Positions 1 through 64,000 of a stretch of DNA of 64,000 bases are shown here, piece after piece. The notes beneath the pieces are model-generated. The model saw only the letters and a program-made list of their open reading frames with translations, was not told where the DNA came from and searched no databases. This stretch comes from Haliotis rubra. Its lineage: Eukaryota. The stretch is from positions 124,001-188,000 of the forward strand of contig NW_025767172.1 of NCBI RefSeq assembly GCF_003918875.1. Reading direction: 5' to 3'. The first letter of the stretch is position 1. Every line of letters begins with the position of its first letter. Both the position numbers and the translations under genes were made by a program.

Positions 1-274
1 ATTTGAAGGAACATATATAGATTCAATGAGATAGAAACTCGTGTTAGTCTCACACAAACACACACACTTACATATACTACTGGAATAAAGTTACTGTGCA
101 TTATTTGATATTTTGCCATTTTTAAAGCAAAAAGATAATAACATGATTTTTGGTGTGTCTTTTAATCACTGTTTAACTGTTGACAAGGTAATTTCGAAAT
201 CTGTATGATTTGACTCCAGGCATAGTGACAAGCATTAACAAGAAAATAGGAGCAAAGACTTCTTTAAGAGGTAC

Positions 275-445
275 CTGGACACATCTGCCTTTGGCAGGGT
301 GTCGTTTCTAGTGCATTGCCATCACATGGCTTTCCACCTATGTCGGGGAAAGGACTGTCACAGTAACGGTGCCTTGTCCTCGTGCCTTTACCACAGCTTA
401 CTGAACATGGTCCCCAGTCCATCCATCCACCCCAGCCGCCATCAG
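275..445 (-). CDS. Exon: thrombospondin type-1 repeat
   Basis: ADGGWGGWMDWGPCSVSCGKGTRTRHRYCDSPFPDIGGKPCDGNALETTPCQRQMCP; phase 1-1, 171 nt. Confidence 0.93.
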
Positions 446-3400
446 CTGCAATGAGTGAGTGAGTGAGTATAGTTTTACGACGCTTTTAGGCAAGAAGTTA
501 AGGTCTCGCAGATACATGTCTGAAAGAGTATTGCAATCGGTGGTCATAAAAAACTTCATTAATGAGTGAGTGAGTATGGTTTTAAACCGCTTTTAGCAAT
601 ATTCCAGCAATATCACGACGGGAAACACCAGAAATGGGCTTCACACATGGTACCAATGTGGGGAATAGAACCCGGGTCTTCAGCGTGAGGAGCGGGAGCT
701 TTAACCACTAGGCTACCGAACCAACCCAATCAGTTGCAATAACGAAAAGAATACTACCATGCGGTAGTACGGAACCTTGTAGGCATTCCTTGCTGGTCAT
801 ATTGTCCTTGTTGCAGATATTCTCGTCTCTGTAGATCAGCAACAGTTTATAAAATGTTTTCATGAAAAGGTAAACATATTTGGCAACATTGTTGCGATAT
901 TGTTGAAGCATGTTTAAAAATACGTTATTTAAACCATACTCGTTCCTTTAGACAAATAATCCCAGTTCTTATCTCAACATTAAAAGCAGTGGGGCAAAGT
1001 CATCGTTGTTGCCACAGTAGTATGATTTACCTATCGATTTGATGGTAACATGGACGTCTGTTTTCAGAAAGGAAATGATTCAGAGAAAATACTATTTTGA
1101 AGAAGGTAGTGTTTTGAGAGGACCTCTTGCATCACAATGGAAATGGTTCTATTGCTGGAAATCCAACACTGCACCTAATGCCAGCTTACATACCTGGGTT
1201 AGTACAGCAAGTTACATTTCACTGGACTGAATGTCTACATTGAACAAGATGGAAGCCATGCTACGTGCAATAAATGACATAAGCTCATAGCAACAGTCTG
1301 TTATGAAGCGCGAAAAACATGGCATCTTATTACTACAGTAACCAATTGCATCTAAGTGACCTACCTATCTTGTCTCTGCACAGATTTCCTCTGTATCCCG
1401 GATGACACTCACACCGATACCCGTATGAGGTCACTAGACACGTGGAATTGTTGCTGCATATGTTATCTTTACACAAATCAGGAGGCACGTCACATTTGTC
1501 ACCAGAGTAACCTCCCCTGCATACGCATCTGAACGCACTTCCGGTAGGGATACAGACGTTGTCTCCGCATGGTTGACTGATGCAGACATCGGGTTCTGCC
1601 AATGAATAGAGAGTTTAAAGGTGTCATTTATAACATATGTTACAAGAGGCTAATGTTTTCCTCATTTGGTACATGGAGCGTTATCTGGTGACCATCAATT
1701 TCGTATTGACGCGAAATGGCATGTGCGTCAGACAGCCGTGCTTCAGGCAAAGGAACACTCACAGTTCCAACAGGAGAGCCAGGGGGCAAAGGAGTTATCG
1801 CCTAATAAAAAGGGATTTTTTTTACAATATAACTGCATGAGAGTACATGAGCCCCAGACCTCACAGCCAATCTAGGGCCAAGAAAGACTTCTGGAGATTG
1901 GTTGATTGGTTGGTGGGTCTGTTGCTTAACGCCACACTACTGCGTTACACTCACAACGAACCAAATCGCTGTGTATACATACCGGTCAACATACGAAAGT
2001 TGGTTGATTGCTTGCTGTTTTACTCCGTACTCAGCAATATTCCAGCCAAATGGCGGTGGTCTATACATAATCGAGTCTGGACCAGGCAATCCAGTGGTCA
2101 ACATCATCAACATGGATCTAGGCATGTGTCAACTCTTACGGCAAGGATAGGTTGTTGAAGACCAATTCTAACCCGGATCTTCACGTGTCGACTTCTAGAG
2201 ATTTTGTCATCTGATCTAGTTTCGCAAATAGTTTCTAGGTCACAAATATCTCAGCTTGTGACCACCAGTATCTCAGAAACTGTGACTGGAAGTGTCGACT
2301 GTTCTCATCCAATTACAAATTACAGTTTATAGTGTTATCAAATGCCTATGACTTGGGCTGAAGGAGACTTGGGTTGAAGGTCATGGTTCTGCATATTTAT
2401 TCTTGACTAATATTTTTGAATTTACAAATATTTTATTGTCTTTCTTGCAGCATTTATATCAGAAAAGCGATTACATGAATTCTTATCACAAGTTTAAAAG
2501 GAAGTAACATAATACATTCCTCATCTGAAGTTTTAAGGTAGTCAGCATCAGAAACCTCCATTGAACAAGAATCAAAACAAGGAATGTTCAACACTAGTTC
2601 TATGAAGTAAGGAACCTTGTTGATACTGTAGTAAAACAGGTTATTTGAGACCGATATCGCTTCCCGCAGCTATGATTATTATTTTGTGTTTATATTATTG
2701 TGGTCCTTGTTTTTTTGTATCGTGTGTTGTTGTTTTAGGTTTGACAGTGTAGAATACAATGCCGCGGACCTACGGCAACCCATCCACACTCAGCCCAGAC
2801 AGCGAATATCACGTCTTCCAGCACAGCGTCAACGAATGGGACTTCCAGGAAACGATGCATAGTTGAACCTTCCAAATCCCACGAAAACCTTTTCGAAGAA
2901 CAGGAAGACTGTAGAGTTTCAGAAGGGTTTCGTGTTGCTGGTGCCAAACCCGGGTACTCTGTCAATGTAAGTATCAATGTATATTCTGAGGTACCAAACC
3001 TAAGGCACCAAGCAGAACCTTATTGTTATAACCTTGTTCCAAAGTCTACACCGGGGTCGTGATGAAATAATTCCTCATTGCATGAAACCTATTGCCGGCA
3101 TGTGGTAATATTTCGCCCAAGGCATTCTGGAAATATTAGCAAGATTGGAGTTGCGAGATTTTTCATACTTGTACCTACTCATGCAAGTGCTGGGTACAAC
3201 TTCCAACACCTTGTCTAAAGCAGCCATGTCCTTCTGCACCAGGGAGAAGAGAGAGTCTTGGCTGTACGAACTACACGTTGTAGACATGTTCCTCACGACC
3301 TCCGAATTGGCTGACGGCAGGAAGTTAAGGTCTCGTAGATACATGTCTGAAAGAGCATTGCAATCGGAAGCCATAAGACACTTCATTAGTGAGTGAGTGA

Positions 3401-6400
3401 GCTTAGTTTTACGCCGTACTCAGCAATATTCCAGCTATATGGCAGCAGTCTGTAAATAATCGAGTCTGGACCAGACAATCCAGTGAGCAACAGCATGAGC
3501 ATCGATCTGGGATTGGGATACGACGACATGTGTCAACCAAGTCAGCGAGTCTGACCACCTGATCCTGTTAGTCGCCTCTTACCACAAGCATGGGTTACTG
3601 AAGATCAATTCTAACCCGGACCTTCACGAGTGTCACTTCATTAATGAGCGGGTGAGTAAGCATTGCATTTAACAATAAACCTGCAATATCATGGCGGGGA
3701 CACCAGAAATGGGCTTCACATATTGTACCCATGTGGGAAATCGAACCTGGCTCTTCAGCGTGACGAGAGGACGCTTTAACGATTAGGCTACCCCACCGCC
3801 ATATGACACTTCACTAATCAAATGAGATCTCTCAGATTTGTCAGCAACAACCATTTTAAACAATCCCAATGATGGCAATCACAGTATTCTGTAGCCCGGA
3901 CTCGATTATTTACAGACCGCCGTCATATAGCTGGAACATTGCGCAATGAGGCGTTGAACAACAAACACACAAAAACAAAACAACTCACAAGCATGTCCTC
4001 TTATTGTAATCTCCATCACAGATGGTGTCGAGGAGGGACAGTCTTGGGCTTCTTGAAATACCTCTTCTGCAATGGCTGTCCCTCCGACGTACATCGTGAG
4101 CGTTGGGTGAGACCATGTAACTGCCACATGAAGCCACTTGTTTTCCACAGCGTTCTCAACATGCAATTCATCCCTAAGACAAAAGGAAAAAACGTATTCC
4201 TTTTGAAATAAGTCTTGTCACTTGATGTGTAATATTTCCTGTTTTCATTGGGTACAAAAAAAATTCTTCAAGAAAGCAAACCTTCTCTTGGTTTCCTTTT
4301 TCAAAAAGAAAAGTCCAGGGTGTAAGAGAAGATTTTAACATTTACCACTATAAACGCATCTTAAAGATGTTTCTTTACGTGAGTTATATACTCGTAGTAT
4401 CTAAACAAATGAGAAAAACGACATCACATTATACAGGTTAGCCACACAGCCAAGTGGATCTCAGCTAATTCCTGATCGGTTACTTGAGACGAGTTTTACA
4501 CATGATATTTATTTGTACCAAGATTACTAAACAATAACCAGAAGGATAATTTATCAGTTTGAGTTTTGTGGCGCTTTTGTAGTACAGTCAGTTGGTCGCG
4601 TGGTGCAATGCACTCTATGTACTCCCGAACCTTGCATTAAGGAGATGGTTTACCTGAGCGGAGCACATTGATTCAATATGACAACATTGTAAGGTATCAT
4701 CACATAAGATGATTATAAGCTTATTTTTGAAGGTATTGTCATTTAGGTTTAAAAGTGAACGTCTTCACAAACAATATTTGTTCGAAAGAAATATCCACTG
4801 TTACCTCTCTCTTAGGATCACTCGAATGTCGGAAGAAACATAAATATCTAAGGCCGTCCCAATAGTAGGGCTGTACACCTGGAACTTGATTCCACCGTAA
4901 TCTGTGTCTACGAGCTTGATCCAGACAGAAAACGTGAAGTCGCAAATTCGAGAAGGTTTCATGCCTTCCAAGGGGACTGTAATTGGTCCTCGCAACAAGA
5001 AGTCGAATGCTGGAACCGACACACAAAACATGATATTGTGCGATTCAGTAAAACGGCCATAATACAGCAACGTTTGCCTGTGAATGAAATAATCGATTAC
5101 GTTCCGTTTAGCCATCCAACGTTATACTGGTTGGTCAATCACATTTCACATTGAAACTGGTTGACTGTATTTCAGCTAAGTATTGTGGCACTCCTCGATG
5201 CCGAAGTTGAAATTATTAAACACCAGCACTTAACTGTGGGGGAGGTCGGGTAGCCTAGTGGTTAAAGTGTTTGGTCGTCTCGTCGTCACCCGGGTTCGAT
5301 TCCCCACATGTGTACAATGTGTAAAGCCCATTTCTGGTGTCCCCGCCGTGATGTTGCTGGAATGTTGCTGATAGCGGCGTGAAACTATACTCACACAATC
5401 ACTCACTCACTCACTCACTTAGCGGAGTTCCTCTAACACGATTAGACGTGTATGGAAGACAGAAATACATGCATTCTTACCAACACATTGTTTAGCTGAG
5501 TTTGCACCTTCCTCCTCTGTGGTTGTACCAACCGGACATGGAATACACTCCATCTTGTTACCTTCATGTTGGTAAGACTTTAATGGGCATTTGAAACATG
5601 GAACCACGCCGTTGTTGGAATATGTTCCGGGATCACACATTTCTGAAACAATCAACCTCACTTTTATTTAAATATATGTATCTTAGTCACAAACATCTGA
5701 GCACTTCGTAGACACTCCTTGTTGGGACCAAGCGAGACGTGTCTTGTTTAGGTGGCTGATGAGCTAATTAAAAGTATTATATTTGGGTTTTTTTAAATAC
5801 GATGATTATAAGCTTTCATTTAGCACCTGTATGTAAATGGAATATGAACTGGGTTTCTTTGGTGAAACAATTGAGAGCATAAAGAAGTATGTTCAAAGAA
5901 TAACAATCAAATATTGGGATCCACGTATATAGAATGTAACGGTCTTCCGCCTATCCGTGGTGTAGTGGTTACTGCATCCGCCCGGAGAGCAGAAGGTAGC
6001 GGGTTCGATCCCCGACCGCGTCACACCAAAAGACGTTAAAATATGATACTTGTTGGTCCCTGCCTGGCGCTCGGCATTAATGGGTACAACAAGGACTGGT
6101 CGGCTCGGAGTCAGTATAATGTGTCTGAGTGGGGTATTCATGCTTCACTGCGGCAAGGTATCTCAGTGGGCTAGCACTATAAAACCAGCTTCAGTCTGGG
6201 TTAGTACAAGCAGCCGCACATGCACATACACACGCATGCACGTCGTCATATGAGCGAAATATTCTCTCTAAACCCAATTTCACCTCACCTCACCTTCATC
6301 ATCACATCCATTCTCTTCCCACAGAGGTTACTTAAGTCATATCTTCTCACGTACCTCTGTTCTAATACGGCCATATTTCCCGGTGAATGCATCACATCAG

Positions 6401-9400
6401 GACTTGATATTTTGGTCACTTAACATGAAACTGTTTGATTATGTAGAGGGTGAGGGTGATGTTGAGGAACTAGGACCTAGATATTACCCTGATGTTTGAT
6501 GAAGGATACATACCTTCACAGGACGAAACGTTTACATTAGCAAGTGTGACCGTGGTGTTGCCATCAGGACATTTCGAACAGCTGGTCTGTCCCTCCTGGC
6601 TCTGATACTGCCCGTACCCACACGCCATGCATTCATCCCTCGTGGAATTGTGATAGGACCCGGATGGACATGGCGCTACAAAGTACATGAGGTATGTTTT
6701 AAAGGCACGTACGGCTGTGAGGATCCAGATTAGAATAGGTTGGACCACTCAAAGTCTTGGTAGGTTGGTTTGTTGTTTAACGCCGCACACAGCAATTTTT
6801 ACAGCTATTCTTGTGCGGATAAGTAAACTTTGGTTAAAATCTACAATAATTTGGTTCATTTTTTTTGTTTCTTGTACGCTGCACCCAGCAATATTCCAGC
6901 TATATGGTCTGTAATTAATCGAGTTTGGACCAGATAATCCAGGGATCAACAGCATGAGCAACGACCTACACAACTGGGATGCGATGACGTGTCAACCAAG
7001 TCAGAGAGTCTGACCACCCGATCCCCTTAATCGCCAGTTACGACAAGTATGATTTACTGAAGACTAATTCTAATTCAAAATCTTGACATAACATACGGCT
7101 GAATCGATGGTCCCTTTTCAAAACTCCATCACTATCGCAAGCTAATGCTGAAGTATGGGGGTTAGGGTCACCTCAGCGCCAGTATTGCTTTGCGGAACGG
7201 GTGACTTGGCAGAATAGTTTTATGGTATTACCCAATGTCTATGGTGTTCGATATGGTAGAAACGTGTTAAAGATTTCGCCACAGGTCCGATTCATCATAT
7301 GGTACAATGAGTGATGTGAGTGAGTGAGTGAGTTTTAGTTTAAACGCCGCTTTTAGCAATATTCCAGCAATACCACGGCGGGGGACACCAGAAATAGTCT
7401 TCACACATTGTGCCCATGTGGGGAATCGAACCCTGGTCTTCGGTGTGACGAGCGAACACTTTAACCACAAAACTACCGCACCGCCCCCTTGTGATATACC
7501 TGTAATATTGCTTAATGGCTTTAAAACAAACTCACTGATAAATCAGATTACTCTGCATTTCTTTATTGAAAACACTTTTACTTAAAACACCCGTGTGATA
7601 ATATTTCATTCACTGTATCCCAACGCTATCATTAAATATCAGATAATAAGTGTTTATCCAAATCGCCCCATTGGAATAATTATGTGATTAGAATAAGCAT
7701 GAGAAACATATCACGTTACTATCGATCGAGCTTGATCGAACATTTTGATCAGGCAACAATGGTTCAAACAGGTTACTGTCGGTACTTTGTTGTAATGAGA
7801 CCTGAAAATATCAGAACATAAATCAGGACTGCATACCACACGAATCTTTATGGAAGTATCCGACCTTGTATCCAGGTCCACAGATAGGTATTGCGTCTCT
7901 CACTCGTGCTCTCGTTGCCCGGATCAGTCTGCCACCAGCTCGGAAGGCTGTTTTAGCTATTCGTCTAGCAATGGTTTTAAGTTTAAACGTCGAGGATCTC
8001 ATGTTTGCAGCAAAGTCACGGTTATGGACGTTGGCATTTAGTACTACTACATCAAACATGATGTAGCTAGGTCGCTTTCTGTTCCTACTAGGTCGCTTTC
8101 TGTACCTTCCTCTATACTTTCTTCGACCATACCGGGCTTCACGCTTGCGAAGCCTCAGCCATTCTACGTCATCAATTTGGTCTCCACATTTGACCTTAAC
8201 GTTCTCTACTGTACAGTGGTCTATGTTAGGACAGAGGCCATCGCTGAATACTACTTTCAGGAAGTTATCCTTTATTTCAGCATGAGCATCTTCACATGGA
8301 CCCTGGAAATAATAGTACTCTGGCATACTCAATTTTTCGCCATGCTCACGCCCTGCCAACAGAAGAAAAGACCTGAATAAATGGAAAAGTGATACATAAG
8401 GACACACACTGATACAGGAGTTGCAAGAGCCATCGGCTGTAGCCGTCAGATACAGTCTGAGGACCCGTCTGCAGAACCAAACTGTAATTGCACTCCACGG
8501 GCCACGGATTACGAGGATTACAAAACAGTGGTATAATTTGTATATATACCAGATATATGAGATTGCGGATGAAGTAGACACAGTTGCAGAAATACAGAAA
8601 ACTTAATGGGAGAGCTTAAATTGTTTTAAATACAACTGCAAAAAATTACTAAGATTTTTATGTATGCTAACTTCTTAGAATGAACGGATATAGAGTACAT
8701 TGGATGATGGGTAAAATATGCTGACAAGTATCTGATTCTGCTTTGCCAACAATATAAGCCACACCTTAATACTCTGCTCAGGACGTATGAATATAGTTTT
8801 GCACATCACCAAACAAAACTAGATAAGTATATATAAGGTTGATCTCGTTAGCATTAACTTCAGTGTTTTACAGAGTTACATAGCATTACAAGATGGAACT
8901 TTTAAACAATAACAGAGGTGGTCAAAAACTGTGATGGATTGCTATGATGGATATATGTATACTAAAAATGTTTCAAGAAAGTTCTACATTCATTTGAAAT
9001 GTTCCCAAACAAGAGGGTTTGGTTGTTTCATTAACCACGGATGTTTCTATTGAACTGTGATAAGTAAAAGTGAACATAACCACATTAGTGATGAAAACAA
9101 AGTGCAAGCAGCAAAACTCAAAACTACCATGAAGGATCATGATACAGCTACCAGAGGTAAACTATCCCAGATCATTGCTGACAATGTAGTTAATGTGCCC
9201 TTAGCTTTAGCATCTCTGCCTTGTGAAGATGCCAAAGATGGGATGAGTGTCTTGCAGTCTCAGTGCCCTGATGAACTGCAAGACTTGGTAGCTTACTTCA
9301 CTTCCACATATGTATCTGGAAGCTTTCGAACCATTCAAATTCCAGGTACCATAGGAGAGGAACATCTATCATTGTGATTACGAAGGGTAGCACATGTTTC

Positions 9401-12400
9401 CACCAGAAGTTTGGAATGTTCATAGTCACCGTTGAAGATCGTCATTGTACGAACAACAGCTGTGAGGCATGGAACCATGGGGTTCGTGAAATGATTAGTC
9501 ATGATTAACCATCTCTTTGGGTGGCAGTTGAATCAATTCAAAAGGACCAAGCTTTGGTATCTACAGCGTTACTCCGGATGACCCAAGGCCTGCCACCACG
9601 AAAGAGAATGTGAATTCCAACTGTGACTCTTCAAAACAGACTGTAACAACTATGTATTGACTACATCAGCAAAGAAAAAACAATGGAAGAATTTCTGAAG
9701 TCTGTTGGTGCCACTATTAGACTGAACTAAAATGGTTAGATTTATTAGAATGAACTAAAACTGTTAAAGTGCTATTCAGTGTGCTATGTGATATGCTGTT
9801 TCTGTGCAGTCTATTGGATAAACGCTATTCATTATTTACTCTCTCAGTGAGCTATATTATGAGCTGTTTCTGTGTAGTTGAATAAACGCTATTCATTATT
9901 TACTCTCTCAGTGAGCTATATTATGAGCTGTTTCTGTGTAGTCTATTGATAAACGCTATTCATTATTTACTCTCTCAGTGAGCTATATTATGAGCTGTTT
10001 CTGTGTAGTCTATTGGATAAACGCTATTCATTATTTACTCTCTCAGTGAGCTATATTATGAGCTGTTTCTGTGTAGTCTATTGGATAAACGCTATTCATT
10101 ATTTACTCTCTCAGTGAGCTATATTATGAGCTGTTTCTGTGTAGTTCAATAAACGCTATTCATTATTTACTCTATCAATGTTCTATATTGTATGCTGTTT
10201 CTGTGTAGTTCAATAAACGCTTTTTATCTTTGACTCTAACAATGTGTTATATTTTACGCTGCTCGTTATTTACTCTCTCAGTGAGCTATATTATGAGCTG
10301 TTTCTGTGTAGTTCAATAAACGCTATTCATTTTTTACTCTATCAATGTTCTATATTGTATGCTGTTTCTGTGTAGTTCAATAAACGCTTTTTATCTTTGA
10401 CTCTAACAATGTGTTATATTATACGCTGCTCGTTATTTACTCTCTCAGTGAGCTATATTATTAGCTGTTTCTGTGTAGTTCAGTAAACGTTATTCATTTT
10501 TTACTATAACAATGTGCTATATTATATGCTTCTTCTGTGTAGTTCAATATACGGTATTGATTATTTACTCTATCAGTGTGCTATATAATATGTTGTATCT
10601 GTGTTATGCAATAAATTAATATTATCATGTTGAGAAAAATATTGATGTTGTGGGCAAAATTCCTCCCTGTAAAACATGTGGTGGGCAGAGTTCCTGTAGA
10701 TAAAGTTCTGGGGGCAAAGTTCCCTGTGGGCAAAGTTCTATACACCGCCAATTTCAACTGGATGGTTTGATAATGGAAACTGCAATAAAGGCATTCTAAT
10801 TCCCCCATAAATAGGTTAATGTTCAAAGGATAGGTAATCATTTATATTCTTATAATTTCGTGCTTTGAAGTTTACACAGATTCCTGAACGTTGGTTGGTT
10901 GAGAGAGCGGTCATGTGATCTAAAATTCAAGGTTTGAACTCGCTCGTTCACACGAGTTTGAACAACGCTTTGACATCGTTCATTTTTCAGTGCAAACACA
11001 CAAACTGACATTCAATTCTTAAATATAGGTATGATGTATACTTTCTCATTGTTGTATTTTCAGTTTAGGTTTGACGTAAGCATTGCAAAATTTTAGAATT
11101 AATCTATAATTTAGGCCTAATCAATTGATGTAGGGTTACAAGGGTTTATTGTACTTAGTCACAATGTAGGTCTACTGTGTATAGGCCTTATACCGTATGT
11201 TTATACCTCTGAGGTTAGATTTTTAAGGCTACAAAACAACTTACCATTGAACATTTTTAGTCCCCATCTTGTATTTTTCATTGTCGACTGGCTGTGGAGT
11301 TGTTGTTCAAGGCTTTGAAGTTTTTCTTCCGAAGAAATTACAAATCTTGATGTGGATGTGGCCTTTTGAGGACCGATTTTGTCATCAGTGGTCACGGGCG
11401 TTTCCATTTTTATGATCTGGTCATTTAATATCGAATCCGCAGATGTGTGGACAGGTCCCCGCATCAGTCATCTCGAAAATAGTTGCTCAAGATTCACATC
11501 TTGCAAAAAATCCATATCCACAATATTTGCGGTGCCAATAGAAAAATTGCCGTAGTCGACGCCGATGTTGTCAGCCATGACTTTGCAGTAGCAGACGACA
11601 AACGAGCGAAAAACATTGTTTTTTAATAAAGAAATATTAAAAATATCATTTTATTTGATTTATGAACTTTGTTATATACAAGAACAACTAAGTGATATGT
11701 AGAAATTAAAAGGAGTGTGAATACAAATAATTGTTATTTTGTTTACGTGAAGCTGGACAGAGAGTATCCTGGGAAAACCCGGAAAGTAGTTCCGGCAAAA
11801 GTGCACATGACCTAGATCAGCTGGAAAACGTTCACACACGTATGAACGATTTGAAGGGTTCAAGAGATATGAACCTTGAATTTTAGATCACATGACCGCT
11901 CTCTCAACCAACCAACGTTCAGGAATCTGTGTAAACTTCAAAGCACGAAATTATATATATATGGTTACATCGAAAATGAATTTCTCAACTAACTTTGGGA
12001 AACCAACTGCAAACTTTATGCTGATGAATTGCAGGAGGATCATGCAACACATTGCTAAAAGCATGTGCAAATATCGTGCATGTGAACAGCTGCGTTTTGA
12101 TGTAAAGTTTTGTTAAGAATTTGCCAATTTTCACTGAACTTCATCATTTACTAAACTCATGACAATAATCTTTTCAACGTTACCAATTTCTTTTACAATA
12201 CATCGGTTCATGTGTAAACAGTGCCTTTAAACAGAATGGAATATTTTGCAAAATCTAGTATAAAACAGGTGACTGACGTAAGTGGCTACATTTACACCAG
12301 TGAGTCTAAACTTTTGACGGGTAGCATATGTTTAACCGTACACTCATATGATCTAATTTGACTTTGGAAAGGTGAAACGGTGTATTAGAACGACAAACAT

Positions 12401-15400
12401 GTTTTGGAAGCTTGATGAACCAGTTGCTTGGGGCGTGCTCAGGGTCAAGACTTTTTTAATCAATACAATCATGCCACAGTCCGATGAAAGCAGTGTGATA
12501 CACGTCCATTTTCACAATTCTTGGAGGTTAGGGAATCTGGTACCGGTAAGCTGGGCTCTGTCTAGCATATCGCTAGTTGGCGCCCGCAAAGGGAGCCGGG
12601 AACAAGCTTAGTGCCGGAAGTCACGCCTCTGAGGCGAGACTTACAAGCCCTATAGATCTGGATCAGTGTCCCTTTAAGACAAACGCAAATGAAGATGTAG
12701 ATTAAGATGCAAATGAAGTTGTAGATTAAGATGCAAATGAAGATGCAAGTGAAGAGGCATATGAATAATAACTTACAACTGCAGTCAGGAACGGTATCTG
12801 GATACCAGACTCCCGAGTCCATGCCACAAATATACTTGCGTTCGAACGTGGCAGTATACGGAATGTCATACCCTTCCTCACACTGCAGCTGGCACAGAGC
12901 GCCCTTTACCCAAGTGTCACACACCATTCCGCCATTGTTTGGAGCACGAAGGGATGTACAGTTGTGTACTGAAACATAGGTTTAGAAATGCTCGGTTATG
13001 TAAAAGCAATATCAACAATCTGGCAGATATATACTCATAGAAACGAATAAAGAACACATGAAAGTACAAGTGTTCCTGTATTCTTTTCCAGATTTCTTCA
13101 CAGGGTATGTATTGCACTGTGAGTGGAGTTCTGAAATAAATAAAGGAACACTTGTACTTGCATGTGTTCCCTTATTCGTTTCTATGAGTATACATGTATG
13201 TTACTATAGATTTGAACCAGATAACACCCGTGAAGAATTGGTCTTAGGCACCCCATGCTTATCGGAAAATAGGGCTAACGGGATCGTGTGGTCAGGTTCG
13301 CTGACTTTGTTTACAGATGCCATTGTTTCCCAATCGATGCTCATTCTGTTGATCACTAGTTTGTCTTGTCAAGACTCGATTATTTACAGACCGCCGCCAT
13401 ATAGCAGGGATACTGCTGAGTGCGGCTTTAAACAAGAAAGTCAACAAATGAACCAAATTACTGTAGATTTGAACCAAAGTCACAGTGTACAATCATTTTT
13501 CCCCACTAGGAACAAATATTTGTGGTAATATACAACGAAAACACTAACGGGAAAATAAGATACTCACCACGACAAGACGGTTTGTATGTATCCACATCTG
13601 TCCCATTATCCCAAGCCCAATAGCCTTCCATGGTATTTCCTTTCAATGTGCACGTGATGTACTGTTCGCCAATCAGCTCGAGGGACAGTTCACAAGTCAG
13701 AACACAAGATTTCCTAACTGACATGCCTTCATCACAACGCGAAGTTAGGTATTTGACTTTGAAATACGGATTCCTGCAGATAACACCTGTGAAACGAAAA
13801 ATGTAATGTTAACATTGGTGCGCTATATGTCCTCGTGCAAAGAGGACACGCGGAGTATACCCCCTGATGAATAGATTGTAGGGAAAAACGTCCTCGGTAA
13901 AAAAGTACCGGAAAAAAGGATTACTTATTCATCAACTTTGAGCTCAAATATTTTAGAAAAACATTGATAACTCACACAAAGGGTTATTGAATAGATTAAA
14001 TGATCTTTTATCTTTTTAATGACACTTATATAAACATGATGAACTCACATACAAAGGGTGATTAAAAAGACGTATTAGATATTTAGATAGGTCTTTGATC
14101 TTTTAAATGACATTTAGAAACATAAAGTACTTACATTTTTTGTCTTTTCAAAGGCATGAGTTGTAAGTTTCAAAGTGTCTTACATTTACACGAAGTACTT
14201 ACATATTCGTGAGTATACACTAATATAGGATTTGTCTGCTTTACATTTGTTGTATGAATATGTCAATGAACGCTATGAAAAACTATCAAATACTTTTTAT
14301 TCTTTTGTCAAAAATCTCCTTTTTCAAAATAGGACTTTTTCCGGAAGACTTTTTTTCGTAGGTAAATTTAGGACTTTTTTTCCGGTACTTTTTTGTCCGA
14401 GGACTTTTTTTACGCACAACGATCGATGAATAGCTTCTTCTGAATGTCTTTGTGCAGGACATTGATATGAAGAACACTCTAGCACTTTTAAACTTGAATC
14501 TTTATGCGTAACTACATTTGGATTCAGCATGAAAACAACCAATAATAAACATAATTGTTTCTAGACCAATATGGTTTGAGATTACAGATCCAGAATGATG
14601 TGTATGGACTATTGTCTTCCTATTACTTACAACAGACAGTTCAAACAGTTCGCCGTAATATTGCTGGAATATTGCTAAAAGCGTTGTAAAACTAAACTCA
14701 CTCACTCATGACATAATAACTAACCATCAATGTGATCAAAACGGACGCATTTAAGACTTACTTTGCACAACCACGATGAAAACACATGGTTCCGCTTGGT
14801 TCTGGCTGGAATCTTTGGCTGTGAATTTGACCAAGGTAGATCCAAGTTCAAACATACCCTCGCCCGGCATTGCTTTCGCCATGTTCGTTAGTTTGATTTT
14901 CTCATTTGAATTATCCGATACGGTAATCGCTGGCCACTCCACTTTCGTCACGTTTTCACCGCTTGATGCTCTGATGATTATCTCGTTGGGGCAGTTGTTA
15001 ATCTGCGGTGCTTTCGTATCTTCAAAGGAAAGTGCATTAATACATTATTAGTATATATTACTTTACGGGCATTGAGTGTCGGTAACAGAAAGAGCCTAAT
15101 GATATTCGATTAAAACAATTAAACATAGAAACCATCAATGCACGAGGCTTCTGCTTGCATGCATCATTGGTATTACAGGATTTACTACTGCTTCCACATA
15201 AACCAAATTTTTGCATTGCTGGGAAGCGGCAACTAATGTTTTCGGTTGTTTTTTTCAAAATGGCCGCCATGACGGACATATTGCAATCATGACCAGGACC
15301 TATTATACAAGCTCGAGGTGTATCGTGGAAATACGCATGTGCCGTTACAACTTCATCTGTTTCATAGTGATGATGAAAGTGAGGACGTACAACGGACCAC

Positions 15401-18400
15401 CACAATGTAACATTACTTGACCTTTAGAAACGTGCGTTTAAGACCAAGCAACCTGTCTGTTTTTCGTTCGCTTACCAGATGAGCAAAGCATTCATCTGAG
15501 CATGTTAAGATGATACCCATCACTTTCATTTTTCGATTTTAGACAGGGTCAAAATTTTGACATCGTCAAAATCAAAACATCCATGCTCTCACAGAACAGG
15601 TGTGCATAAGAACAGCTGTGTCACTAAGATTATAGTCGTACGTAATAATGAACAAGAACATTAAGTGCTGAAGAGAATAATTAACTGACGTTTCTAAGAA
15701 TACTTGAGACATCGATGGCTAAATAACTTGTGATAAGAATACAGTGAAATAACAAGGTTTGGTTTGAATATAACTTTTCAATAAACTTCAGCATTGTATA
15801 ATAAGGTCGCTTCTTCGTTTATGCATCATTATATAAAGTAAAACTAACTGAACATAGATCATACTATTCATAATACATTTACATTCAGATACATTCGACT
15901 GCAGTTCATTTCACACAAAACTACCCATGTTGTAAAAGTTCAGAAACATGGTCGGTGTACTGTTGGTCACCTAAACGGTTTTCAATCAAATCGTCCTCCA
16001 GGGACCTCCGCATCCGCCTCTTTCTGGTTGGTTCACGTTCTTTCTGCAACAGTCGTGAACCTTCGTAGATGTTTGGGTGGCTTTTCTTCGCGAGTTTGTT
16101 TACCTTGTGATGCCACCCTTCCATGTGGTTATTGGTGCGGTGGTAGTCTGTCTCACAGTCCCTGAAGCGCATTAGTTTCCCTACTGCCAAGCCCCCTCTG
16201 CAATGCTAAAGCCCTAAATGAAGCAAGTCAAGATTTCCTCAAGTTCTGAATCTCTAGACTCCCTGGGGCTCCTTTTCAGTTTATATGGGTTGTTTGTTAC
16301 TATCAAAATTATATATATTCAGAGACTAAGCGTTAGTCTAGTGTCGAGGCTGTTATTCTGAAAGTGATTCCATATTGACTGATGCCTCGGAGCCTCGAGC
16401 CCTCAATCCAAGTCGTCGCCACATAGTTCATCAGCTGCGTCGCCTTCTCTCTATCTCCACTATCCCCTGGCACTAGAGGGAGACTCCGTTTCATGTTTTC
16501 CAATGTCAACTTTTGCAGTAACGACTCCAGAACCGCTGTCATCAACTCTTACAGAATCACCAATTTTGATAATGGGGCAGCCATGTTTGTTTACAAACTC
16601 GCCCACGCAATGGAAAATCCCCTGTAAACTCGCTTCGACATCATCAATGAAATATTAAACATTTTAGGATTCCCATGTCGGCCATGGAGTTTTGGGAAGG
16701 TAGTTCGTGTATTGACCCAATTTGCATATTTATCCGCTTTGGATACCAAGTTTATCAGATTACTTTATTGCACCGATAACACCCTCCATTACATGATAAT
16801 CATATCAAATCTTTATTTCTAGTACAAAAACACCTCATCGGTGCAGACATGAAATATAATGATAACAATGAAAGCATGTATAAGATATACAATCTTTATA
16901 TGACAAAATTGATTTCCTTTTTTCGAATGCACAAAACAGATATTTAGCAGTATTCAAGGAAATGTCTTCATTTTTGGATGATAACAACGAATTGAATTTT
17001 TGTATATTGGGGAAGACATAGAATTGCAACAAAAGATATTTACGTCTTAATTCAATGTAGGCTGGACAGATAAGTAAGAAGTGATATTTATTTTCAATTA
17101 CGTTTAAGTTACACATTTTGCATGTTCTTTGTTCCCGGGGAATGTTATAGTAACGACCTCTTTCAATGTCTACACTATGGGAACTTAACCTAAATCGTGA
17201 TAAACAAGATCTATATTTGGATACAGTAATGTGAGTTAAGTATGTTTCAAGAGAAATCGTTAATTTAAAATTACAATACGTAAACATTTTAAACATGATA
17301 AATTAACTTACCTTCACACTTTGCATGGGACGGCAGCCACCGTTGGCTAATACTACATACAGAGGGACCTTGAGGGTTTGGCGTGTAGCCCTCCCGTGCG
17401 CACTGTAGAAATCTTAACGAACCGATATCTGTGCCATCCGGGTATTTGAATTCTCCCCTGTCGGGATTTAGGGACTTGGCACATCGTTTGGCTATAAACA
17501 GAAGTAAACCATAGCTTTGGAGTGAGTGAGTTTACTTTTACGCCGCAATATTCCAGCTATATGGCGGCGGTCTGTAAATAATCGAGTTTGGACCAGGCAA
17601 TCCAGTGATCAACAGCATAAGCATCAATCTATGCAACAGGGATACGATGACATGTGTCAACCAAGTCAGGAGCCTGACCACCCGATCCCGTTAGTCGTCT
17701 CTTACTATAAGTGTTATAGGGGGACTAATTCTGGATAGCCGAGTCGTCCAAATATTTAAAAACTAAAACCTATGTACTCAAGACATGCGAGACTTTATTG
17801 TAATTATTTATATGACGCTAATCTGTATTCTATGTAATCCTTATCACTTCCGCATTGTACATTGACTTGTCAGGCAATTTATTACTGTATATGACATTTA
17901 TAACCTAATTGGTCATTCCCATTGGCCGTGTCTGCCATCGCATCAACTGGTCAAGGAAGTGCTGTTGTTTTTTCTATCTGTCCATTGTTGAGTCTTCGCC
18001 TGTCCATTGTTGTCATAAACTGTATATATACTTAGTATGCTTACATCTATACTCTGAAGGAAAACAACGATTCCGGTTTTCCGACGGTCTGTTTAGGGTC
18101 GACCGCGAGCAGGATAATGCCGCTCGTAGGAGACGCCCTGGGGTTGAGCAGGAACTCCGCTCACCTCATTTATGTCTTGTGTATTTGTTTGTCATGTAAC
18201 TAAAGAAGTTTGAACTCAACGTCTTCCCTCGTCTTGTCAACGTGTTGTACGTACACGTCATCTTAATCGTGAGCTAATTCCCCAGTTGACGCATAACCAC
18301 GCATTGAAATAAGCATGGATTACTGAAGATCAGTTCTAACCCGGATCTTCACGGGTACACAGAATGTTACATATCACATTTTGCAGTTCATGCAGATCAC

Positions 18401-21400
18401 CTGAATCGACATGGATGGAATCCATTTTGAGATCTGGTCCATTAGTTTAACAAGCAATCACAAATCAGAAATTTATGCAAACAAATAACAGATACACGTT
18501 ACACAGAAATTATGATTATTATAATGGATTATGTACATAATTCATAAATACTGCACACATTTGTTTGTGTGTGTGCTTATCCTATGTAAAAAGACAATCA
18601 AAACGTATATACCAGTACAAGTTGGAGGTGTGCCCTTCCAATTGCCATCTTCGTTGCAGGTTACGCTGCTACCTCCTTTACGAATGAAACGGTCAGAACA
18701 TGTGTAATGACATGTACTCCCAGACCTGTGGCCATCAGAACAAGTACGGAAACCATTGGGAAGCCCCGGTGGCACTTTGCAAAATACCTCTGAAATGTAA
18801 CTATGGTCCATTAGATGCAAGTCTAGTCTAACTTTTGACAAATATTGTTGGGTGCCTTTAAAATCGGGGTTTTGGTCACTGTGTTATAATGTATGTCGTC
18901 AGTATGGTCAAATTCAAATCTTCCATACTTCGTTTTCAAATTTCCTTTGAAAAGTGCAGGTAAGAATTGAAAGCATGTTATTTATGATTACAACCGATCC
19001 TGAGAACATTCAGATTCCTGATAAGATGCATGTATGAGTATGTCTTGAAACTATGGAAACGAAGCTACAACATATTGCTTACCTTTCTTCAGAAACGTCA
19101 TTGAACACGAATCGGCGTGCACATTCACAACTGAAAACAAGTATAACTGATTATAAGGGAATACGTAATGACAGACAGGTAGCTGGTCATATCCGGTTAT
19201 TGTATTTCTGTTGAAATATACTCTTCCAAAAACGTAGGGGAACCTGAACTTTCAATTTGGATAGGAAGTATAAGCATTAACAAAGCTGAAACGTTTCAAA
19301 GAGAGGCATCTTATGACCGCACTACCATTTCTCTTTAGCACCACCCCTAAACACAACGATGCACGTGCACAACGCAGTAGCCCTTACACGTGCATGGGGT
19401 GTCATTCTTGATTTTGACGGTTTTCAAGAAGGTCGATATATCACTGTAGACCATTAATTTTGACAACCATCTTGCATCACACAGTAGTTAGTGTTTGTTT
19501 CTAGCCGGACTGTTTTGGTTTGAAAATGAAAATTCACTTCATACACCAATCATCTTTCAAGAGCGATTACTGTACAAACAACTATGGTCATAAGGAAGTG
19601 CAAGTGGTGATGCACTCTCAAAACATTCATTATTATATCAACATTGATTGACTCCGACATATCTCCCAATCTTTTCAATAATAAATTATAAAATGAAGTT
19701 CCCCATACTGTTTTTGAAGAGTATATTATAAAACACACATGAAATAGTAAGTGATTAGAAACGTTTTTGAAGTAAATGAGTACAAATGAAACCATCCTCA
19801 TTTTGCTTTTGATGGTCAAAATAACAGCATACTTTCCAAGAGTACAATATTTCAAGTTCGCTTCAGTGTATTTACGTGGTTGAACATTTGACATGTGGAT
19901 GTCGCTCAGTGATGTAAAGCGCCTAAAGTCACAGAGTTGCGTTCCAGTTCAACATTGGTTACCATCGATTGTTTTACAAAGTCGGTAACATATAGTCCTT
20001 TCATTTATGTCTCCCACCCGTGAAGATCCGGGTTGGAGTCGGTCTTAGGCAACACATGATGTAAGAGGCGACTAACGGGATCGGGTGGTCAGGCTCGCTG
20101 ACTTGGTTGACACATGTCATTGGTTCCCTGTTGCATAGATCAATGCTCATGCTGTTGGTTACTGGATTTCCTGGTCCAGACTCAATTATTTACAGACTGT
20201 CGCCATATAGCTGGAATACTGCTGAGTGCGACGTAACCAACAAACAAACAACCATTTATGTCTCCCTGAATACAGTGCATGGAAATGTGTACATTTAAAG
20301 AACAATTCATTAACCCTCTAAAGGTTTACGGATTCGAAAAATATATAGCAGGTTTTTCGATTCCCATACACAGATTACATTTCCTGGAAGGAAGCAATAA
20401 CATAGGTATATCATTCCAGTGGAAGAATTTACCAATGGGAATTCATCCTTTGTTACATACATGTACACAAATGTGTTAATTCGAAGTATCTCACTTGCTG
20501 TGTTGGTTAGCTCAGAGTTGATATAACTATTTTAATCACATGTCAAATGGTGTTAGCAAAACTTCCCAACTCGGAGAATGCATTCCATGGTACATATTGC
20601 AGATGATGTCATTACATATGGTGTAGTAATCACCACAGATACTGTTAGACACAGTATGATCGGTAATGAAGTTACACTGTGCTTCAGTAACTATGTATTT
20701 TAAAAACCACCACTGTGTAACTAAGGTAGCTATTGGAACTTCTATTGTTGATGTACACACCACTGATCATGAATACAATACGCCTTCCCAAACTAGAAGA
20801 ACGTCTTTACTAATGTGTTACGCGAGTGACTAGAAGTACAGCGATTTCTGTTTCAAACTGTGCTGCTTTTACCATGTTTGCCCAAACCGGAAGTGATGAC
20901 ATGAAAGAGAAAATGAAGTAAAATGTTATACAAAACGTTGTCAGTTATTCAAAGTATTACATGACCAGCCTGGGTTGGCAGCACTAGGGAGGTGTTGTTT
21001 TTTTAAAGGGTCACTGCACGGGGCATATGTTTTTGAACCCGGGAGTAATGTCGTTAAAATGGAAATGCATATGAGAGTGTAGAAAGTAACTAGGTGCAAC
21101 CGGAAGTGATACCAGTTGTGCGGAAATCCCTGTACCTGTTATAAGTAAATGCTTCATCTGACGGTAATATGGCTCAGCTTTTAGAAACGATACACGCCGG
21201 TAAGGTCACCAGATTTGGTAATGTCAAAACGGTTCTTGACACGCAAGTCTGGTGGGAAAGTGTTGGATATTGTGGACGTGAGGCTGTTTCTATTTCTGAT
21301 TGAAACACATGATCATTGGTGTTGAAAGAAACTTTATACTCACATTTGCGGTTGCTGTTGTCGATGCATTTTCGACACCTTCCTGAGTTGCATTCGACTG

Positions 21401-24400
21401 TTCTAGTGTTTCGGGAGATGTATTCAGGGAACATGTTACATCACAACATTTGTTCGGATCATCTTTCTTGATATACCTTGGATATAAACAAGGTTAGGTT
21501 ACGGTGTAAACCCATTACACATTATTCATAAAGTATACCAAATGGATATAGTGATATGGGTTGACCTCCATGGAAGGTAGTGAAAATCGTTGAAAATCAT
21601 GTGCAAAATCATTTAATAAGTACAGATGATGTGTAAAGTATTCGTCATCTACAATGGCAGTTATATCTGTCTAACGAAATACTGCGATATTAATTCACCC
21701 AATGAACCACTGTGTCAGTAATTGCTGCGATTGTGGATGAGAAGACGAAGTAATATAGGTTATCACGCGAGTGTGTTTTGGGATGGTTAATATCCGGCAT
21801 TAGGATTAATCATTGTATTTAGGGACTGTTCATAATTTATGGCTGGAGGGGGTGATGATGATTTTAAGGGGGGTCACCCATTTTGTTCTGGGGAGAGGGG
21901 GTTGGGGTCATCAGTTTCGTACACATGTACTAAGAGGGGTTCAGCAATTTTGTGTGTAAAAGTATTTTAAGATTATGCTTAGAAATTATGGGAAGGGGGA
22001 GGGGGGGGGGCTAATTGATTTTGCACATGGTACGCAAGGGGGGTCACTTACGTTGTACGTAAATTTTAGAGGGGGGTCATTCACATTGTACATGCTTCTG
22101 CATAAAAGTCATCATCACCCCCCTTGCCATAAATTATGAACGGTCCCTTGGCAAGCCTTGTTTATGCCTAAAGCAGGATGTTAACAATCCAAAAACACAC
22201 GAGTGTGATCATTCTCACTTTATAATTTTAATTTACTGAATGCGATTTCAATTGCCACAAGTTATGAAACTAAACTTGGAATGTGATATCCATGACGTCA
22301 CAAATGTATGCGTAGTAATAGGCATACGTTACGTCACAGGCTCGGTGACACAATTTTCTACTGATCACTCAATTGACTGCGGTAGGTCATCTAGTTCCCA
22401 GTAAGATTTTATGTTAAAACACGTGTCTACAGATCCTAGCTTCCGTTTGAAAATGAACAACAAAGGTGTGTGGAACTTAAGAAACCTTCAATTAACTTTT
22501 TGAACAGATGCAGAATGTTCGAGTGACATTCTGCACCTGGATTCCTGCTCGCTAACACTGACATTCAGTCGGGGATCTGGTGTTGGTATCTTCGTAAGCC
22601 CATGAATTTCTATCTTCGCTTCGTAATTCACTCCAATCATGATTACCACACATGAATTTTCTTTATCAAAGCACTGACAGTACCGTAACCACGGCCATCA
22701 ATCCGGACACGATCGCCGATAGATGGGCGTGACGCCATGTTTGCTTACACTGTGAAAGAAGTCCCTAAAAATGTGCATATGACCTCTCTAATTTGCAGCG
22801 TCTTACAGCTGCAGAGCGGGAACGAGCTATCGGAATGGTCCAGATCGGGGCCACCCACGCCCTCATTGCACAAATCTTCGGTTGCTCACGTGTTGCTGTA
22901 ACCAACTTGATGCAACGTTTCCGACAGACTGAGCAGACCTCATACAGACCAACATACGAAGACCGGTATCTGCGCATCTTCACCTCCGAAACCGATTCCT
23001 CACAGTGACGTCATCAGCGACGAATGCCTTAGGTCATCAAGTCAGTTGGCAGACTGTCAGCAGGCGACTCCGGGCTCGAGGTATTAGAGCATTACGACCA
23101 CTACGAGGACAGTTACTGACCGCTGAACATCTTCGTCGGAGACTGACATGGGTCCGAACTGTACGTCGTTGGCAGTGACGTGACTGGCAGAGGGTCGTCT
23201 TCAGTGACGCGAGCAGGTTCGCCTTGTTCAGGGCTGATGGATATTTGTAAAGTTTGTAATGGCCGTTAGTATAATATGTAAGTGATATTTGGCATTTTGA
23301 AGTCGTTAGTATGCATGATGAACTGCGATTAAAGATATCCAGATCTTCACCTGAAAATCGGAGCGGTGGGGTAACCTTGTGGTAAAGGCGTTTGATTCCC
23401 GGGTTCGATTCCCCACATGGGTACAGTGTGTGAAGCCCATTTCTAGTGTCCCCCGTCGTGATATTGCTGGAATATTGCTAAAAGTGGCCTAAAGGTAAAC
23501 TCACTCACTCACTCACTCATCTGGTAAGCTGTAGAGGAACAAGTTTATATGGATTGACAGCAGAACTGTTTTCCATAGAAAGTTTGTATTTCGAACTGTT
23601 TTCAACACCTGATACCCCCTCCAGCCTGTTCACTAGTTCATAGCCTATAGTGTGTATTCAGTGTATAGGATTCAAGTTACAGAAACATGGTTGTACTCAC
23701 CTTTTATATTTCGACTCCAACAAGCTTACTGTTGGAGTGTCATACTTTATGTCGGCTAAAGTGCGCCATGTGTCAGAACGAAAAGGACAGTCGAGCTTCA
23801 AGGTAATGTCAATGGGCTCTCTTGGTTCTGAAATAGATAGCCGGACATTTACACAATGCCGATTCTAGCAGAGGTATCAAATCCCAATAACAAACTCTGA
23901 TTGAAACAGCTTATTTGACGGTTGCAGCATGTTTATTTGTTACAAATGTAGAGTTACGCTTAGTACGATATGTGTGGTAAGCCTGGGAATACATGATACG
24001 GCTTCATACAGCAAACATAAGTTTGACAACAAAGGTTGAAAGAGTCGTCACTTGCTTTAGCATGACGTCTTCGATGATGGCCTTGTCCTATCAGCTTGTA
24101 AGGAAAGCAATAAATTAATGTCTGTTCTTTTTTAGAAAATGGGGAGAAAATGATGAGGCCATCCCAAAATGTCCAGAAATACGAATGAACTGTAGGAACT
24201 GAGGGCTGAAAGCGGATGTTTCCAACTGGGTTGGTTGGTTGGTTTGTTGTTTAACGCCGTCACTCAGCAATATTCCAGCTATATGGCGGCGGTTTGTAAA
24301 TAATCGAGTCTGGACCAGACAATCAAGTGATCAACAGCATAAACATCGATCTATGCAATAGGGATACGATGAATAATGAAGACTGCTTACTTTAAATGTT

Positions 24401-26629
24401 GATTTTGTAGGTCAAAGTATTTAAAACTAGGACACAAATTGCCCCCAGAGCATACCAGCTGTTGAGGAACTGACTTTCATACTAAAACATCTCTGTACGG
24501 GAATAAAATAATTCAGAATATTGTAAGTATAATATTTGCAATATCCCAGCTATATGGCGGCGGTCTAAATAATCGAGCCTGGACCAGATAATCTAGTGAT
24601 CAACAGCATGAGTATCGATCTATGCAACTTGGATACGATGAATAATGAAGACTGCTTACTTTAAATGTTGATTTTGTAGGTCAAAGTACTTAAAACTAGG
24701 ACACAAATTGCCCCCAGAGCATACCAGCTGTTGAGGAACTGACTTTCATACTAAAACATCTCTGTACGGGAATAAAATAATTCAGAATATTGTAAGTATA
24801 ATATTTGCAATATCCCAGCTATATGGCGGCGGTCTAAATAATCGAGCCTGGACCAGATAATCTAGTGATCAACAGCATGAGTATCGATCTATGCAACTTG
24901 GATACGATGATATGTGTAACCCAAGTCAACGAGCCAGATCCATCCGATCCCGTTAACCGCCTCTTACGACAAGCACCGGTTGCTGAAGACCAATTTTATT
25001 CCGCATCTTTACGGGTAGGGTGCCAATGTAACATATAGTCACTGTATACACTATGAATTTATAACAAGCATTTCTATCACATCGGAAACGGCACCAGAAG
25101 TGAGTCAATTCATCTGAAGTCAGTATTCAAAGGTGTCACGTGATCAACTCTTTGGCAGCCATCCAAGTTTGCTAGACCTGATGAGGTAGCTATATTTTTT
25201 TGACGATATAACTGTCGTTTTCATTTCGTTTGGTATGAATGTAAGAGGGCGTCTCGGTGATTTCCCTTTTGTCTGCAGTCTTGAATATATCTGATTAAAC
25301 AAGTAATACAGAAATTCATCAAGTAAGTGGTATGTCAATCATGAACCTCAAACTTCGCTATGAAAGCATTCAAGATTATTTTCAAGATAATTAAAATGAA
25401 CTCTTGCACACTGGTGACAAGAAACTGCAGTGTAATCAAGGTGTCAATCGATGTGCAGGCTTGGTTTAAGTCCAGGGCAGTTATTCAGTAAAATGAAGGA
25501 CCTCGTGAGACGAATAGACTGAGCTAAGAAATTTCTGTTGCGACACCTTCCAGGCCATTTTAACTGAAACACAGCTCCGTGAGATAGGTGTCAGGGGACG
25601 TATTTTTACTATTTTAGGCCCTGTCGCGAACTTCGCTGTGTCCGCTTTCCATGCTATATCAATCGGTAAGGATGCGAGGGTAGACTTCTCACAATGTAGA
25701 CATACCTTCTACATCTACATCTGATCTGTGATTCTTTTGGCAGCCCCAGCAGGAATCAGATAATGCTGAAAGAAAGATATGAAACATGGAGATAGTTAAG
25801 CTGACAAAACGATTGTATTATTATGTCATATGTGTGCTGCAGTAACATGCAAGCCTGTGATAATTACACTGATACGCTGACCGGCCTCTCGGGTGTCGAA
25901 CCCGTGAAGATCCGGGTTAGAATTGGTCTTCAGTAACCCATGCTTGTTTAAAAAGCGACTAGGGGAATTGGGTAGTCAGGTTTGCTGATTTTGTTGACAC
26001 ATATCATCGAATCCCAATTGTGTAGATCGATGCTCATGCTGTTGATCACTGGATTGTCTGGTCCAGACTCGATTATTTACAGACCGCCGTCATATAACTG
26101 GAATAGTGCGGCTTAAAACAACAACACAACCAAGCAACTCTAGAGTGTCGACTGGTGTATACACGTCGGTTGGTTTGGTTTGGTTTGGTTTGAGTGTAAC
26201 ACAGCTGTGAGGGGAGGTGGGGTAACCAAAGTGATTTGTGCGTTCGCTCATCACGCCGAAGGCCCGGGTTCGAACCCCCACATGTATACAGTGGGTGAAG
26301 CCCATTGCTGGTGTCCCCGCTGGAATATTGCTAAAAGCGGCGTTAAGACTGCTTTGAAAACTGTTTCAGATTAACAGTATGTGAGACGAAGGGTGTTAAT
26401 AAACAACCCTGGTTTCGTACTGACGACCAATCAGAACGGTGGCTAATCTTAGATGTAAAAGACTCAGGATTTATTCATTCCACTGGGACATCCATGAGCC
26501 GCAGTTTAACATTGTCCCTCTTCAATGTCGCCATTTACCTCAGACATTGAAGTGGAGTTAGTAGGATTACAAATGAACAACTTCATCATTATACTTACCA
26601 AACAGAAGTAGAAGATAACGTAAATACAT
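275..26629 (-). CDS. SVEP1/polydom-like secreted mosaic protein (SP-HYR-like-sushi2-HYR-sushi2-SEA-like-ephrin_rec_like2-pentraxin/LamG-EGF2-TSP1); multi-exon gene, 3' end possibly beyond window start
   Basis: Exons read by hand with ag/gt boundaries and compatible phases: 26629-26599, 25765-25706, 23827-23701, (20526-20495 uncertain), 19130-19083, 18789-18613, 17491-17312, 15019-14762, 13786-13568, 12968-12777, 8352-7837, 6675-6514, 5642-5481, 5009-4805, 4173-3989, 3346-3179, 1595-1365, 445-275. A possible terminal exon near 200-166 reads DFEITLSTVKQ*. Confidence 0.88.
563..716 (-). mobile_element. tRNA-derived SINE, family A ((ACTC)n tail)
   Basis: A/B-box head and gatattgctggaatattgctaaaagcgg tail. 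Other copies at ~3645-3800, 5237-5418, 7316-7490, 23360-23519, 26208-26345, 33328-33483, 34144-34312, 41042-41203, 46085-46235, 59173-59325, 60556-60700. Confidence 0.9.
1365..1595 (-). CDS. Exon: two EGF-like domains
   Basis: PDVCISQPCGDNVCIPTGSAFRCVCRGGYSGDKC...CECHPGYRGNLC; 231 nt, phase 1-1. Confidence 0.93.
3179..3346 (-). CDS. Exon: C-terminal part of pentraxin/LamG-like domain
   Basis: YMYLRDLNFLPSANSEVVRNMSTTC...VVPSTCM; tttcag acceptor, gtagg donor, phase 1-1. Confidence 0.8.
3389..3634 (-). mobile_element. SINE-like family B copy with target-site duplication
   Basis: Flanked by the direct repeat cacttcatta; same 3' tail as family A. Confidence 0.85.
3989..4173 (-). CDS. Exon: pentraxin/LamG core
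   Basis: NKWLHVAVTWSHPTLTMYVGG matches the WxHxxxTW...YxxG motif; phase 2-1. Confidence 0.88.
4805..5009 (-). CDS. Exon: start of pentraxin/LamG-like domain
   Basis: AFDFLLRGP...DFTFSVWIK; acceptor ttccag, phase 1-2. Confidence 0.85.
5237..5418 (+). mobile_element. Full-length SINE family A copy
   Basis: gtagcctagtggtt (A box), ggttcgattcc (B box), (actc)n tail. Confidence 0.9.
5481..5642 (-). CDS. Exon: ephrin-receptor-like (GCC2/GCC3) Cys repeat
   Basis: CDPGTYSNNGVVPCFKCPLKSYQHEGNKMECIPCPVGTTTEEEGANSAKQC; 162 nt. Confidence 0.93.
5945..6295 (+). mobile_element. tRNA-derived SINE family C (Meta-SINE-like core, (cctca)n tail)
   Basis: tRNA head plus ctgcctggcgctcggcattaa core; further copies at 42915-43255 (-) and 55905-56260 (-). 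Confidence 0.85.
6514..6675 (-). CDS. Exon: ephrin-receptor-like Cys repeat
   Basis: PCPSGSYHNSTRDECMACGYGQYQSQEGQTSCSKCPDGNTT; 162 nt. Confidence 0.93.
7837..8352 (-). CDS. Exon: SEA-like domain with Arg/Lys-rich insert
   Basis: YYYFQGPCED...VENVKVKCG...RLRKREARYGRRKYRGRYRKRPSRNRKRPS...PICGPGY; 516 nt, phase 1-1. Confidence 0.85.
8890..10745 (+). mobile_element. Degenerate MULE/Mutator transposon (FLYWCH-like and transposase remnants) with internal tandem array
   Basis: Remnants YDGYMYTK, HNH, LVAYFTSTYVSG, TNNSCEAWN; gggcaaagttcc subterminal repeats at 10652-10745. Confidence 0.75.
9790..10590. repeat. Tandem array, ~64-68 bp unit
   Basis: gctattcattatttactctctcagtgagctatattatgagctgtttctgtgtagt repeated about 12 times. 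Confidence 0.95.
10851..11955 (-). mobile_element. Non-autonomous element with ~85-bp terminal inverted repeats, Crypton/DUF3504-like remnant
   Basis: TIRs at 10851-10934 and 11872-11955; internal peptide SRFVISSEEKLQSL...STMKNTRWGLKMF followed by a gtaag donor. Confidence 0.7.
12777..12968 (-). CDS. Exon: sushi/CCP domain
   Basis: CTSLRAPNNGGMVC...CQLQCEEGYD...YICG...W...VPDC; 192 nt. Confidence 0.92.
13030..13192. mobile_element. Palindromic MITE (TA-flanked); second copy at 44859-45022
   Basis: TIR tatactcatagaaac...gtttctatgagtata. Confidence 0.85.
13568..13786 (-). CDS. Exon: sushi/CCP domain
   Basis: VICRNP...CVLTCELSLELIGEQYITC...YW...PSC; 219 nt. Confidence 0.9.
13877..14420. mobile_element. 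Non-autonomous TIR element (MULE-type subterminal repeats)
   Basis: gtcctcggtaaaaaagtaccggaaaaaa versus ttttttccggtacttttttgtccgaggac. Confidence 0.65.
14762..15019 (-). CDS. Exon: HYR domain
   Basis: DTKAPQINNCP...VEWPAITVSDNS...FELGSTLVKFTAKDSSQNQAEPCVFIVVV; 258 nt. Confidence 0.93.
15921..16545 (-). mobile_element. MULE transposase C-terminal remnant
   Basis: LMNYVATTWI and HRTNNHMEGWHHKVNKLAKKSHPNIY, the typical RTNNxxEGWH motif. Confidence 0.8.
16805..17296 (-). mobile_element. 5'-truncated non-LTR retrotransposon 3' end (C-terminal CCHC region, RTE-X/L2-like)
   Basis: FRLSSHSVDIERGRY...RTCKMC...HFLLICPAY. Confidence 0.8.
17312..17491 (-). CDS. Exon: sushi/CCP domain
   Basis: KRCAKSLNPDRGEF...LQCAREGY...SVCSISQRWLPSHAKC; 180 nt, not in the ORF track. 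Confidence 0.88.
17712..18308 (+). mobile_element. Probable solo LTR inserted into a family B element
   Basis: Starts tgttat, ataacca near the end, ataag duplicated at both sides; the host element resumes at 18309. Confidence 0.55.
18613..18789 (-). CDS. Exon: sushi/CCP domain
   Basis: CKVPPGLPNGFRTC...CHYTCSDRF...VTCNEDGNWKGTPPTC; 177 nt. Confidence 0.93.
19083..19130 (-). CDS. Small exon preceding the first sushi domain
   Basis: ttttcag acceptor, gtaagc donor; VNVHADSCSMTFLKK, phase 1-1. Confidence 0.65.
21821..22148. mobile_element. MITE with 23-bp TIRs nested in an older palindromic element (~21760-22210)
   Basis: agggactgttcataatttatggc / gccataaattatgaacggtccct. Confidence 0.85.
22760..23240 (+). 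mobile_element. Tc1/mariner transposase remnant
   Basis: LTAAERERAIGMVQIG...IAQIFGCSR HTH region, later WQRVVFSD, with frameshifts and stops. Confidence 0.85.
23701..23827 (-). CDS. Exon: N-terminal, HYR-like region
   Basis: EPREPIDITLKLDCPFRSDTWRTLADIKYDTPTVSLLESKYK; strong splice sites, phase 1-2. Confidence 0.75.
24363..24900. repeat. Near-perfect 269-bp tandem duplication
   Basis: gatacgatgaataatgaagactgc at 24363 and 24632. Confidence 0.9.
25706..25765 (-). CDS. Exon 2: end of signal peptide
   Basis: ALSDSCWGCQKNHRSDVDVE; 60 nt, phase 1-1. Confidence 0.75.
26599..26629 (-). CDS. First coding exon (signal peptide)
   Basis: ATG start MYLRYLLLLF followed by gtaagt donor. Confidence 0.75.
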
Positions 26630-29600
26630 GTTGCCCTTCGCAGTCTCAAGCTCTGAAAGATAGGGCCAGAGTGAAACATATTTATGCATGTTATAAAGCA
26701 TGTTCTTATTACTATAATTACGTACTGTAAGAGTACCTTGAATGGGCACATCCAAACCAAATTCCCATATGAACATGTGCATAGGTATAGATTCACAACA
26801 AAATTGAAATTCATTTTGGTTTCATTCAGGCTATACAAATATGCCTTTAATATTTTTGAGGACGGCGAAATAAATACTTACATATATGTGGAACTAACAT
26901 CAAAACAATCACGTCCGTCAAACTGACTTTGTGACATCGTTTTTCTTAATCATCTTCAAGATAACCCATGTTGATATAATCGTAATTGCACCCAAAAGAA
27001 CATGTTTGCTTGTGCCTCAATGCAGACAAGTTCTGAAAATGTTACCAGTGCCACTGCCATTCATATTTCGTATTTGTTTTGATGCCAGCATCCACGAGGC
27101 AGTAGCAAATGGTGGAATGTCTAACGGGTCATTAAGGCCCAAGGCCAAGGTACAGCTAATATAATGAAGTATTTTAAAATTTTACAGTGTCAGTTTGTGG
27201 CATGTTTAATGTAAGTTGCTAAATGTTTAAGATGACTTACATCGGAGGACTGCAACACTGTTATCGCTCAGAGTCTGATCAAGGGGGTCATAGGAATCAG
27301 AAATTTGCTTTTGTTCTTCATAAAGTGTCTGTTGTGCAGTTTTTAGGGTTAAAGAGAAAAACTTGACAGCATTGTTCAATGTTGTATAGAATTATTCCTA
27401 ATCCATCTTTAAGCCAACATGCGCAGCAGATTTAGACAGATGCTCTATTCGAAGATTTCACCAGTTTTCATCATGAGAACTTAAAATATGATAAACAAAA
27501 GTTTGGATATCTTTGGACTCGAGCACCAAACTAGCTCTGTGTGAAACACTGAATTTGCTAAATAGGCGTGCATACTTTTTATGCACCAATTCGGGGAAAC
27601 GAGAAGAAATTATTTATCCTATTTATCTTGATGGAACGTGGATAAATGCAAATCAAACGCCATCTTATCAGTGACACGACATTAGTCAAAACTCGTAAGA
27701 TACCTCAAGGAAGTGAGTGAAGTTTTACGCCGCACTCAGCAATATTCCAGCTGTATGGCTGCGGTCTGTAAATAATCAAGCCTGGACCAGACAATCCGGT
27801 GCTCAACAGCATGACCATCGATCTACTCAGTTGTGTCAACCACGTCACCGAGCCTGACCACCCAATCCCGTTAGTCGCCTCTTACGACAAGCATGGGTTA
27901 CTGAAGATCAGTTCTAACCTGGGTCGCCAAGTCAGAAATTTCTGCATAACCAAATACCCGGATCTTCACGGGTCTGTAACCACAAGGGAAATGAGACTTA
28001 TTATTGTAATGCGGTTCAAACTGGAATTTCTTACGACATTGCAAATTGTTTTCTTTCTTCGTAAATTAACACAACCAGACTGAAATGAACTATAAGGTAT
28101 TTGCAGAATTTGCAAAGGTACAGCTTTCTCCTGCTTCCCCACATCCTTGATAATCTCCAGGGTATACGTTCCGATAAATCTCGGAAAGTATACCTGGAGA
28201 TAATCGAGGATGGCTTCCCCAGAGTTCGGTTGTAATGGACACCATATGTTTGGGACCCACATGAAGATAGGTCCAGCCTTGGCTTTGAAAAAAGCCAAAA
28301 TGACCTCATGGTTGTCAAGGCAAGGTGTAGTGTACTCAAGAAGGGGCACTAGAACTCTTTGAAATCATACAACAAACATCCTGAAATGTACTTAATAGAC
28401 ACAATTTTGAAGAATCATGGACAAGCAGTCTTGGGTCTGCTCCCATACCATTATGACCTGGGGTTCTTTTCACGAAGCAGTGTTTACTAAGGTTAACCTT
28501 AACTCCCATTCTTTTACATTGCACTAAGGTTACCGCAGTGACTTACGATCACCTTAGTGCTTTGTGAAAGGAGGCCCTGAACCCGATAGAACTCATCCAG
28601 GGTAATTTGAAAGATCAGTACCAAAAAATATTTCACTCGAACTGCAAGATGTTAAAAATCATTGTAAAAGAAGAACTATCAGTTGTTATACCGCATCTGA
28701 GTTATCATTGCAGAGATCCTGTAGTTAACGTAGAAAGCAATATTGGTTCAAAGGTGATCTACATAGAACACGTGTCAGCCAACATGTAGTCAGCCCAGCC
28801 CAGGATGACGACACAGTAAATATAACCCGTGAAGATCCAGGTTAGAATTGATCTTCTGTAGCCCATGCTTGTCGTAATAGGCGACTAACGGGACCGATGG
28901 TCAGGATCACTGACTTAGATTGATGTTCATGCTGTTGATCAGTATCCCAATTGCGTAGATTGATGTTCATGCTGTTGATCACGGGATTGTCTGGTCCAGA
29001 CTCGATTATTTACAGACCGCCGCCATATAGCTGGAATATTGCTGAGTGCGGCGTAAAACTAAACTCACTCACTCACTTAAATGCTATTGAGGAACAGTTG
29101 TCTCAAGATGAGTGTTGAAAGTAAGAGCTTCTTCACTTTTGAGACGCTCCCTTTACATGTCAAACTGACATGACACACATTGTAAGCGTGACCTCAGGTC
29201 CTGCACGAGAATCACTTGTTTACATGCCCCGCCATGACATTCCCCCAGCTGCAACATCACCCTGAATATTGTCATCAAAGCAAACACAAAGCACGAGAGT
29301 TATATTTGTTTTTTCACAACTGTACGAGAGGCTTTTAAAAACTGGTTTCAATTCCGATAGGTGTAAATATACATCCATGAATTTGAACTAATTTGAAGAT
29401 AATTTGTGGGAAAACTGTGGTCCAAAAGCAAATATTTTGATCTATTATATAGGATCCGAGAAATTTAAAAGCTATGTACTTATAGCAAGTATATCCTGTG
29501 TTATAGCTAGGATACAATCAAAGTAAGCCACAGTACAAGGGCCTATATGCTTTCTACACTATATCCTTACATCAGGTTTATCATCCTTGCATTTGTAGTC

Positions 29601-31195
29601 GAATTATTGAACATAATTGTTACTGATACCAAGTTAATCGGCTTAACTCTGTCACGAACGTATACATGTACTTACTGTTGGTGCTGTCCCATCTTCTTAT
29701 GTAAGTGTTACTGATGAAACACTGCTGGCAGTTTGACATTGGCAGTTGATTATCAACAAGTATCAAGTATCTGTGGAGTCCATGTGGTTCCACTTACACT
29801 GTATAACAACACTAATGGGAAGTTTACTTTATCAAAGATCCGGGTTAGAATTTGTCTTCAGTAACACATCCTTGTCAAAAGAGGCGACTATCCGGATCGG
29901 GTGGTCAGTCTCGCTGACCTGGTTAACACATGTCATTCTATTTCAATTGTGTAGATCGATGCTAATGTTGTTGATCACTGGATTGTCTGACTCGATTATT
30001 TATAGACCGCAGCCATATAACTGGAATAATGCTGAGTGCGGCGTAAAACCACTTGGGTACCCAACCTCCCGCCGAAAAGAGGAGGGAGGAATCGTGGCAT
30101 CTGGGTCACAACATCCAGTCTACCAACAGATTGACACCGAAGACGCTGGTTCGATTCCTCACATAGTAGCACATATGTGTGAAGCCTATTCCTGGTGGAA
30201 TGTTGCTAAAAGCGGCGTAAAAATAAACACACTCGCTCCAACAGACTGGGACACTTTCACTTTTGCGGAGACTGGAATGCGTTTCGTTCGCTCTTGAAGC
30301 GTAAAAGGAACCTTTGAAATAATCGAATTCTTCTGGTGATAACTTCGATTTACTCATTATTTCTCTTGTCCACACTAGCCATCCTCGATAACAGTGTATT
30401 ATATCTCCACCTTAATTGACCCGTGAAGATCCGAGTTAGAATTGATCTTCAGTAACCCATGCTTGTCGTAAGAGGCGACTAACGGGATCGGGTGGTCAGG
30501 CTCGCTGACTTGATTGACAAATGCCATCGTATCTCAAATTGTGTAGATAGATGATCATGCTGTTGATCATTGGATTGTCTGGTCCAGACTCGATTATTGC
30601 TTGTGCGGCGTAAAACCAAACTCATTCGCTCCATCTTAATATGTGACAAAATTCGATACAAATCGGTGTGCGCCCAATTTGAACGACATGGTGCTAAAAA
30701 CAGCAGTGCAAAACTTTAAATTATGATGGTGTGATGAGAGAAATGAAGATGGCGACGTGCCTCCAAAACAAAGCTGTGATGGCGAATACTTCCAGGGTAT
30801 TGTCACTTAAGAATGAATTTGTGATAAACACTACCCATCGTCTATTATTCCATAATCTGTGATTTCAATTATTCAGTTGTTCAGTAGGAATAAATATAGA
30901 AATGAAATAATTGCGATTTTCGTTATCCCTTTCAATATTTCAAATCTGTTAAATGCACATAGTCTTATCTTGGGGTTATGCTACTAATTGTACACTTGTT
31001 AAGATGCTGTATTTCCTTTTCAGAGTAGCGTCCCTTTTGCCTGCAAGAAACCAATAATCGTGTTTTATTCCAAGATTCCTCCATGGTTTTTCAGCCAACG
31101 TCTTCGTGGGTTTCACAAAAGCAAGTAAAAGGTGAATGTAAAAGACAAGGTTTAATGCCTGTTGTTTTTTAATTACATTTTCTGAAAATTGTCCT

Positions 31196-31349
31196 TTAAG
31201 TGTTGATACACTTGCAGCATCCGGGTACCTGTACCCATTCTATGTTGTACTTCCGATTGTCATGGGTACCACGTTGAGGGTCTTCAGTGACAGCGGTTGC
31301 CGACTCATACCTTTGTATGCACTTTCCATACTGGAAGTTCGTCACATGT
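31196..31349 (-). CDS. Last exon of cystine-knot gene
   Basis: ttgcag acceptor; HVTNFQYGKCIQRYESATAVTED...VPGCCKCINT*. Confidence 0.88.
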
Positions 31350-34300
31350 CTGCAACGAGAGAAACAGGACTGATCATCACGATGAATGGTTTGCCAAGTA
31401 TGACAAGGATGAGTGTAGACTAAGCTTAATACCTCTGTAAAAAGTATTTCTTTCACAGTTGGACTAACAAGTCACAAATATACTATCCCAAAAAAGAAAC
31501 GCATATGCCACTGCGAAAACATCAGTTTAGAAGAAGGAAATGTCTGTACAACCAAGTGGATAATTTTTGATAACGTGAGCGTGATGGTGACGACGTAGCA
31601 CGGTCCCGACGTCCAGTCTCCTGGCTCTCAGTCCAATCTCGCTCAACCTGTTCCGTACCGTTTGACCGGATATCCTCCGAAGTCAAGGCACCCGGGCGGC
31701 TGTGCACTCACCCCTGGCAGTACCATCACGCAAATGTAGTACCCAGATGTACCGATCTTGGGCTACAGTGGTGACTCGAGGTCTGCCTGTAAGGCGACGG
31801 TAATTTGTTATACCTGTTTGGTTGTAACGAGCTGCAAGCCGTGATATTGTGCTCAGACTAACATTCAGACGCCTGGTAATCTCCAGCGTGCATTCTTTCA
31901 ATGGCGATGGTTCGTGTCGCAGCATCAAGACGTGGCGTAGTGATTTGACCTGGAAACTCCTTCAAAACGAATGCCGATTTCCGTAAGTAATCTGGATTTT
32001 TATAGCCAGACAGTGCATGCTTTTTTGTTGCACAATTTCAACTGGAAGGTGATTTTTTTGCGTTGTGGCGGTGCGTTTTTAATCCTTGTAAGAAATCTCA
32101 CCAAAATGAACATTTTCAGGTACAGACGATTTTTTACTTGTGCAATTGTGTAAAATCACGTTATCAACACTTTTGTTACATATTTTGACGATTGTTTGCA
32201 AACTAAAGGTAATTTATATATGTTTTAAATGCAAGTATATTATGTACATGTATATTATGTACATGCCCAGCTAACACACAGCATTTTCAACACAGGGGCC
32301 TGTAACGCTAAAAACTGCCATCAAGGTAGATAGTAATACTGTCACTGACGGGGCCTCAGTATTATATAAAGGGAAAGGGATGTAACGAGGTCAACGCACC
32401 AAGTTCGTTTCAGGGCGAATTCAACAATGCTCACTGTATTTATCCCATTTAAAGTATGCACACATTTCAAGCCAATAGATTTACCTACAAAATGAGACAT
32501 ACAGCACAAAAATCGAAGCTCCCAAAGTATTGCTTCGATTCTTGTGCTGTATGTCATGGCCTTCTCACTTCCAAGACTTGAACTCGAACGAACACATGTC
32601 GGATGAGCTGGGAAGACAGCAGATGAATAAACCCCTGACCTTGCAAGAACTTGGGCTAGCCCTCCGATCACAATATACTGTACGTACAGGTTCTCCACGA
32701 GGAGACGTTCTGTTGTCGCTATGTCCGCTCTGAGCAGTTGCACCCGTTATTGACTGCGCCTGTGCCAACAGTTTTGTCAATTTGATGTTCGCAATTCCAA
32801 CTATTGCCCTGTCACTGTAAATTTACTGATAGGTTCGAATTGTTATACTCACTGACATTGCTCAAACTTGAAAAACTGCTTGACGGTATGAAATTGGGCT
32901 ATCTTCTTCTTCTCGCCGTACACGTTGAGAAGGTGACTTTTAGACTTAAAATACGTTATCCTGCAAACAAAAATGAAAATGGGCAATGAGCTCAATATGA
33001 AGTATTCATTTGTAAATGAAATATTTGACAGTTTGCCTGTCATATGTTTTCAAAATAACATCGTGTGTTCTCGGTATCAAAGTATAATTAATAAATCAAG
33101 TGAGTTAGGCCTTCCCAGCTGAAAGTGCATATACTGCATGTTTCGTGATAAGAAATACATAAAAACCCAAGATCAGTGGTGTCGTGCTAAGCAGTACGAC
33201 ATTGCGGCATTACCAAAAACATTCACCAAATAATACCACATATTATCGACCAAGATCAACTGTATTGGATACAATATCGGTCAAATTGCCGGATATTAAT
33301 ATTTCAATTTCTTTCATATTTATACGAGTGAGTATTGTTTTCCTCTGCTTTAAGCATTATTCCAGCAATGTCACGGCTGGGGACACCAGAAATGGGCTTC
33401 ACACATTGTACCCATGAGGGGAATCGAACCCGGGTTTTCGGCGTGATGAGCGGACGCTTTAACTACTAGGCTACCCCCACCCCTTATATTTTTATGAAGA
33501 AATCATGAAATCTCAGTGTTGCAGCTCAGTAGGATCAAGGGCTCTTGATACTTGACGTCTTATGATGCCTAAGAGGCATGAAGGCAACTGCTTTGTGGCA
33601 TGTAAAGGAATAGGATTGTTGTGTAGAAGCGGTATGCTTGTCGCAAAGAGTCCGATCACATGATCAAAAGGTGCACATGGCTGATAGTGTAGCACCAAGC
33701 CTTGTGTCAGAAAACACTTTCAATCGGTTTGTCTGGTCTGGTCTTCTTTGAGTGGCACTGTAGAAGCTTGGAAGTAAAACACAGACACACTTTATGGATA
33801 ACAGCTTCTTTATTTCGTGAGAGCGACACTTTCGATACAGATTATTGTACCGTTGTCCGTGCTTGACAGCGGTACAAGAATCTGTCAGCTTCTTTGGGGC
33901 ATGTAAAGGAATAGGATTACAGTGTAGAGGTGGTATGCGGGTCGAAAGAGTCACTTCTTTGAGTGTCATTGTAGAAGTTGGGAAGTACGGAGAACGGTAC
34001 AAGAATCTGTATCGAAACGTCGCTCTCACGAAATAGAATAGATGTTATCTATAAAGTTTGTCTATGTTGGTATAGGCTCGATTGCAGGCAGATCACCATG
34101 ATATAGCTACATTAATGGTTTCAACATCATTCACTCGCTACCTGGGGCGGTGGGGTAGCCTTGTGGTTAAAGCGCCCGTTCGTCAGGCTTAAGACCCGGG
34201 TTCGATTTCCCACATGGGTACAATCTGTGAAGCCAATATCTGGTGTCACCCGTCGTGATATTGCTGAAATATTGCTAAAAGCGACGTAAAATCAAACTCA

Positions 34301-37300
34301 CTCACTCAACCACTAGCTACCTCCAATCATGAGCATGGTGACGTACGTTTGACAACAGGCGTGGAATGTAACGAGGCCCGGGGCCATCCTCCGGTCCCTG
34401 TGGTACTTCGGTGTGTGCGTCGCGTGGCATGAGACTTGGCAAGAAGCCTCGTCCTCCACGCTGGAGTTCACTTCATGGTACTGGGAGGAGATGTTGAAAA
34501 ATGTCTGTTCGAAGTCAAATTGCTGCTCCACCGTCCTGAAGAACCCAGGGAACCGCTCACTGACCTGGTCTTCGAGGTTCCCAGTGTGCCTGAAGGGAAG
34601 AGCATCCATTTCATATCATTATTGCTATTAATATTAATGTTTATGGACAGGTTACTTCTAAAGAATTTGAAGTTGTATTACAACTTGATGTTCCTTGTTG
34701 AAATAGAGATTGTGCAAACCGTTACTTTGCAGGAAACATTGATGTTCATTGACATTCTTGTTCATAGCCACTTCACGTGAAAGAAAAAAACATCTTATTC
34801 ATAGCCACATCACGTGAAAGAAAAAAACATCTTATTCACAGCCACGTCACGTGAATTGGTGATGGCATAGTCAGTGCACTCAAAGGAGTAATTACAACAT
34901 TTAATCTGCCACGCCTAAATGGTCCTTACTGCAGTATTTCTACAGGTCTCTCCTACAGGTCTCTTCAATGCCTCTCTCATACAAGGACTGTCGTTTACAT
35001 ACCCTTTTGTACATAAACAGACTGACAAATGTACATACACAAATGTTCGTACACTTCGTCCATAGAAGAATTGACAAATATACTTTTCATATGAGGTTTG
35101 ACGTATGTACCAAGGCTTCTCTCCATATAAGCACTGCCACGTGTACTAACATTTGTTTCCATATCAGTATGGTCATATGTGCTTACACTTCCCTCCATAT
35201 AAGGAGTGTCACATGTGCTTACACTTCCTTCCATATAAGGAGTGTCACATGTGCTTACACTTCCTTCCATATAAGGAGCGTCACGTGTGCTTACACTTCC
35301 CTCCATATAAAGGAGAGTGTGCTTACACTTCCTTCCATATAAGGAGTGTCACTTCCATATAAGGAGTGTGCTTACACTTCCCTCCATATAGGAGAGTCAC
35401 GCGTGCTTACACTTCCCTCCATATAAGGAGCGTCACGTTTGCTTACACTTCCTTCCATATAAGGAGCGTCACATGTGTGCTTACACTTCCCTCCATGTAA
35501 GTACTGTCACATGTGCTTACACGTTCCTCCATATAAGGAGCGTCACTGTGCTTACATGTGCTTACCTTCCATATAAGGAGCGTCACATAAGGAGAGTGTG
35601 CTTACACTTCCTCCATATAAGGAGCGTCACATCCATGTGCTTACACTTCCCTCCATGCTAACAAAGTGAGTGTCACAGGAGAGTGCTTGTTCCTCCATAT
35701 AAGGAGCGTCACGTGTGCTTACACTTCCCTCCATATAAGGAGTGTCACATGTGTGCTTACACTTCCCTCCATATAAGGAGTGTCATAATGTGCTTACACT
35801 TCCCTCCATGTAAGTACTGTCACGTGTGCTTACACTTCCTTCCATATAAGGAGCGTCTTCCCAGCGTCACGTGTGCTTACACTTCCCTCCATATAAGGAG
35901 TGTCACATGTGCTTACACTTCCCTCCATGCTTACAAGGAGTGCCACATGTGCCTACACTTCCCTCCATATAAGGAGCGTCACATGTGCTTACACTTCCCC
36001 TCCATGTAAGTACTGTCACGTGTGCTTACACTTCCTTCCATATAAGGAGTGTCACATTTGCTTACACTTACCTCCATATAAGGAGTGTCACATGTGCTTA
36101 CACTTCCCTCCATGTAAGTACTGTCACGTTTGCTTACACTTTCCTCCATATAAGGAGCGTCACATGTGTGCTTACACTTCCCTCCATAAAATGAGGGTCG
36201 AATATGTTTACACTTCCTTCCATATAAGGAGAGTCACGTGTGCTTACACTTCCCTCCATATAAGGAGCGTCACATGTGTGCTTCCACTTCCTCCATATAA
36301 GGAGTGTCACATGTGCTTACACTTTCCTCCATATAAGGAGCGTCACATGTGTGCTTACACTTCCCTCCATAAAATGAGGGTCGAATATGTTTACACTTCC
36401 TTCCATATAAGGAGAGTCACGTGTGCTTACACTTCCCTCCATATAAAGAGCGTCACATGTGCTTACACTTTTTTCCATCTGAGGAACATATATATTCATG
36501 TTTGTATTTTAACATGTGCTTTCACTGCTTTTGTTATGAGGATTGGCATATGTAACACAATGGAGTGACACATGTGCTTACACTTCTCTCCATGTATGGA
36601 TCGACACATGTACCACAGTGACTGACACACGTATTTATACTTGCCTCCATATGCATTGACACATGTCAACAGATTGACAGATGTACTTACACTTTCCTCC
36701 ATATAAGGATCGATATATGATACATTTTCCACAACAGATTGACAGATGTACTTCTACACTTCCTCTCCATATAAGGATTGATACATTTTACCACAACAGT
36801 CATGCAATTTCTACATGTGTTACATGTACTCTCCATATAAGGATTGATACATTTACCACAACAGATTGACAGATGTACTTCTACATGTACTCTCCATATA
36901 AGGATTGATACATTTACCACAACAGATTGACAGATGTACTTCTACATGTACTCTCCATATAAGGATTGATACATTTACCACACAGATTGACTGATGCTTA
37001 CACTGTACTCTCCATAGGATTGATACATTTACCACAACAGATTGACAGATGTACTTGTACATGTACTTCCATATTTCCTACATTTACCACAACAGATTGA
37101 CAGATGTGCTTACACTTTCTCCATATAGGAGGATACATGTGCTTACATTTGTACTCAACAGATCTGATAAGGATTGAGGTCGAATACATGTCCATATACA
37201 CTTCCTTCCATATACAGAGAGACACGATGTACATTTTACACTTCATGTACCTCCATATACCACAAAGATTGAGAGCGTGATACATTTACCACAACAGATT

Positions 37301-39929
37301 GAACATGATTGATGTACTCTCCAGATGTACTTTCTACACTTTCTCCATATGATTGAACATATATACAACATGTTTGTATTTTAAGATGATGTACTTCTAC
37401 ATGTACTCTCCTATAAGGATTGATACATATGAGGATTGGCATATGTACTCTCCATATAAGGATTGATACATTTACCACAACAGATTGACAGATGTACTTC
37501 TACATGTACTCTCCATATAAGGATTGATACATTTACCACAACAGATTGACAGATGTACTTCTACATGTACTCTCCATATAAGGATTGATACATTTACCAC
37601 AACAGATTGACAGATGTACTTCTACTTCTCTCGATATAAGTATTGACACGTGTACCACAATGGATTGGCACATGTACCACAATGGATTGACACATGTACC
37701 GCAATGGATTGACACACGGATTTATACTTCCCTCCTTATAAGGAATAACACATGTACCACAATGGATTGACAAATGTATTGACACTTCTTTTCAGTGTAT
37801 GGATTGACGCGTGTACCACATTGGATTGGCTGGTGTACTTACACTTCTCTCCAAATAAGGACTGCCAAACTGGTTATGGTTATGACACAGCACAACGTCA
37901 CTATGACAATCTGTAAACACGTAGGAAAGCAACATACACTGCAAATGACATTTACTGTACAATTATTTCGGATTGCAGAACAACGAGAATCCAAGATCCA
38001 ATGGGCAAATTGTAAGCCTGAGATTAAAATGGCACATAGTACGGGATGATCACAGAGTCGAATACATGATTTTGATTTAAGCCACAGCAATATCCCAGTT
38101 ATGCTAAGATGCCTGTCTGTTAACCTGACCAGACAAACCAATGGCCGAGAGAATGAGCACCGATAACAAAAGGTATTAGATGTATTCATTTTCAATAATT
38201 ATTCACCGATTCCTACCCATACGCGTGTCGTGCAGCATGTCTGTGTGGGTGTCTTGTCAGATGCAGCTGCCCGAACACCCGGTGTTGTCACTTGGCCCGC
38301 ACTTAGCACTCTGCTTCCTTGCTTGACCATACTGCTGTGGCATTCAGTGTAGGACTGCTGGGTATCCGGAAACGATTAGGAACGTATTATTCTTCTGTGT
38401 GATCTTGCTGAACTAATACCAGACGTATTTAACAAATTCCAGTATTGATTTCTGATTCACAAGGCAAAACAGGTAGGTTGATGCTGTTTCCATGCAAATT
38501 GGTTTTAATTTGTACTGACAAATCTGAAGTCAGATTTATCGAAGATTATTCTAAACTATATTCAAAAACTCGCTCTATCGAAGATTAATCTAAACTCAAT
38601 ATCGAAAAAAACTTCGCTCTTTAAGCAGTGCAGGATACATACTGTCGTTAAAACTCTTCGTGAGACAATTTGTGATCTGAACACGGTTTTTAGAACAAAG
38701 GGGTGTAGGTATATCCCTGTACTTCTATTTTTGTTATCATACAAATACCATTTCAAAATATCTTTTCACTTTAAGAATGATATTGTCATTTTAATGTTCA
38801 GGTCCAAAATCTGAATCATGCTTTTCTGTGTTACCTTCATCGGGGCTCCAGATAAGGGCCGTATCGGCGTATGTACGGATAAAAAATATGCACGATACAG
38901 TAGGAAATAATTTAGAAAATGTAGCAGATACGCACCACAGCAATGGTTTACGGTCTTAGAATCATTTACAGACGTATTTATCTGAAAAAAATGTTGTTTT
39001 ATTGTTAATTGACCTGTTTACACAAGAGTAGCAATGTTGTGGTGCATATATGAAACGAAACAAGATTACTGATAGTCCATTAACTTCCATTCAGTACTCT
39101 AAATGTACACTTAAGGTTTTCCAGTACTCAGTATTGAACAAATAAGGAGTACGTACTCCTGATGTTGAAAAATTATCTGGAGCCCTGCTTCATTTTATGT
39201 TGTAAAACGATAATAACCTCAGCTTGTATTTATGACGGGTGCCACGGGTGGGGCAGGATATGCTCACACCTGTTCGCGAACATCTGTTATCATCACAACT
39301 TGTTGGTGTTTCATAGACTCATGCTCATTATGTAATAGGAAATGTACAATCGACTTTCCTTTTAGCTCAAATTTCTTAAGGATATGGACTGGGTTTTGCC
39401 GATTCCATATAGCGTGGAAACGGTAAGATTAACAATGTGTGAGTGAATTTGGTTTTACGCCGCACTCAATATTCCAGCTATATGGAAACATATATACACA
39501 AAGAACTTAGTCAAGCACCCCCTGACATAATATCACGATTGAATGAGCCCCGATCTTAACCATTTGGAGAATATTTGTACAGACCCTGGCCCAACTGGAA
39601 GCTGCTTTACACGAGGAATAGCAGGATCAGGAGCCTGACAGAGGGTATAAGGAGGAGGGTGCTGGCTGTCATACAGTCACATGGAGGTTACACTCGGTAT
39701 TGTCCTTGAATCGTGTCAGACACGCAAAATGACATTTTAAATGTTTTCATTCGGCAACATTAAACATTCAACATTAAACATAGAGGATAATTCAGCCAGT
39801 ATGTGACTTTGGAATATACAAACGATTTCCTATTCAGCTGTTAAAAGTTACAAAAACGTAAGTGGTCATTTAAGTAGATGATCCGTTCCCTTACCTTAAT
39901 ACAAGGGTTCCTTCAGAGACTGCCAGCAT
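31196..39929 (-). CDS. Spaetzle/neurotrophin-like cystine-knot precursor (multi-exon)
   Basis: Exons 39929-39895, (39634-39611 micro-exon, uncertain), 34589-34347, 32960-32853, 31349-31196, all joined in phase 2. The mature region after RDRR, ...HACCQTITYFKSKSHLLNVYGEKKKIAQFHTVKQFFKFEQCQHVTNFQYGKCIQRY...WVQVPGCCKCINT, parallels the Spaetzle motifs KQxxxxExC, CxQxY and PxCCKC. Confidence 0.8.
31510..32250 (-). mobile_element. Tc1/mariner remnant
   Basis: RRLNVSLSTISRL...TGRPRVTTVAQDRYI. Confidence 0.8.
32545..32735 (+). mobile_element. Tc1 transposase C-terminal remnant
   Basis: WPSHFQDLNSNEHMSDELGR, a degenerate WPxxSPDLNPIEHxW. Confidence 0.7.
32853..32960 (-). CDS. Middle exon of cystine-knot gene
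   Basis: tttgcag acceptor, gtgagt donor; 108 nt, phase 2-2. Confidence 0.88.
34347..34589 (-). CDS. Pro-domain exon of cystine-knot gene
   Basis: HTGNLEDQVSERF...KYHRDRRMAPGLVTFHACCQT; 243 nt, phase 2-2. Confidence 0.85.
35170..36480. repeat. Minisatellite, 36-bp unit
   Basis: acatgtgcttacacttccctccatataaggagtgtc. Confidence 0.95.
36690..37780. repeat. Minisatellite, ~61-bp unit grading into ~20-bp units
   Basis: atttaccacaacagattgacagatgtacttctacatgtactctccatataaggattgatac. Confidence 0.9.
38841..39187. mobile_element. MITE with (c)agggctccagataa TIRs
   Basis: cggggctccagataa ... ttatctggagccctg, flanked by cttcat on both sides. Confidence 0.8.
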
Positions 39930-40371
39930 GTGATCCTTGTACGGATCTGTCTAGTTGGCTGAATATGGGACGGACGAGACCTTCAGCTTCCTGTCATTAA
40001 ATCATTACGTTGTCTACGCTCTCAATCTGACCCTACGCGTGTGACATAGATTCAAATAACAAGGTCAAAACATATTCATTATTTTTCACAATATTGTTTT
40101 CAGGATCGTGGGCATGTACAATTTACTGACAAACGGAAAAACGCATTGCTTGTGTAAAGGATACGCTGAACAGAATGCCTTTGTTTTGTTTGTGGTTTTC
40201 AGTATATCATAGATTTGCCACAGGAGCTTTTAAGTTCTCGAATCTAGACTAGATGCTCTGGTGCTTGAAAGCATATGCAACGTCACAGTGGTCGAGCATC
40301 GTGACCATCTGGCCCACATCATAGTGGGTTCTTACAACTACTATGAGGTTTGATCAGGAATCTGATTAATT

Positions 40372-40624
40372 GACCCGTGAAGATCCGGGTTAGAATATTG
40401 ATCTTCAGTAACCCATGCTTGTCGTAAGAGGTGACTAACGGGATCGGGTGGTCAGACTCGCTGACTTGGTTGACACACGTCATCGGTTCCCAATTGCGTA
40501 GATCAATGCTCATGCTGTTGATCACTGGATTGTCTGGTCCAGACTCGATTACTTACAGACCGCCGCCATATAGCTGGAATATTGCTGAGAGCGGTGTAAA
40601 ACTAAACTCACTCACTCACTCACT
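40372..40624 (+). mobile_element. SINE-like family B (about 250 bp, starts gacccgtgaagatccggg, no intact tRNA head); near-consensus copy
   Basis: About 20 copies: ~2000-2190, 6770-7075, 13226-13435, 17520-18356 (split), 20016-20250, 24227-25016, 25900-26125, 27712-27973, 28824-29076, 30418-30630, 41527-41768, 44358-44596, 53518-53758, 53928-54151, 54703-54948, 60998-61225, 62017-62140. Confidence 0.9.
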
Positions 40625-42914
40625 GATTAATTGGTCTCGAAGGGCTACGTGCCTTGGTCGTGCCAGACCAAGCACAGGGTTTGAGTGCCAGGGGTGTATC
40701 TAAGCTATTTATTATGTTTTGACAATATGTTAATAATGATAATGAGGGCGCCAGGAACCTGTTTGAACCTTTATTGCCTATGCAACATGTTCGATCAAGC
40801 TCGATCGATAGTATTGCGATATGTTTCTCATGCTTATTTTAATCACATAATGATGCCAATGGGGCGATTTGGATATAACACTTATAATCTGATATTTAAT
40901 GATAACGTTGGGATACAGTGAATGAAATATTATCACACAGGTGTTTTAAGTAAAAGTGTTTTCAATACAAAAAGCAGAGTAATCTGATTTATCAGTGAGT
41001 TTGTTTTAAAGCCATTAAGCAATGTTACAGGTATATCACAAGGGGGCGATGCGGTAGTCTAGTGGTTAAAGTGTTAGCTCGTCACACCGGACAACTGGGT
41101 TCAATTTCCCTCATGAGTACAATGTGTGAAGCCCGTTTCTGGTGTCGCCCGCCGTGATATTGCTGAAATAGAGCTACAAGCGGCGTAAAACTAAACCCAC
41201 TCACCCTTTGTAACCACGTGCACCACAGCTGTAATATGACAACGGCCTCTGAACAATAGTCCTCTGATTGACCTTGCCTGTCCTGTGCAGACAATCGAGT
41301 GCCTGCATAATCCTTACCTCACTCAATCAGTAACGTGCTCGGTGATCAAATGTTGAGACGAGGGAGCAATTGTTATGTGTTATTCATTGTGGAACAGTGT
41401 TGTATTTGTACTGCATTGTTTCTGTTAAAATTCAGTAGACAGCAGTGTTCTTGTTACTAAATTAAGACTATAAGTGAAGTTAGGTCTTAAACATTCTAGG
41501 GCATCTGGAATATTCCAGTGTAGTGGGTGATTGAGTGAGTTTAGCTTTACGCCACACTCAGCAATATTCCAGCTATATGACAGTGGTCTGTCTATAATCG
41601 AGTCGGCACCTGACAATCCGGTGATCAACAGCATGAGCATCTATCTACGCAATTGGGATACGATGACATGTGTCAACCAAGTCAGCGAGCCTGACCACCC
41701 GATCCGTTAGTCGCCTCTTACAAGCATGGGTTACTGAAGATCAATTCTAACCCGGATCTTCACGGGTCTATTCCAGTATAGTCTAACGGATAGAGAACGT
41801 ACTGGAGGCTTCTTTAATAACAAACTCGCTAAAGTCTTGCCTCAGTCATATCACAATAACAGAAGACCACCAGTGAAGAGCATTGTTCACCCCGGATTCT
41901 CAGCCTGGGCCTCTTTTTGGAGGCTTGACCACTGCAGCGGGGTGGTGAATATTTTTGTCGATATAATCACTGTATTATTGACTTTTTTGCCATGACCACT
42001 GTTTTATATCACATCATATATTGTACTTCCATTGTAATTTCTTTGTAGTGTAAACTCAGTTCATTTAGAATACAATGGTTATTTGTATATTTCTTTGTTG
42101 TTTGTTGCTTTCCTCCTACATTCTCTGATGTAAACATTTCGGGATAACTCTTTGTTTCAACTCGGTTGGTTGGTTGGTTGGTTGGTTCTTTCCCGCCGCA
42201 CTCCGCAACATTCCAAAATAGCCTTGTGGTTAAAGCGTTGGCTCGTCACGCCGAAGACCCGGGTTCAATTCCACACATGGGTACAATGTGTGAAGCCCAT
42301 TTCAGGTGTTCCCCCTAAAAGCGGTGTAAAATTAAACTCACTCACTCATTTTATGATTAATATATTCGACCCATTTGCCATAATATATTGGACCCATTTG
42401 CCATTTTATTATTGATAGCATGCTAACAGTAGCCGTCCAATGAATCACTGATCGCATGAAAGCTGTGCCAACTTTTATAAATGGTGGCGAGGGGGTGGCA
42501 CCACTGTGAAACTCCCTTCAGACACAATGTACTGACTGAACTCAGCCAGTCTTTGCAAGGCAGGGTACCTAGAAATACCATTATTTATGGTATACTGGTC
42601 TGACACTGTTGAGGGATTGATACTTGCCCTCTGTCCATGCCTGCTAAGGTCGTCTTTAAACATAGAATCATACAGTACATTAAATAATCAAGGATGGATT
42701 TTATGGCACTTTAATCAACATGCCTCCAGTTCGGGCCTTAAGTGAGGTGAGGTGATAAGATGCCTGAACTGATCCACCTCTTCCACAAGGTCAAGGTCAA
42801 GGTCATCAACAACGGCAATATGATCCTAGAAGTCAAAGATGTAGTGTCCAAAAACAACAGTAGGGTAAGTGCCCAGAGATATTTGAGGTTTGTTCCAAAA
42901 GCATCTGGATCTTA

Positions 42915-43255
42915 AGTGAGGTGAAATGGGGTTTAAGGTAGTGCTTCAGAATATTTTGCTCATATGACGACAGGCATGCGTGTGTATGTGTGGCTGCTTG
43001 TACTAGCCCAGACTTAAGCTGTTTTTTATTGCTAACTCACTGAGATACCATGCCGCAGTGAAGCATGAATACCCACTCAGACACATTATACTGACTCCGA
43101 GCCGACCAGTCCTTGTTGTACCCATTAATGCCAAGCACCAGGCAGGGACCAACAAGTACCATATTTTAACGTTTTTTGGTATGATGCGGCCGGGGATCGA
43201 ACCTGCGACCTTCCGCTCCCAGAGGGACGCTCTAACCACTAACCATGGAGGCGGT
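42915..43255 (-). mobile_element. SINE family C copy
   Basis: Reverse complement of 5945-6295. Confidence 0.85.
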
Positions 43256-44858
43256 TGGTCATTTAAATATTTGAATTTGAAAAACAATGACAGGGAGATC
43301 TGAGTACAAATCTGACAATTTATTGTCAACACTCACAGAATGCTTTGAGTAAAGGCGCAGGTTACATACAAAACGATCAAATCCCTCACATTCCCACTGA
43401 ATAATTGTCTCATTCATTTCAAACAAATACACACTGAGAATTAAGTGTTCACAGGCTGTCAATACAAGGTCACCAATTCAAAATAAATTCATAAATCAAC
43501 ATTCACATGATGTCATATTTTAACCTGGGCCTTTTTTTAAATTCAAATACTTCAGGAGTGCAAAATATTTTAATAAATGTAAAACATGATGAAATGGGTG
43601 AAATGTACAAGACACATTTGGGGCCCAAAATATGAAAAACATGAAAATCAGCAGAAACATAGAACTGAAATTACAACATGCCTACAATCCTCTCAAAGAA
43701 ATGTATATATATTTTCAAAGACTTGGACAAAATCTTATCTTGAAAACAAAATAAGGAAAAACTATACATCATGTTCTCCAATATTTTTTTTTTCAAATAA
43801 AATAGTTAACAGTAAAAATAATGTACTTGACAAAAAATGTTTTCACCAAATGAAAAACCAATAAACACTAGACTTGGACATACTGGAAGTCCCAGGAAGT
43901 TTTTTTTTCTTCTCATTTAACATTGCAGTGTTAAACTGTCAATGATTCCTCTAAATACATAGAAAAAAATTGACATGGTACTAATCACAAGGTCATGAAA
44001 CCTTTAATAGAAATATTATAGAAATCTATAGCACTAATGAAATTCACTGTCATGTCTTGAGCGTCTGCCGTTTTGATAGACACTATATTGTTCCTATTTT
44101 CATCAGAGTAATGAGAATCAACACCACCTTGAACTGCCAAAGGACACATAACAAGTTGGACACCCATTGTAATACATAGCATTCACATCTAATCTGACAA
44201 TACCTGGGCAATACATGGCTATCATTTTAAACTGGAGGTCAGAAAACAATACCGCAGTCTCATTCATTACCAAAGCAATGGACGGGTCAGGGACAATAGC
44301 TTTCAGATACCTTTTCTCTGTGGAATTATTCAGTTGAATTTATAGCTCACATACTGTAGTGAGTGAGTTTAGTTTTACGCGGCACTCAGCAATATTCCAG
44401 CTATATGGCAGCAGTCTGTAAATAATCCAGTTAGGACCAGACAATCCAGTGACCAACAGCATTAGCATTGATCTACACAATTGGGATACGATGACATGTG
44501 TCAACCAAGTCAGCGAGCCTGACCACCCGATCCTGTTAAGTCTCCTACAACAAGCATGGGTTACTGAAGATCAATTCTAATTGCGATCTTCATGGTTCGT
44601 CACTTACTGTAAAGTACACTTATAACAAACCCATATTTTAATATACACATATACAGTAAGTGTCTGGTACCTAAAAACACATTTTGCTACATCGGTTAGT
44701 TCCATCAGAATGTTCATAATCATAGTTTATTGTACATTTACACAATGACATCATCAATGATCCTGATTTTGCAGATGTAATTACTGTCAGTCTAATTTCG
44801 CTTTGCACTGAAATGTATGTTTCTTTACCACTTCTATCTCAGAATAATTATGAGTACA

Positions 44859-45022
44859 TATACTCATGGAAACAAATAAGGGAACACATGAAAGTACAAG
44901 TGTTCCTGTATGTCTTTCCAGGTTTCTTCACAAGCTTTGTATTGCACTGTGAGTGAAATTCTGGAAATAAATAAAGGAACACTTGTACTTTCATGTTTTC
45001 CTTATTTGTTTCCATGAGTATA
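44859..45022. mobile_element. MITE, same family as 13030-13192
   Basis: Near-identical sequence and TIRs. Confidence 0.85.
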
Positions 45023-46669
45023 TGAAATAACCTTACCTACAGAACACACTCTTGTAAATGAAACTCATCAGGTTCTTGGCCCAGTGTCTGGTATACACAA
45101 TTCCAATACTGATACCTATGATTCTTCCCCAGAAACCAAACAAAAGCACTCAGTGGCATTCACGGACATAATGCTGGTCAAGTTTGGACACCACGATATT
45201 GCTGTATTTTTGCTGAAAATTCTCAAAGCTATACTCCCTCACTCTATGTCCTGAAATTAGGTTAACAGAAAATTATACCATAATATTTCTCTACTGTTGC
45301 TGAACAAATGCAAAGCTACACTCACTTACTAACTCTACGTCCTGAATTAATGATAACAGAAAATTATACCAAACTGTCCCCAAAAATAGGCAAAGCAAAC
45401 AACTGCTCAAAAAAATATAGCAGTCATGATAAACAATGGCCTTAACTTTTTATATCAATTCCAATCGCACCATTATTGTCAAAAAAGATCTTCCTAGGAA
45501 CGTCATAAGCACTGAGATGAACACAGTGAGTATTATCAGCAGTCAAAACACCACTGCCGATATATTCTCAATACAACTGTGAAAATATGTTAAATATGTT
45601 TTTCTTGAATATTAATCTCACAGCTGTCAGCACTGCTAAAACTAGTATTATTTACAAGCACTGATAGAGTTTCTTTGGAAAAAAGGAGCATTTTGTAATG
45701 TGGAAACGTGCCTTCAGTTCTTGTATTCCTTTAACGAAAATATTTCTTTAAATGTTTGTTGTTCAAGGCCACTTAGAAAACTCTTAGTAATAATACAGTA
45801 ATCTGTGACCAGACAGAACCAGACAATCCAGTGACTAACATCATGAGTATCGATCTATGCTAATGGCATATCAACTGATTCTTCAATCCTGATCACCAAA
45901 TAAGTTGTCACCATGGGTTAAATTTTAGCAAATCATTTTCAAACTTCCTGAATGAATAATGTCGAACATGCATCAAAGAGGGAGTGCACTCATACATCCC
46001 CTCTTAAATTGCATATAATTACATGTGCCATGTCACTGGTCGGTGTTTCACCTTACATATTGTTGAGGTACTACTTATATAATACTGACTGACTGACTGA
46101 GTTTAGTTTTACGCTGCTTTTAGCAATATTCCAGCAATATCACGGCTGGGGACACCAGAAATGGGCTTAACACATTGTGCCCATGTGGATCGGAACGAGC
46201 AAACGCTTTAACTACTAGGCTACCCCACCGCCCCTACTTATATAATAATAAATATATAATAAAGTATTGATATCAACAGGATACAGTCTGGTGTGCCTCA
46301 CACAAAACACATCTAACAACTGATTAAACAATCAGTACATTGTCCACGACCTGATGGCATGACATTGCTTGCATCTATTTTTAGATGTAATGTGGGAATT
46401 ACTGATTACAAATTATAGTGAACACATAAAAATGTGTCGCCTCAAAGTAGACTTCTTGTGATTAACTCAGACCTTCAAATCAACTACTCCTCGGTAATCT
46501 ACTGAACTAGGGAGATTTTGAGTGTTTTGCTTAACACCACCGTGGCAATATTCTGGATGTACACTACACACTCCAGTTACTGAAATTATGAGCAAATGAT
46601 CTCTGCTGTACATGTACGCTGGGACCAAGCTGGGAACACCATGCTGGAAACACTATAGTATGTACAAGA

Positions 46670-47800
46670 TGCTGGGGCCACCAGGCTCTGACTCCAAACT
46701 AGGAATACCAGACAGTATACACCGTGCTGGGGCCACTAGGATCTGACTCTATCCTGAGAACACCAGTGTACACCGTGCTGGGGCCACTAGGATCTGACTC
46801 CATCCTGGGAACACCAGACAGTGTACACCGTGCTGGGGCCACTAGGATCTGACTCCTATCCTGGGAACACCAGTGTACACCGTGCTGGGGCCACTAGGAT
46901 CTGACTCTATCCTGAGAACACCAGACAGTATACACCGTGCTGGGGCCACTAGGTTCTGACTCTATCCTGAGAACACCAGTGTACACCCTGCTGGGGCCAC
47001 TAGGTTCTGACTATATCCTGGGAACACCAGACAGTGTACACCATGCTGGGGCCACTAGGATCTGACTCAATCCTGGGAACACCAGTGTACACCGTGCTGG
47101 GGCCACTAGGATCTGACTCAATCCTGGGAACACCAGACAGTGTACACCGTGCTGGGGCCACTTGGATCTGACTCTATCCTGAGAACACCAGACAGTGTAC
47201 ACCGTGCTGGGTCCACTAGGATCTAACTCAATCCTGGGAACACCAGACAGTGTACACCGTGCTGGGGCCACTATGCTCTGACTCCATCCTGAAAACACCA
47301 GATAGTGTACACCATGCTGGGGCCACTATGCTCTGACTCCATCCAGAAAACATGAGATAGTGTACACCGTGCTGTGTCCACTAGGATCTGACTCTATCCT
47401 GAGCACACCAGACAGTGTACACCGTGCTGGGGTCACTAGGTTCTGACTCTAGCCTGAGGACACCAGACAGTGTACACCATGCCGGGGCCACTAGGCCCTG
47501 ACACCATCCTGGGAACACCAGACAGTGTACACTGTGCTGGGTCCACCAGGCTCAGGCTCTGACTCCATGCTGGTAACACCAGACAGTGTACAACGTGCTG
47601 GGTCCATTAGGCTCTGACTCCATCCTGGGAACACCAGACAGTGTATACCACAGCTGGGTCCACTAGGCTCTGACTCCATGCTGGGAACACCAGACAGTGT
47701 ATACCATGCTGGGGCCACTAGGCTCTGATTCAATCCTGTGAACACCAGTGTACACCGTGCTGGGTCATGTAGGCTCATGTAGGAACACCATGCAGTGTAC
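46670..47800. repeat. Minisatellite, 51/55-bp unit
   Basis: ccagacagtgtacaccgtgctggggccactaggatctgactctatcctgggaaca. Confidence 0.95.
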
Positions 47801-48944
47801 ACCATGACAGACATTCTTGTACATACAAACATAACTCTGATTAACAATAATAATCTTGCCAGGAATCAAAATGTAACCATGACCTAACAGTGATAATATC
47901 TTTATGTGGAAAATCAGTTTATGAATAGCTCAAGCCAATTTCGTTGCAGATTCATTGAAAAAAAGAAAAGCATGATCTTAAGTACATTAACAAACCGAGG
48001 ACCTCCTCGTGACATTTACTTAGGACTTAAAAAGTATAATACGTTATATATATTTCCAGACATATTTAAAGGAGAAACCATTTGATATTTAGGGATTGGG
48101 GCTGGAACAAACAAGTAATTTTTTATTCACGGCCAAACTGAGGTGGAGCAAAACTTTCCTTCAAGTTCAGTGCATGATTAGTAATTGTTTTATATTTATT
48201 TTCTTGGTGAATAGTTGCATCCCACACCCAATATCCGTAAAACATCAAATGGTTCATCACTCACTAAAAGCTGTTTTCGTGTGTGTCAACATTAAGCTTT
48301 AACCCTTGAAATACTTTGATTTGCTTGTACGTGAAGTGCACAATATAAATTTCATGAAATGAAAATGAGTTACAAATGCATCTTGAAAGTTTCAGTATGT
48401 TTAAAATACCAGACACTTAAAAGAAAAACATTCAAGAAACAAAACATATTCCATAATGTTCAACAAAGTGCACAAACAATCATCACAATTCTTTGACGGA
48501 TGGTATTTTTATTGTTCATGATTCCAAAGGAACATATCAGAGGGAAAACCTGATTATTGTTTGGTGAAAGCGCCACATTTTGGGGACAACACCCAATCCA
48601 TCCCCCATTGTGGCTTCAGGACCAAAATGATCACTCTCCTGCAACCTTCAATCGCAGACTTGAGCACAACACCAGCTGAGATTCACCTCAGCATAATTAA
48701 AATCACACATGATTATCCATGATCGGCACCAATGGAAGAAATCAAACAAAGGTGCCTTGGAAGTCAGTCTTCCCTCACTCCTGAAATCACTTTTATATAT
48801 ATATTCCTACATACACATAGATTTATTTATTTCAAGCAATCAACAAAGCACTTGTACCTTGTGTCAGCTGCATGCAACATGGAATGACAGCTGGGGTACA
48901 TTTCAAGACAGCCTGTGAACACACCATAGTCATGATAATCAAAC

Positions 48945-51900
48945 TCAGTGCCTTCGCCTATTTCTTTCACGATCACGGTCCCTACCAACATCTTTATCAA
49001 CCTCGCGATCACTCCGATCGCGATCTGATGTTCGTTGTTTATGTTTCAACTTGAGCCCATCCCCCTGTCCATCAAAGCGTCCGTCATTCTGTCTGTCTCG
49101 GCGCATTTCATTAACAGGTGACCTAAGTTTTTTATTATTTCTACGGTCTGTCCTTTCGTCAAACTGATTGTCCAGCCGATGATTTCGATCGATAGGTTCT
49201 CGATTTCTATCGCGTCTGTTTTCAGTCTCACGTCTAGTGTCTGACACTCGATTATCACGAGTCCGTCTATCCCAGGAATCAGTGTACATTTCGTCATCAC
49301 GCACTTGTCGGTAATTGTCAGTTCGGAGTCTTCCCTTCTCGGTTTTTCGTAGTCCATGTCTTCTTCCTCCTGTTCATTTCTTCTCTTCTTCTTCTTGTTC
49401 TCTCTATTGCTGTGATGACTGTAGTCTCCGTTGGCATATTCTCGTCTGTGTCTTCTGCTGTCCTGGTCGGAGTTTTCCTCTTTGCTGCTGTGCTTGGTCT
49501 TGGCTGCTGGCTTGCTTTTCTTCTTCTTCCTTGTCTCTGTCTCTGAGCCTGAGTCTGATGAGCTGCTGTCAGAGTCTAAAACAGATGGAAACATTGTTCA
49601 GATATCTGGCTTGAACATAAAGACAGTTGCCATAAGTCCTGAAGTAAAGCTCCATATTAACAAGCTAGAGAAGCCTTCCAACCAAGTTATGTAAAAATAA
49701 TCATAGACCAAATTCATTCAAGAAACCTCCCAACAAAAGGGTTCATGCACTATGAAGCCCCAACATCTTCACATGTGATGATCACCGGCCTATACTGCTG
49801 CATTACCCCCACCATCTACACCTGGGATGATCACCAGCCTATACATCTGCATTACCCCCACCATCTACACATGGGATGATCACCAACCTATACAGCTGCA
49901 TTACCCCCACCATCTACACATGTGATGATCACCAGCCTATACTGCTACATTACCCCCACCATCTACACCTGTGATGATCACCAGCCTATCCTGCTACATT
50001 ACCCCTACCATCTACACCTGTGATGATCACCAGCCTATACTGCTACATTACCCCCACCATCTACACCTGTGATGATCACCATGCCTATCCTGCACCATCT
50101 ACACTGGTGATGATTAGCCTATCCTGCTACATTACCCCCACCATTACCTGTGATGATCACCATCTACACCATTACCCCACCATCACCTGTGATGATCACC
50201 AGCCTATCCTGCTGCATTACCCTGCTATCTGCATTACCCCACCATCTACACCTGTGATGATCACCAGCCTATCCTGCTACATTACCCCCACCATCTACAC
50301 CTGTGATGATCATCAGCCTATCCTGCTGCATTACCCCACCATCTACACCTGTGAGTGATGATCACCAGCCTATCCTGCTGCATTGCCCCACCACACCTGT
50401 GATGATCACCAGCCTATCACTGCTGACATTACCCCCACCATCTACACCTGTGATGATCACCAGCCTATCCTGCTACATTACCCCACCACCATCTACACCT
50501 GTGATGATCACCAGCCTATACTGCTGCATTACTGCCCCACCATCTACACCTGTGATGATCACCAGCCTATCCTGCTACATTACCCCACCATCTACACCTG
50601 TGATGATCACCAGCCCCACCATCTACACCTATCCTGCTACATTACCCCCACCATCTACACCTGTGATGATCACCATGCCTATCCTGCTACATTACCCCCA
50701 CCATCTACACCTGTGATGATCATTACCCACACCATCTACACCTGCTGCATTGCTGCATTACCCCACCATCTACACATGTGATGATCACCAGCCTATACTG
50801 CTACATTACCCCCACCATCTACACCTGTGATGATCACCAGCCTATCCTGCTGCATTACCCCCACCATCTACACCTGTGATGATCACCAGCCTATCCTGCT
50901 GCATTACCCCCACCATCTACACCTGTGATGATCACCAGCCTATCCTGCTACATTACCACCCACACATCTGACACCTCCTGATGATACACCAGATCACCAG
51001 CCTATCCTGCTACATTACCCCACCATCTACACCTGTGATGATCACCAGCCTATCCTGCTACATTACCCCTACCATCTACACCTGTGATGATCACTAGTCT
51101 ATACTGCTGCATTACCCCCACCATCTACACATGTGATGATCACCAGCCTATACTGCTACATTACCCCCACCATCTACACCTGTGATCAACACCAGCCTAT
51201 CCTGCTGCATTACCCCCACCATCTACACCTGTGATCAACACCAGCCTATCCTGCTGCATTACCTGAGTCAGAGCTGTTGCTGGAGGAGGAGCTGTCACTA
51301 TCGGAGCTGTCACTATCTGATGAGTCCGATGAAGACTCAGATTCCTGCTGCTGTTGCTGTTGTTGCTGCTGCATCAGCTGTTTGGTCATTGTCTTCAGGT
51401 GGTCACGAAGATCATCCCTGTGATGAGGATGTTGTTGGAATTACATTGTCAATTCATATACACTTCCTGACAGGGCAGATATTTACTAAAATAGCCTGTC
51501 CTCTACAATTCTTAAAGAAAATAATTTTCTCAAAAGAGAATGACATATTATAGTGTGGCAACACACATGACTAATTTCAAATGTAATTGATAAAGTACTA
51601 TCAGTCTCCAATTTAAAGCATGTGTAAATGACTGAATTAAAATATGTCATTAGTGGTAAATAGGAAGTTTTAGTCAATTTACACTTACGTTAGTCCTCCA
51701 AGACCGATTGTTGTAAAAAAGTTTATAGCAAAACGCGTATTCTTGGGATTATCCCGCGGCATGATTCCTTCAAAATATTCTTGAAGTGTTCTGAAACCAG
51801 AAACAAACATATGATGACGAGACTGCTGACAAATAACATCAAACATTACATTGGCCATTCATTCATCAGTCTTTCATGAAGCCTTCCACAAACCACCATG

Positions 51901-54900
51901 AAACCCTGCATCAAACCACCATGAATCCATGCATAAAACCACCATGAATCCATGCATCCAACCACCATGAATCCATGGACCACCATGAAGCCCTGCCCTC
52001 ACACCATAGTGAATCCCTGCATCAAACCACCATAAATCCATGGATCAAACCACCATAAATCCATGGATCAAACCACCATAAATCCATGGATCAAACCACC
52101 ATGAATCCATGGATCAAACCACCATAAATCCATGGATCAAACCACCATGAATCCATGCATCCAACCACCATGAATCCATGCATCCAACCACCATGAAGCC
52201 CTGCCCTCACACCAAAGTGAATCCCTGCATCAAACCACCATAAATCCATGGATCAAACCACCATAAATCCATGGATCAAACCACCATGAATCCATGGATC
52301 AAACCACCATGAATCCATGGATCAAACCACCATAAATCCATGGATCAAACCACCATGAATCCATGGATCAAACCACCATGAATCCATGCATCCAACCACC
52401 ATGAAGCCCTGCCCTCACACCATAGTGAATCCCTGCATCAAACCACCATAAATCCATGGATCAAACCACCATAAATCCATGGATCAAACCACCATGAATC
52501 CATGCATCCAACCACCATGAATCCATGCATCCAACCACCATGAAGCCCTGCCCTCACACCATAGTGAATCCCTGCATCAAACCACCATAAATCCATGGAT
52601 CAAACCACCATAAATCCATGGATCAAACCACCATGAATCCATGCATCCAACCACCATGAAGCCCTGCCCTCACACCATAGTGAATCCCTGCATCAAATCA
52701 ACAAGAAACCATGCCCTCAAAACATAGTGAAAGCCTACCCTCAAACCAACATAAAATCCTGCCTTCAAACCACCATAAAACCCTGCCCTCAAACCACAGT
52801 GAATCCCTGCCTCAAACCACCATGAACCCAGTCCTCATACCATAGTGAAGTCCTGCCTCAAAACCCATAGGGAGTGAGCGAGTTAAAGATTTTAAGTCAC
52901 ATCGGCAATATTTCAGTCCTATCATGACCAAAACCCATAGGAACAATGAAACACTGCTCCTTTTTTATGTCATTCCTGTTTTTTATCAGCAGGGCTACTA
53001 CAAATAGTAAAACGTCTCCCAGTAACAAAACAATATCAGGAATCAAACCTCGATCATTCATGTGTGCTTATCCAACTGCCTCACTTTAGGTAGGAAAGAA
53101 GGTCTCTTTAATCCCACAAGCTTTTATTGTTACTGAGTCAGCTTCAGACAATGTAACTTCCAGATCAAAGAGTTGAGAAATTCTCATTTCTCTACCAGCA
53201 CAAAAAGAAGCCATCAATACAACAAAGTCAACTAAAATCATGACATGAGTGATGAAATACACTAATTTACTTACGGGTCTTTGAGACGATCATTGAGCTT
53301 TGGCAAACCCATGTATTCGGATAATTCCTGGAACAAGATCTTGATGAAGATCCTACTGGCTGATGTCGTGTCCTCCTCATTCAGCTTCACACACACCAAC
53401 ACCTACACAGAAATGCTCATGGTCAATCTGATCAGCCTTAACTCCAGACATAACAAACATCATGTGACCTCTGTTTGCTACGACTGAATGAGGTTACTTG
53501 TCATGACAGAACCCAATAGTGAGTGAGTGAGTTTAGTTTTACACCACACTCAGCAATATTCCAGCTATGTAGCAGCAGTCTGTAAATAATCAAGTCTTGA
53601 CCAGACAATCCAGTGATCAACTGCATGAGCATCAATCTACGCAGTTGGGATACGATAACGTGTCAACCAAGTCAGTGAGTCTGACCACTCGATCCCATTA
53701 GTGGCCTCTTACAAGGACGGGATGTTGAAGATCAATTCTTACCTGGATCTTCACGGGTTGTAAAACCCAATAACACAGGTATGGTGCTAACAAACCAAGA
53801 CTCGTAATCGTGTTGAACTGGATTCAAAGTTATGTTCAAGCATGTTCGTACTGTCTGTTGAAAGAAGAACTGTCTGCCAATCTGTCTAAACCCATAACAT
53901 ACACAAAACATAATGTTCCACCTTGAAGTAAGTGAATGAGCAAGTTTAGTTTTACGCTGCACTGAGCATATTGCAGCTATATGGCAACGGCCTGTAAATA
54001 ATCCAGTCTGGACCATACAATCCAGTGATCAACATCATGAGCATCAATCTATGCAATTGGGATTTGAGGACTGACCACCCTATCCCCTTAGCTGCCTCTT
54101 ACGACAAGCGTTGGTTAATGAAGATCAATTTTGACCCAGATCTTCACGGGATGTTCCACCTTAAAAGGTAAGTCTTCAATGAATGATTTTTTTCCATTTA
54201 AGAAAGATACGATGACTAATCAAGCATATAGATTACCACAGAGGTTAAACTGCAAATGTCTACAGTATGTTAATATTTAAAGTTTTTCAACATAGATATT
54301 ACCACACATCTAACAAAACATTGTTTAAGAACAAAGGCAGGATATGACAACTCACCCCCCAGCTGATGGCATCACTGTAGAGAAGATGACCGAAGAATTT
54401 AGCAACGTTCCTCAGTTTGTTTGTCTCCAGTCTGTGAATGGTCTCATACTGTTCTATGAAAGTGGTCTGGAATGGCTCCACGTACTTCTTGTCCAGTTGA
54501 CAGAAACGCTGAGAGAATCATAGAGGTGTCAATGTCTTATTTTCACAGAGAATCATGTCCTTAAATCAGAGGATAATTTATGTTATTGTAACATCATTTA
54601 ATAAAGAACTGTAGCAGTAAAACATGAACTAAATAAATTTCAGACCTATCAAGGTCTATCAGCTAAATATGTGAGGAAAGCCTGCAGGCGATTCGAATGA
54701 ATGAGTCAGTGAGTGAGTTTAGTTTTACTCCGTACTCAGCAATATTCCACCTATATGGTGGCGGTCTGTAAATAATCGTGTCACGACCGGACAATCCAGT
54801 GATCAACAGCATGAGCATCAATCTGCTCAATTGGGAACAGATGACGTATGTCAACCAAGTCAGCGAACCTGACCACCCAATCCCATAGTCGCCTCTTACG

Positions 54901-57900
54901 ACAAGCATGGGTTACTGAAGAACAATTCTATCTCGGACCTTCACAGGTATTCAAATGAATGAGATTACTGGAATACTTGTGGTCTTAACAGTGATGACAA
55001 TAGCCCTTACATGCTGGCAAAATGAGCTTTGGCAGATACAAAGTGTGATTAAGTTTTGTTTAATGTTGCATTTACCAATATTCAAGCAATAGAGAATGGC
55101 AGAAATGGGCTTCCCACACTGTATAAGTCTGATAAAAAATGGGCTTCCACCTTGAAAAGCGCACTTTAACCACTATGCTGTTCCATGCCACGGAAACAAA
55201 GAAGCATTCAATGGCAATCTCATCTGTGACGGTATACACCATTTATACCAATAAATGAAGTATACACTTTTCATTTACACCTAGCAATCTGATGAACTCC
55301 AAATCTGTGGGGAACTTGTAAAATGCAATAACAATACCTGTGCTAGCAGACCAAAGAACTTTTCATATGTTCTCAGCTGGGCGCAGCAATCGAGAATCAT
55401 GTTGCACAGTTCCACCTGATGAAGGAGACATACATTAGAAAGGAGAATTTCATTTCATACAGGAAACAGCCAAATTATTATCAGGAATCTGTGAAAAAGG
55501 AAAATATAAACATTTAGTGCTTTGTTACTTGCACTAGTGCAACCCAATATTACACAGTGCAACCTAGTTATTAGTCTAATTTGCACCAGGTGCAAGTCAA
55601 TTTTTGAGAAATAAATCTACAATAAATCTAACATTATAAGCATAAATATGTCAGCTCATTTTTCTTCTAAACTTTGAATAGTTATGGCACCGAAACAATG
55701 CTATTTATAGACACATGTCGGCTATGACAGCTTTTGTAAACAGGGTTCATCTGTGTCTCTGTGTTGCTATGGTTTCATGGGTACTACATCATGGAAATAT
55801 GTTTATGTGCACTGAAACCTCTGATGTTTTAACACACTATGTTTAATAGTTCATGTTATCTGAAGGACCACAGTGATGCTGGCCCTACAAAGTTTAGCAT
55901 CAATGTGAGGTGAGGTGAGGTGAAATTGGGTTTAACGTCGTGCTTGAGAATATTTCGCTCATATGATGAAGTGCATGCGTGTGTATGGGTATGTGCGGCT
56001 GCTTGTACTAGCCCAGATTTAAGCTGGTTTTATAGTGCTAGCCCACTGAGATACCATGCCGCAGTGAAGCATGAATACCCCACTCAGACATATTATACTG
56101 ATTCCGAGCCGACCAGTCCTTGTTGTACCCATTATTGCCGAGAGCCAGGCAGGGACCAACAAGTACCATATTTTAACGTCTTTTGGTATCGGTCGGGATT
56201 GAACCCGGGACCTTCCTCTCTCCGAGCGAATGCTCTAACCACTACACCACGGAGGCGGTTTGCATCAATGTGAGGGGCAAGGAAATGGGTACAGTGCTGA
56301 TGAATCATCGCCAGGACAATTTTGGATTAAATGGATTCTGGGACACCCTGGAATGCAAGTCAGCACAGCAAATTGCAGAATTTTAGAGGACTGAGTTACC
56401 AGTGTCACAAGCACAAGAAACAAACTTGTCCTGGCATTCTTTGTTACCACCAGGAGACGATTGCTTCTTGTGCTGTTTTGCCAACATGTGAAACTTTTTT
56501 TAAAATACCACCGATATAGCCACGAAATAACTCATAGTGGCAAATTGGGCCAGACATTGATACTACGAGTATACTCGTGGTGGCAGTCAAAGTGTTAACT
56601 ACCAGTAGCTGGAATGGAACTATACACAGTTCCAAAAGGAACGCAACTCGTCCAATATGTGATGTAATGGTGAATAAAGTGATTGATGTTTGCTTCTGAA
56701 AATGTGCAAAAAATGCAGTGTGGGTCCTTAAACTGAACACTCAAATTATCTTTATTTATAACCAGGCATGTTGTTTGATAATGTCAGTAACACATCATGA
56801 AACTCTGCCATTTGGTAACGTCACGAGTCATGGAAAATGAAATTTCAGAATCGAGTATGGTCTACATTAGCAGCCATGTCTGTGTCATCAGAACACACAA
56901 CTGATGAGAGGGTCATTTCCTGTAATTTCAAACATTTGTAATGGTTGCATTTCTTTTGGACTTCAGTATATTTACTTCTTGTCCTGGCTTCATCTCCATA
57001 CGGAGCAGCTTGTGGGCACACTCCTCAAAGTCCAGACTTGACTGGATGGTCAGGTAGATTGTCCGGCGCAAGGCCACCAGGTTGGTCTCAGTGTTGTCAA
57101 TGATTATCTGTTTGGCTTCCTCATCTAGAAACAGTGACATCTTTACATTGTTTTTCAAATCTTTTGGTGTTGCATTTTCATAGACTTTGTGTTAAAAAGA
57201 CTCTTTATAATGTGTTTCAAAATTCTTTACACTATAATTGTGTGTTACCAAACTCTTTACATTGTATTCATAAAATCATTACATTATGTCTCTAACATTT
57301 TTGTTACCAAACTCTTTACGTGTTTCCAAACTCTTAGCTGTCTTTCAAAACTCTTTACAGTGTCTTTCAAAACTTTTTACACTGCCCTTCAGTGTTGTGT
57401 TTCAATAATTGTGTGTTACCAAACTCTTTACATTGTATTCATAAAATCATTACATTATGTCTCTAACATATTTGTTACCAAACTCTTTACAATGTGTTTC
57501 CAAACTCTTAGCTGTCTTTCAAAACTTGTTACACTGCCCTTCAATGTTGTGTTTCAATAATTGTGTGTTACCAAACTCTTAACATTGTATTCATAAAATC
57601 GTTACATTATGTCTCTAACATATTTGTTACCAAACTCTTTACAATGAGTTTTCATTATTTCAAGCTCCTACCCTTGGATTTTAAGATGCAATGTGTTACT
57701 GTAGAAGGGTGTTGTGTCTTTCAACAGATGACATCCTTACCATGTCTGCTCAACCTCTTTGGTCAAATGGACAATGACTCTGACCTCGGATCATAAGGTC
57801 CGTGGTTCCAATTCCATTTTAATTGTAAAGCATTTGCACAAGTTATTTCCATACCCCACATCAATCCCAATACATCAATATCATAAAGATTCATAAGAAC

Positions 57901-60900
57901 ATTGTCTTTTATATTCACAAACACAAATTCAAAGTTCAGAAGATGACAAGGAGGTCAGGCCTGGAAATGGACATGAAAGCTCTGATGCATGAAATACACA
58001 ATGCCATTTTAGAAAGTGGTCAAATGTAACATATGATATATTTGGGATTACACTTTCTCTATAAAGTACAGATTCTAGTACTTTTGGTTGAGTCCCATCC
58101 GGTATTAGCTTTCGGACGTGGGAGCCATGCCAATTAACACTTATCAGAGGGGTACACAAAGTCCGCAGTCTAGACTACCAGTTGTCCGACTTCCATTTTT
58201 TGTGGAAGACACGGTGGCTGAGCGGTCTAGGCGTCTGACTTTGTGTGCTGGCGATTAGGTGCCTCTCTCTGAGGGTGTGGGTTCGAATCCCGGATGGGAC
58301 TCAACCCCTAAAAAGTACTAGAATCTGTACTTGACTGAGAAAGTGTAATCCCAAATATAACATATGTTATATTTCTGATGCAATTACTTAACTACCAAGC
58401 CAACATATCCACTTGACATTGTACAAACCTTCCTCATCTTCATCACTGTCTTCCTCGCTGCTGGACCCCGATCCGCTCTCCCCTTCATCAGAGCTGCACT
58501 CTTCTAGAATCTCTGCAAGGAGTGAGTGAGTGAGTGAGGTTAGTTTTACACAGCTTTTAACAATATTCCAGCAATATTACGGAGAGGTACCAGATTATTG
58601 TGTTTTAAGTTATCAAAAATAGAGTGTAAATGTCAAAGGAGATGTTTTACGTCACAGTCTGTAGTAATCCAGCCATATCAAGTTGGCTGCAAATAATCAG
58701 TCATTCAATCCGTTGATCGACTGCATGACAACCAACCACACTGTCGGAGCACAATGACATCCAATCAACCAGGTCAAACATTGTAACCACTCAATCCTCA
58801 TCTAACAGACCTGGTGTCTGCAAGACTTCCCAGTATAATGTTTGGAAGGGTTGGCCATCTAGAAACTCAATACATTCCATACATGCAAAACAACCATTTG
58901 ATCCTTTCCCTTGTATAACACTGGACGCAGATTCTAACTGCTGCCATGAGAGCTATGCATGTGCATCAGTACATTAGTTCAATCTCCACACCTCTCTTGA
59001 GAGACTTGTACTTGTCTTCATTTTCCAAATAGTCTGGATCAGCTCGAAACACATCTGAAACATACACAAAGATGTTATGAGTTCATTAGTACATGACCAT
59101 CATGCATTGCTGCACCTGTTCATACATGCATACATTCCCATAGCACACCGAAACAGAAGGAACTTTGGGGAAAGTGAGTGAGTGAGTTGGGTTTACGCCA
59201 CTTTTTGTAACATTCCAGCAATATCACGGCGGGGTACACCAGAAATGGGCTTCACACATTGTACCCATGTGGGGAATTGAACCCCGGTCTTCGTCGTGAT
59301 GAGCGAACACTTTAACCATAAGGCTTAACCATACACAAAGATAGTGCCACATAACACTTTAAATGATGTATGATAATCTTTCATGACCAATGTTTAGAGC
59401 AACCAGTTGCCTTTGCTCCAGACATGGAGAACGGTTCTTGTCAGTCCAGATATTGGCATTAGGTTACCAAGTTACTGCATAGAATAGACAATTATTTCTT
59501 ATTTGGTGTCTCAAATTCTTTATGCAACAGATATCACAGGTCATTACAAAAAATTCATAAACACGAGTAAATAGTTACTGGTACAAGTCCAATACACATT
59601 CACTCACTGTGGCCATATAATCCCCAATAAAGCGCCTGTAATGCTTACCCACTAAGGCCCTATAATCTCCTGTCAAGACTGAGTCATATTTAACTAGAGG
59701 GCTGTCTAATCCCCAATCAGTTCTGATCACACTAAGGCTATCTCATCTACAGTCAGGTTCAAATCATATTTGGCCACTGAGGATGTCTACTCGAAAAACA
59801 AGTGTGAATAATACTGAGGCTATCTAATCCTCAATCAGTTCTAATCATACTGAGGATATCTAATCCCAAACAAGTTTGAATCATTCTGAGGATATCTAAT
59901 CCCCAATGAAGGTCTAATCATACTTAGCCGCAGAGGCTATCTAATCCTCAATCAGTTCTAATCATATGGAGGTTATCTAATCCCCAAGCAAGTTCTAATC
60001 ATACTGAGGATATCTAATCCCCAATCAAGGTCTAATCACATGTATTGAGGCCATTGAAGCTATCTGATTCTCAACTAAGTTGTATTTCCACTCAGACATT
60101 AGGAACACCTGATACTTGGGAACTACTAGCAATTAGTTTGTACTCTTTTCCTTGTAAATCTGTATGAAAGTGTGAGTGGAGGACTACAAATAATTACTCA
60201 GGAGGTCCTCTGACTGCACAGCATCTTCCAGGGTGATGAGATGTGTGAACTGATCCACCTCTTCCACAAGGTCAAGGTCATCAACAACGGCAACATGATC
60301 CTAGAAGTCAAACATGGTTCGTGTGTAGTATCCAAAAACAAAAGTGGGGTAGGTGCCCAGAGATATTTGGGGATTGTTCGAACAGTATGTGGATCTAAGG
60401 ACATCCTGAATCTTCAACGAAATCAGGCCAACAACAAAGTCGCTTTGACTTTTAAAATAATAATCAAGATATAACAAGAAACCACATAGTCCATGATCTT
60501 GATAATAAGCTCTTGAACTGAATGTCCAGAAGTCATTGATATAAGCTTTTGAACTGTGAGTGATTGAGTTTGGTTTTACACCGCTTTCAGCACATTTCCA
60601 GCAATATCATAGCAGGGGACACCAGAAATGGGCTTTACACATTGTACCCATGCGGGGAATCAAACCCAGGTCTATAGCATGATAGGCGGATGCTTTAACC
60701 CATGTATGTCAAGAATTCAGTAAAACAATTTGTCACTTTCACAATAAAATAAACCCATACCTTGAAGCCGTCTTTCCGGATAGCAAACATCACCTCCACC
60801 ATGTACTGGACCCGAGTGTCAATCATGCCTTCATGCAAAATGTTACGCAGGCGCTCAAATATTGCTGAAATGACAAAGCGTGTTCACCTAGTATTTTCAC

Positions 60901-63900
60901 TCATTGTGGACCAAATGACATCCATTCAATACAAACCAGATAAACAGCAATCTCTTATGTAGCTGGCTGTCAACAGGTGATTGTAAGAGTGTAAGCAAGT
61001 GAGTTTATTTTTACGCCGCACTCAGCAATATTCCAGCAATATTGCGCAGGTCTGTTAATAATCGAGTCACTACCAGACAATCCAGTGATCAACACCATGA
61101 GCATCAATCTACGCAACTGGGAACTGATGACATGTGTCAACTAAGTCAGCAAGTCTGACCACCCGATCCCGTTAGTCGCCTCTTATGGCAAGCATGGGTT
61201 ACTGAAGATTAATTCTAACCAGGATTGAAAGAGTGTGAGTTAGTACCGTATCCTATCAGGAGTTGCCAAGCATTGCTCAGTCTCATACATGAGTTAACTT
61301 CACACTCATCTTGTCATCATTCTTGGAAAGAAGCAACGTTATAAACTGCATGCATGCTCCCACGTTTTGTTTTTGTTTACTACTTGAAAGAAGCGTGACA
61401 TGCATCAAATCACATCAAACATTTGGATTTATCGTCAGCATCTCAGATTTATCTGTAGGGCTGGCTATCGATATCGATCATGGAGATCAATAATCGTCAA
61501 CTAAAGATCAACTGATTATTGATAAACACTGGAGAAGTTAATTTGAGCAAAAACGCCAAAAAAGTCAGAAAGAAATGACTATATTTCACTTACTGACTGG
61601 TGACATGTTTATGCATGGATTACTAAGAAAAAAGCGGCCTGAACATATCTTAGAGGCAGCCAATGAACAAGGCCTAACTTTGTATATTGTGTGATTAAAT
61701 TAAAACTTAATTCTATCACAAAAGTTTATGTACTATATTATTGATGACATAATGTTCATATCGGTAATCATTCACAATTTTTCCTATCGACTGTATATCT
61801 GATTATCATCATAGCCAGCCCTATTTTTCCGCCTACCATTTTGGAACAATTTCACCAGCACCAATAACATATTTGGTAGTGAGTTCTAGACACTGCCTCT
61901 AGCTATATTCCACCATTATCAGGACTGGGGCAGGGTAACACCAAACACTCTCTGACAACAAGTTCTGGTCAATGAACAAGGCCAACTCATCAACAGTATG
62001 TAGCTATTTCTATTCCACCCGTGAAGATCCGGTTTAGAATTGGTCTTCAGTAACCCTTGCTTGTTGTAAAAGGCGACTAACAGGATCAGGTGGTCATGCT
62101 CGAGGACTGCGGTTGATCACTGAATTGTCTGGTCCAGACTCCAATCAATCAATCCAACGATACACTGTCTAATTTTGTCGGACATCATAATGACTCTATA
62201 TATCATCTGACTTCTGGCCTTCTTTTAAGTGCCTTGAGCATACTTAATTGTGTGGATTGTTGCACTATACATGTTGCCTTATTAGGTCTTTAGATGAAAG
62301 TCTGGAAGATCTACTGTTATTATCCGAATATTATTATTATTCTTATTATTATTTGTACAAATTTTGTGACAGCTCTTCTGAACGAACTACTGGGTCGATT
62401 TTCACGAAACTTTCAGGGGTGATAGCCTGTGTGCTGAAATTGATACATAGTCAAAGAAATCCCGACTTCCGGCTTCCGGTAAGGGCAGACAACACAAAAT
62501 GTCAAAATCTTTACACATCAATATCTCAAAAACTATGATATAAATTGACCTAATTTTTACTCATTGTAGACAATATCATTCCCCATCGATTGAACGCATA
62601 GCGGAAGTTGGCCGGCAGGATAGATTTTCCGCCATTTTGAAAGAAACCTGATTTTTTTTTTGATTTTCGCGTTTTGACGGTGCCTGTGTTTAAAAATCTT
62701 CTCCTGAATGGCAAATAGTACAATCGTGTTTGATATATCATTGTAAAGTCCACATTCAGAAATACATAGAAAGCCCAAGGCATGTTGATATCTTGAATGG
62801 TTTTGGAGTTATCGCCCTTGAAAGTTGGTGAATTTTTCAAAGACGCATTTTCATACGGTTCACAAAAATGTCACAACTCTGCGAAAACTCAGTGGACTTC
62901 ATTTTCCAAAGTACCAATCTGTAGATAATTGAATGGGCAACATCTTTGCTTCAAGATGTTATTATGTAATAATGAATAATTACGACACAAACACAAACAT
63001 TGCGATTTTCCGCATTTCCGCACGTTTTGACGGTACCTGTGTTTCATAATCTTCTCCTCATGAACGGCAAATAGTACAAATGCATTGTACAATTTTACGA
63101 CGATGTCGTATTGGCCACAGTCGGGTTGACTGTGGCCAATACGACATTGTGGTAAAATTACCTCACCACGTCTTGACTGAGAACCCAAGCATGTATAACC
63201 AATTGATGGCTTTCCAATGCCCAAAGAGCAATGTGCTTTTGGCAAAAACTGGGATTCCAGCAGTTTGTTTACTGGTCTGACCGTGCCAGGATCGCGCAAA
63301 CCCTTTCTGCTACATCATCATGATTGCAGCGATCCAGCTAAATAAACGCACAATATCTTATACATTTAAAACAGAATCAACCTTCACACACAAAACTGCA
63401 GCCATGGCAGTCGTACATGTACTTTCAAATCATCTTAACTGCACCACAGAAATTTTTGAATGGGTGTTTCACAAATGCAATATATGCACATAACATATGC
63501 ACAGATAGCTAGGATCATGGCGATTCCAGAACACTAATCGTTTTGACCGAAGACCCAAGGACAGCGGAGCTACGGCCTCTAAAAGAGAGAACTATTTTTT
63601 CTGTGGGAACTATTTGGTACATGACCCCGCTGCTCTCGTGTCAAAAACGTGTTCTGCCTGCGTTTTGGATGGTTTCTTGCCCTTAAATACACTTCAAACA
63701 CCCATAACTCCAAGAGTTAAAATGGACGCTCCAGCTGGCATCCAAAGAAACAGTACAAGTAAAGGCAGCCACGGGGAGTGTATGGGGAAGTCTGAAGACC
63801 GTCAGTATTGCCCAGGAGGCAATCCTAGTTATTATTATTATTATGTTATTATTATTATTATTATTATTAACTCACCAGTTATTCCTCGGGGAGAGACCTC

Positions 63901-64000
63901 AGTCAGCTTCTGTCCACACTCCTTGAGGAAGCCAATAGCCACTTCCACGGAGTCATCTGTAGGGTTCTCCATCAGCAGGGTGAGGATCTCCAGGGCGATC
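48945..64000 (-). CDS. CWC22: Pre-mRNA-splicing factor CWC22 homolog (end of MIF4G, MA3, C-terminal low-complexity tail); 5' part outside window
   Basis: Exons 64000-63876 ([27 protein letters not shown]), 60864-60761, 60300-60198, 59054-58992, 58512-58429, 57124-56976 ([22 protein letters not shown]), 55415-55338, 54508-54356 ([17 protein letters not shown]), 53402-53275, 51790-51689 ([16 protein letters not shown]), 51417-51263, 49575-48945 (frameshift near 49320); phases are consistent. Confidence 0.96.
49770..51262. repeat. Minisatellite, ~49-bp unit, in the last CWC22 intron
   Basis: tgtgatgatcaccagcctatcctgctgcattacccccaccatctacacc. Confidence 0.95.
51890..52870. repeat. Minisatellite, 23-bp unit with higher-order variants
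   Basis: aaaccaccatgaatccatggatc. Confidence 0.95.
55905..56260 (-). mobile_element. SINE family C copy
   Basis: Reverse complement of 5945-6295. Confidence 0.85.
57234..57645. repeat. Tandem repeat, ~150-170 bp unit, about 2.6 copies
   Basis: ataattgtgtgttaccaaactctt recurs at ~57234, 57405, 57557. Confidence 0.85.
58022..58374 (+). mobile_element. tRNA(Leu)-like-headed element enclosed by ~80-bp inverted repeats
   Basis: ggtggctgagcggtctaggcg...ggttcgaatccc at 58208-58271; 58022-58102 is the reverse complement of 58270-58374. Confidence 0.7.
59700..60065. repeat. Degenerate ~36-bp tandem repeat
   Basis: gaggctatctaatccccaatcagttctaatcatact variants. Confidence 0.75.
62279..63830 (+). 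mobile_element. Helentron/DINE-1-like non-autonomous element
   Basis: ttattaggtctt start, internal (tta)n, ttttcacgaaacttt core, 3' aagacc and hairpin attgcc-caggag-gcaat, then (tta)n. Confidence 0.6.

What the first reader, a model, noticed from the sequence alone, without database searches (positions are those of the whole stretch)
31196..39929. Spaetzle-like cystine-knot cytokine precursor hidden across small exons
No single ORF reveals it. Spliced, it gives a signal-peptide-like start, a pro-domain, an RDRR furin-type site and a ~100-aa mature domain that aligns by eye with Drosophila Spaetzle C106 (KQFFKFEQC, CIQRY, VPGCCKC). Spaetzle is the Toll ligand in arthropods and is activated by clip-domain proteases. 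A furin-processed homolog in a probable mollusc is a candidate endogenous Toll-like receptor or neurotrophin-type ligand (inference).
Basis: partly seen in the sequence, partly recalled or inferred. Interest (0 to 1): 0.7.

Follow-up and report, generated by a model that had tools for sequence, protein, structure and literature searches.

The report
Abalone membrane-anchored Spaetzle-like cytokine gene
This is a real, expressed five-exon abalone (Haliotis rubra) gene for a membrane-anchored precursor whose last 100 residues form a Spaetzle/nerve-growth-factor-type cystine-knot signalling domain released at a furin-type site. It is a candidate natural ligand for mollusc Toll receptors, but RefSeq already holds the gene as an uncharacterized protein and its receptor is untested.

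Summary
The core observation holds. On the minus strand, three exons (34589-34347, 32960-32853, 31349-31196) encode a pro-region, an RDRR site and a 100-residue, 7-cysteine domain. RNA contigs from three runs join these exons at exactly those borders.

Coding starts at 38330, not 39929. There are two 5' coding exons (38330-38217, 37910-37843). They encode a 36-residue N-terminal tail and a 22-residue hydrophobic span, which looks like a type II signal anchor rather than a classical signal peptide.

The five exons translate exactly to RefSeq XP_046584026.1, "uncharacterized protein LOC124291147" of Haliotis rubra.

- **Family:** relatives with the same layout (anchor, PGFFRT pro-helix, RxxR, knot) occur in abalones, a limpet, an apple snail, oysters, clams and a scallop.
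- **Sequence:** Pfam Spaetzle is the only relevant hit. It is below cut-off here (20 bits against 27) and above it in the scallop member (30 bits). A family profile hits only Spaetzle chains in the PDB.
- **Fold:** the AlphaFold model (pLDDT 86) matches NGF (Z 9.5), mosquito Spaetzle (Z 6.9) and coagulogen.

Receptor, dimer state and immune role are untested.

Verdict: a new member of a known kind, of moderate interest.

The parts
38217..38330 (-). Coding exon 1. ATG at 38330-38328, residues 1-38: a cytoplasmic-type N-terminal tail plus the first two residues of the hydrophobic span. Donor TGG|gtagga, phase 0. The extent of the 5' UTR upstream is unknown.
   Evidence: tblastn of P0001 on the window. 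The exon set translates exactly to P0001. The tail is predicted disordered.
37843..37910 (-). Coding exon 2, residues 39-61 (last codon split). It carries the hydrophobic span IVIVTLCCVITITSLAVLIW followed by the conserved W-R-E. This is the inferred signal anchor / transmembrane helix. Acceptor ttacag|, donor AGT|gtaagt.
   Evidence: an uncharged span of 20-23 residues in all 13 family members; a long helix over residues 32-73. T49, W58, R59 and E60 are invariant in the four-sequence alignment A1, and T49 is still invariant in the 13-sequence alignment A5.
34347..34589 (-). Coding exon 3, residues 61-142. It holds the pro-region with the conserved PGFFRT helix, the C111/C115 pair, the RDRR site and the start of the mature domain (HACCQ).
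   Evidence: RNA contigs X1 record 7, X2 record 14 and X3 record 22 end exactly at 34589 and at about 34346-34361, and carry 238-254 more nucleotides of 5' mRNA. Borders.
34388..34399 (-). Codons for R125-D-R-R128, the furin-type (R-x-K/R-R) processing site. Predicted cleavage is before M129 (34387-34385).
   Evidence: Sequence. R125 and R128 are at least 90% conserved across 13 family members. The motif is listed per protein. It lies in a low-confidence, probably disordered stretch, residues 100-130. Cleavage itself is inferred.
32853..32960 (-). Coding exon 4, residues 142-178 of the mature domain, with the KQFFKFEQC motif (C177).
   Evidence: X2 record 8 covers 32960-32853. X1 record 1 and X2 record 8 then continue without a gap into 31349. 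Borders.
31196..31349 (-). Coding exon 5, residues 178-228 (C188, then GCCKC at the end) and the TAA stop at 31198-31196. The 3' UTR reaches at least 31167. An ATTAAA lies at 31173-31168.
   Evidence: RNA contigs cover 31167-31349 with no mismatches. Alone, this exon hits Pfam Spaetzle at E 0.0079 over profile positions 56-95 of 96.
39895..39929 (-). It is not part of the coding sequence. It could be a non-coding leader exon or a chance match.
   Evidence: Sequence. It is absent from P0001 and its orthologues. It encodes no hydrophobic core.

Best explanation
The region holds LOC124291147 of Haliotis rubra, a five-exon, minus-strand, transcribed gene for a 228-residue precursor.

Shown:
- The exon structure and the splicing of the three 3' exons.
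- Exact identity to a RefSeq protein.
- Membership of a family found in gastropods and bivalves.
- A confident predicted NGF/Spaetzle-type cystine-knot fold for residues 129-228.

Inferred mechanism:
- The N-terminal tail and the 22-residue hydrophobic span insert the protein as a type II (N-in) membrane protein.
- The pro-region (a helix carrying PGFFRT, then a disordered linker with two cysteines) presents RDRR128 to a furin-type convertase in the secretory pathway.
- Cleavage releases a ~100-residue, 7-cysteine knot domain. Three disulfides would form the knot. The seventh cysteine could make an interchain bond, as in Spaetzle.
- The released domain acts as an extracellular dimeric ligand.

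The most likely receptor class is a Toll-type receptor, because the only sequence-level kinship is to Spaetzle. In its processing it resembles the furin-cleaved Drosophila Spaetzle paralogues DNT1/DNT2 and vertebrate neurotrophins. It does not resemble Spaetzle-1, which is cleaved by a protease cascade.
For: - **Gene model:** searches give the borders and phases. Searches show the pro exon finds one 228-residue protein, XP_046584026.1/XP_046584027.1, which maps to five exons.
- **Transcription and splicing:** runs X1-X3 have exon-only coverage and contigs that bridge 32853|31349. The DNA control X5 covers the introns.
- **Family:** searches find Haliotis cracherodii, H. asinina, Patella, Pomacea (named 'Spaetzle domain-containing' by UniRef), Magallana, Crassostrea, Mercenaria, Ruditapes and Mizuhopecten. 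The alignments show invariant C139, C140, C177, C188, C222, C223, C225 and near-invariant R125/R128.
- **Spaetzle kinship:** PF16077 covers profile positions 3-94 of 96 at 20.1 bits for the mature domain. It hits 7 of 9 and then 7 of 10 family members, and the scallop member reaches 30.0 bits against a cut-off of 27. The family profile finds only Spaetzle chains in the PDB: 7B1B, 7B1C, 4BV4 and 3E07, at E 0.01-0.07.
- **Fold:** pLDDT 85.6 and pTM 0.70. Foldseek gives TM 0.65-0.71 to neurotrophins. VIA gives Z 9.5 for NGF, 6.9 for Aedes Spz1C (24% identity) and 6.5-6.7 for coagulogen.
- **Anchor:**
- **Furin precedent:** DNT1/2 are cleaved by furins while Spz is not (PMC5412559).
- **Not the canonical neurotrophin:** a separate NGF-family exon exists elsewhere in the genome, PF00243 at 30 bits.
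Against: - This protein itself is below Pfam's curated Spaetzle cut-off (14.8 bits whole, 20.1 bits for the domain, against 27).
- The PDB profile E-values are marginal (0.01-0.07).
- Structurally the model is nearer to NGF (Z 9.5) than to Spaetzle (Z 6.9 for one Aedes chain, 3.1-3.6 for others). AlphaFold may lean towards the well-sampled NGF.
- The signal-anchor reading rests on hydropathy and a predicted helix only. No dedicated signal-peptide or topology predictor was available, and a cleavable signal peptide with a long n-region is not excluded.
- Furin cleavage, dimerisation and Toll binding are all untested. The homodimer co-fold gave no verdict.
- Published work reports that mollusc TLRs bind microbial patterns directly (statement in PMC7773633).
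Confidence: 0.55

Rival explanations
1. It is a neurotrophin-type ligand. The released knot domain signals through Trk-like or p75-like receptors in the nervous system rather than through Toll receptors.
For: The best structural matches are NGF, NT-3, NT-4 and BDNF (TM 0.65-0.71, Z 8.3-9.5). Furin-type pro-protein processing is the neurotrophin mode (PMC5412559).
Against: There is no Pfam NGF hit even at E 10, and the family profile finds no neurotrophin in the PDB. The genome has a separate exon that passes the NGF family cut-off (C2571:227714-227839, 30 bits), which is a better candidate for the true neurotrophin. The cysteine pattern (CC...C...C...CCxC, 7 Cys) is Spaetzle-like.
Confidence: 0.2
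2. It is a cystine-knot ligand for another or an unknown receptor (for example a Torso-type kinase, as for PTTH/Trunk). Alternatively it acts while still tethered to the membrane as a juxtacrine signal and is not a soluble cytokine.
For: A conserved membrane anchor and a conserved pro-helix in all 13 members suggest the tethered form matters. PTTH, IL-17 and coagulogen also appear among the fold matches (Z 4.6-6.7). Patella and Pomacea members lack an RxxR motif.
Against: The PTTH and IL-17 matches are clearly weaker than NGF/Spaetzle, and no Pfam hit to those families was found. RxxR is near-invariant elsewhere in the family.
Confidence: 0.15
3. Translation starts at 39929, a short signal-peptide-like exon is spliced straight to 34589, and the product is a classical secreted precursor.
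For: The donor at 39895 (AG|gtaagg) fits the phase of the 34589 acceptor. RNA contigs show at least 254 nt of mRNA upstream of 34589, whose origin I could not map.
Against: The 11 residues MLAVSEGTLVL have no hydrophobic core. The exon 1-2 peptide of the RefSeq model is conserved in two other abalones, and the anchor is conserved throughout the family. The five-exon set reproduces the database protein exactly.
Confidence: 0.03

Closest known systems
Drosophila Spaetzle (Spz-1, C106 domain; PDB 3E07, 4BV4, 4LXR) and Aedes aegypti Spaetzle1C (7B1B/7B1C)
   Same: C-terminal ~100-residue cystine-knot domain with 7 cysteines ending in CCKC. The pro-domain is removed by cleavage immediately before the knot. 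These are the only PDB sequence hits of the family profile. Identity in structural alignment is 24%.
   Different: Spz-1 has a cleavable signal peptide, is secreted whole and is cut extracellularly by Easter or SPE after a single Arg (PMC5412559). The abalone protein has an N-terminal tail plus a 22-residue anchor and an RDRR furin-type site. Its score is below the Pfam cut-off. Toll binding is untested.
Drosophila neurotrophins DNT1/DNT2 (Spz2/Spz5)
   Same: Spaetzle-family knots whose pro-domains carry conserved furin sites and are cleaved inside the cell (PMC5412559). This is the same processing logic as proposed here.
   Different: No membrane anchor is described for them.
Vertebrate neurotrophins (NGF, BDNF, NT-3, NT-4)
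   Same: Best structural match of the model (Z 8.3-9.5, rmsd 1.8-2.8 over 83-89 residues). They are furin-processed pro-proteins.
   Different: No sequence-level match to Pfam NGF. The cysteine count and spacing differ. The abalone genome has its own NGF-family exon elsewhere.
[quoted passage not shown] 2015, Fish Shellfish Immunol 47:712; cited in PMC6915886 and PMC7773633)
   Same: A mollusc gene described as a Spaetzle homologue. It is reported as induced by heat-killed bacteria, with no proof of a role in TLR signalling (PMC7773633). Venerid clams (Mercenaria, Ruditapes) have members of the present family.
   Different: I could not read that paper or its sequence. Whether PuSpz belongs to this anchored, RxxR-bearing family is not known.
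Horseshoe crab coagulogen (1AOC)
   Same: Same NGF-like knot fold (Z 6.5-6.7, 19-20% identity).
   Different: It is a clotting protein activated by two cuts, with no sequence-family hit and a different architecture.

Membership tests
Spaetzle (Pfam PF16077) | Score at or above Pfam's curated gathering cut-off (27 bits) | tested here: inconclusive
   P0001 scores 14.8 bits whole and 20.1 bits (E 0.00097) for residues 125-228, aligned over profile positions 3-94 of 96. That is below the cut-off. The scallop family member P0015 reaches 30.0 bits and is tied to P0001 by the family profile at E 2.5e-40. Membership therefore rests on transitivity.
Spaetzle (Pfam PF16077) | NGF-like cystine-knot fold of the C-terminal domain | tested here: met
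   AlphaFold2 pLDDT 85.6, all-beta. Matches to NGF (Z 9.5), Aedes Spz1C (Z 6.9) and coagulogen (Z 6.5). This is a prediction, not a solved structure.
Spaetzle (Pfam PF16077) | Seven cysteines with a C-terminal CCxC, aligned with those of Spz C106 | tested here: met
   C139, C140, C177, C188, C222, C223 and C225. The HMM alignment pairs C140, C177, C188 and CCKC with the Spz cysteines. Other molluscs have two extra cysteines (GCTGCxC) that the abalones lack. Disulfide connectivity was not examined.
Spaetzle (Pfam PF16077) | Pro-protein activated by cleavage just N-terminal of the knot | tested here: met
   RDRR125-128 lies 10 residues before the first knot cysteine, in a low-confidence linker. 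RxxR is near-invariant in the family. The site type (furin) differs from the Spz-1 site cut by SPE or Easter. Cleavage was not shown experimentally.
Spaetzle (Pfam PF16077) | Cleavable N-terminal signal peptide (secreted precursor) | tested here: not met
   A 36-residue N-terminal flank precedes an uncharged span of 22 residues. The span is 20-23 residues in all 13 members and is predicted as a long helix. This reads as a signal anchor. The call rests on hydropathy only, without a dedicated predictor.
Spaetzle (Pfam PF16077) | Disulfide-linked homodimer | tested here: inconclusive
   The co-fold of two copies of residues 129-228 scored 0.00 and returned 'no answer'. That counts neither for nor against.
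Spaetzle (Pfam PF16077) | Binds and activates a Toll receptor ectodomain | not tested
   No receptor was chosen or folded.
Neurotrophin / NGF (Pfam PF00243) | Sequence match to the NGF family profile | tested here: not met
   No PF00243 hit for P0001 or its mature domain at E up to 10. No neurotrophin chain appears among the PDB profile hits. A different locus in the genome does pass (L022, 30 bits).
Neurotrophin / NGF (Pfam PF00243) | NGF fold | tested here: met
   Z 9.4-9.5, rmsd 2.4-2.6 over 85 residues to 1SG1 and 4ZBN. Spaetzle and coagulogen share this fold, so it does not discriminate between the families.

The most novel reading that the evidence does not exclude
Molluscs as a whole possess a clade of Spaetzle-type ligands made as type II membrane proteins and shed by furin, and these are the endogenous ligands of molluscan Toll receptors. 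Cytokine-type (indirect) Toll activation would then predate arthropods, and it would use a tethered-precursor mechanism not described for any Spaetzle or neurotrophin.
Probability: 0.3. Interest if true: 0.75.

Novelty: new member of a known kind. Interest (0 to 1): 0.45.

Why it matters
Whether Toll receptors outside arthropods are switched on by an endogenous cytokine, as in flies, or by microbes directly, as in vertebrates, is still unsettled. A 2020 paper notes only one Spaetzle homologue described outside arthropods, in a clam, with no proven link to TLR signalling (PMC7773633).

This abalone gene belongs to a conserved family across gastropods and bivalves that databases almost always label 'uncharacterized'. 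It gives a concrete ligand to test against mollusc Toll receptors. The conserved membrane anchor plus furin site suggest a release mechanism different from the fly protease cascade. Abalones are farmed animals that suffer from Vibrio and herpesvirus disease, so an immune cytokine would also have practical interest.

The gene model itself is already in RefSeq, and the function remains inference.

Tried and rejected
- **Six-frame PF16077 on the whole genome:** it gave only three weak, low-complexity hits and did not list this locus. Exon-split domains are too short for it.
- **Single exons against PDB sequences:** no hits. Only family profiles reach Spaetzle.
- **My own scan for a signal-peptide exon spliced to 34589:** it gave no convincing ATG-started signal peptide. 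It did list the true exon 2 donor (AGT|gtaagt at 37843), but inside a longer spurious ORF, and I recognised it only after the database protein was found.
- **Homodimer co-fold of the mature domain:** 'no answer' (score 0.00). Not evidence either way.
- **The look-up of encoding contigs for P0001:** nothing on record, because records of this genome are left out.
- **Literature searches for a described abalone Spaetzle:** none found in the open-access library. The 2015 clam paper is not held.
- **Joined model:** I sent no spliced model of my own to any search or fold tool. The exons were searched one by one by reference, and all full-length work used the database protein P0001. The only joining was a local equality check against P0001 in a script.
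- **Pseudogene or chance ORFs:** rejected, given the exon-only RNA contigs, intact frames and conservation.
Full report
**1. What is in the sequence**

Reading the DNA and checking frames gives three exons with canonical borders:
- 34589-34347 (acceptor ...ccttcag|G, donor AC|gtacgt)
- 32960-32853 (acceptor ...tttgcag|G, donor CA|gtgagt)
- 31349-31196 (acceptor ...gttgcag|A, stop TAA at 31198-31196)

Every junction splits a codon 2+1, so the frames fit. Together the three exons encode a pro-region, R-D-R-R, and then a 100-residue stretch with seven cysteines that ends in GCCKCINT.

**2. Is it transcribed and spliced?**

I laid X1-X3 and X5 on 30900-34900.
- X5 covers the whole stretch, introns included, at about 16-20-fold, with huge peaks on repeats. 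It serves as the DNA control.
- X1-X3 have zero depth in unique intron bins (33044-33311, 33580-33713, 34652-34900). They cover the exons.
- X1 record 1 and X2 record 8 run from 32853 straight into 31349 with contiguous record positions. X2 record 8 begins the middle exon at exactly 32960, with 6 more bases from the exon before it.
- Three contigs stop at 34589 (X1 record 7, X2 record 14) or near it (X3 record 22). Records 7 and 14 carry a further 238 and 254 nucleotides of mRNA on the 5' side.

The three 3' exons are therefore joined in transcripts at the predicted borders. These are contigs, so they say nothing about expression level, and the tissue is unknown.

**3. The 5' end**

My own scan for a signal-peptide exon found nothing convincing.

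A search of 1.8 billion representative proteins with the pro exon alone returned one protein, P0001, of 228 residues. It is XP_046584026.1/XP_046584027.1, 'uncharacterized protein LOC124291147 [Haliotis rubra]'. The genome size and contig count reported for the window's assembly (1.378 Gb in 2855 contigs) are those of one abalone assembly.

Mapping P0001 back adds two coding exons, 38330-38217 and 37910-37843, both with GT-AG borders. The five exons translate to P0001 without a single difference. That local equality check was the only joining I did.

The exon 1-2 peptide is conserved in H. cracherodii and H. asinina. RefSeq lists two protein accessions with the same sequence. This could mean alternative 5' UTRs, but I could not test it.

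**4. The N-terminus is an anchor, not a classical signal peptide**

Residues 1-36 are polar with a few basic residues. Residues 37-58 form an uncharged hydrophobic span of 22 residues, followed by the conserved W-R-E and an acidic stretch.
- In all 13 full-length family members the span is 20-23 residues long.
- The N-terminal flank varies from 8 to 93 residues.
- The N side is more positive than the C side.
- AlphaFold models residues 32-73 as one long helix.

This is the pattern of a type II signal anchor. It is inference from hydropathy, because no dedicated predictor was available.

**5. The family**

Word-seeded searches with P0001 and then with growing alignments found relatives only in molluscs: two other abalones (78-79% identity), Patella caerulea, Pomacea canaliculata, Magallana gigas, Crassostrea virginica, Mercenaria mercenaria (two), Ruditapes philippinarum and Mizuhopecten yessoensis. 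There were also several transcript-derived proteins of unknown source.

Nearly all are named 'uncharacterized'. UniRef calls the Pomacea one 'Spaetzle domain-containing protein'.

The layout is conserved:
- anchor
- Y/F-P-G-F-F-R-T helix
- C-x3-C
- RxxR, usually RRRR in bivalves, with R125 and R128 at least 90% conserved
- H-G-C-C-Q/M, K-Q-F-F, C, (G-C-T-G-C-x-)C, A-V-V, G-C-C-K-C-x-N

Abalones have lost the C-x2-C pair that other members carry, which takes them from nine cysteines to seven. Patella and the N-terminally truncated Pomacea model lack RxxR.

These searches see only proteins that share 5-residue words and have 0.55-1.75 times the query length. Absence outside molluscs is therefore not shown.

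**6. Kinship by sequence**

- The last exon alone hits Pfam Spaetzle (PF16077) at E 0.0079.
- The mature domain of P0001 scores 20.1 bits (E 0.00097) over profile positions 3-94 of 96. The whole protein scores 14.8 bits. Both are under the 27-bit cut-off.
- PF16077 is the recurring hit across the family (7 of 9, then 7 of 10 members). The scallop member passes the cut-off at 30.0 bits.
- A profile of eight mature domains puts four Spaetzle chains at the top of the PDB list. With fourteen domains, those four are the only hits at E up to 10: Aedes Spz1C 7B1B/7B1C at E 0.01, and Drosophila Spz C106 4BV4/3E07 at E 0.07.
- Those alignments span the whole domain and pair the cysteines.
- No NGF-family hit appears at any threshold.

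**7. Fold**

The mature domain, modelled with the eight-sequence alignment, gives pLDDT 85.6 and pTM 0.70, and is all-beta with long strand pairs.
- Foldseek ranks neurotrophins first (TM 0.65-0.71, probability 1.0, E about 3e-3 and above). Coagulogen and Aedes Spz1C follow.
- VIA-align gives NGF Z 9.5, Aedes Spz1C Z 6.9 (24% identity), coagulogen Z 6.5, IL-17A Z 5.9 and PTTH Z 5.3.
- An unbiased pass over 48,161 representative chains gives the same order. Only two chains reach Z 8, both NGF. Drosophila Spz 3E07 scores Z 3.6.

The fold is thus the NGF/Spaetzle/coagulogen type of cystine knot. The would-refute condition 'not a cystine knot' is not met, as far as a prediction can tell.

The full-length model (pLDDT 71) shows a disordered tail (1-31), the anchor helix, a confident pro-helix (81-98), a low-confidence linker (100-130) that holds RDRR, and then the knot.

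**8. How it most likely works**

Shown:
- a transcribed, spliced, conserved gene
- a knot domain of Spaetzle kinship and NGF-like predicted fold
- a conserved RxxR immediately before the knot
- a conserved hydrophobic span near the N-terminus

Inferred:
- type II insertion into the membrane
- cleavage at RDRR128|M129 by a furin-type convertase, which sheds the ~100-residue domain
- dimer formation, with the odd seventh cysteine as a possible interchain bond
- signalling through a Toll-type receptor

Foldi et al. (PMC5412559) show that Drosophila Spz is secreted whole and cut outside the cell by serine proteases, whereas DNT1 and DNT2 carry conserved furin sites and are cut inside the cell, as vertebrate neurotrophins are. 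The abalone protein follows the second mode.

I put about 0.9 on 'real gene for a Spaetzle/NGF-fold pro-protein' and about 0.4 on 'Toll ligand'. The combined statement gets 0.55.

**9. Rivals**

- **A neurotrophin acting on Trk/p75 (0.2).** It is favoured by the structural ranking. It is disfavoured by the lack of any NGF sequence signal and by a separate exon in the genome that passes the NGF cut-off (C2571:227714-227839, 30 bits).
- **A ligand for another receptor, or a tethered juxtacrine signal (0.15).**

**10. What is known already**

PMC7773633 states that a Spaetzle homologue had not been described outside arthropods except in the clam Paphia undulata. That gene is induced by heat-killed bacteria but has no shown role in TLR signalling. 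The paper is Yu et al. [quoted passage not shown] I could not read it, so I cannot say whether it belongs to this anchored family.

No abalone Spaetzle paper turned up. I did not test it.

**11. Paralogues**

Searching the genome with single exons found two tandem paralogues on contig C1990, near 417.5-419.2 kb and 388-392 kb.
- They have the same three-exon 3' structure.
- One has a similar anchor exon.
- They lack RxxR. The aligned positions read ...LPARQISG... and ...TARFGKQSSG....
- They end in GSCKC instead of GCCKC.

**12. Verdict**

The gene is a new, unnamed member of a known kind (Spaetzle/neurotrophin-type cystine-knot pro-proteins), with one unusual and conserved feature, a membrane anchor. 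Its function is open.

Noticed in passing
G000:C1990:417554-419214 and 387991-391983 (loci L020, L021, L005, L006, L014, L015): Two tandem paralogues about 30 kb apart share the same pro/mid/last exon structure. The last exon is 56% and 47-57% identical (the two searches disagree for the second). They lack the RxxR site (a single Arg in ...LPARQ..., or none) and end in GSCKC, so they have one cysteine fewer. One has an anchor exon (...ITTIGLACYVIWKEV) at L020 around 6190-6270. They may be processed by a different protease.
   Followed up: partly
G000:C2615:78378-78434, C2407:63127-63183 and 6543-6599, C1314:18467-18523 and 3008-3064 (L007-L010, L012): At least five near-identical exons end in ...WFAIDGCCKCLNT. 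They look like the last exon of another multi-copy cystine-knot family. Pfam gives no hit for the one tested. They may relate to the other Spaetzle-like gene noted earlier in this genome (s1-322335), but that was not checked.
   Followed up: partly
G000:C2571:227714-227839 (L022:1450-1647): An exon passes the Pfam NGF family cut-off (30 bits; ...SRCMPKKSYVMALV...WIQVESSCNCAIS). It is a candidate bona fide abalone neurotrophin gene, preceded by a long (CT)n-type simple repeat in the same frame.
   Followed up: partly
window 35122-36485 and 36718-37677: Intron 2 of the gene holds large minisatellite arrays, a 36-bp unit x 36 copies and a 61-bp unit x 15.6 copies, about 70-79% matched. They produce the long repetitive ORFs seen on both strands.
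   Followed up: no
window 31683-31928 (minus strand, intron 4): An ORF fragment shows helix-turn-helix hits typical of Tc1/mariner-type transposase N-termini (HTH_29 at 24.9 bits, below cut-off). The stretch 31436-32507 is very high-copy in the DNA run (summed depth about 20,000-70,000).
   Followed up: partly
window 33312-33445 and 34116-34308 (intron 3): An extremely abundant short repeat (summed depth up to 6 million in the DNA run) is present as two copies in opposite orientation. Many 'opposite strands' joints connect about 33379 with about 34254. It is SINE-like. The second copy ends about 40 bp from the donor of exon 3.
   Followed up: no
alignment A4, columns around residues 183-186 of P0001: The three abalone proteins have lost the two cysteines of the GCTGCxC motif that every other family member keeps (9 cysteines down to 7). 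Both were lost together, as expected if they pair with each other.
   Followed up: no
window 7823-8581 (minus strand): A 252-residue open frame with an Arg/Lys-rich stretch (…RYGRRKYRGRYRKRPSRNRKRPS…) has no Pfam hit.
   Followed up: partly

What the first reader, a model, noticed from the sequence alone, without database searches (positions are those of the whole stretch)
42737..42924. CWC22 exon/intron fragment copied 17 kb away into a SINE tail, with a 14-bp direct repeat
42751-42910 is a diverged copy of ~60232-60395 (5' part of the [18 protein letters not shown] exon plus ~95 nt of upstream intron). It is flanked by cttaagtgaggtga on both sides, joins through GGTGA microhomology with the family C tail, and has the orientation of cDNA from unspliced CWC22 RNA. 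With 489-716 and 7325-7778/40752-41203, that is three local captures in 64 kb, all at SINEs. This suggests target-primed reverse transcription or templated repair using nearby nascent transcripts, a possible source of exon shuffling (inference). DNA-templated end joining is the main alternative.
Basis: partly seen in the sequence, partly recalled or inferred. Interest (0 to 1): 0.72.

Follow-up and report, generated by a model that had tools for sequence, protein, structure and literature searches.

The report
Old CWC22 fragment inserted at SINE tail
A 160-base piece of the abalone CWC22 gene (part of one exon plus the intron before it) was copied long ago into the repeat tail of a mobile element 17.5 kb away. 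The insertion scars look like those the mobile-element machinery makes, but it is one old, apparently inert event of a broadly known kind.

Summary
Window 42751-42910 is a diverged copy (about 90% identical, two indels) of 60232-60396. That donor is the 5' part of a CWC22 exon plus about 96 nt of the upstream intron. These are the only two copies in the 1.38-Gb genome. The exact 14-mer CTTAAGTGAGGTGA flanks the copy.

The neighbouring "family C" element is a minus-strand SINE at 42916-43262. Its tail and internal repeat match the Haliotis MESC SINE. Its (TCACC)n tail reads (GGTGA)n on the + strand.

In 25 of 29 other family C copies I found target-site duplications of 9-15 bp. They usually overlap the tail by 1-3 nt, and 15 of 25 have A after the nick. 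The CWC22 copy has the same architecture.

Contigs from public runs of three species labels carry the insertion. It is therefore fixed, older than their split, and not a misassembly.

- **Best reading (about 0.45):** aberrant target-primed reverse transcription by the SINE's partner LINE, using unspliced CWC22 RNA.
- **Main rival (about 0.35):** copying from nearby DNA by template switching.

The retained intron and the nearby donor leave RNA against DNA undecided. The two other "captures" are real two-copy local duplicates but are built differently. The closest known class is the human class 1 templated sequence insertion. Interest is modest. Earlier scan notes on this genome supplied only leads.

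The parts
42737..42750 (+). Left copy of the 14-bp target-site duplication CTTAAGTGAGGTGA. It consists of 5 nt of old flank plus 9 nt of SINE tail.
   Evidence: exact, and only two copies in the window. Organism B has lost it through a secondary 29-bp deletion at 42722-42750.
42751..42825 (+). Exon-derived part of the insert, antisense of CWC22 codons [18 protein letters not shown]...; it begins with GGTGA, which equals donor 60232-60236.
   Evidence: 64/68 identical. It contains a 6-bp GGTCAA tandem duplication near 42786 that is absent in organisms B and C.
42826..42910 (+). Intron-derived part of the insert, a copy of donor 60301-60396 that includes the 3' splice site.
   Evidence: 78/89 identical, with a 9-bp indel.
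42911..42924 (+). Right copy of the 14-bp duplication. Its last 9 nt are the short (GGTGA)n tail of the SINE.
   Evidence: Contigs of organism A (two samples) and organism B bridge it.
42916..43262 (-). Family C SINE, identified as a Haliotis MESC SINE. On the + strand the tail is at the left and the tRNA-like head at the right.
   Evidence: at least 6371 candidate copies in the genome. K2P 0.070 to the family consensus. PMC4758252 reports a (CACCT)n tail and an internal (CA)n repeat; other copies give a weak full-length tRNA match of 23 bits.
60232..60396 (-). Donor: the 5' 69 nt of the CWC22 exon (60198-60300) plus about 96 nt of the upstream intron.

Best explanation
This is an ancient, fixed insertion made by a mis-templated retrotransposition event. 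The proposed steps are:
1. The endonuclease of the LINE that mobilises the MESC SINE nicked the + strand exactly at the tail/body junction of a resident SINE copy (...GTGAGGTGA|AATGGGG).
2. The freed GGTGA 3' end normally pairs with the (UCACC)n tail of SINE or LINE RNA. Here it paired with a single UCACC inside an unspliced CWC22 transcript.
3. The reverse transcriptase copied about 160 nt, from the exon back across the 3' splice site into the intron.
4. The cDNA end joined the other side of the target through a 2-nt CT overlap. The second-strand cut lay 14 bp upstream, which produced the 14-bp duplication.

What is shown: the copy, the donor, the duplication, the microhomologies, the match to the family's own insertion signature, and the age. 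What is inferred: that the LINE enzyme was the agent and that the template was RNA.
For: - The 14-bp duplication lies within the 9-15 bp range of 25 family C copies (median 12).
- In 20 of those 25 copies, the 3' end of the duplication overlaps the GGTGA tail by 1-3 nt. Here the primer end is a full tail unit and the insert starts with GGTGA.
- The base after the nick is A in 15/25 family C targets against a 31% background (p 0.002). Here it is AA.
- The insert's + strand is the cDNA sense of the minus-strand CWC22 gene, with the priming microhomology on the correct side.
- The site lies downstream of the donor in the direction of transcription.
- The per-lineage age of the copy (about 5-7%) matches the SINE copy's age (K2P 0.070 overall, 0.036 at non-CpG sites). 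The family was therefore plausibly active at that time.
- A second composite in the window (452-728) fits template jumps by a reverse transcriptase. It is a SINE 3' fragment, then 72 nt of a local intron, then a full SINE, all inside one 11-nt duplication.
- Human class 1 templated sequence insertions show that LINE enzymes can insert intronic or intergenic transcripts with target-site duplications (PMC5110952).
Against: - No feature proves an RNA intermediate. The intron is retained, and no tail repeat beyond one unit is present.
- The donor is only 17.5 kb away on the same strand. That is natural for DNA template switching. For RNA it requires the extra assumption that local nascent transcripts are preferred.
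- The site lies about 6 kb past the last coding exon, probably beyond the cleavage site. A tethered nascent transcript is therefore less obvious there.
- With a perfect GGTGA primer, the expected product is another SINE copy, not a CWC22 fragment.
- The tail/body junction is not a marked hotspot. Only 3 exact head-to-tail family C junctions were found genome-wide.
- The supporting features were recognised after the fact, at a single locus.
Confidence: 0.45

Rival explanations
1. DNA-templated insertion by template switching during replication or break repair (FoSTeS/MMBIR or synthesis-dependent strand annealing). A nascent + strand ending in ...GGTGA left its template and annealed to GGTGA at 60232-60236. 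It copied about 160 nt of genomic DNA, then returned 14 nt behind its point of departure through the CT(T)AAG similarity. That return duplicated the 14 nt.
For: - The donor is in cis, 17.5 kb away, in direct orientation, and retains its intron.
- There is microhomology at both junctions: 5 nt and 2 nt.
- The other local event at 452-728 can be read the same way, as a 38-nt flanking duplication with return through (TGAG)n homology. A 38-nt duplication lies outside the 9-15 bp LINE-type range seen in family C.
- One mechanism would then cover both events.
Against: - It gives no reason for the break to lie exactly at a SINE tail/body junction.
- It gives no reason for the duplication to match the family's length range.
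- It gives no reason for the A after the nick.
- It gives no reason for both local events to be in sense-cDNA orientation and downstream of their donors.
- A 9-nt tail is too short to be a plausible fragile microsatellite (inference).
Confidence: 0.35
2. A single chimeric retrotransposition event. The reverse transcriptase began on a SINE RNA 3' end, jumped to CWC22 RNA, then jumped back to the 3' end of a SINE RNA and copied the whole SINE. On this reading the repeated 14-mer is a twice-copied RNA end rather than a target-site duplication.
For: - The architecture matches the composite at 452-728: SINE 3' fragment, local intron piece, full SINE, inside one 11-nt duplication.
- The SINE and the insert are of indistinguishable age.
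- The SINE's own target-site duplication cannot be recognised at this locus.
Against: - The 5 nt CTTAA are not part of the family C tail in any of 29 other copies. They would have to come from a read-through 3' flank of a source copy.
- No duplication flanking the whole 42737-43262 unit is detectable.
Confidence: 0.1
3. Assembly artefact or chance similarity.
For: None found. There is only a single-base disagreement: the assembly has C at 42763 while all four runs read T.
Against: - The blastn E-value is 2e-46.
- The copies are about 10% diverged with indels, so they are not a collapsed or duplicated read set.
- Independent contigs from two samples of organism A and from organism B bridge both junctions. 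Organism C bridges the left junction.
Confidence: 0.02

Closest known systems
Human class 1 templated sequence insertion polymorphisms (LINE-1 ORF2p acting in trans on intronic or intergenic transcripts; PMC5110952)
   Same: A short non-repeat fragment from a transcribed region, including intron sequence, is inserted with a LINE-length target-site duplication at a nick site of the type the LINE prefers.
   Different: There is no poly(A) and no cryptic polyadenylation signal. Priming appears to use one unit of a (TCACC)n-type tail at an internal RNA site. The donor is local (17.5 kb), not distant. The event is fixed and ancient, not polymorphic. An RNA intermediate is not demonstrated.
Chimeric retrogenes made by LINE reverse-transcriptase template switching (U6/L1 chimeras; tripartite chimeras in Magnaporthe, PMC2104539, title and abstract only)
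   Same: The LINE enzyme copies a non-cognate cellular RNA. The composite at 452-728 resembles a double template jump.
   Different: Known partners are abundant small or highly expressed RNAs from elsewhere in the genome. Here the partner would be unspliced pre-mRNA of the neighbouring gene.
Microhomology-mediated template switching (FoSTeS/MMBIR) and class 2 templated insertions at double-strand breaks
   Same: The template is nearby, there are 2-5 nt microhomologies at both junctions, and the intron is retained.
   Different: Class 2 events lack target-site duplications (PMC5110952). Here an exact 14-bp duplication of LINE-typical length sits at a SINE tail.
Haliotis MESC SINE (Matetovici et al. 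2016, PMC4758252)
   Same: The recipient element has the reported (CACCT)n terminal repeat and an internal (CA)n microsatellite. It also has Pol III box A and box B-like motifs in a tRNA-like head.
   Different: The paper does not identify the partner LINE, and neither did I. I did not align the MESC core domain itself to a published consensus.

Membership tests
LINE-mediated (target-primed) insertion of a non-LINE RNA | Target-site duplication of the length made by the responsible LINE | tested here: met
   The duplication is 14 bp. In 25 family C copies it is 9-15 bp, median 12.
LINE-mediated (target-primed) insertion of a non-LINE RNA | Nick-site preference of the endonuclease | tested here: met
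   A follows the nick in 15/25 family C targets (p 0.002). Here the sequence is GGTGA|AA. This is a single-base criterion, so it is weak.
LINE-mediated (target-primed) insertion of a non-LINE RNA | Priming junction carries the 3' feature used by the LINE (tail repeat or poly(A)) | tested here: inconclusive
   Only one GGTGA unit is shared with the donor, and it lies at an internal position of the transcript, not at an RNA 3' end.
LINE-mediated (target-primed) insertion of a non-LINE RNA | Evidence of an RNA intermediate (intron loss, RNA 3' end) | tested here: not met
   The copy spans an unspliced intron/exon boundary. This is compatible with pre-mRNA but equally with DNA.
DNA template switching (FoSTeS/MMBIR) | Microhomology at both junctions and a nearby template in cis | tested here: met
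   Microhomologies are GGTGA (5 nt) and CT (2 nt). The donor is 17.5 kb away in direct orientation, and there are only two copies in the genome.
Class 2 templated insertion (break repair patch) | No target-site duplication; microdeletion or untemplated bases at the junctions | tested here: not met
   There is an exact 14-bp duplication and no untemplated bases.
Haliotis MESC SINE (recipient element) | (CACCT)n terminal repeat and internal (CA)n microsatellite | tested here: met
   Tails of 9-55 nt of GGTGA units on the complementary strand occur in 29 copies. A TG/CA-rich stretch is visible in the alignment.
Haliotis MESC SINE (recipient element) | tRNA-derived head and MESC core domain | tested here: inconclusive
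   Rfam gives a full-length tRNA match of only 23 bits, below the gathering score of 29. ARAGORN finds none. The core domain was not compared with a published consensus.
CWC22 (donor gene) | Sequence homology to CWC22, including the MA3 domain | tested here: met
   The donor exon aligns to human CWC22 residues 349-382 (E 1.4e-5). The neighbouring exon matches CWC22 at E 8e-15. MA3 scores are above the Pfam cut-off.

The most novel reading that the evidence does not exclude
In abalone, LINE reverse transcriptases that prime on short tail repeats recurrently copy nascent, unspliced RNA of the gene being transcribed nearby into or beside SINE tails. This would be a cis-local, RNA-templated patching process that moves splice sites, branch-point regions and exon pieces within and just beyond their own genes. 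The two sense-oriented events downstream of their donors in this 64-kb window (42737-42924 and 452-728) would be examples.
Probability: 0.2. Interest if true: 0.7.

Novelty: new member of a known kind. Interest (0 to 1): 0.35.

Why it matters
If the RNA reading is right, a LINE that does not depend on poly(A) can prime on a five-base match inside a neighbouring gene's unspliced transcript. It would then paste exon/intron boundaries nearby, which is a possible route for moving splice signals in SINE-rich mollusc genomes. As it stands this is one old, fixed and apparently inert insertion whose template (RNA or DNA) cannot be decided from sequence. Its main value is a precisely characterised locus and a measured insertion signature for the Haliotis MESC SINE: duplications of 9-15 bp, tail-unit overlap, and A after the nick. 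A genome-wide test could use that signature.

Tried and rejected
- **Genome survey.** I planned to fetch 2-4 Mb of the genome for local two-copy duplicates with flanking duplications. The frequency claim is therefore untested.
- **Tail/body junction as a hotspot.** A pattern search for head-to-tail family C junctions found only 3 genome-wide, against 0 in the reversed control. There is no marked hotspot.
- **The SINE's own target-site duplication at this locus.** No candidate beats shuffled controls. This test could not separate a nested event from a single-event origin.
- **Empty-site allele.** None was seen in contigs of four runs from three species labels.
- **tRNA and bacterial scans.** ARAGORN found no tRNA in the SINE heads. 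The bacterial promoter/terminator scan is irrelevant to an animal genome.
- **Reverse direction.** I rejected the idea that the CWC22 exon derives from the 42.7-kb copy, because the exon is conserved with human CWC22.
- **DNA-transposon excision footprint with filler DNA.** I rejected this from general knowledge, untested here: 14 bp is not a usual transposase duplication length, and it matches the SINE family's range.
- **Donor extending through CTAAGG into the tail with no duplication.** I rejected this because it needs two specific later substitutions to recreate CTTAAG.
- **RNA-seq support.** No RNA run held the stretch.

Full report
**Observation**

Reading the two places and aligning them shows that window 42751-42910 is homologous to 60232-60396.
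- blastn of the region against the window gives E 2e-46.
- A gapped global alignment gives 139 identical of 154 aligned bases.
- The copy carries a 6-bp tandem GGTCAA duplication, and there is a 9-bp indel in the intron-derived part.
- A search of the whole 1.38-Gb assembly finds only these two places.
- The 14-mer CTTAAGTGAGGTGA lies at 42737-42750 and 42911-42924 and nowhere else in the window.

**What the donor is**

The donor lies on the minus strand.
- Positions 60198-60300 form an exon whose translation ([34 protein letters not shown]) aligns end to end with human CWC22 residues 349-382 (E 1.4e-5 to 5e-5).
- Neighbouring minus-strand exons match CWC22 (E 8e-15) and the MA3 domain above Pfam's cut-off.
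- The sequence shows a 3' splice site (ttctag|G) at 60301-60304.
- The copied stretch is therefore the first 69 nt of the exon plus about 96 nt of the preceding intron, unspliced.
- CWC22 exons run from above 60838 down to a last coding exon at about 48945-49594.
- The insertion site is thus not in an intron. It lies about 6 kb downstream of the coding region, in the same orientation as the gene.

**What the recipient is**

blastn within the window and a four-way alignment show that 42916-43262 belongs to a roughly 340-nt repeat with three copies in the window.
- The genome holds at least 6371 candidate copies.
- The right end carries Pol III box A and box B-like motifs. Other copies give a weak full-length tRNA match (23 bits; ARAGORN finds none).
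- The left end is (GGTGA)n. The element therefore lies on the minus strand with a (TCACC)n tail.
- A published survey states that Haliotis MESC SINEs terminate in (CACCT)n and contain an expanding (CA)n microsatellite (PMC4758252). Both features are present. I did not test the MESC core domain itself.
I did not verify this.

**Insertion signature of the SINE family**

I examined 29 other copies with flanks.
- 25 have clear target-site duplications of 9-15 bp (median 12).
- In 20 of the 25, the 3' end of the duplication overlaps the GGTGA tail by 1-3 nt.
- Tails are 9-55 nt long.
- The base after the nick is A in 15 of 25, against a 31% background (binomial p 0.002).

The CWC22 fragment has the same architecture.
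- It is flanked by a 14-bp duplication made of 5 nt of older flank plus 9 nt of tail.
- The insert begins with GGTGA, and the target continues with AA after the nick.
- At the far junction, donor GGATCT|AAGG meets target CTTAAG with a 2-nt overlap.

**Age and reality**

- The exon-derived part differs at 4 of 68 positions and the intron-derived part at 11 of 89 (K2P 0.062 and 0.135).
- That pattern is expected if the donor exon is constrained and both intron copies drift. It gives about 5-7% per lineage.
- The SINE copy is 0.070 (K2P) from its family consensus, or 0.036 at non-CpG sites. The ages are statistically indistinguishable.
- Public runs from three coded species labels hold the stretch.
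- Contigs from two samples of organism A and from organism B bridge both junctions.
- A contig of organism C, about 9% diverged, bridges the left junction.
- No joint skipping the insert was reported.
- Organism B has a 29-bp deletion that removes the left 14-mer. This is secondary, because A and C keep it.
- B and C lack the GGTCAA duplication, so it arose in the A lineage.
- All four runs read T at 42763 where the assembly has C.
- The insertion is therefore fixed, older than the split of these species, and not a misassembly.

**Mechanism**

Three readings remain.

1. *Nested aberrant target-primed reverse transcription.* The partner LINE's endonuclease nicks at the tail/body junction. The GGTGA 3' end pairs with UCACC in unspliced CWC22 RNA, 160 nt are copied, and a second nick 14 bp upstream gives the duplication.
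   - This explains the duplication length, the nick context, the tail location and the orientation.
2. *DNA template switching.* The strand departs at GGTGA, copies from the nearby donor, and returns 14 nt upstream.
   - This explains the cis-local donor and the retained intron without extra assumptions.
   - It does not explain the LINE-like scars.
3. *A single chimeric event with two template jumps.*
   - It is disfavoured because CTTAA is not part of the SINE tail in any of 29 copies.
   - It is not excluded, because the SINE's own duplication cannot be recognised here.

I put these at about 0.45, 0.35 and 0.10. The weights are judgement. The features favouring reading 1 were recognised after the fact at one locus. 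Known LINE-mediated captures in humans are not local (PMC5110952).

**The other two "captures"**

- *490-561.* This is an 89%-identical copy of 3317-3388, again two copies in the genome.
  - It consists of the last 72 nt of an intron of a minus-strand gene with TSP1 and EGF-like exons.
  - It sits between a 38-nt 3' fragment of a (TCAC)n-tailed SINE (452-489) and a full copy of that SINE (563-728).
  - The whole unit is flanked by an 11-nt duplication, ATCAG(C/T)TGCAA (441-451 and 730-740).
  - It can be read as a double template jump by a reverse transcriptase, or as a later insertion with a 38-nt duplication.
  - Like the CWC22 event, it is in sense-cDNA orientation and downstream of its donor.
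- *7324-7781 against 41204-40749.* This is an inverted two-copy duplicate.
  - Its SINE part (24/162 mismatches) is more diverged than its unique part (20/293).
  - I found no convincing flanking duplication.
  - It remains unresolved.

The pattern is suggestive, but the three events are not the same.

**Limits**

- A pattern search showed only three exact head-to-tail family C junctions, so the tail/body junction is not a strong hotspot.
- No RNA run held the stretch.

**Verdict**

- The event is a new member of a known kind. It is closest to human class 1 templated sequence insertions and to LINE template-switch chimeras.
- Interest is modest unless a genome-wide test shows recurrence.

Noticed in passing
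window 441-740 and 3317-3388: This is a composite insertion: a 38-nt SINE 3' fragment, a 72-nt copy of the 3' end of an upstream intron of the same gene, then a full (TCAC)n-tailed SINE. It is flanked by an 11-nt duplication that contains the 3' splice site (ttgcag|CT) of the TSP1-repeat exon ending near 445. The SINE tail now lies directly upstream of that acceptor. The copied intron end, which may include branch-point and pyrimidine-tract sequence, lies about 45-115 nt upstream and could compensate for the disruption.
   Followed up: partly
window 7324-7781 and 40749-41204: This is an inverted duplicate with only two copies in the genome, made of a SINE plus 293 nt on its head side. The SINE part is 14.8% diverged but the unique part only 6.8%, and CpG sites do not explain the difference. 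No clear flanking duplication was found.
   Followed up: partly
window 42763: The assembly has C, but contigs of all four laid runs (three species labels) read T, which is the donor's base. This is probably an assembly base error or a private variant.
   Followed up: no
window 42722-42750 and 42786-42791: Organism B carries a 29-bp deletion that removes the left copy of the duplication. The 6-bp GGTCAA tandem duplication in the insert is present only in organism A.
   Followed up: no
L005-L033 (family C copies genome-wide): This is a measured insertion signature for the Haliotis MESC-type SINE. Duplications are 9-15 bp, 20/25 overlap the tail unit by 1-3 nt, and A follows the nick in 15/25. 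It suggests annealing-guided priming and an endonuclease preference for N|A.
   Followed up: yes
window 49660-51360, 51860-52880, 35080-37860, 46660-47840: Large minisatellite arrays with periods of 49, 23, 36 and 55/107 bp. The first two lie inside CWC22 introns, next to its RS-rich last exon.
   Followed up: no
G000 C669:1411894-1411944, C2624:305752-305802, C2744:324714-324756: These are the only three exact head-to-tail family C junctions found genome-wide, where a second copy starts within 2-24 nt of the head of another.
   Followed up: no
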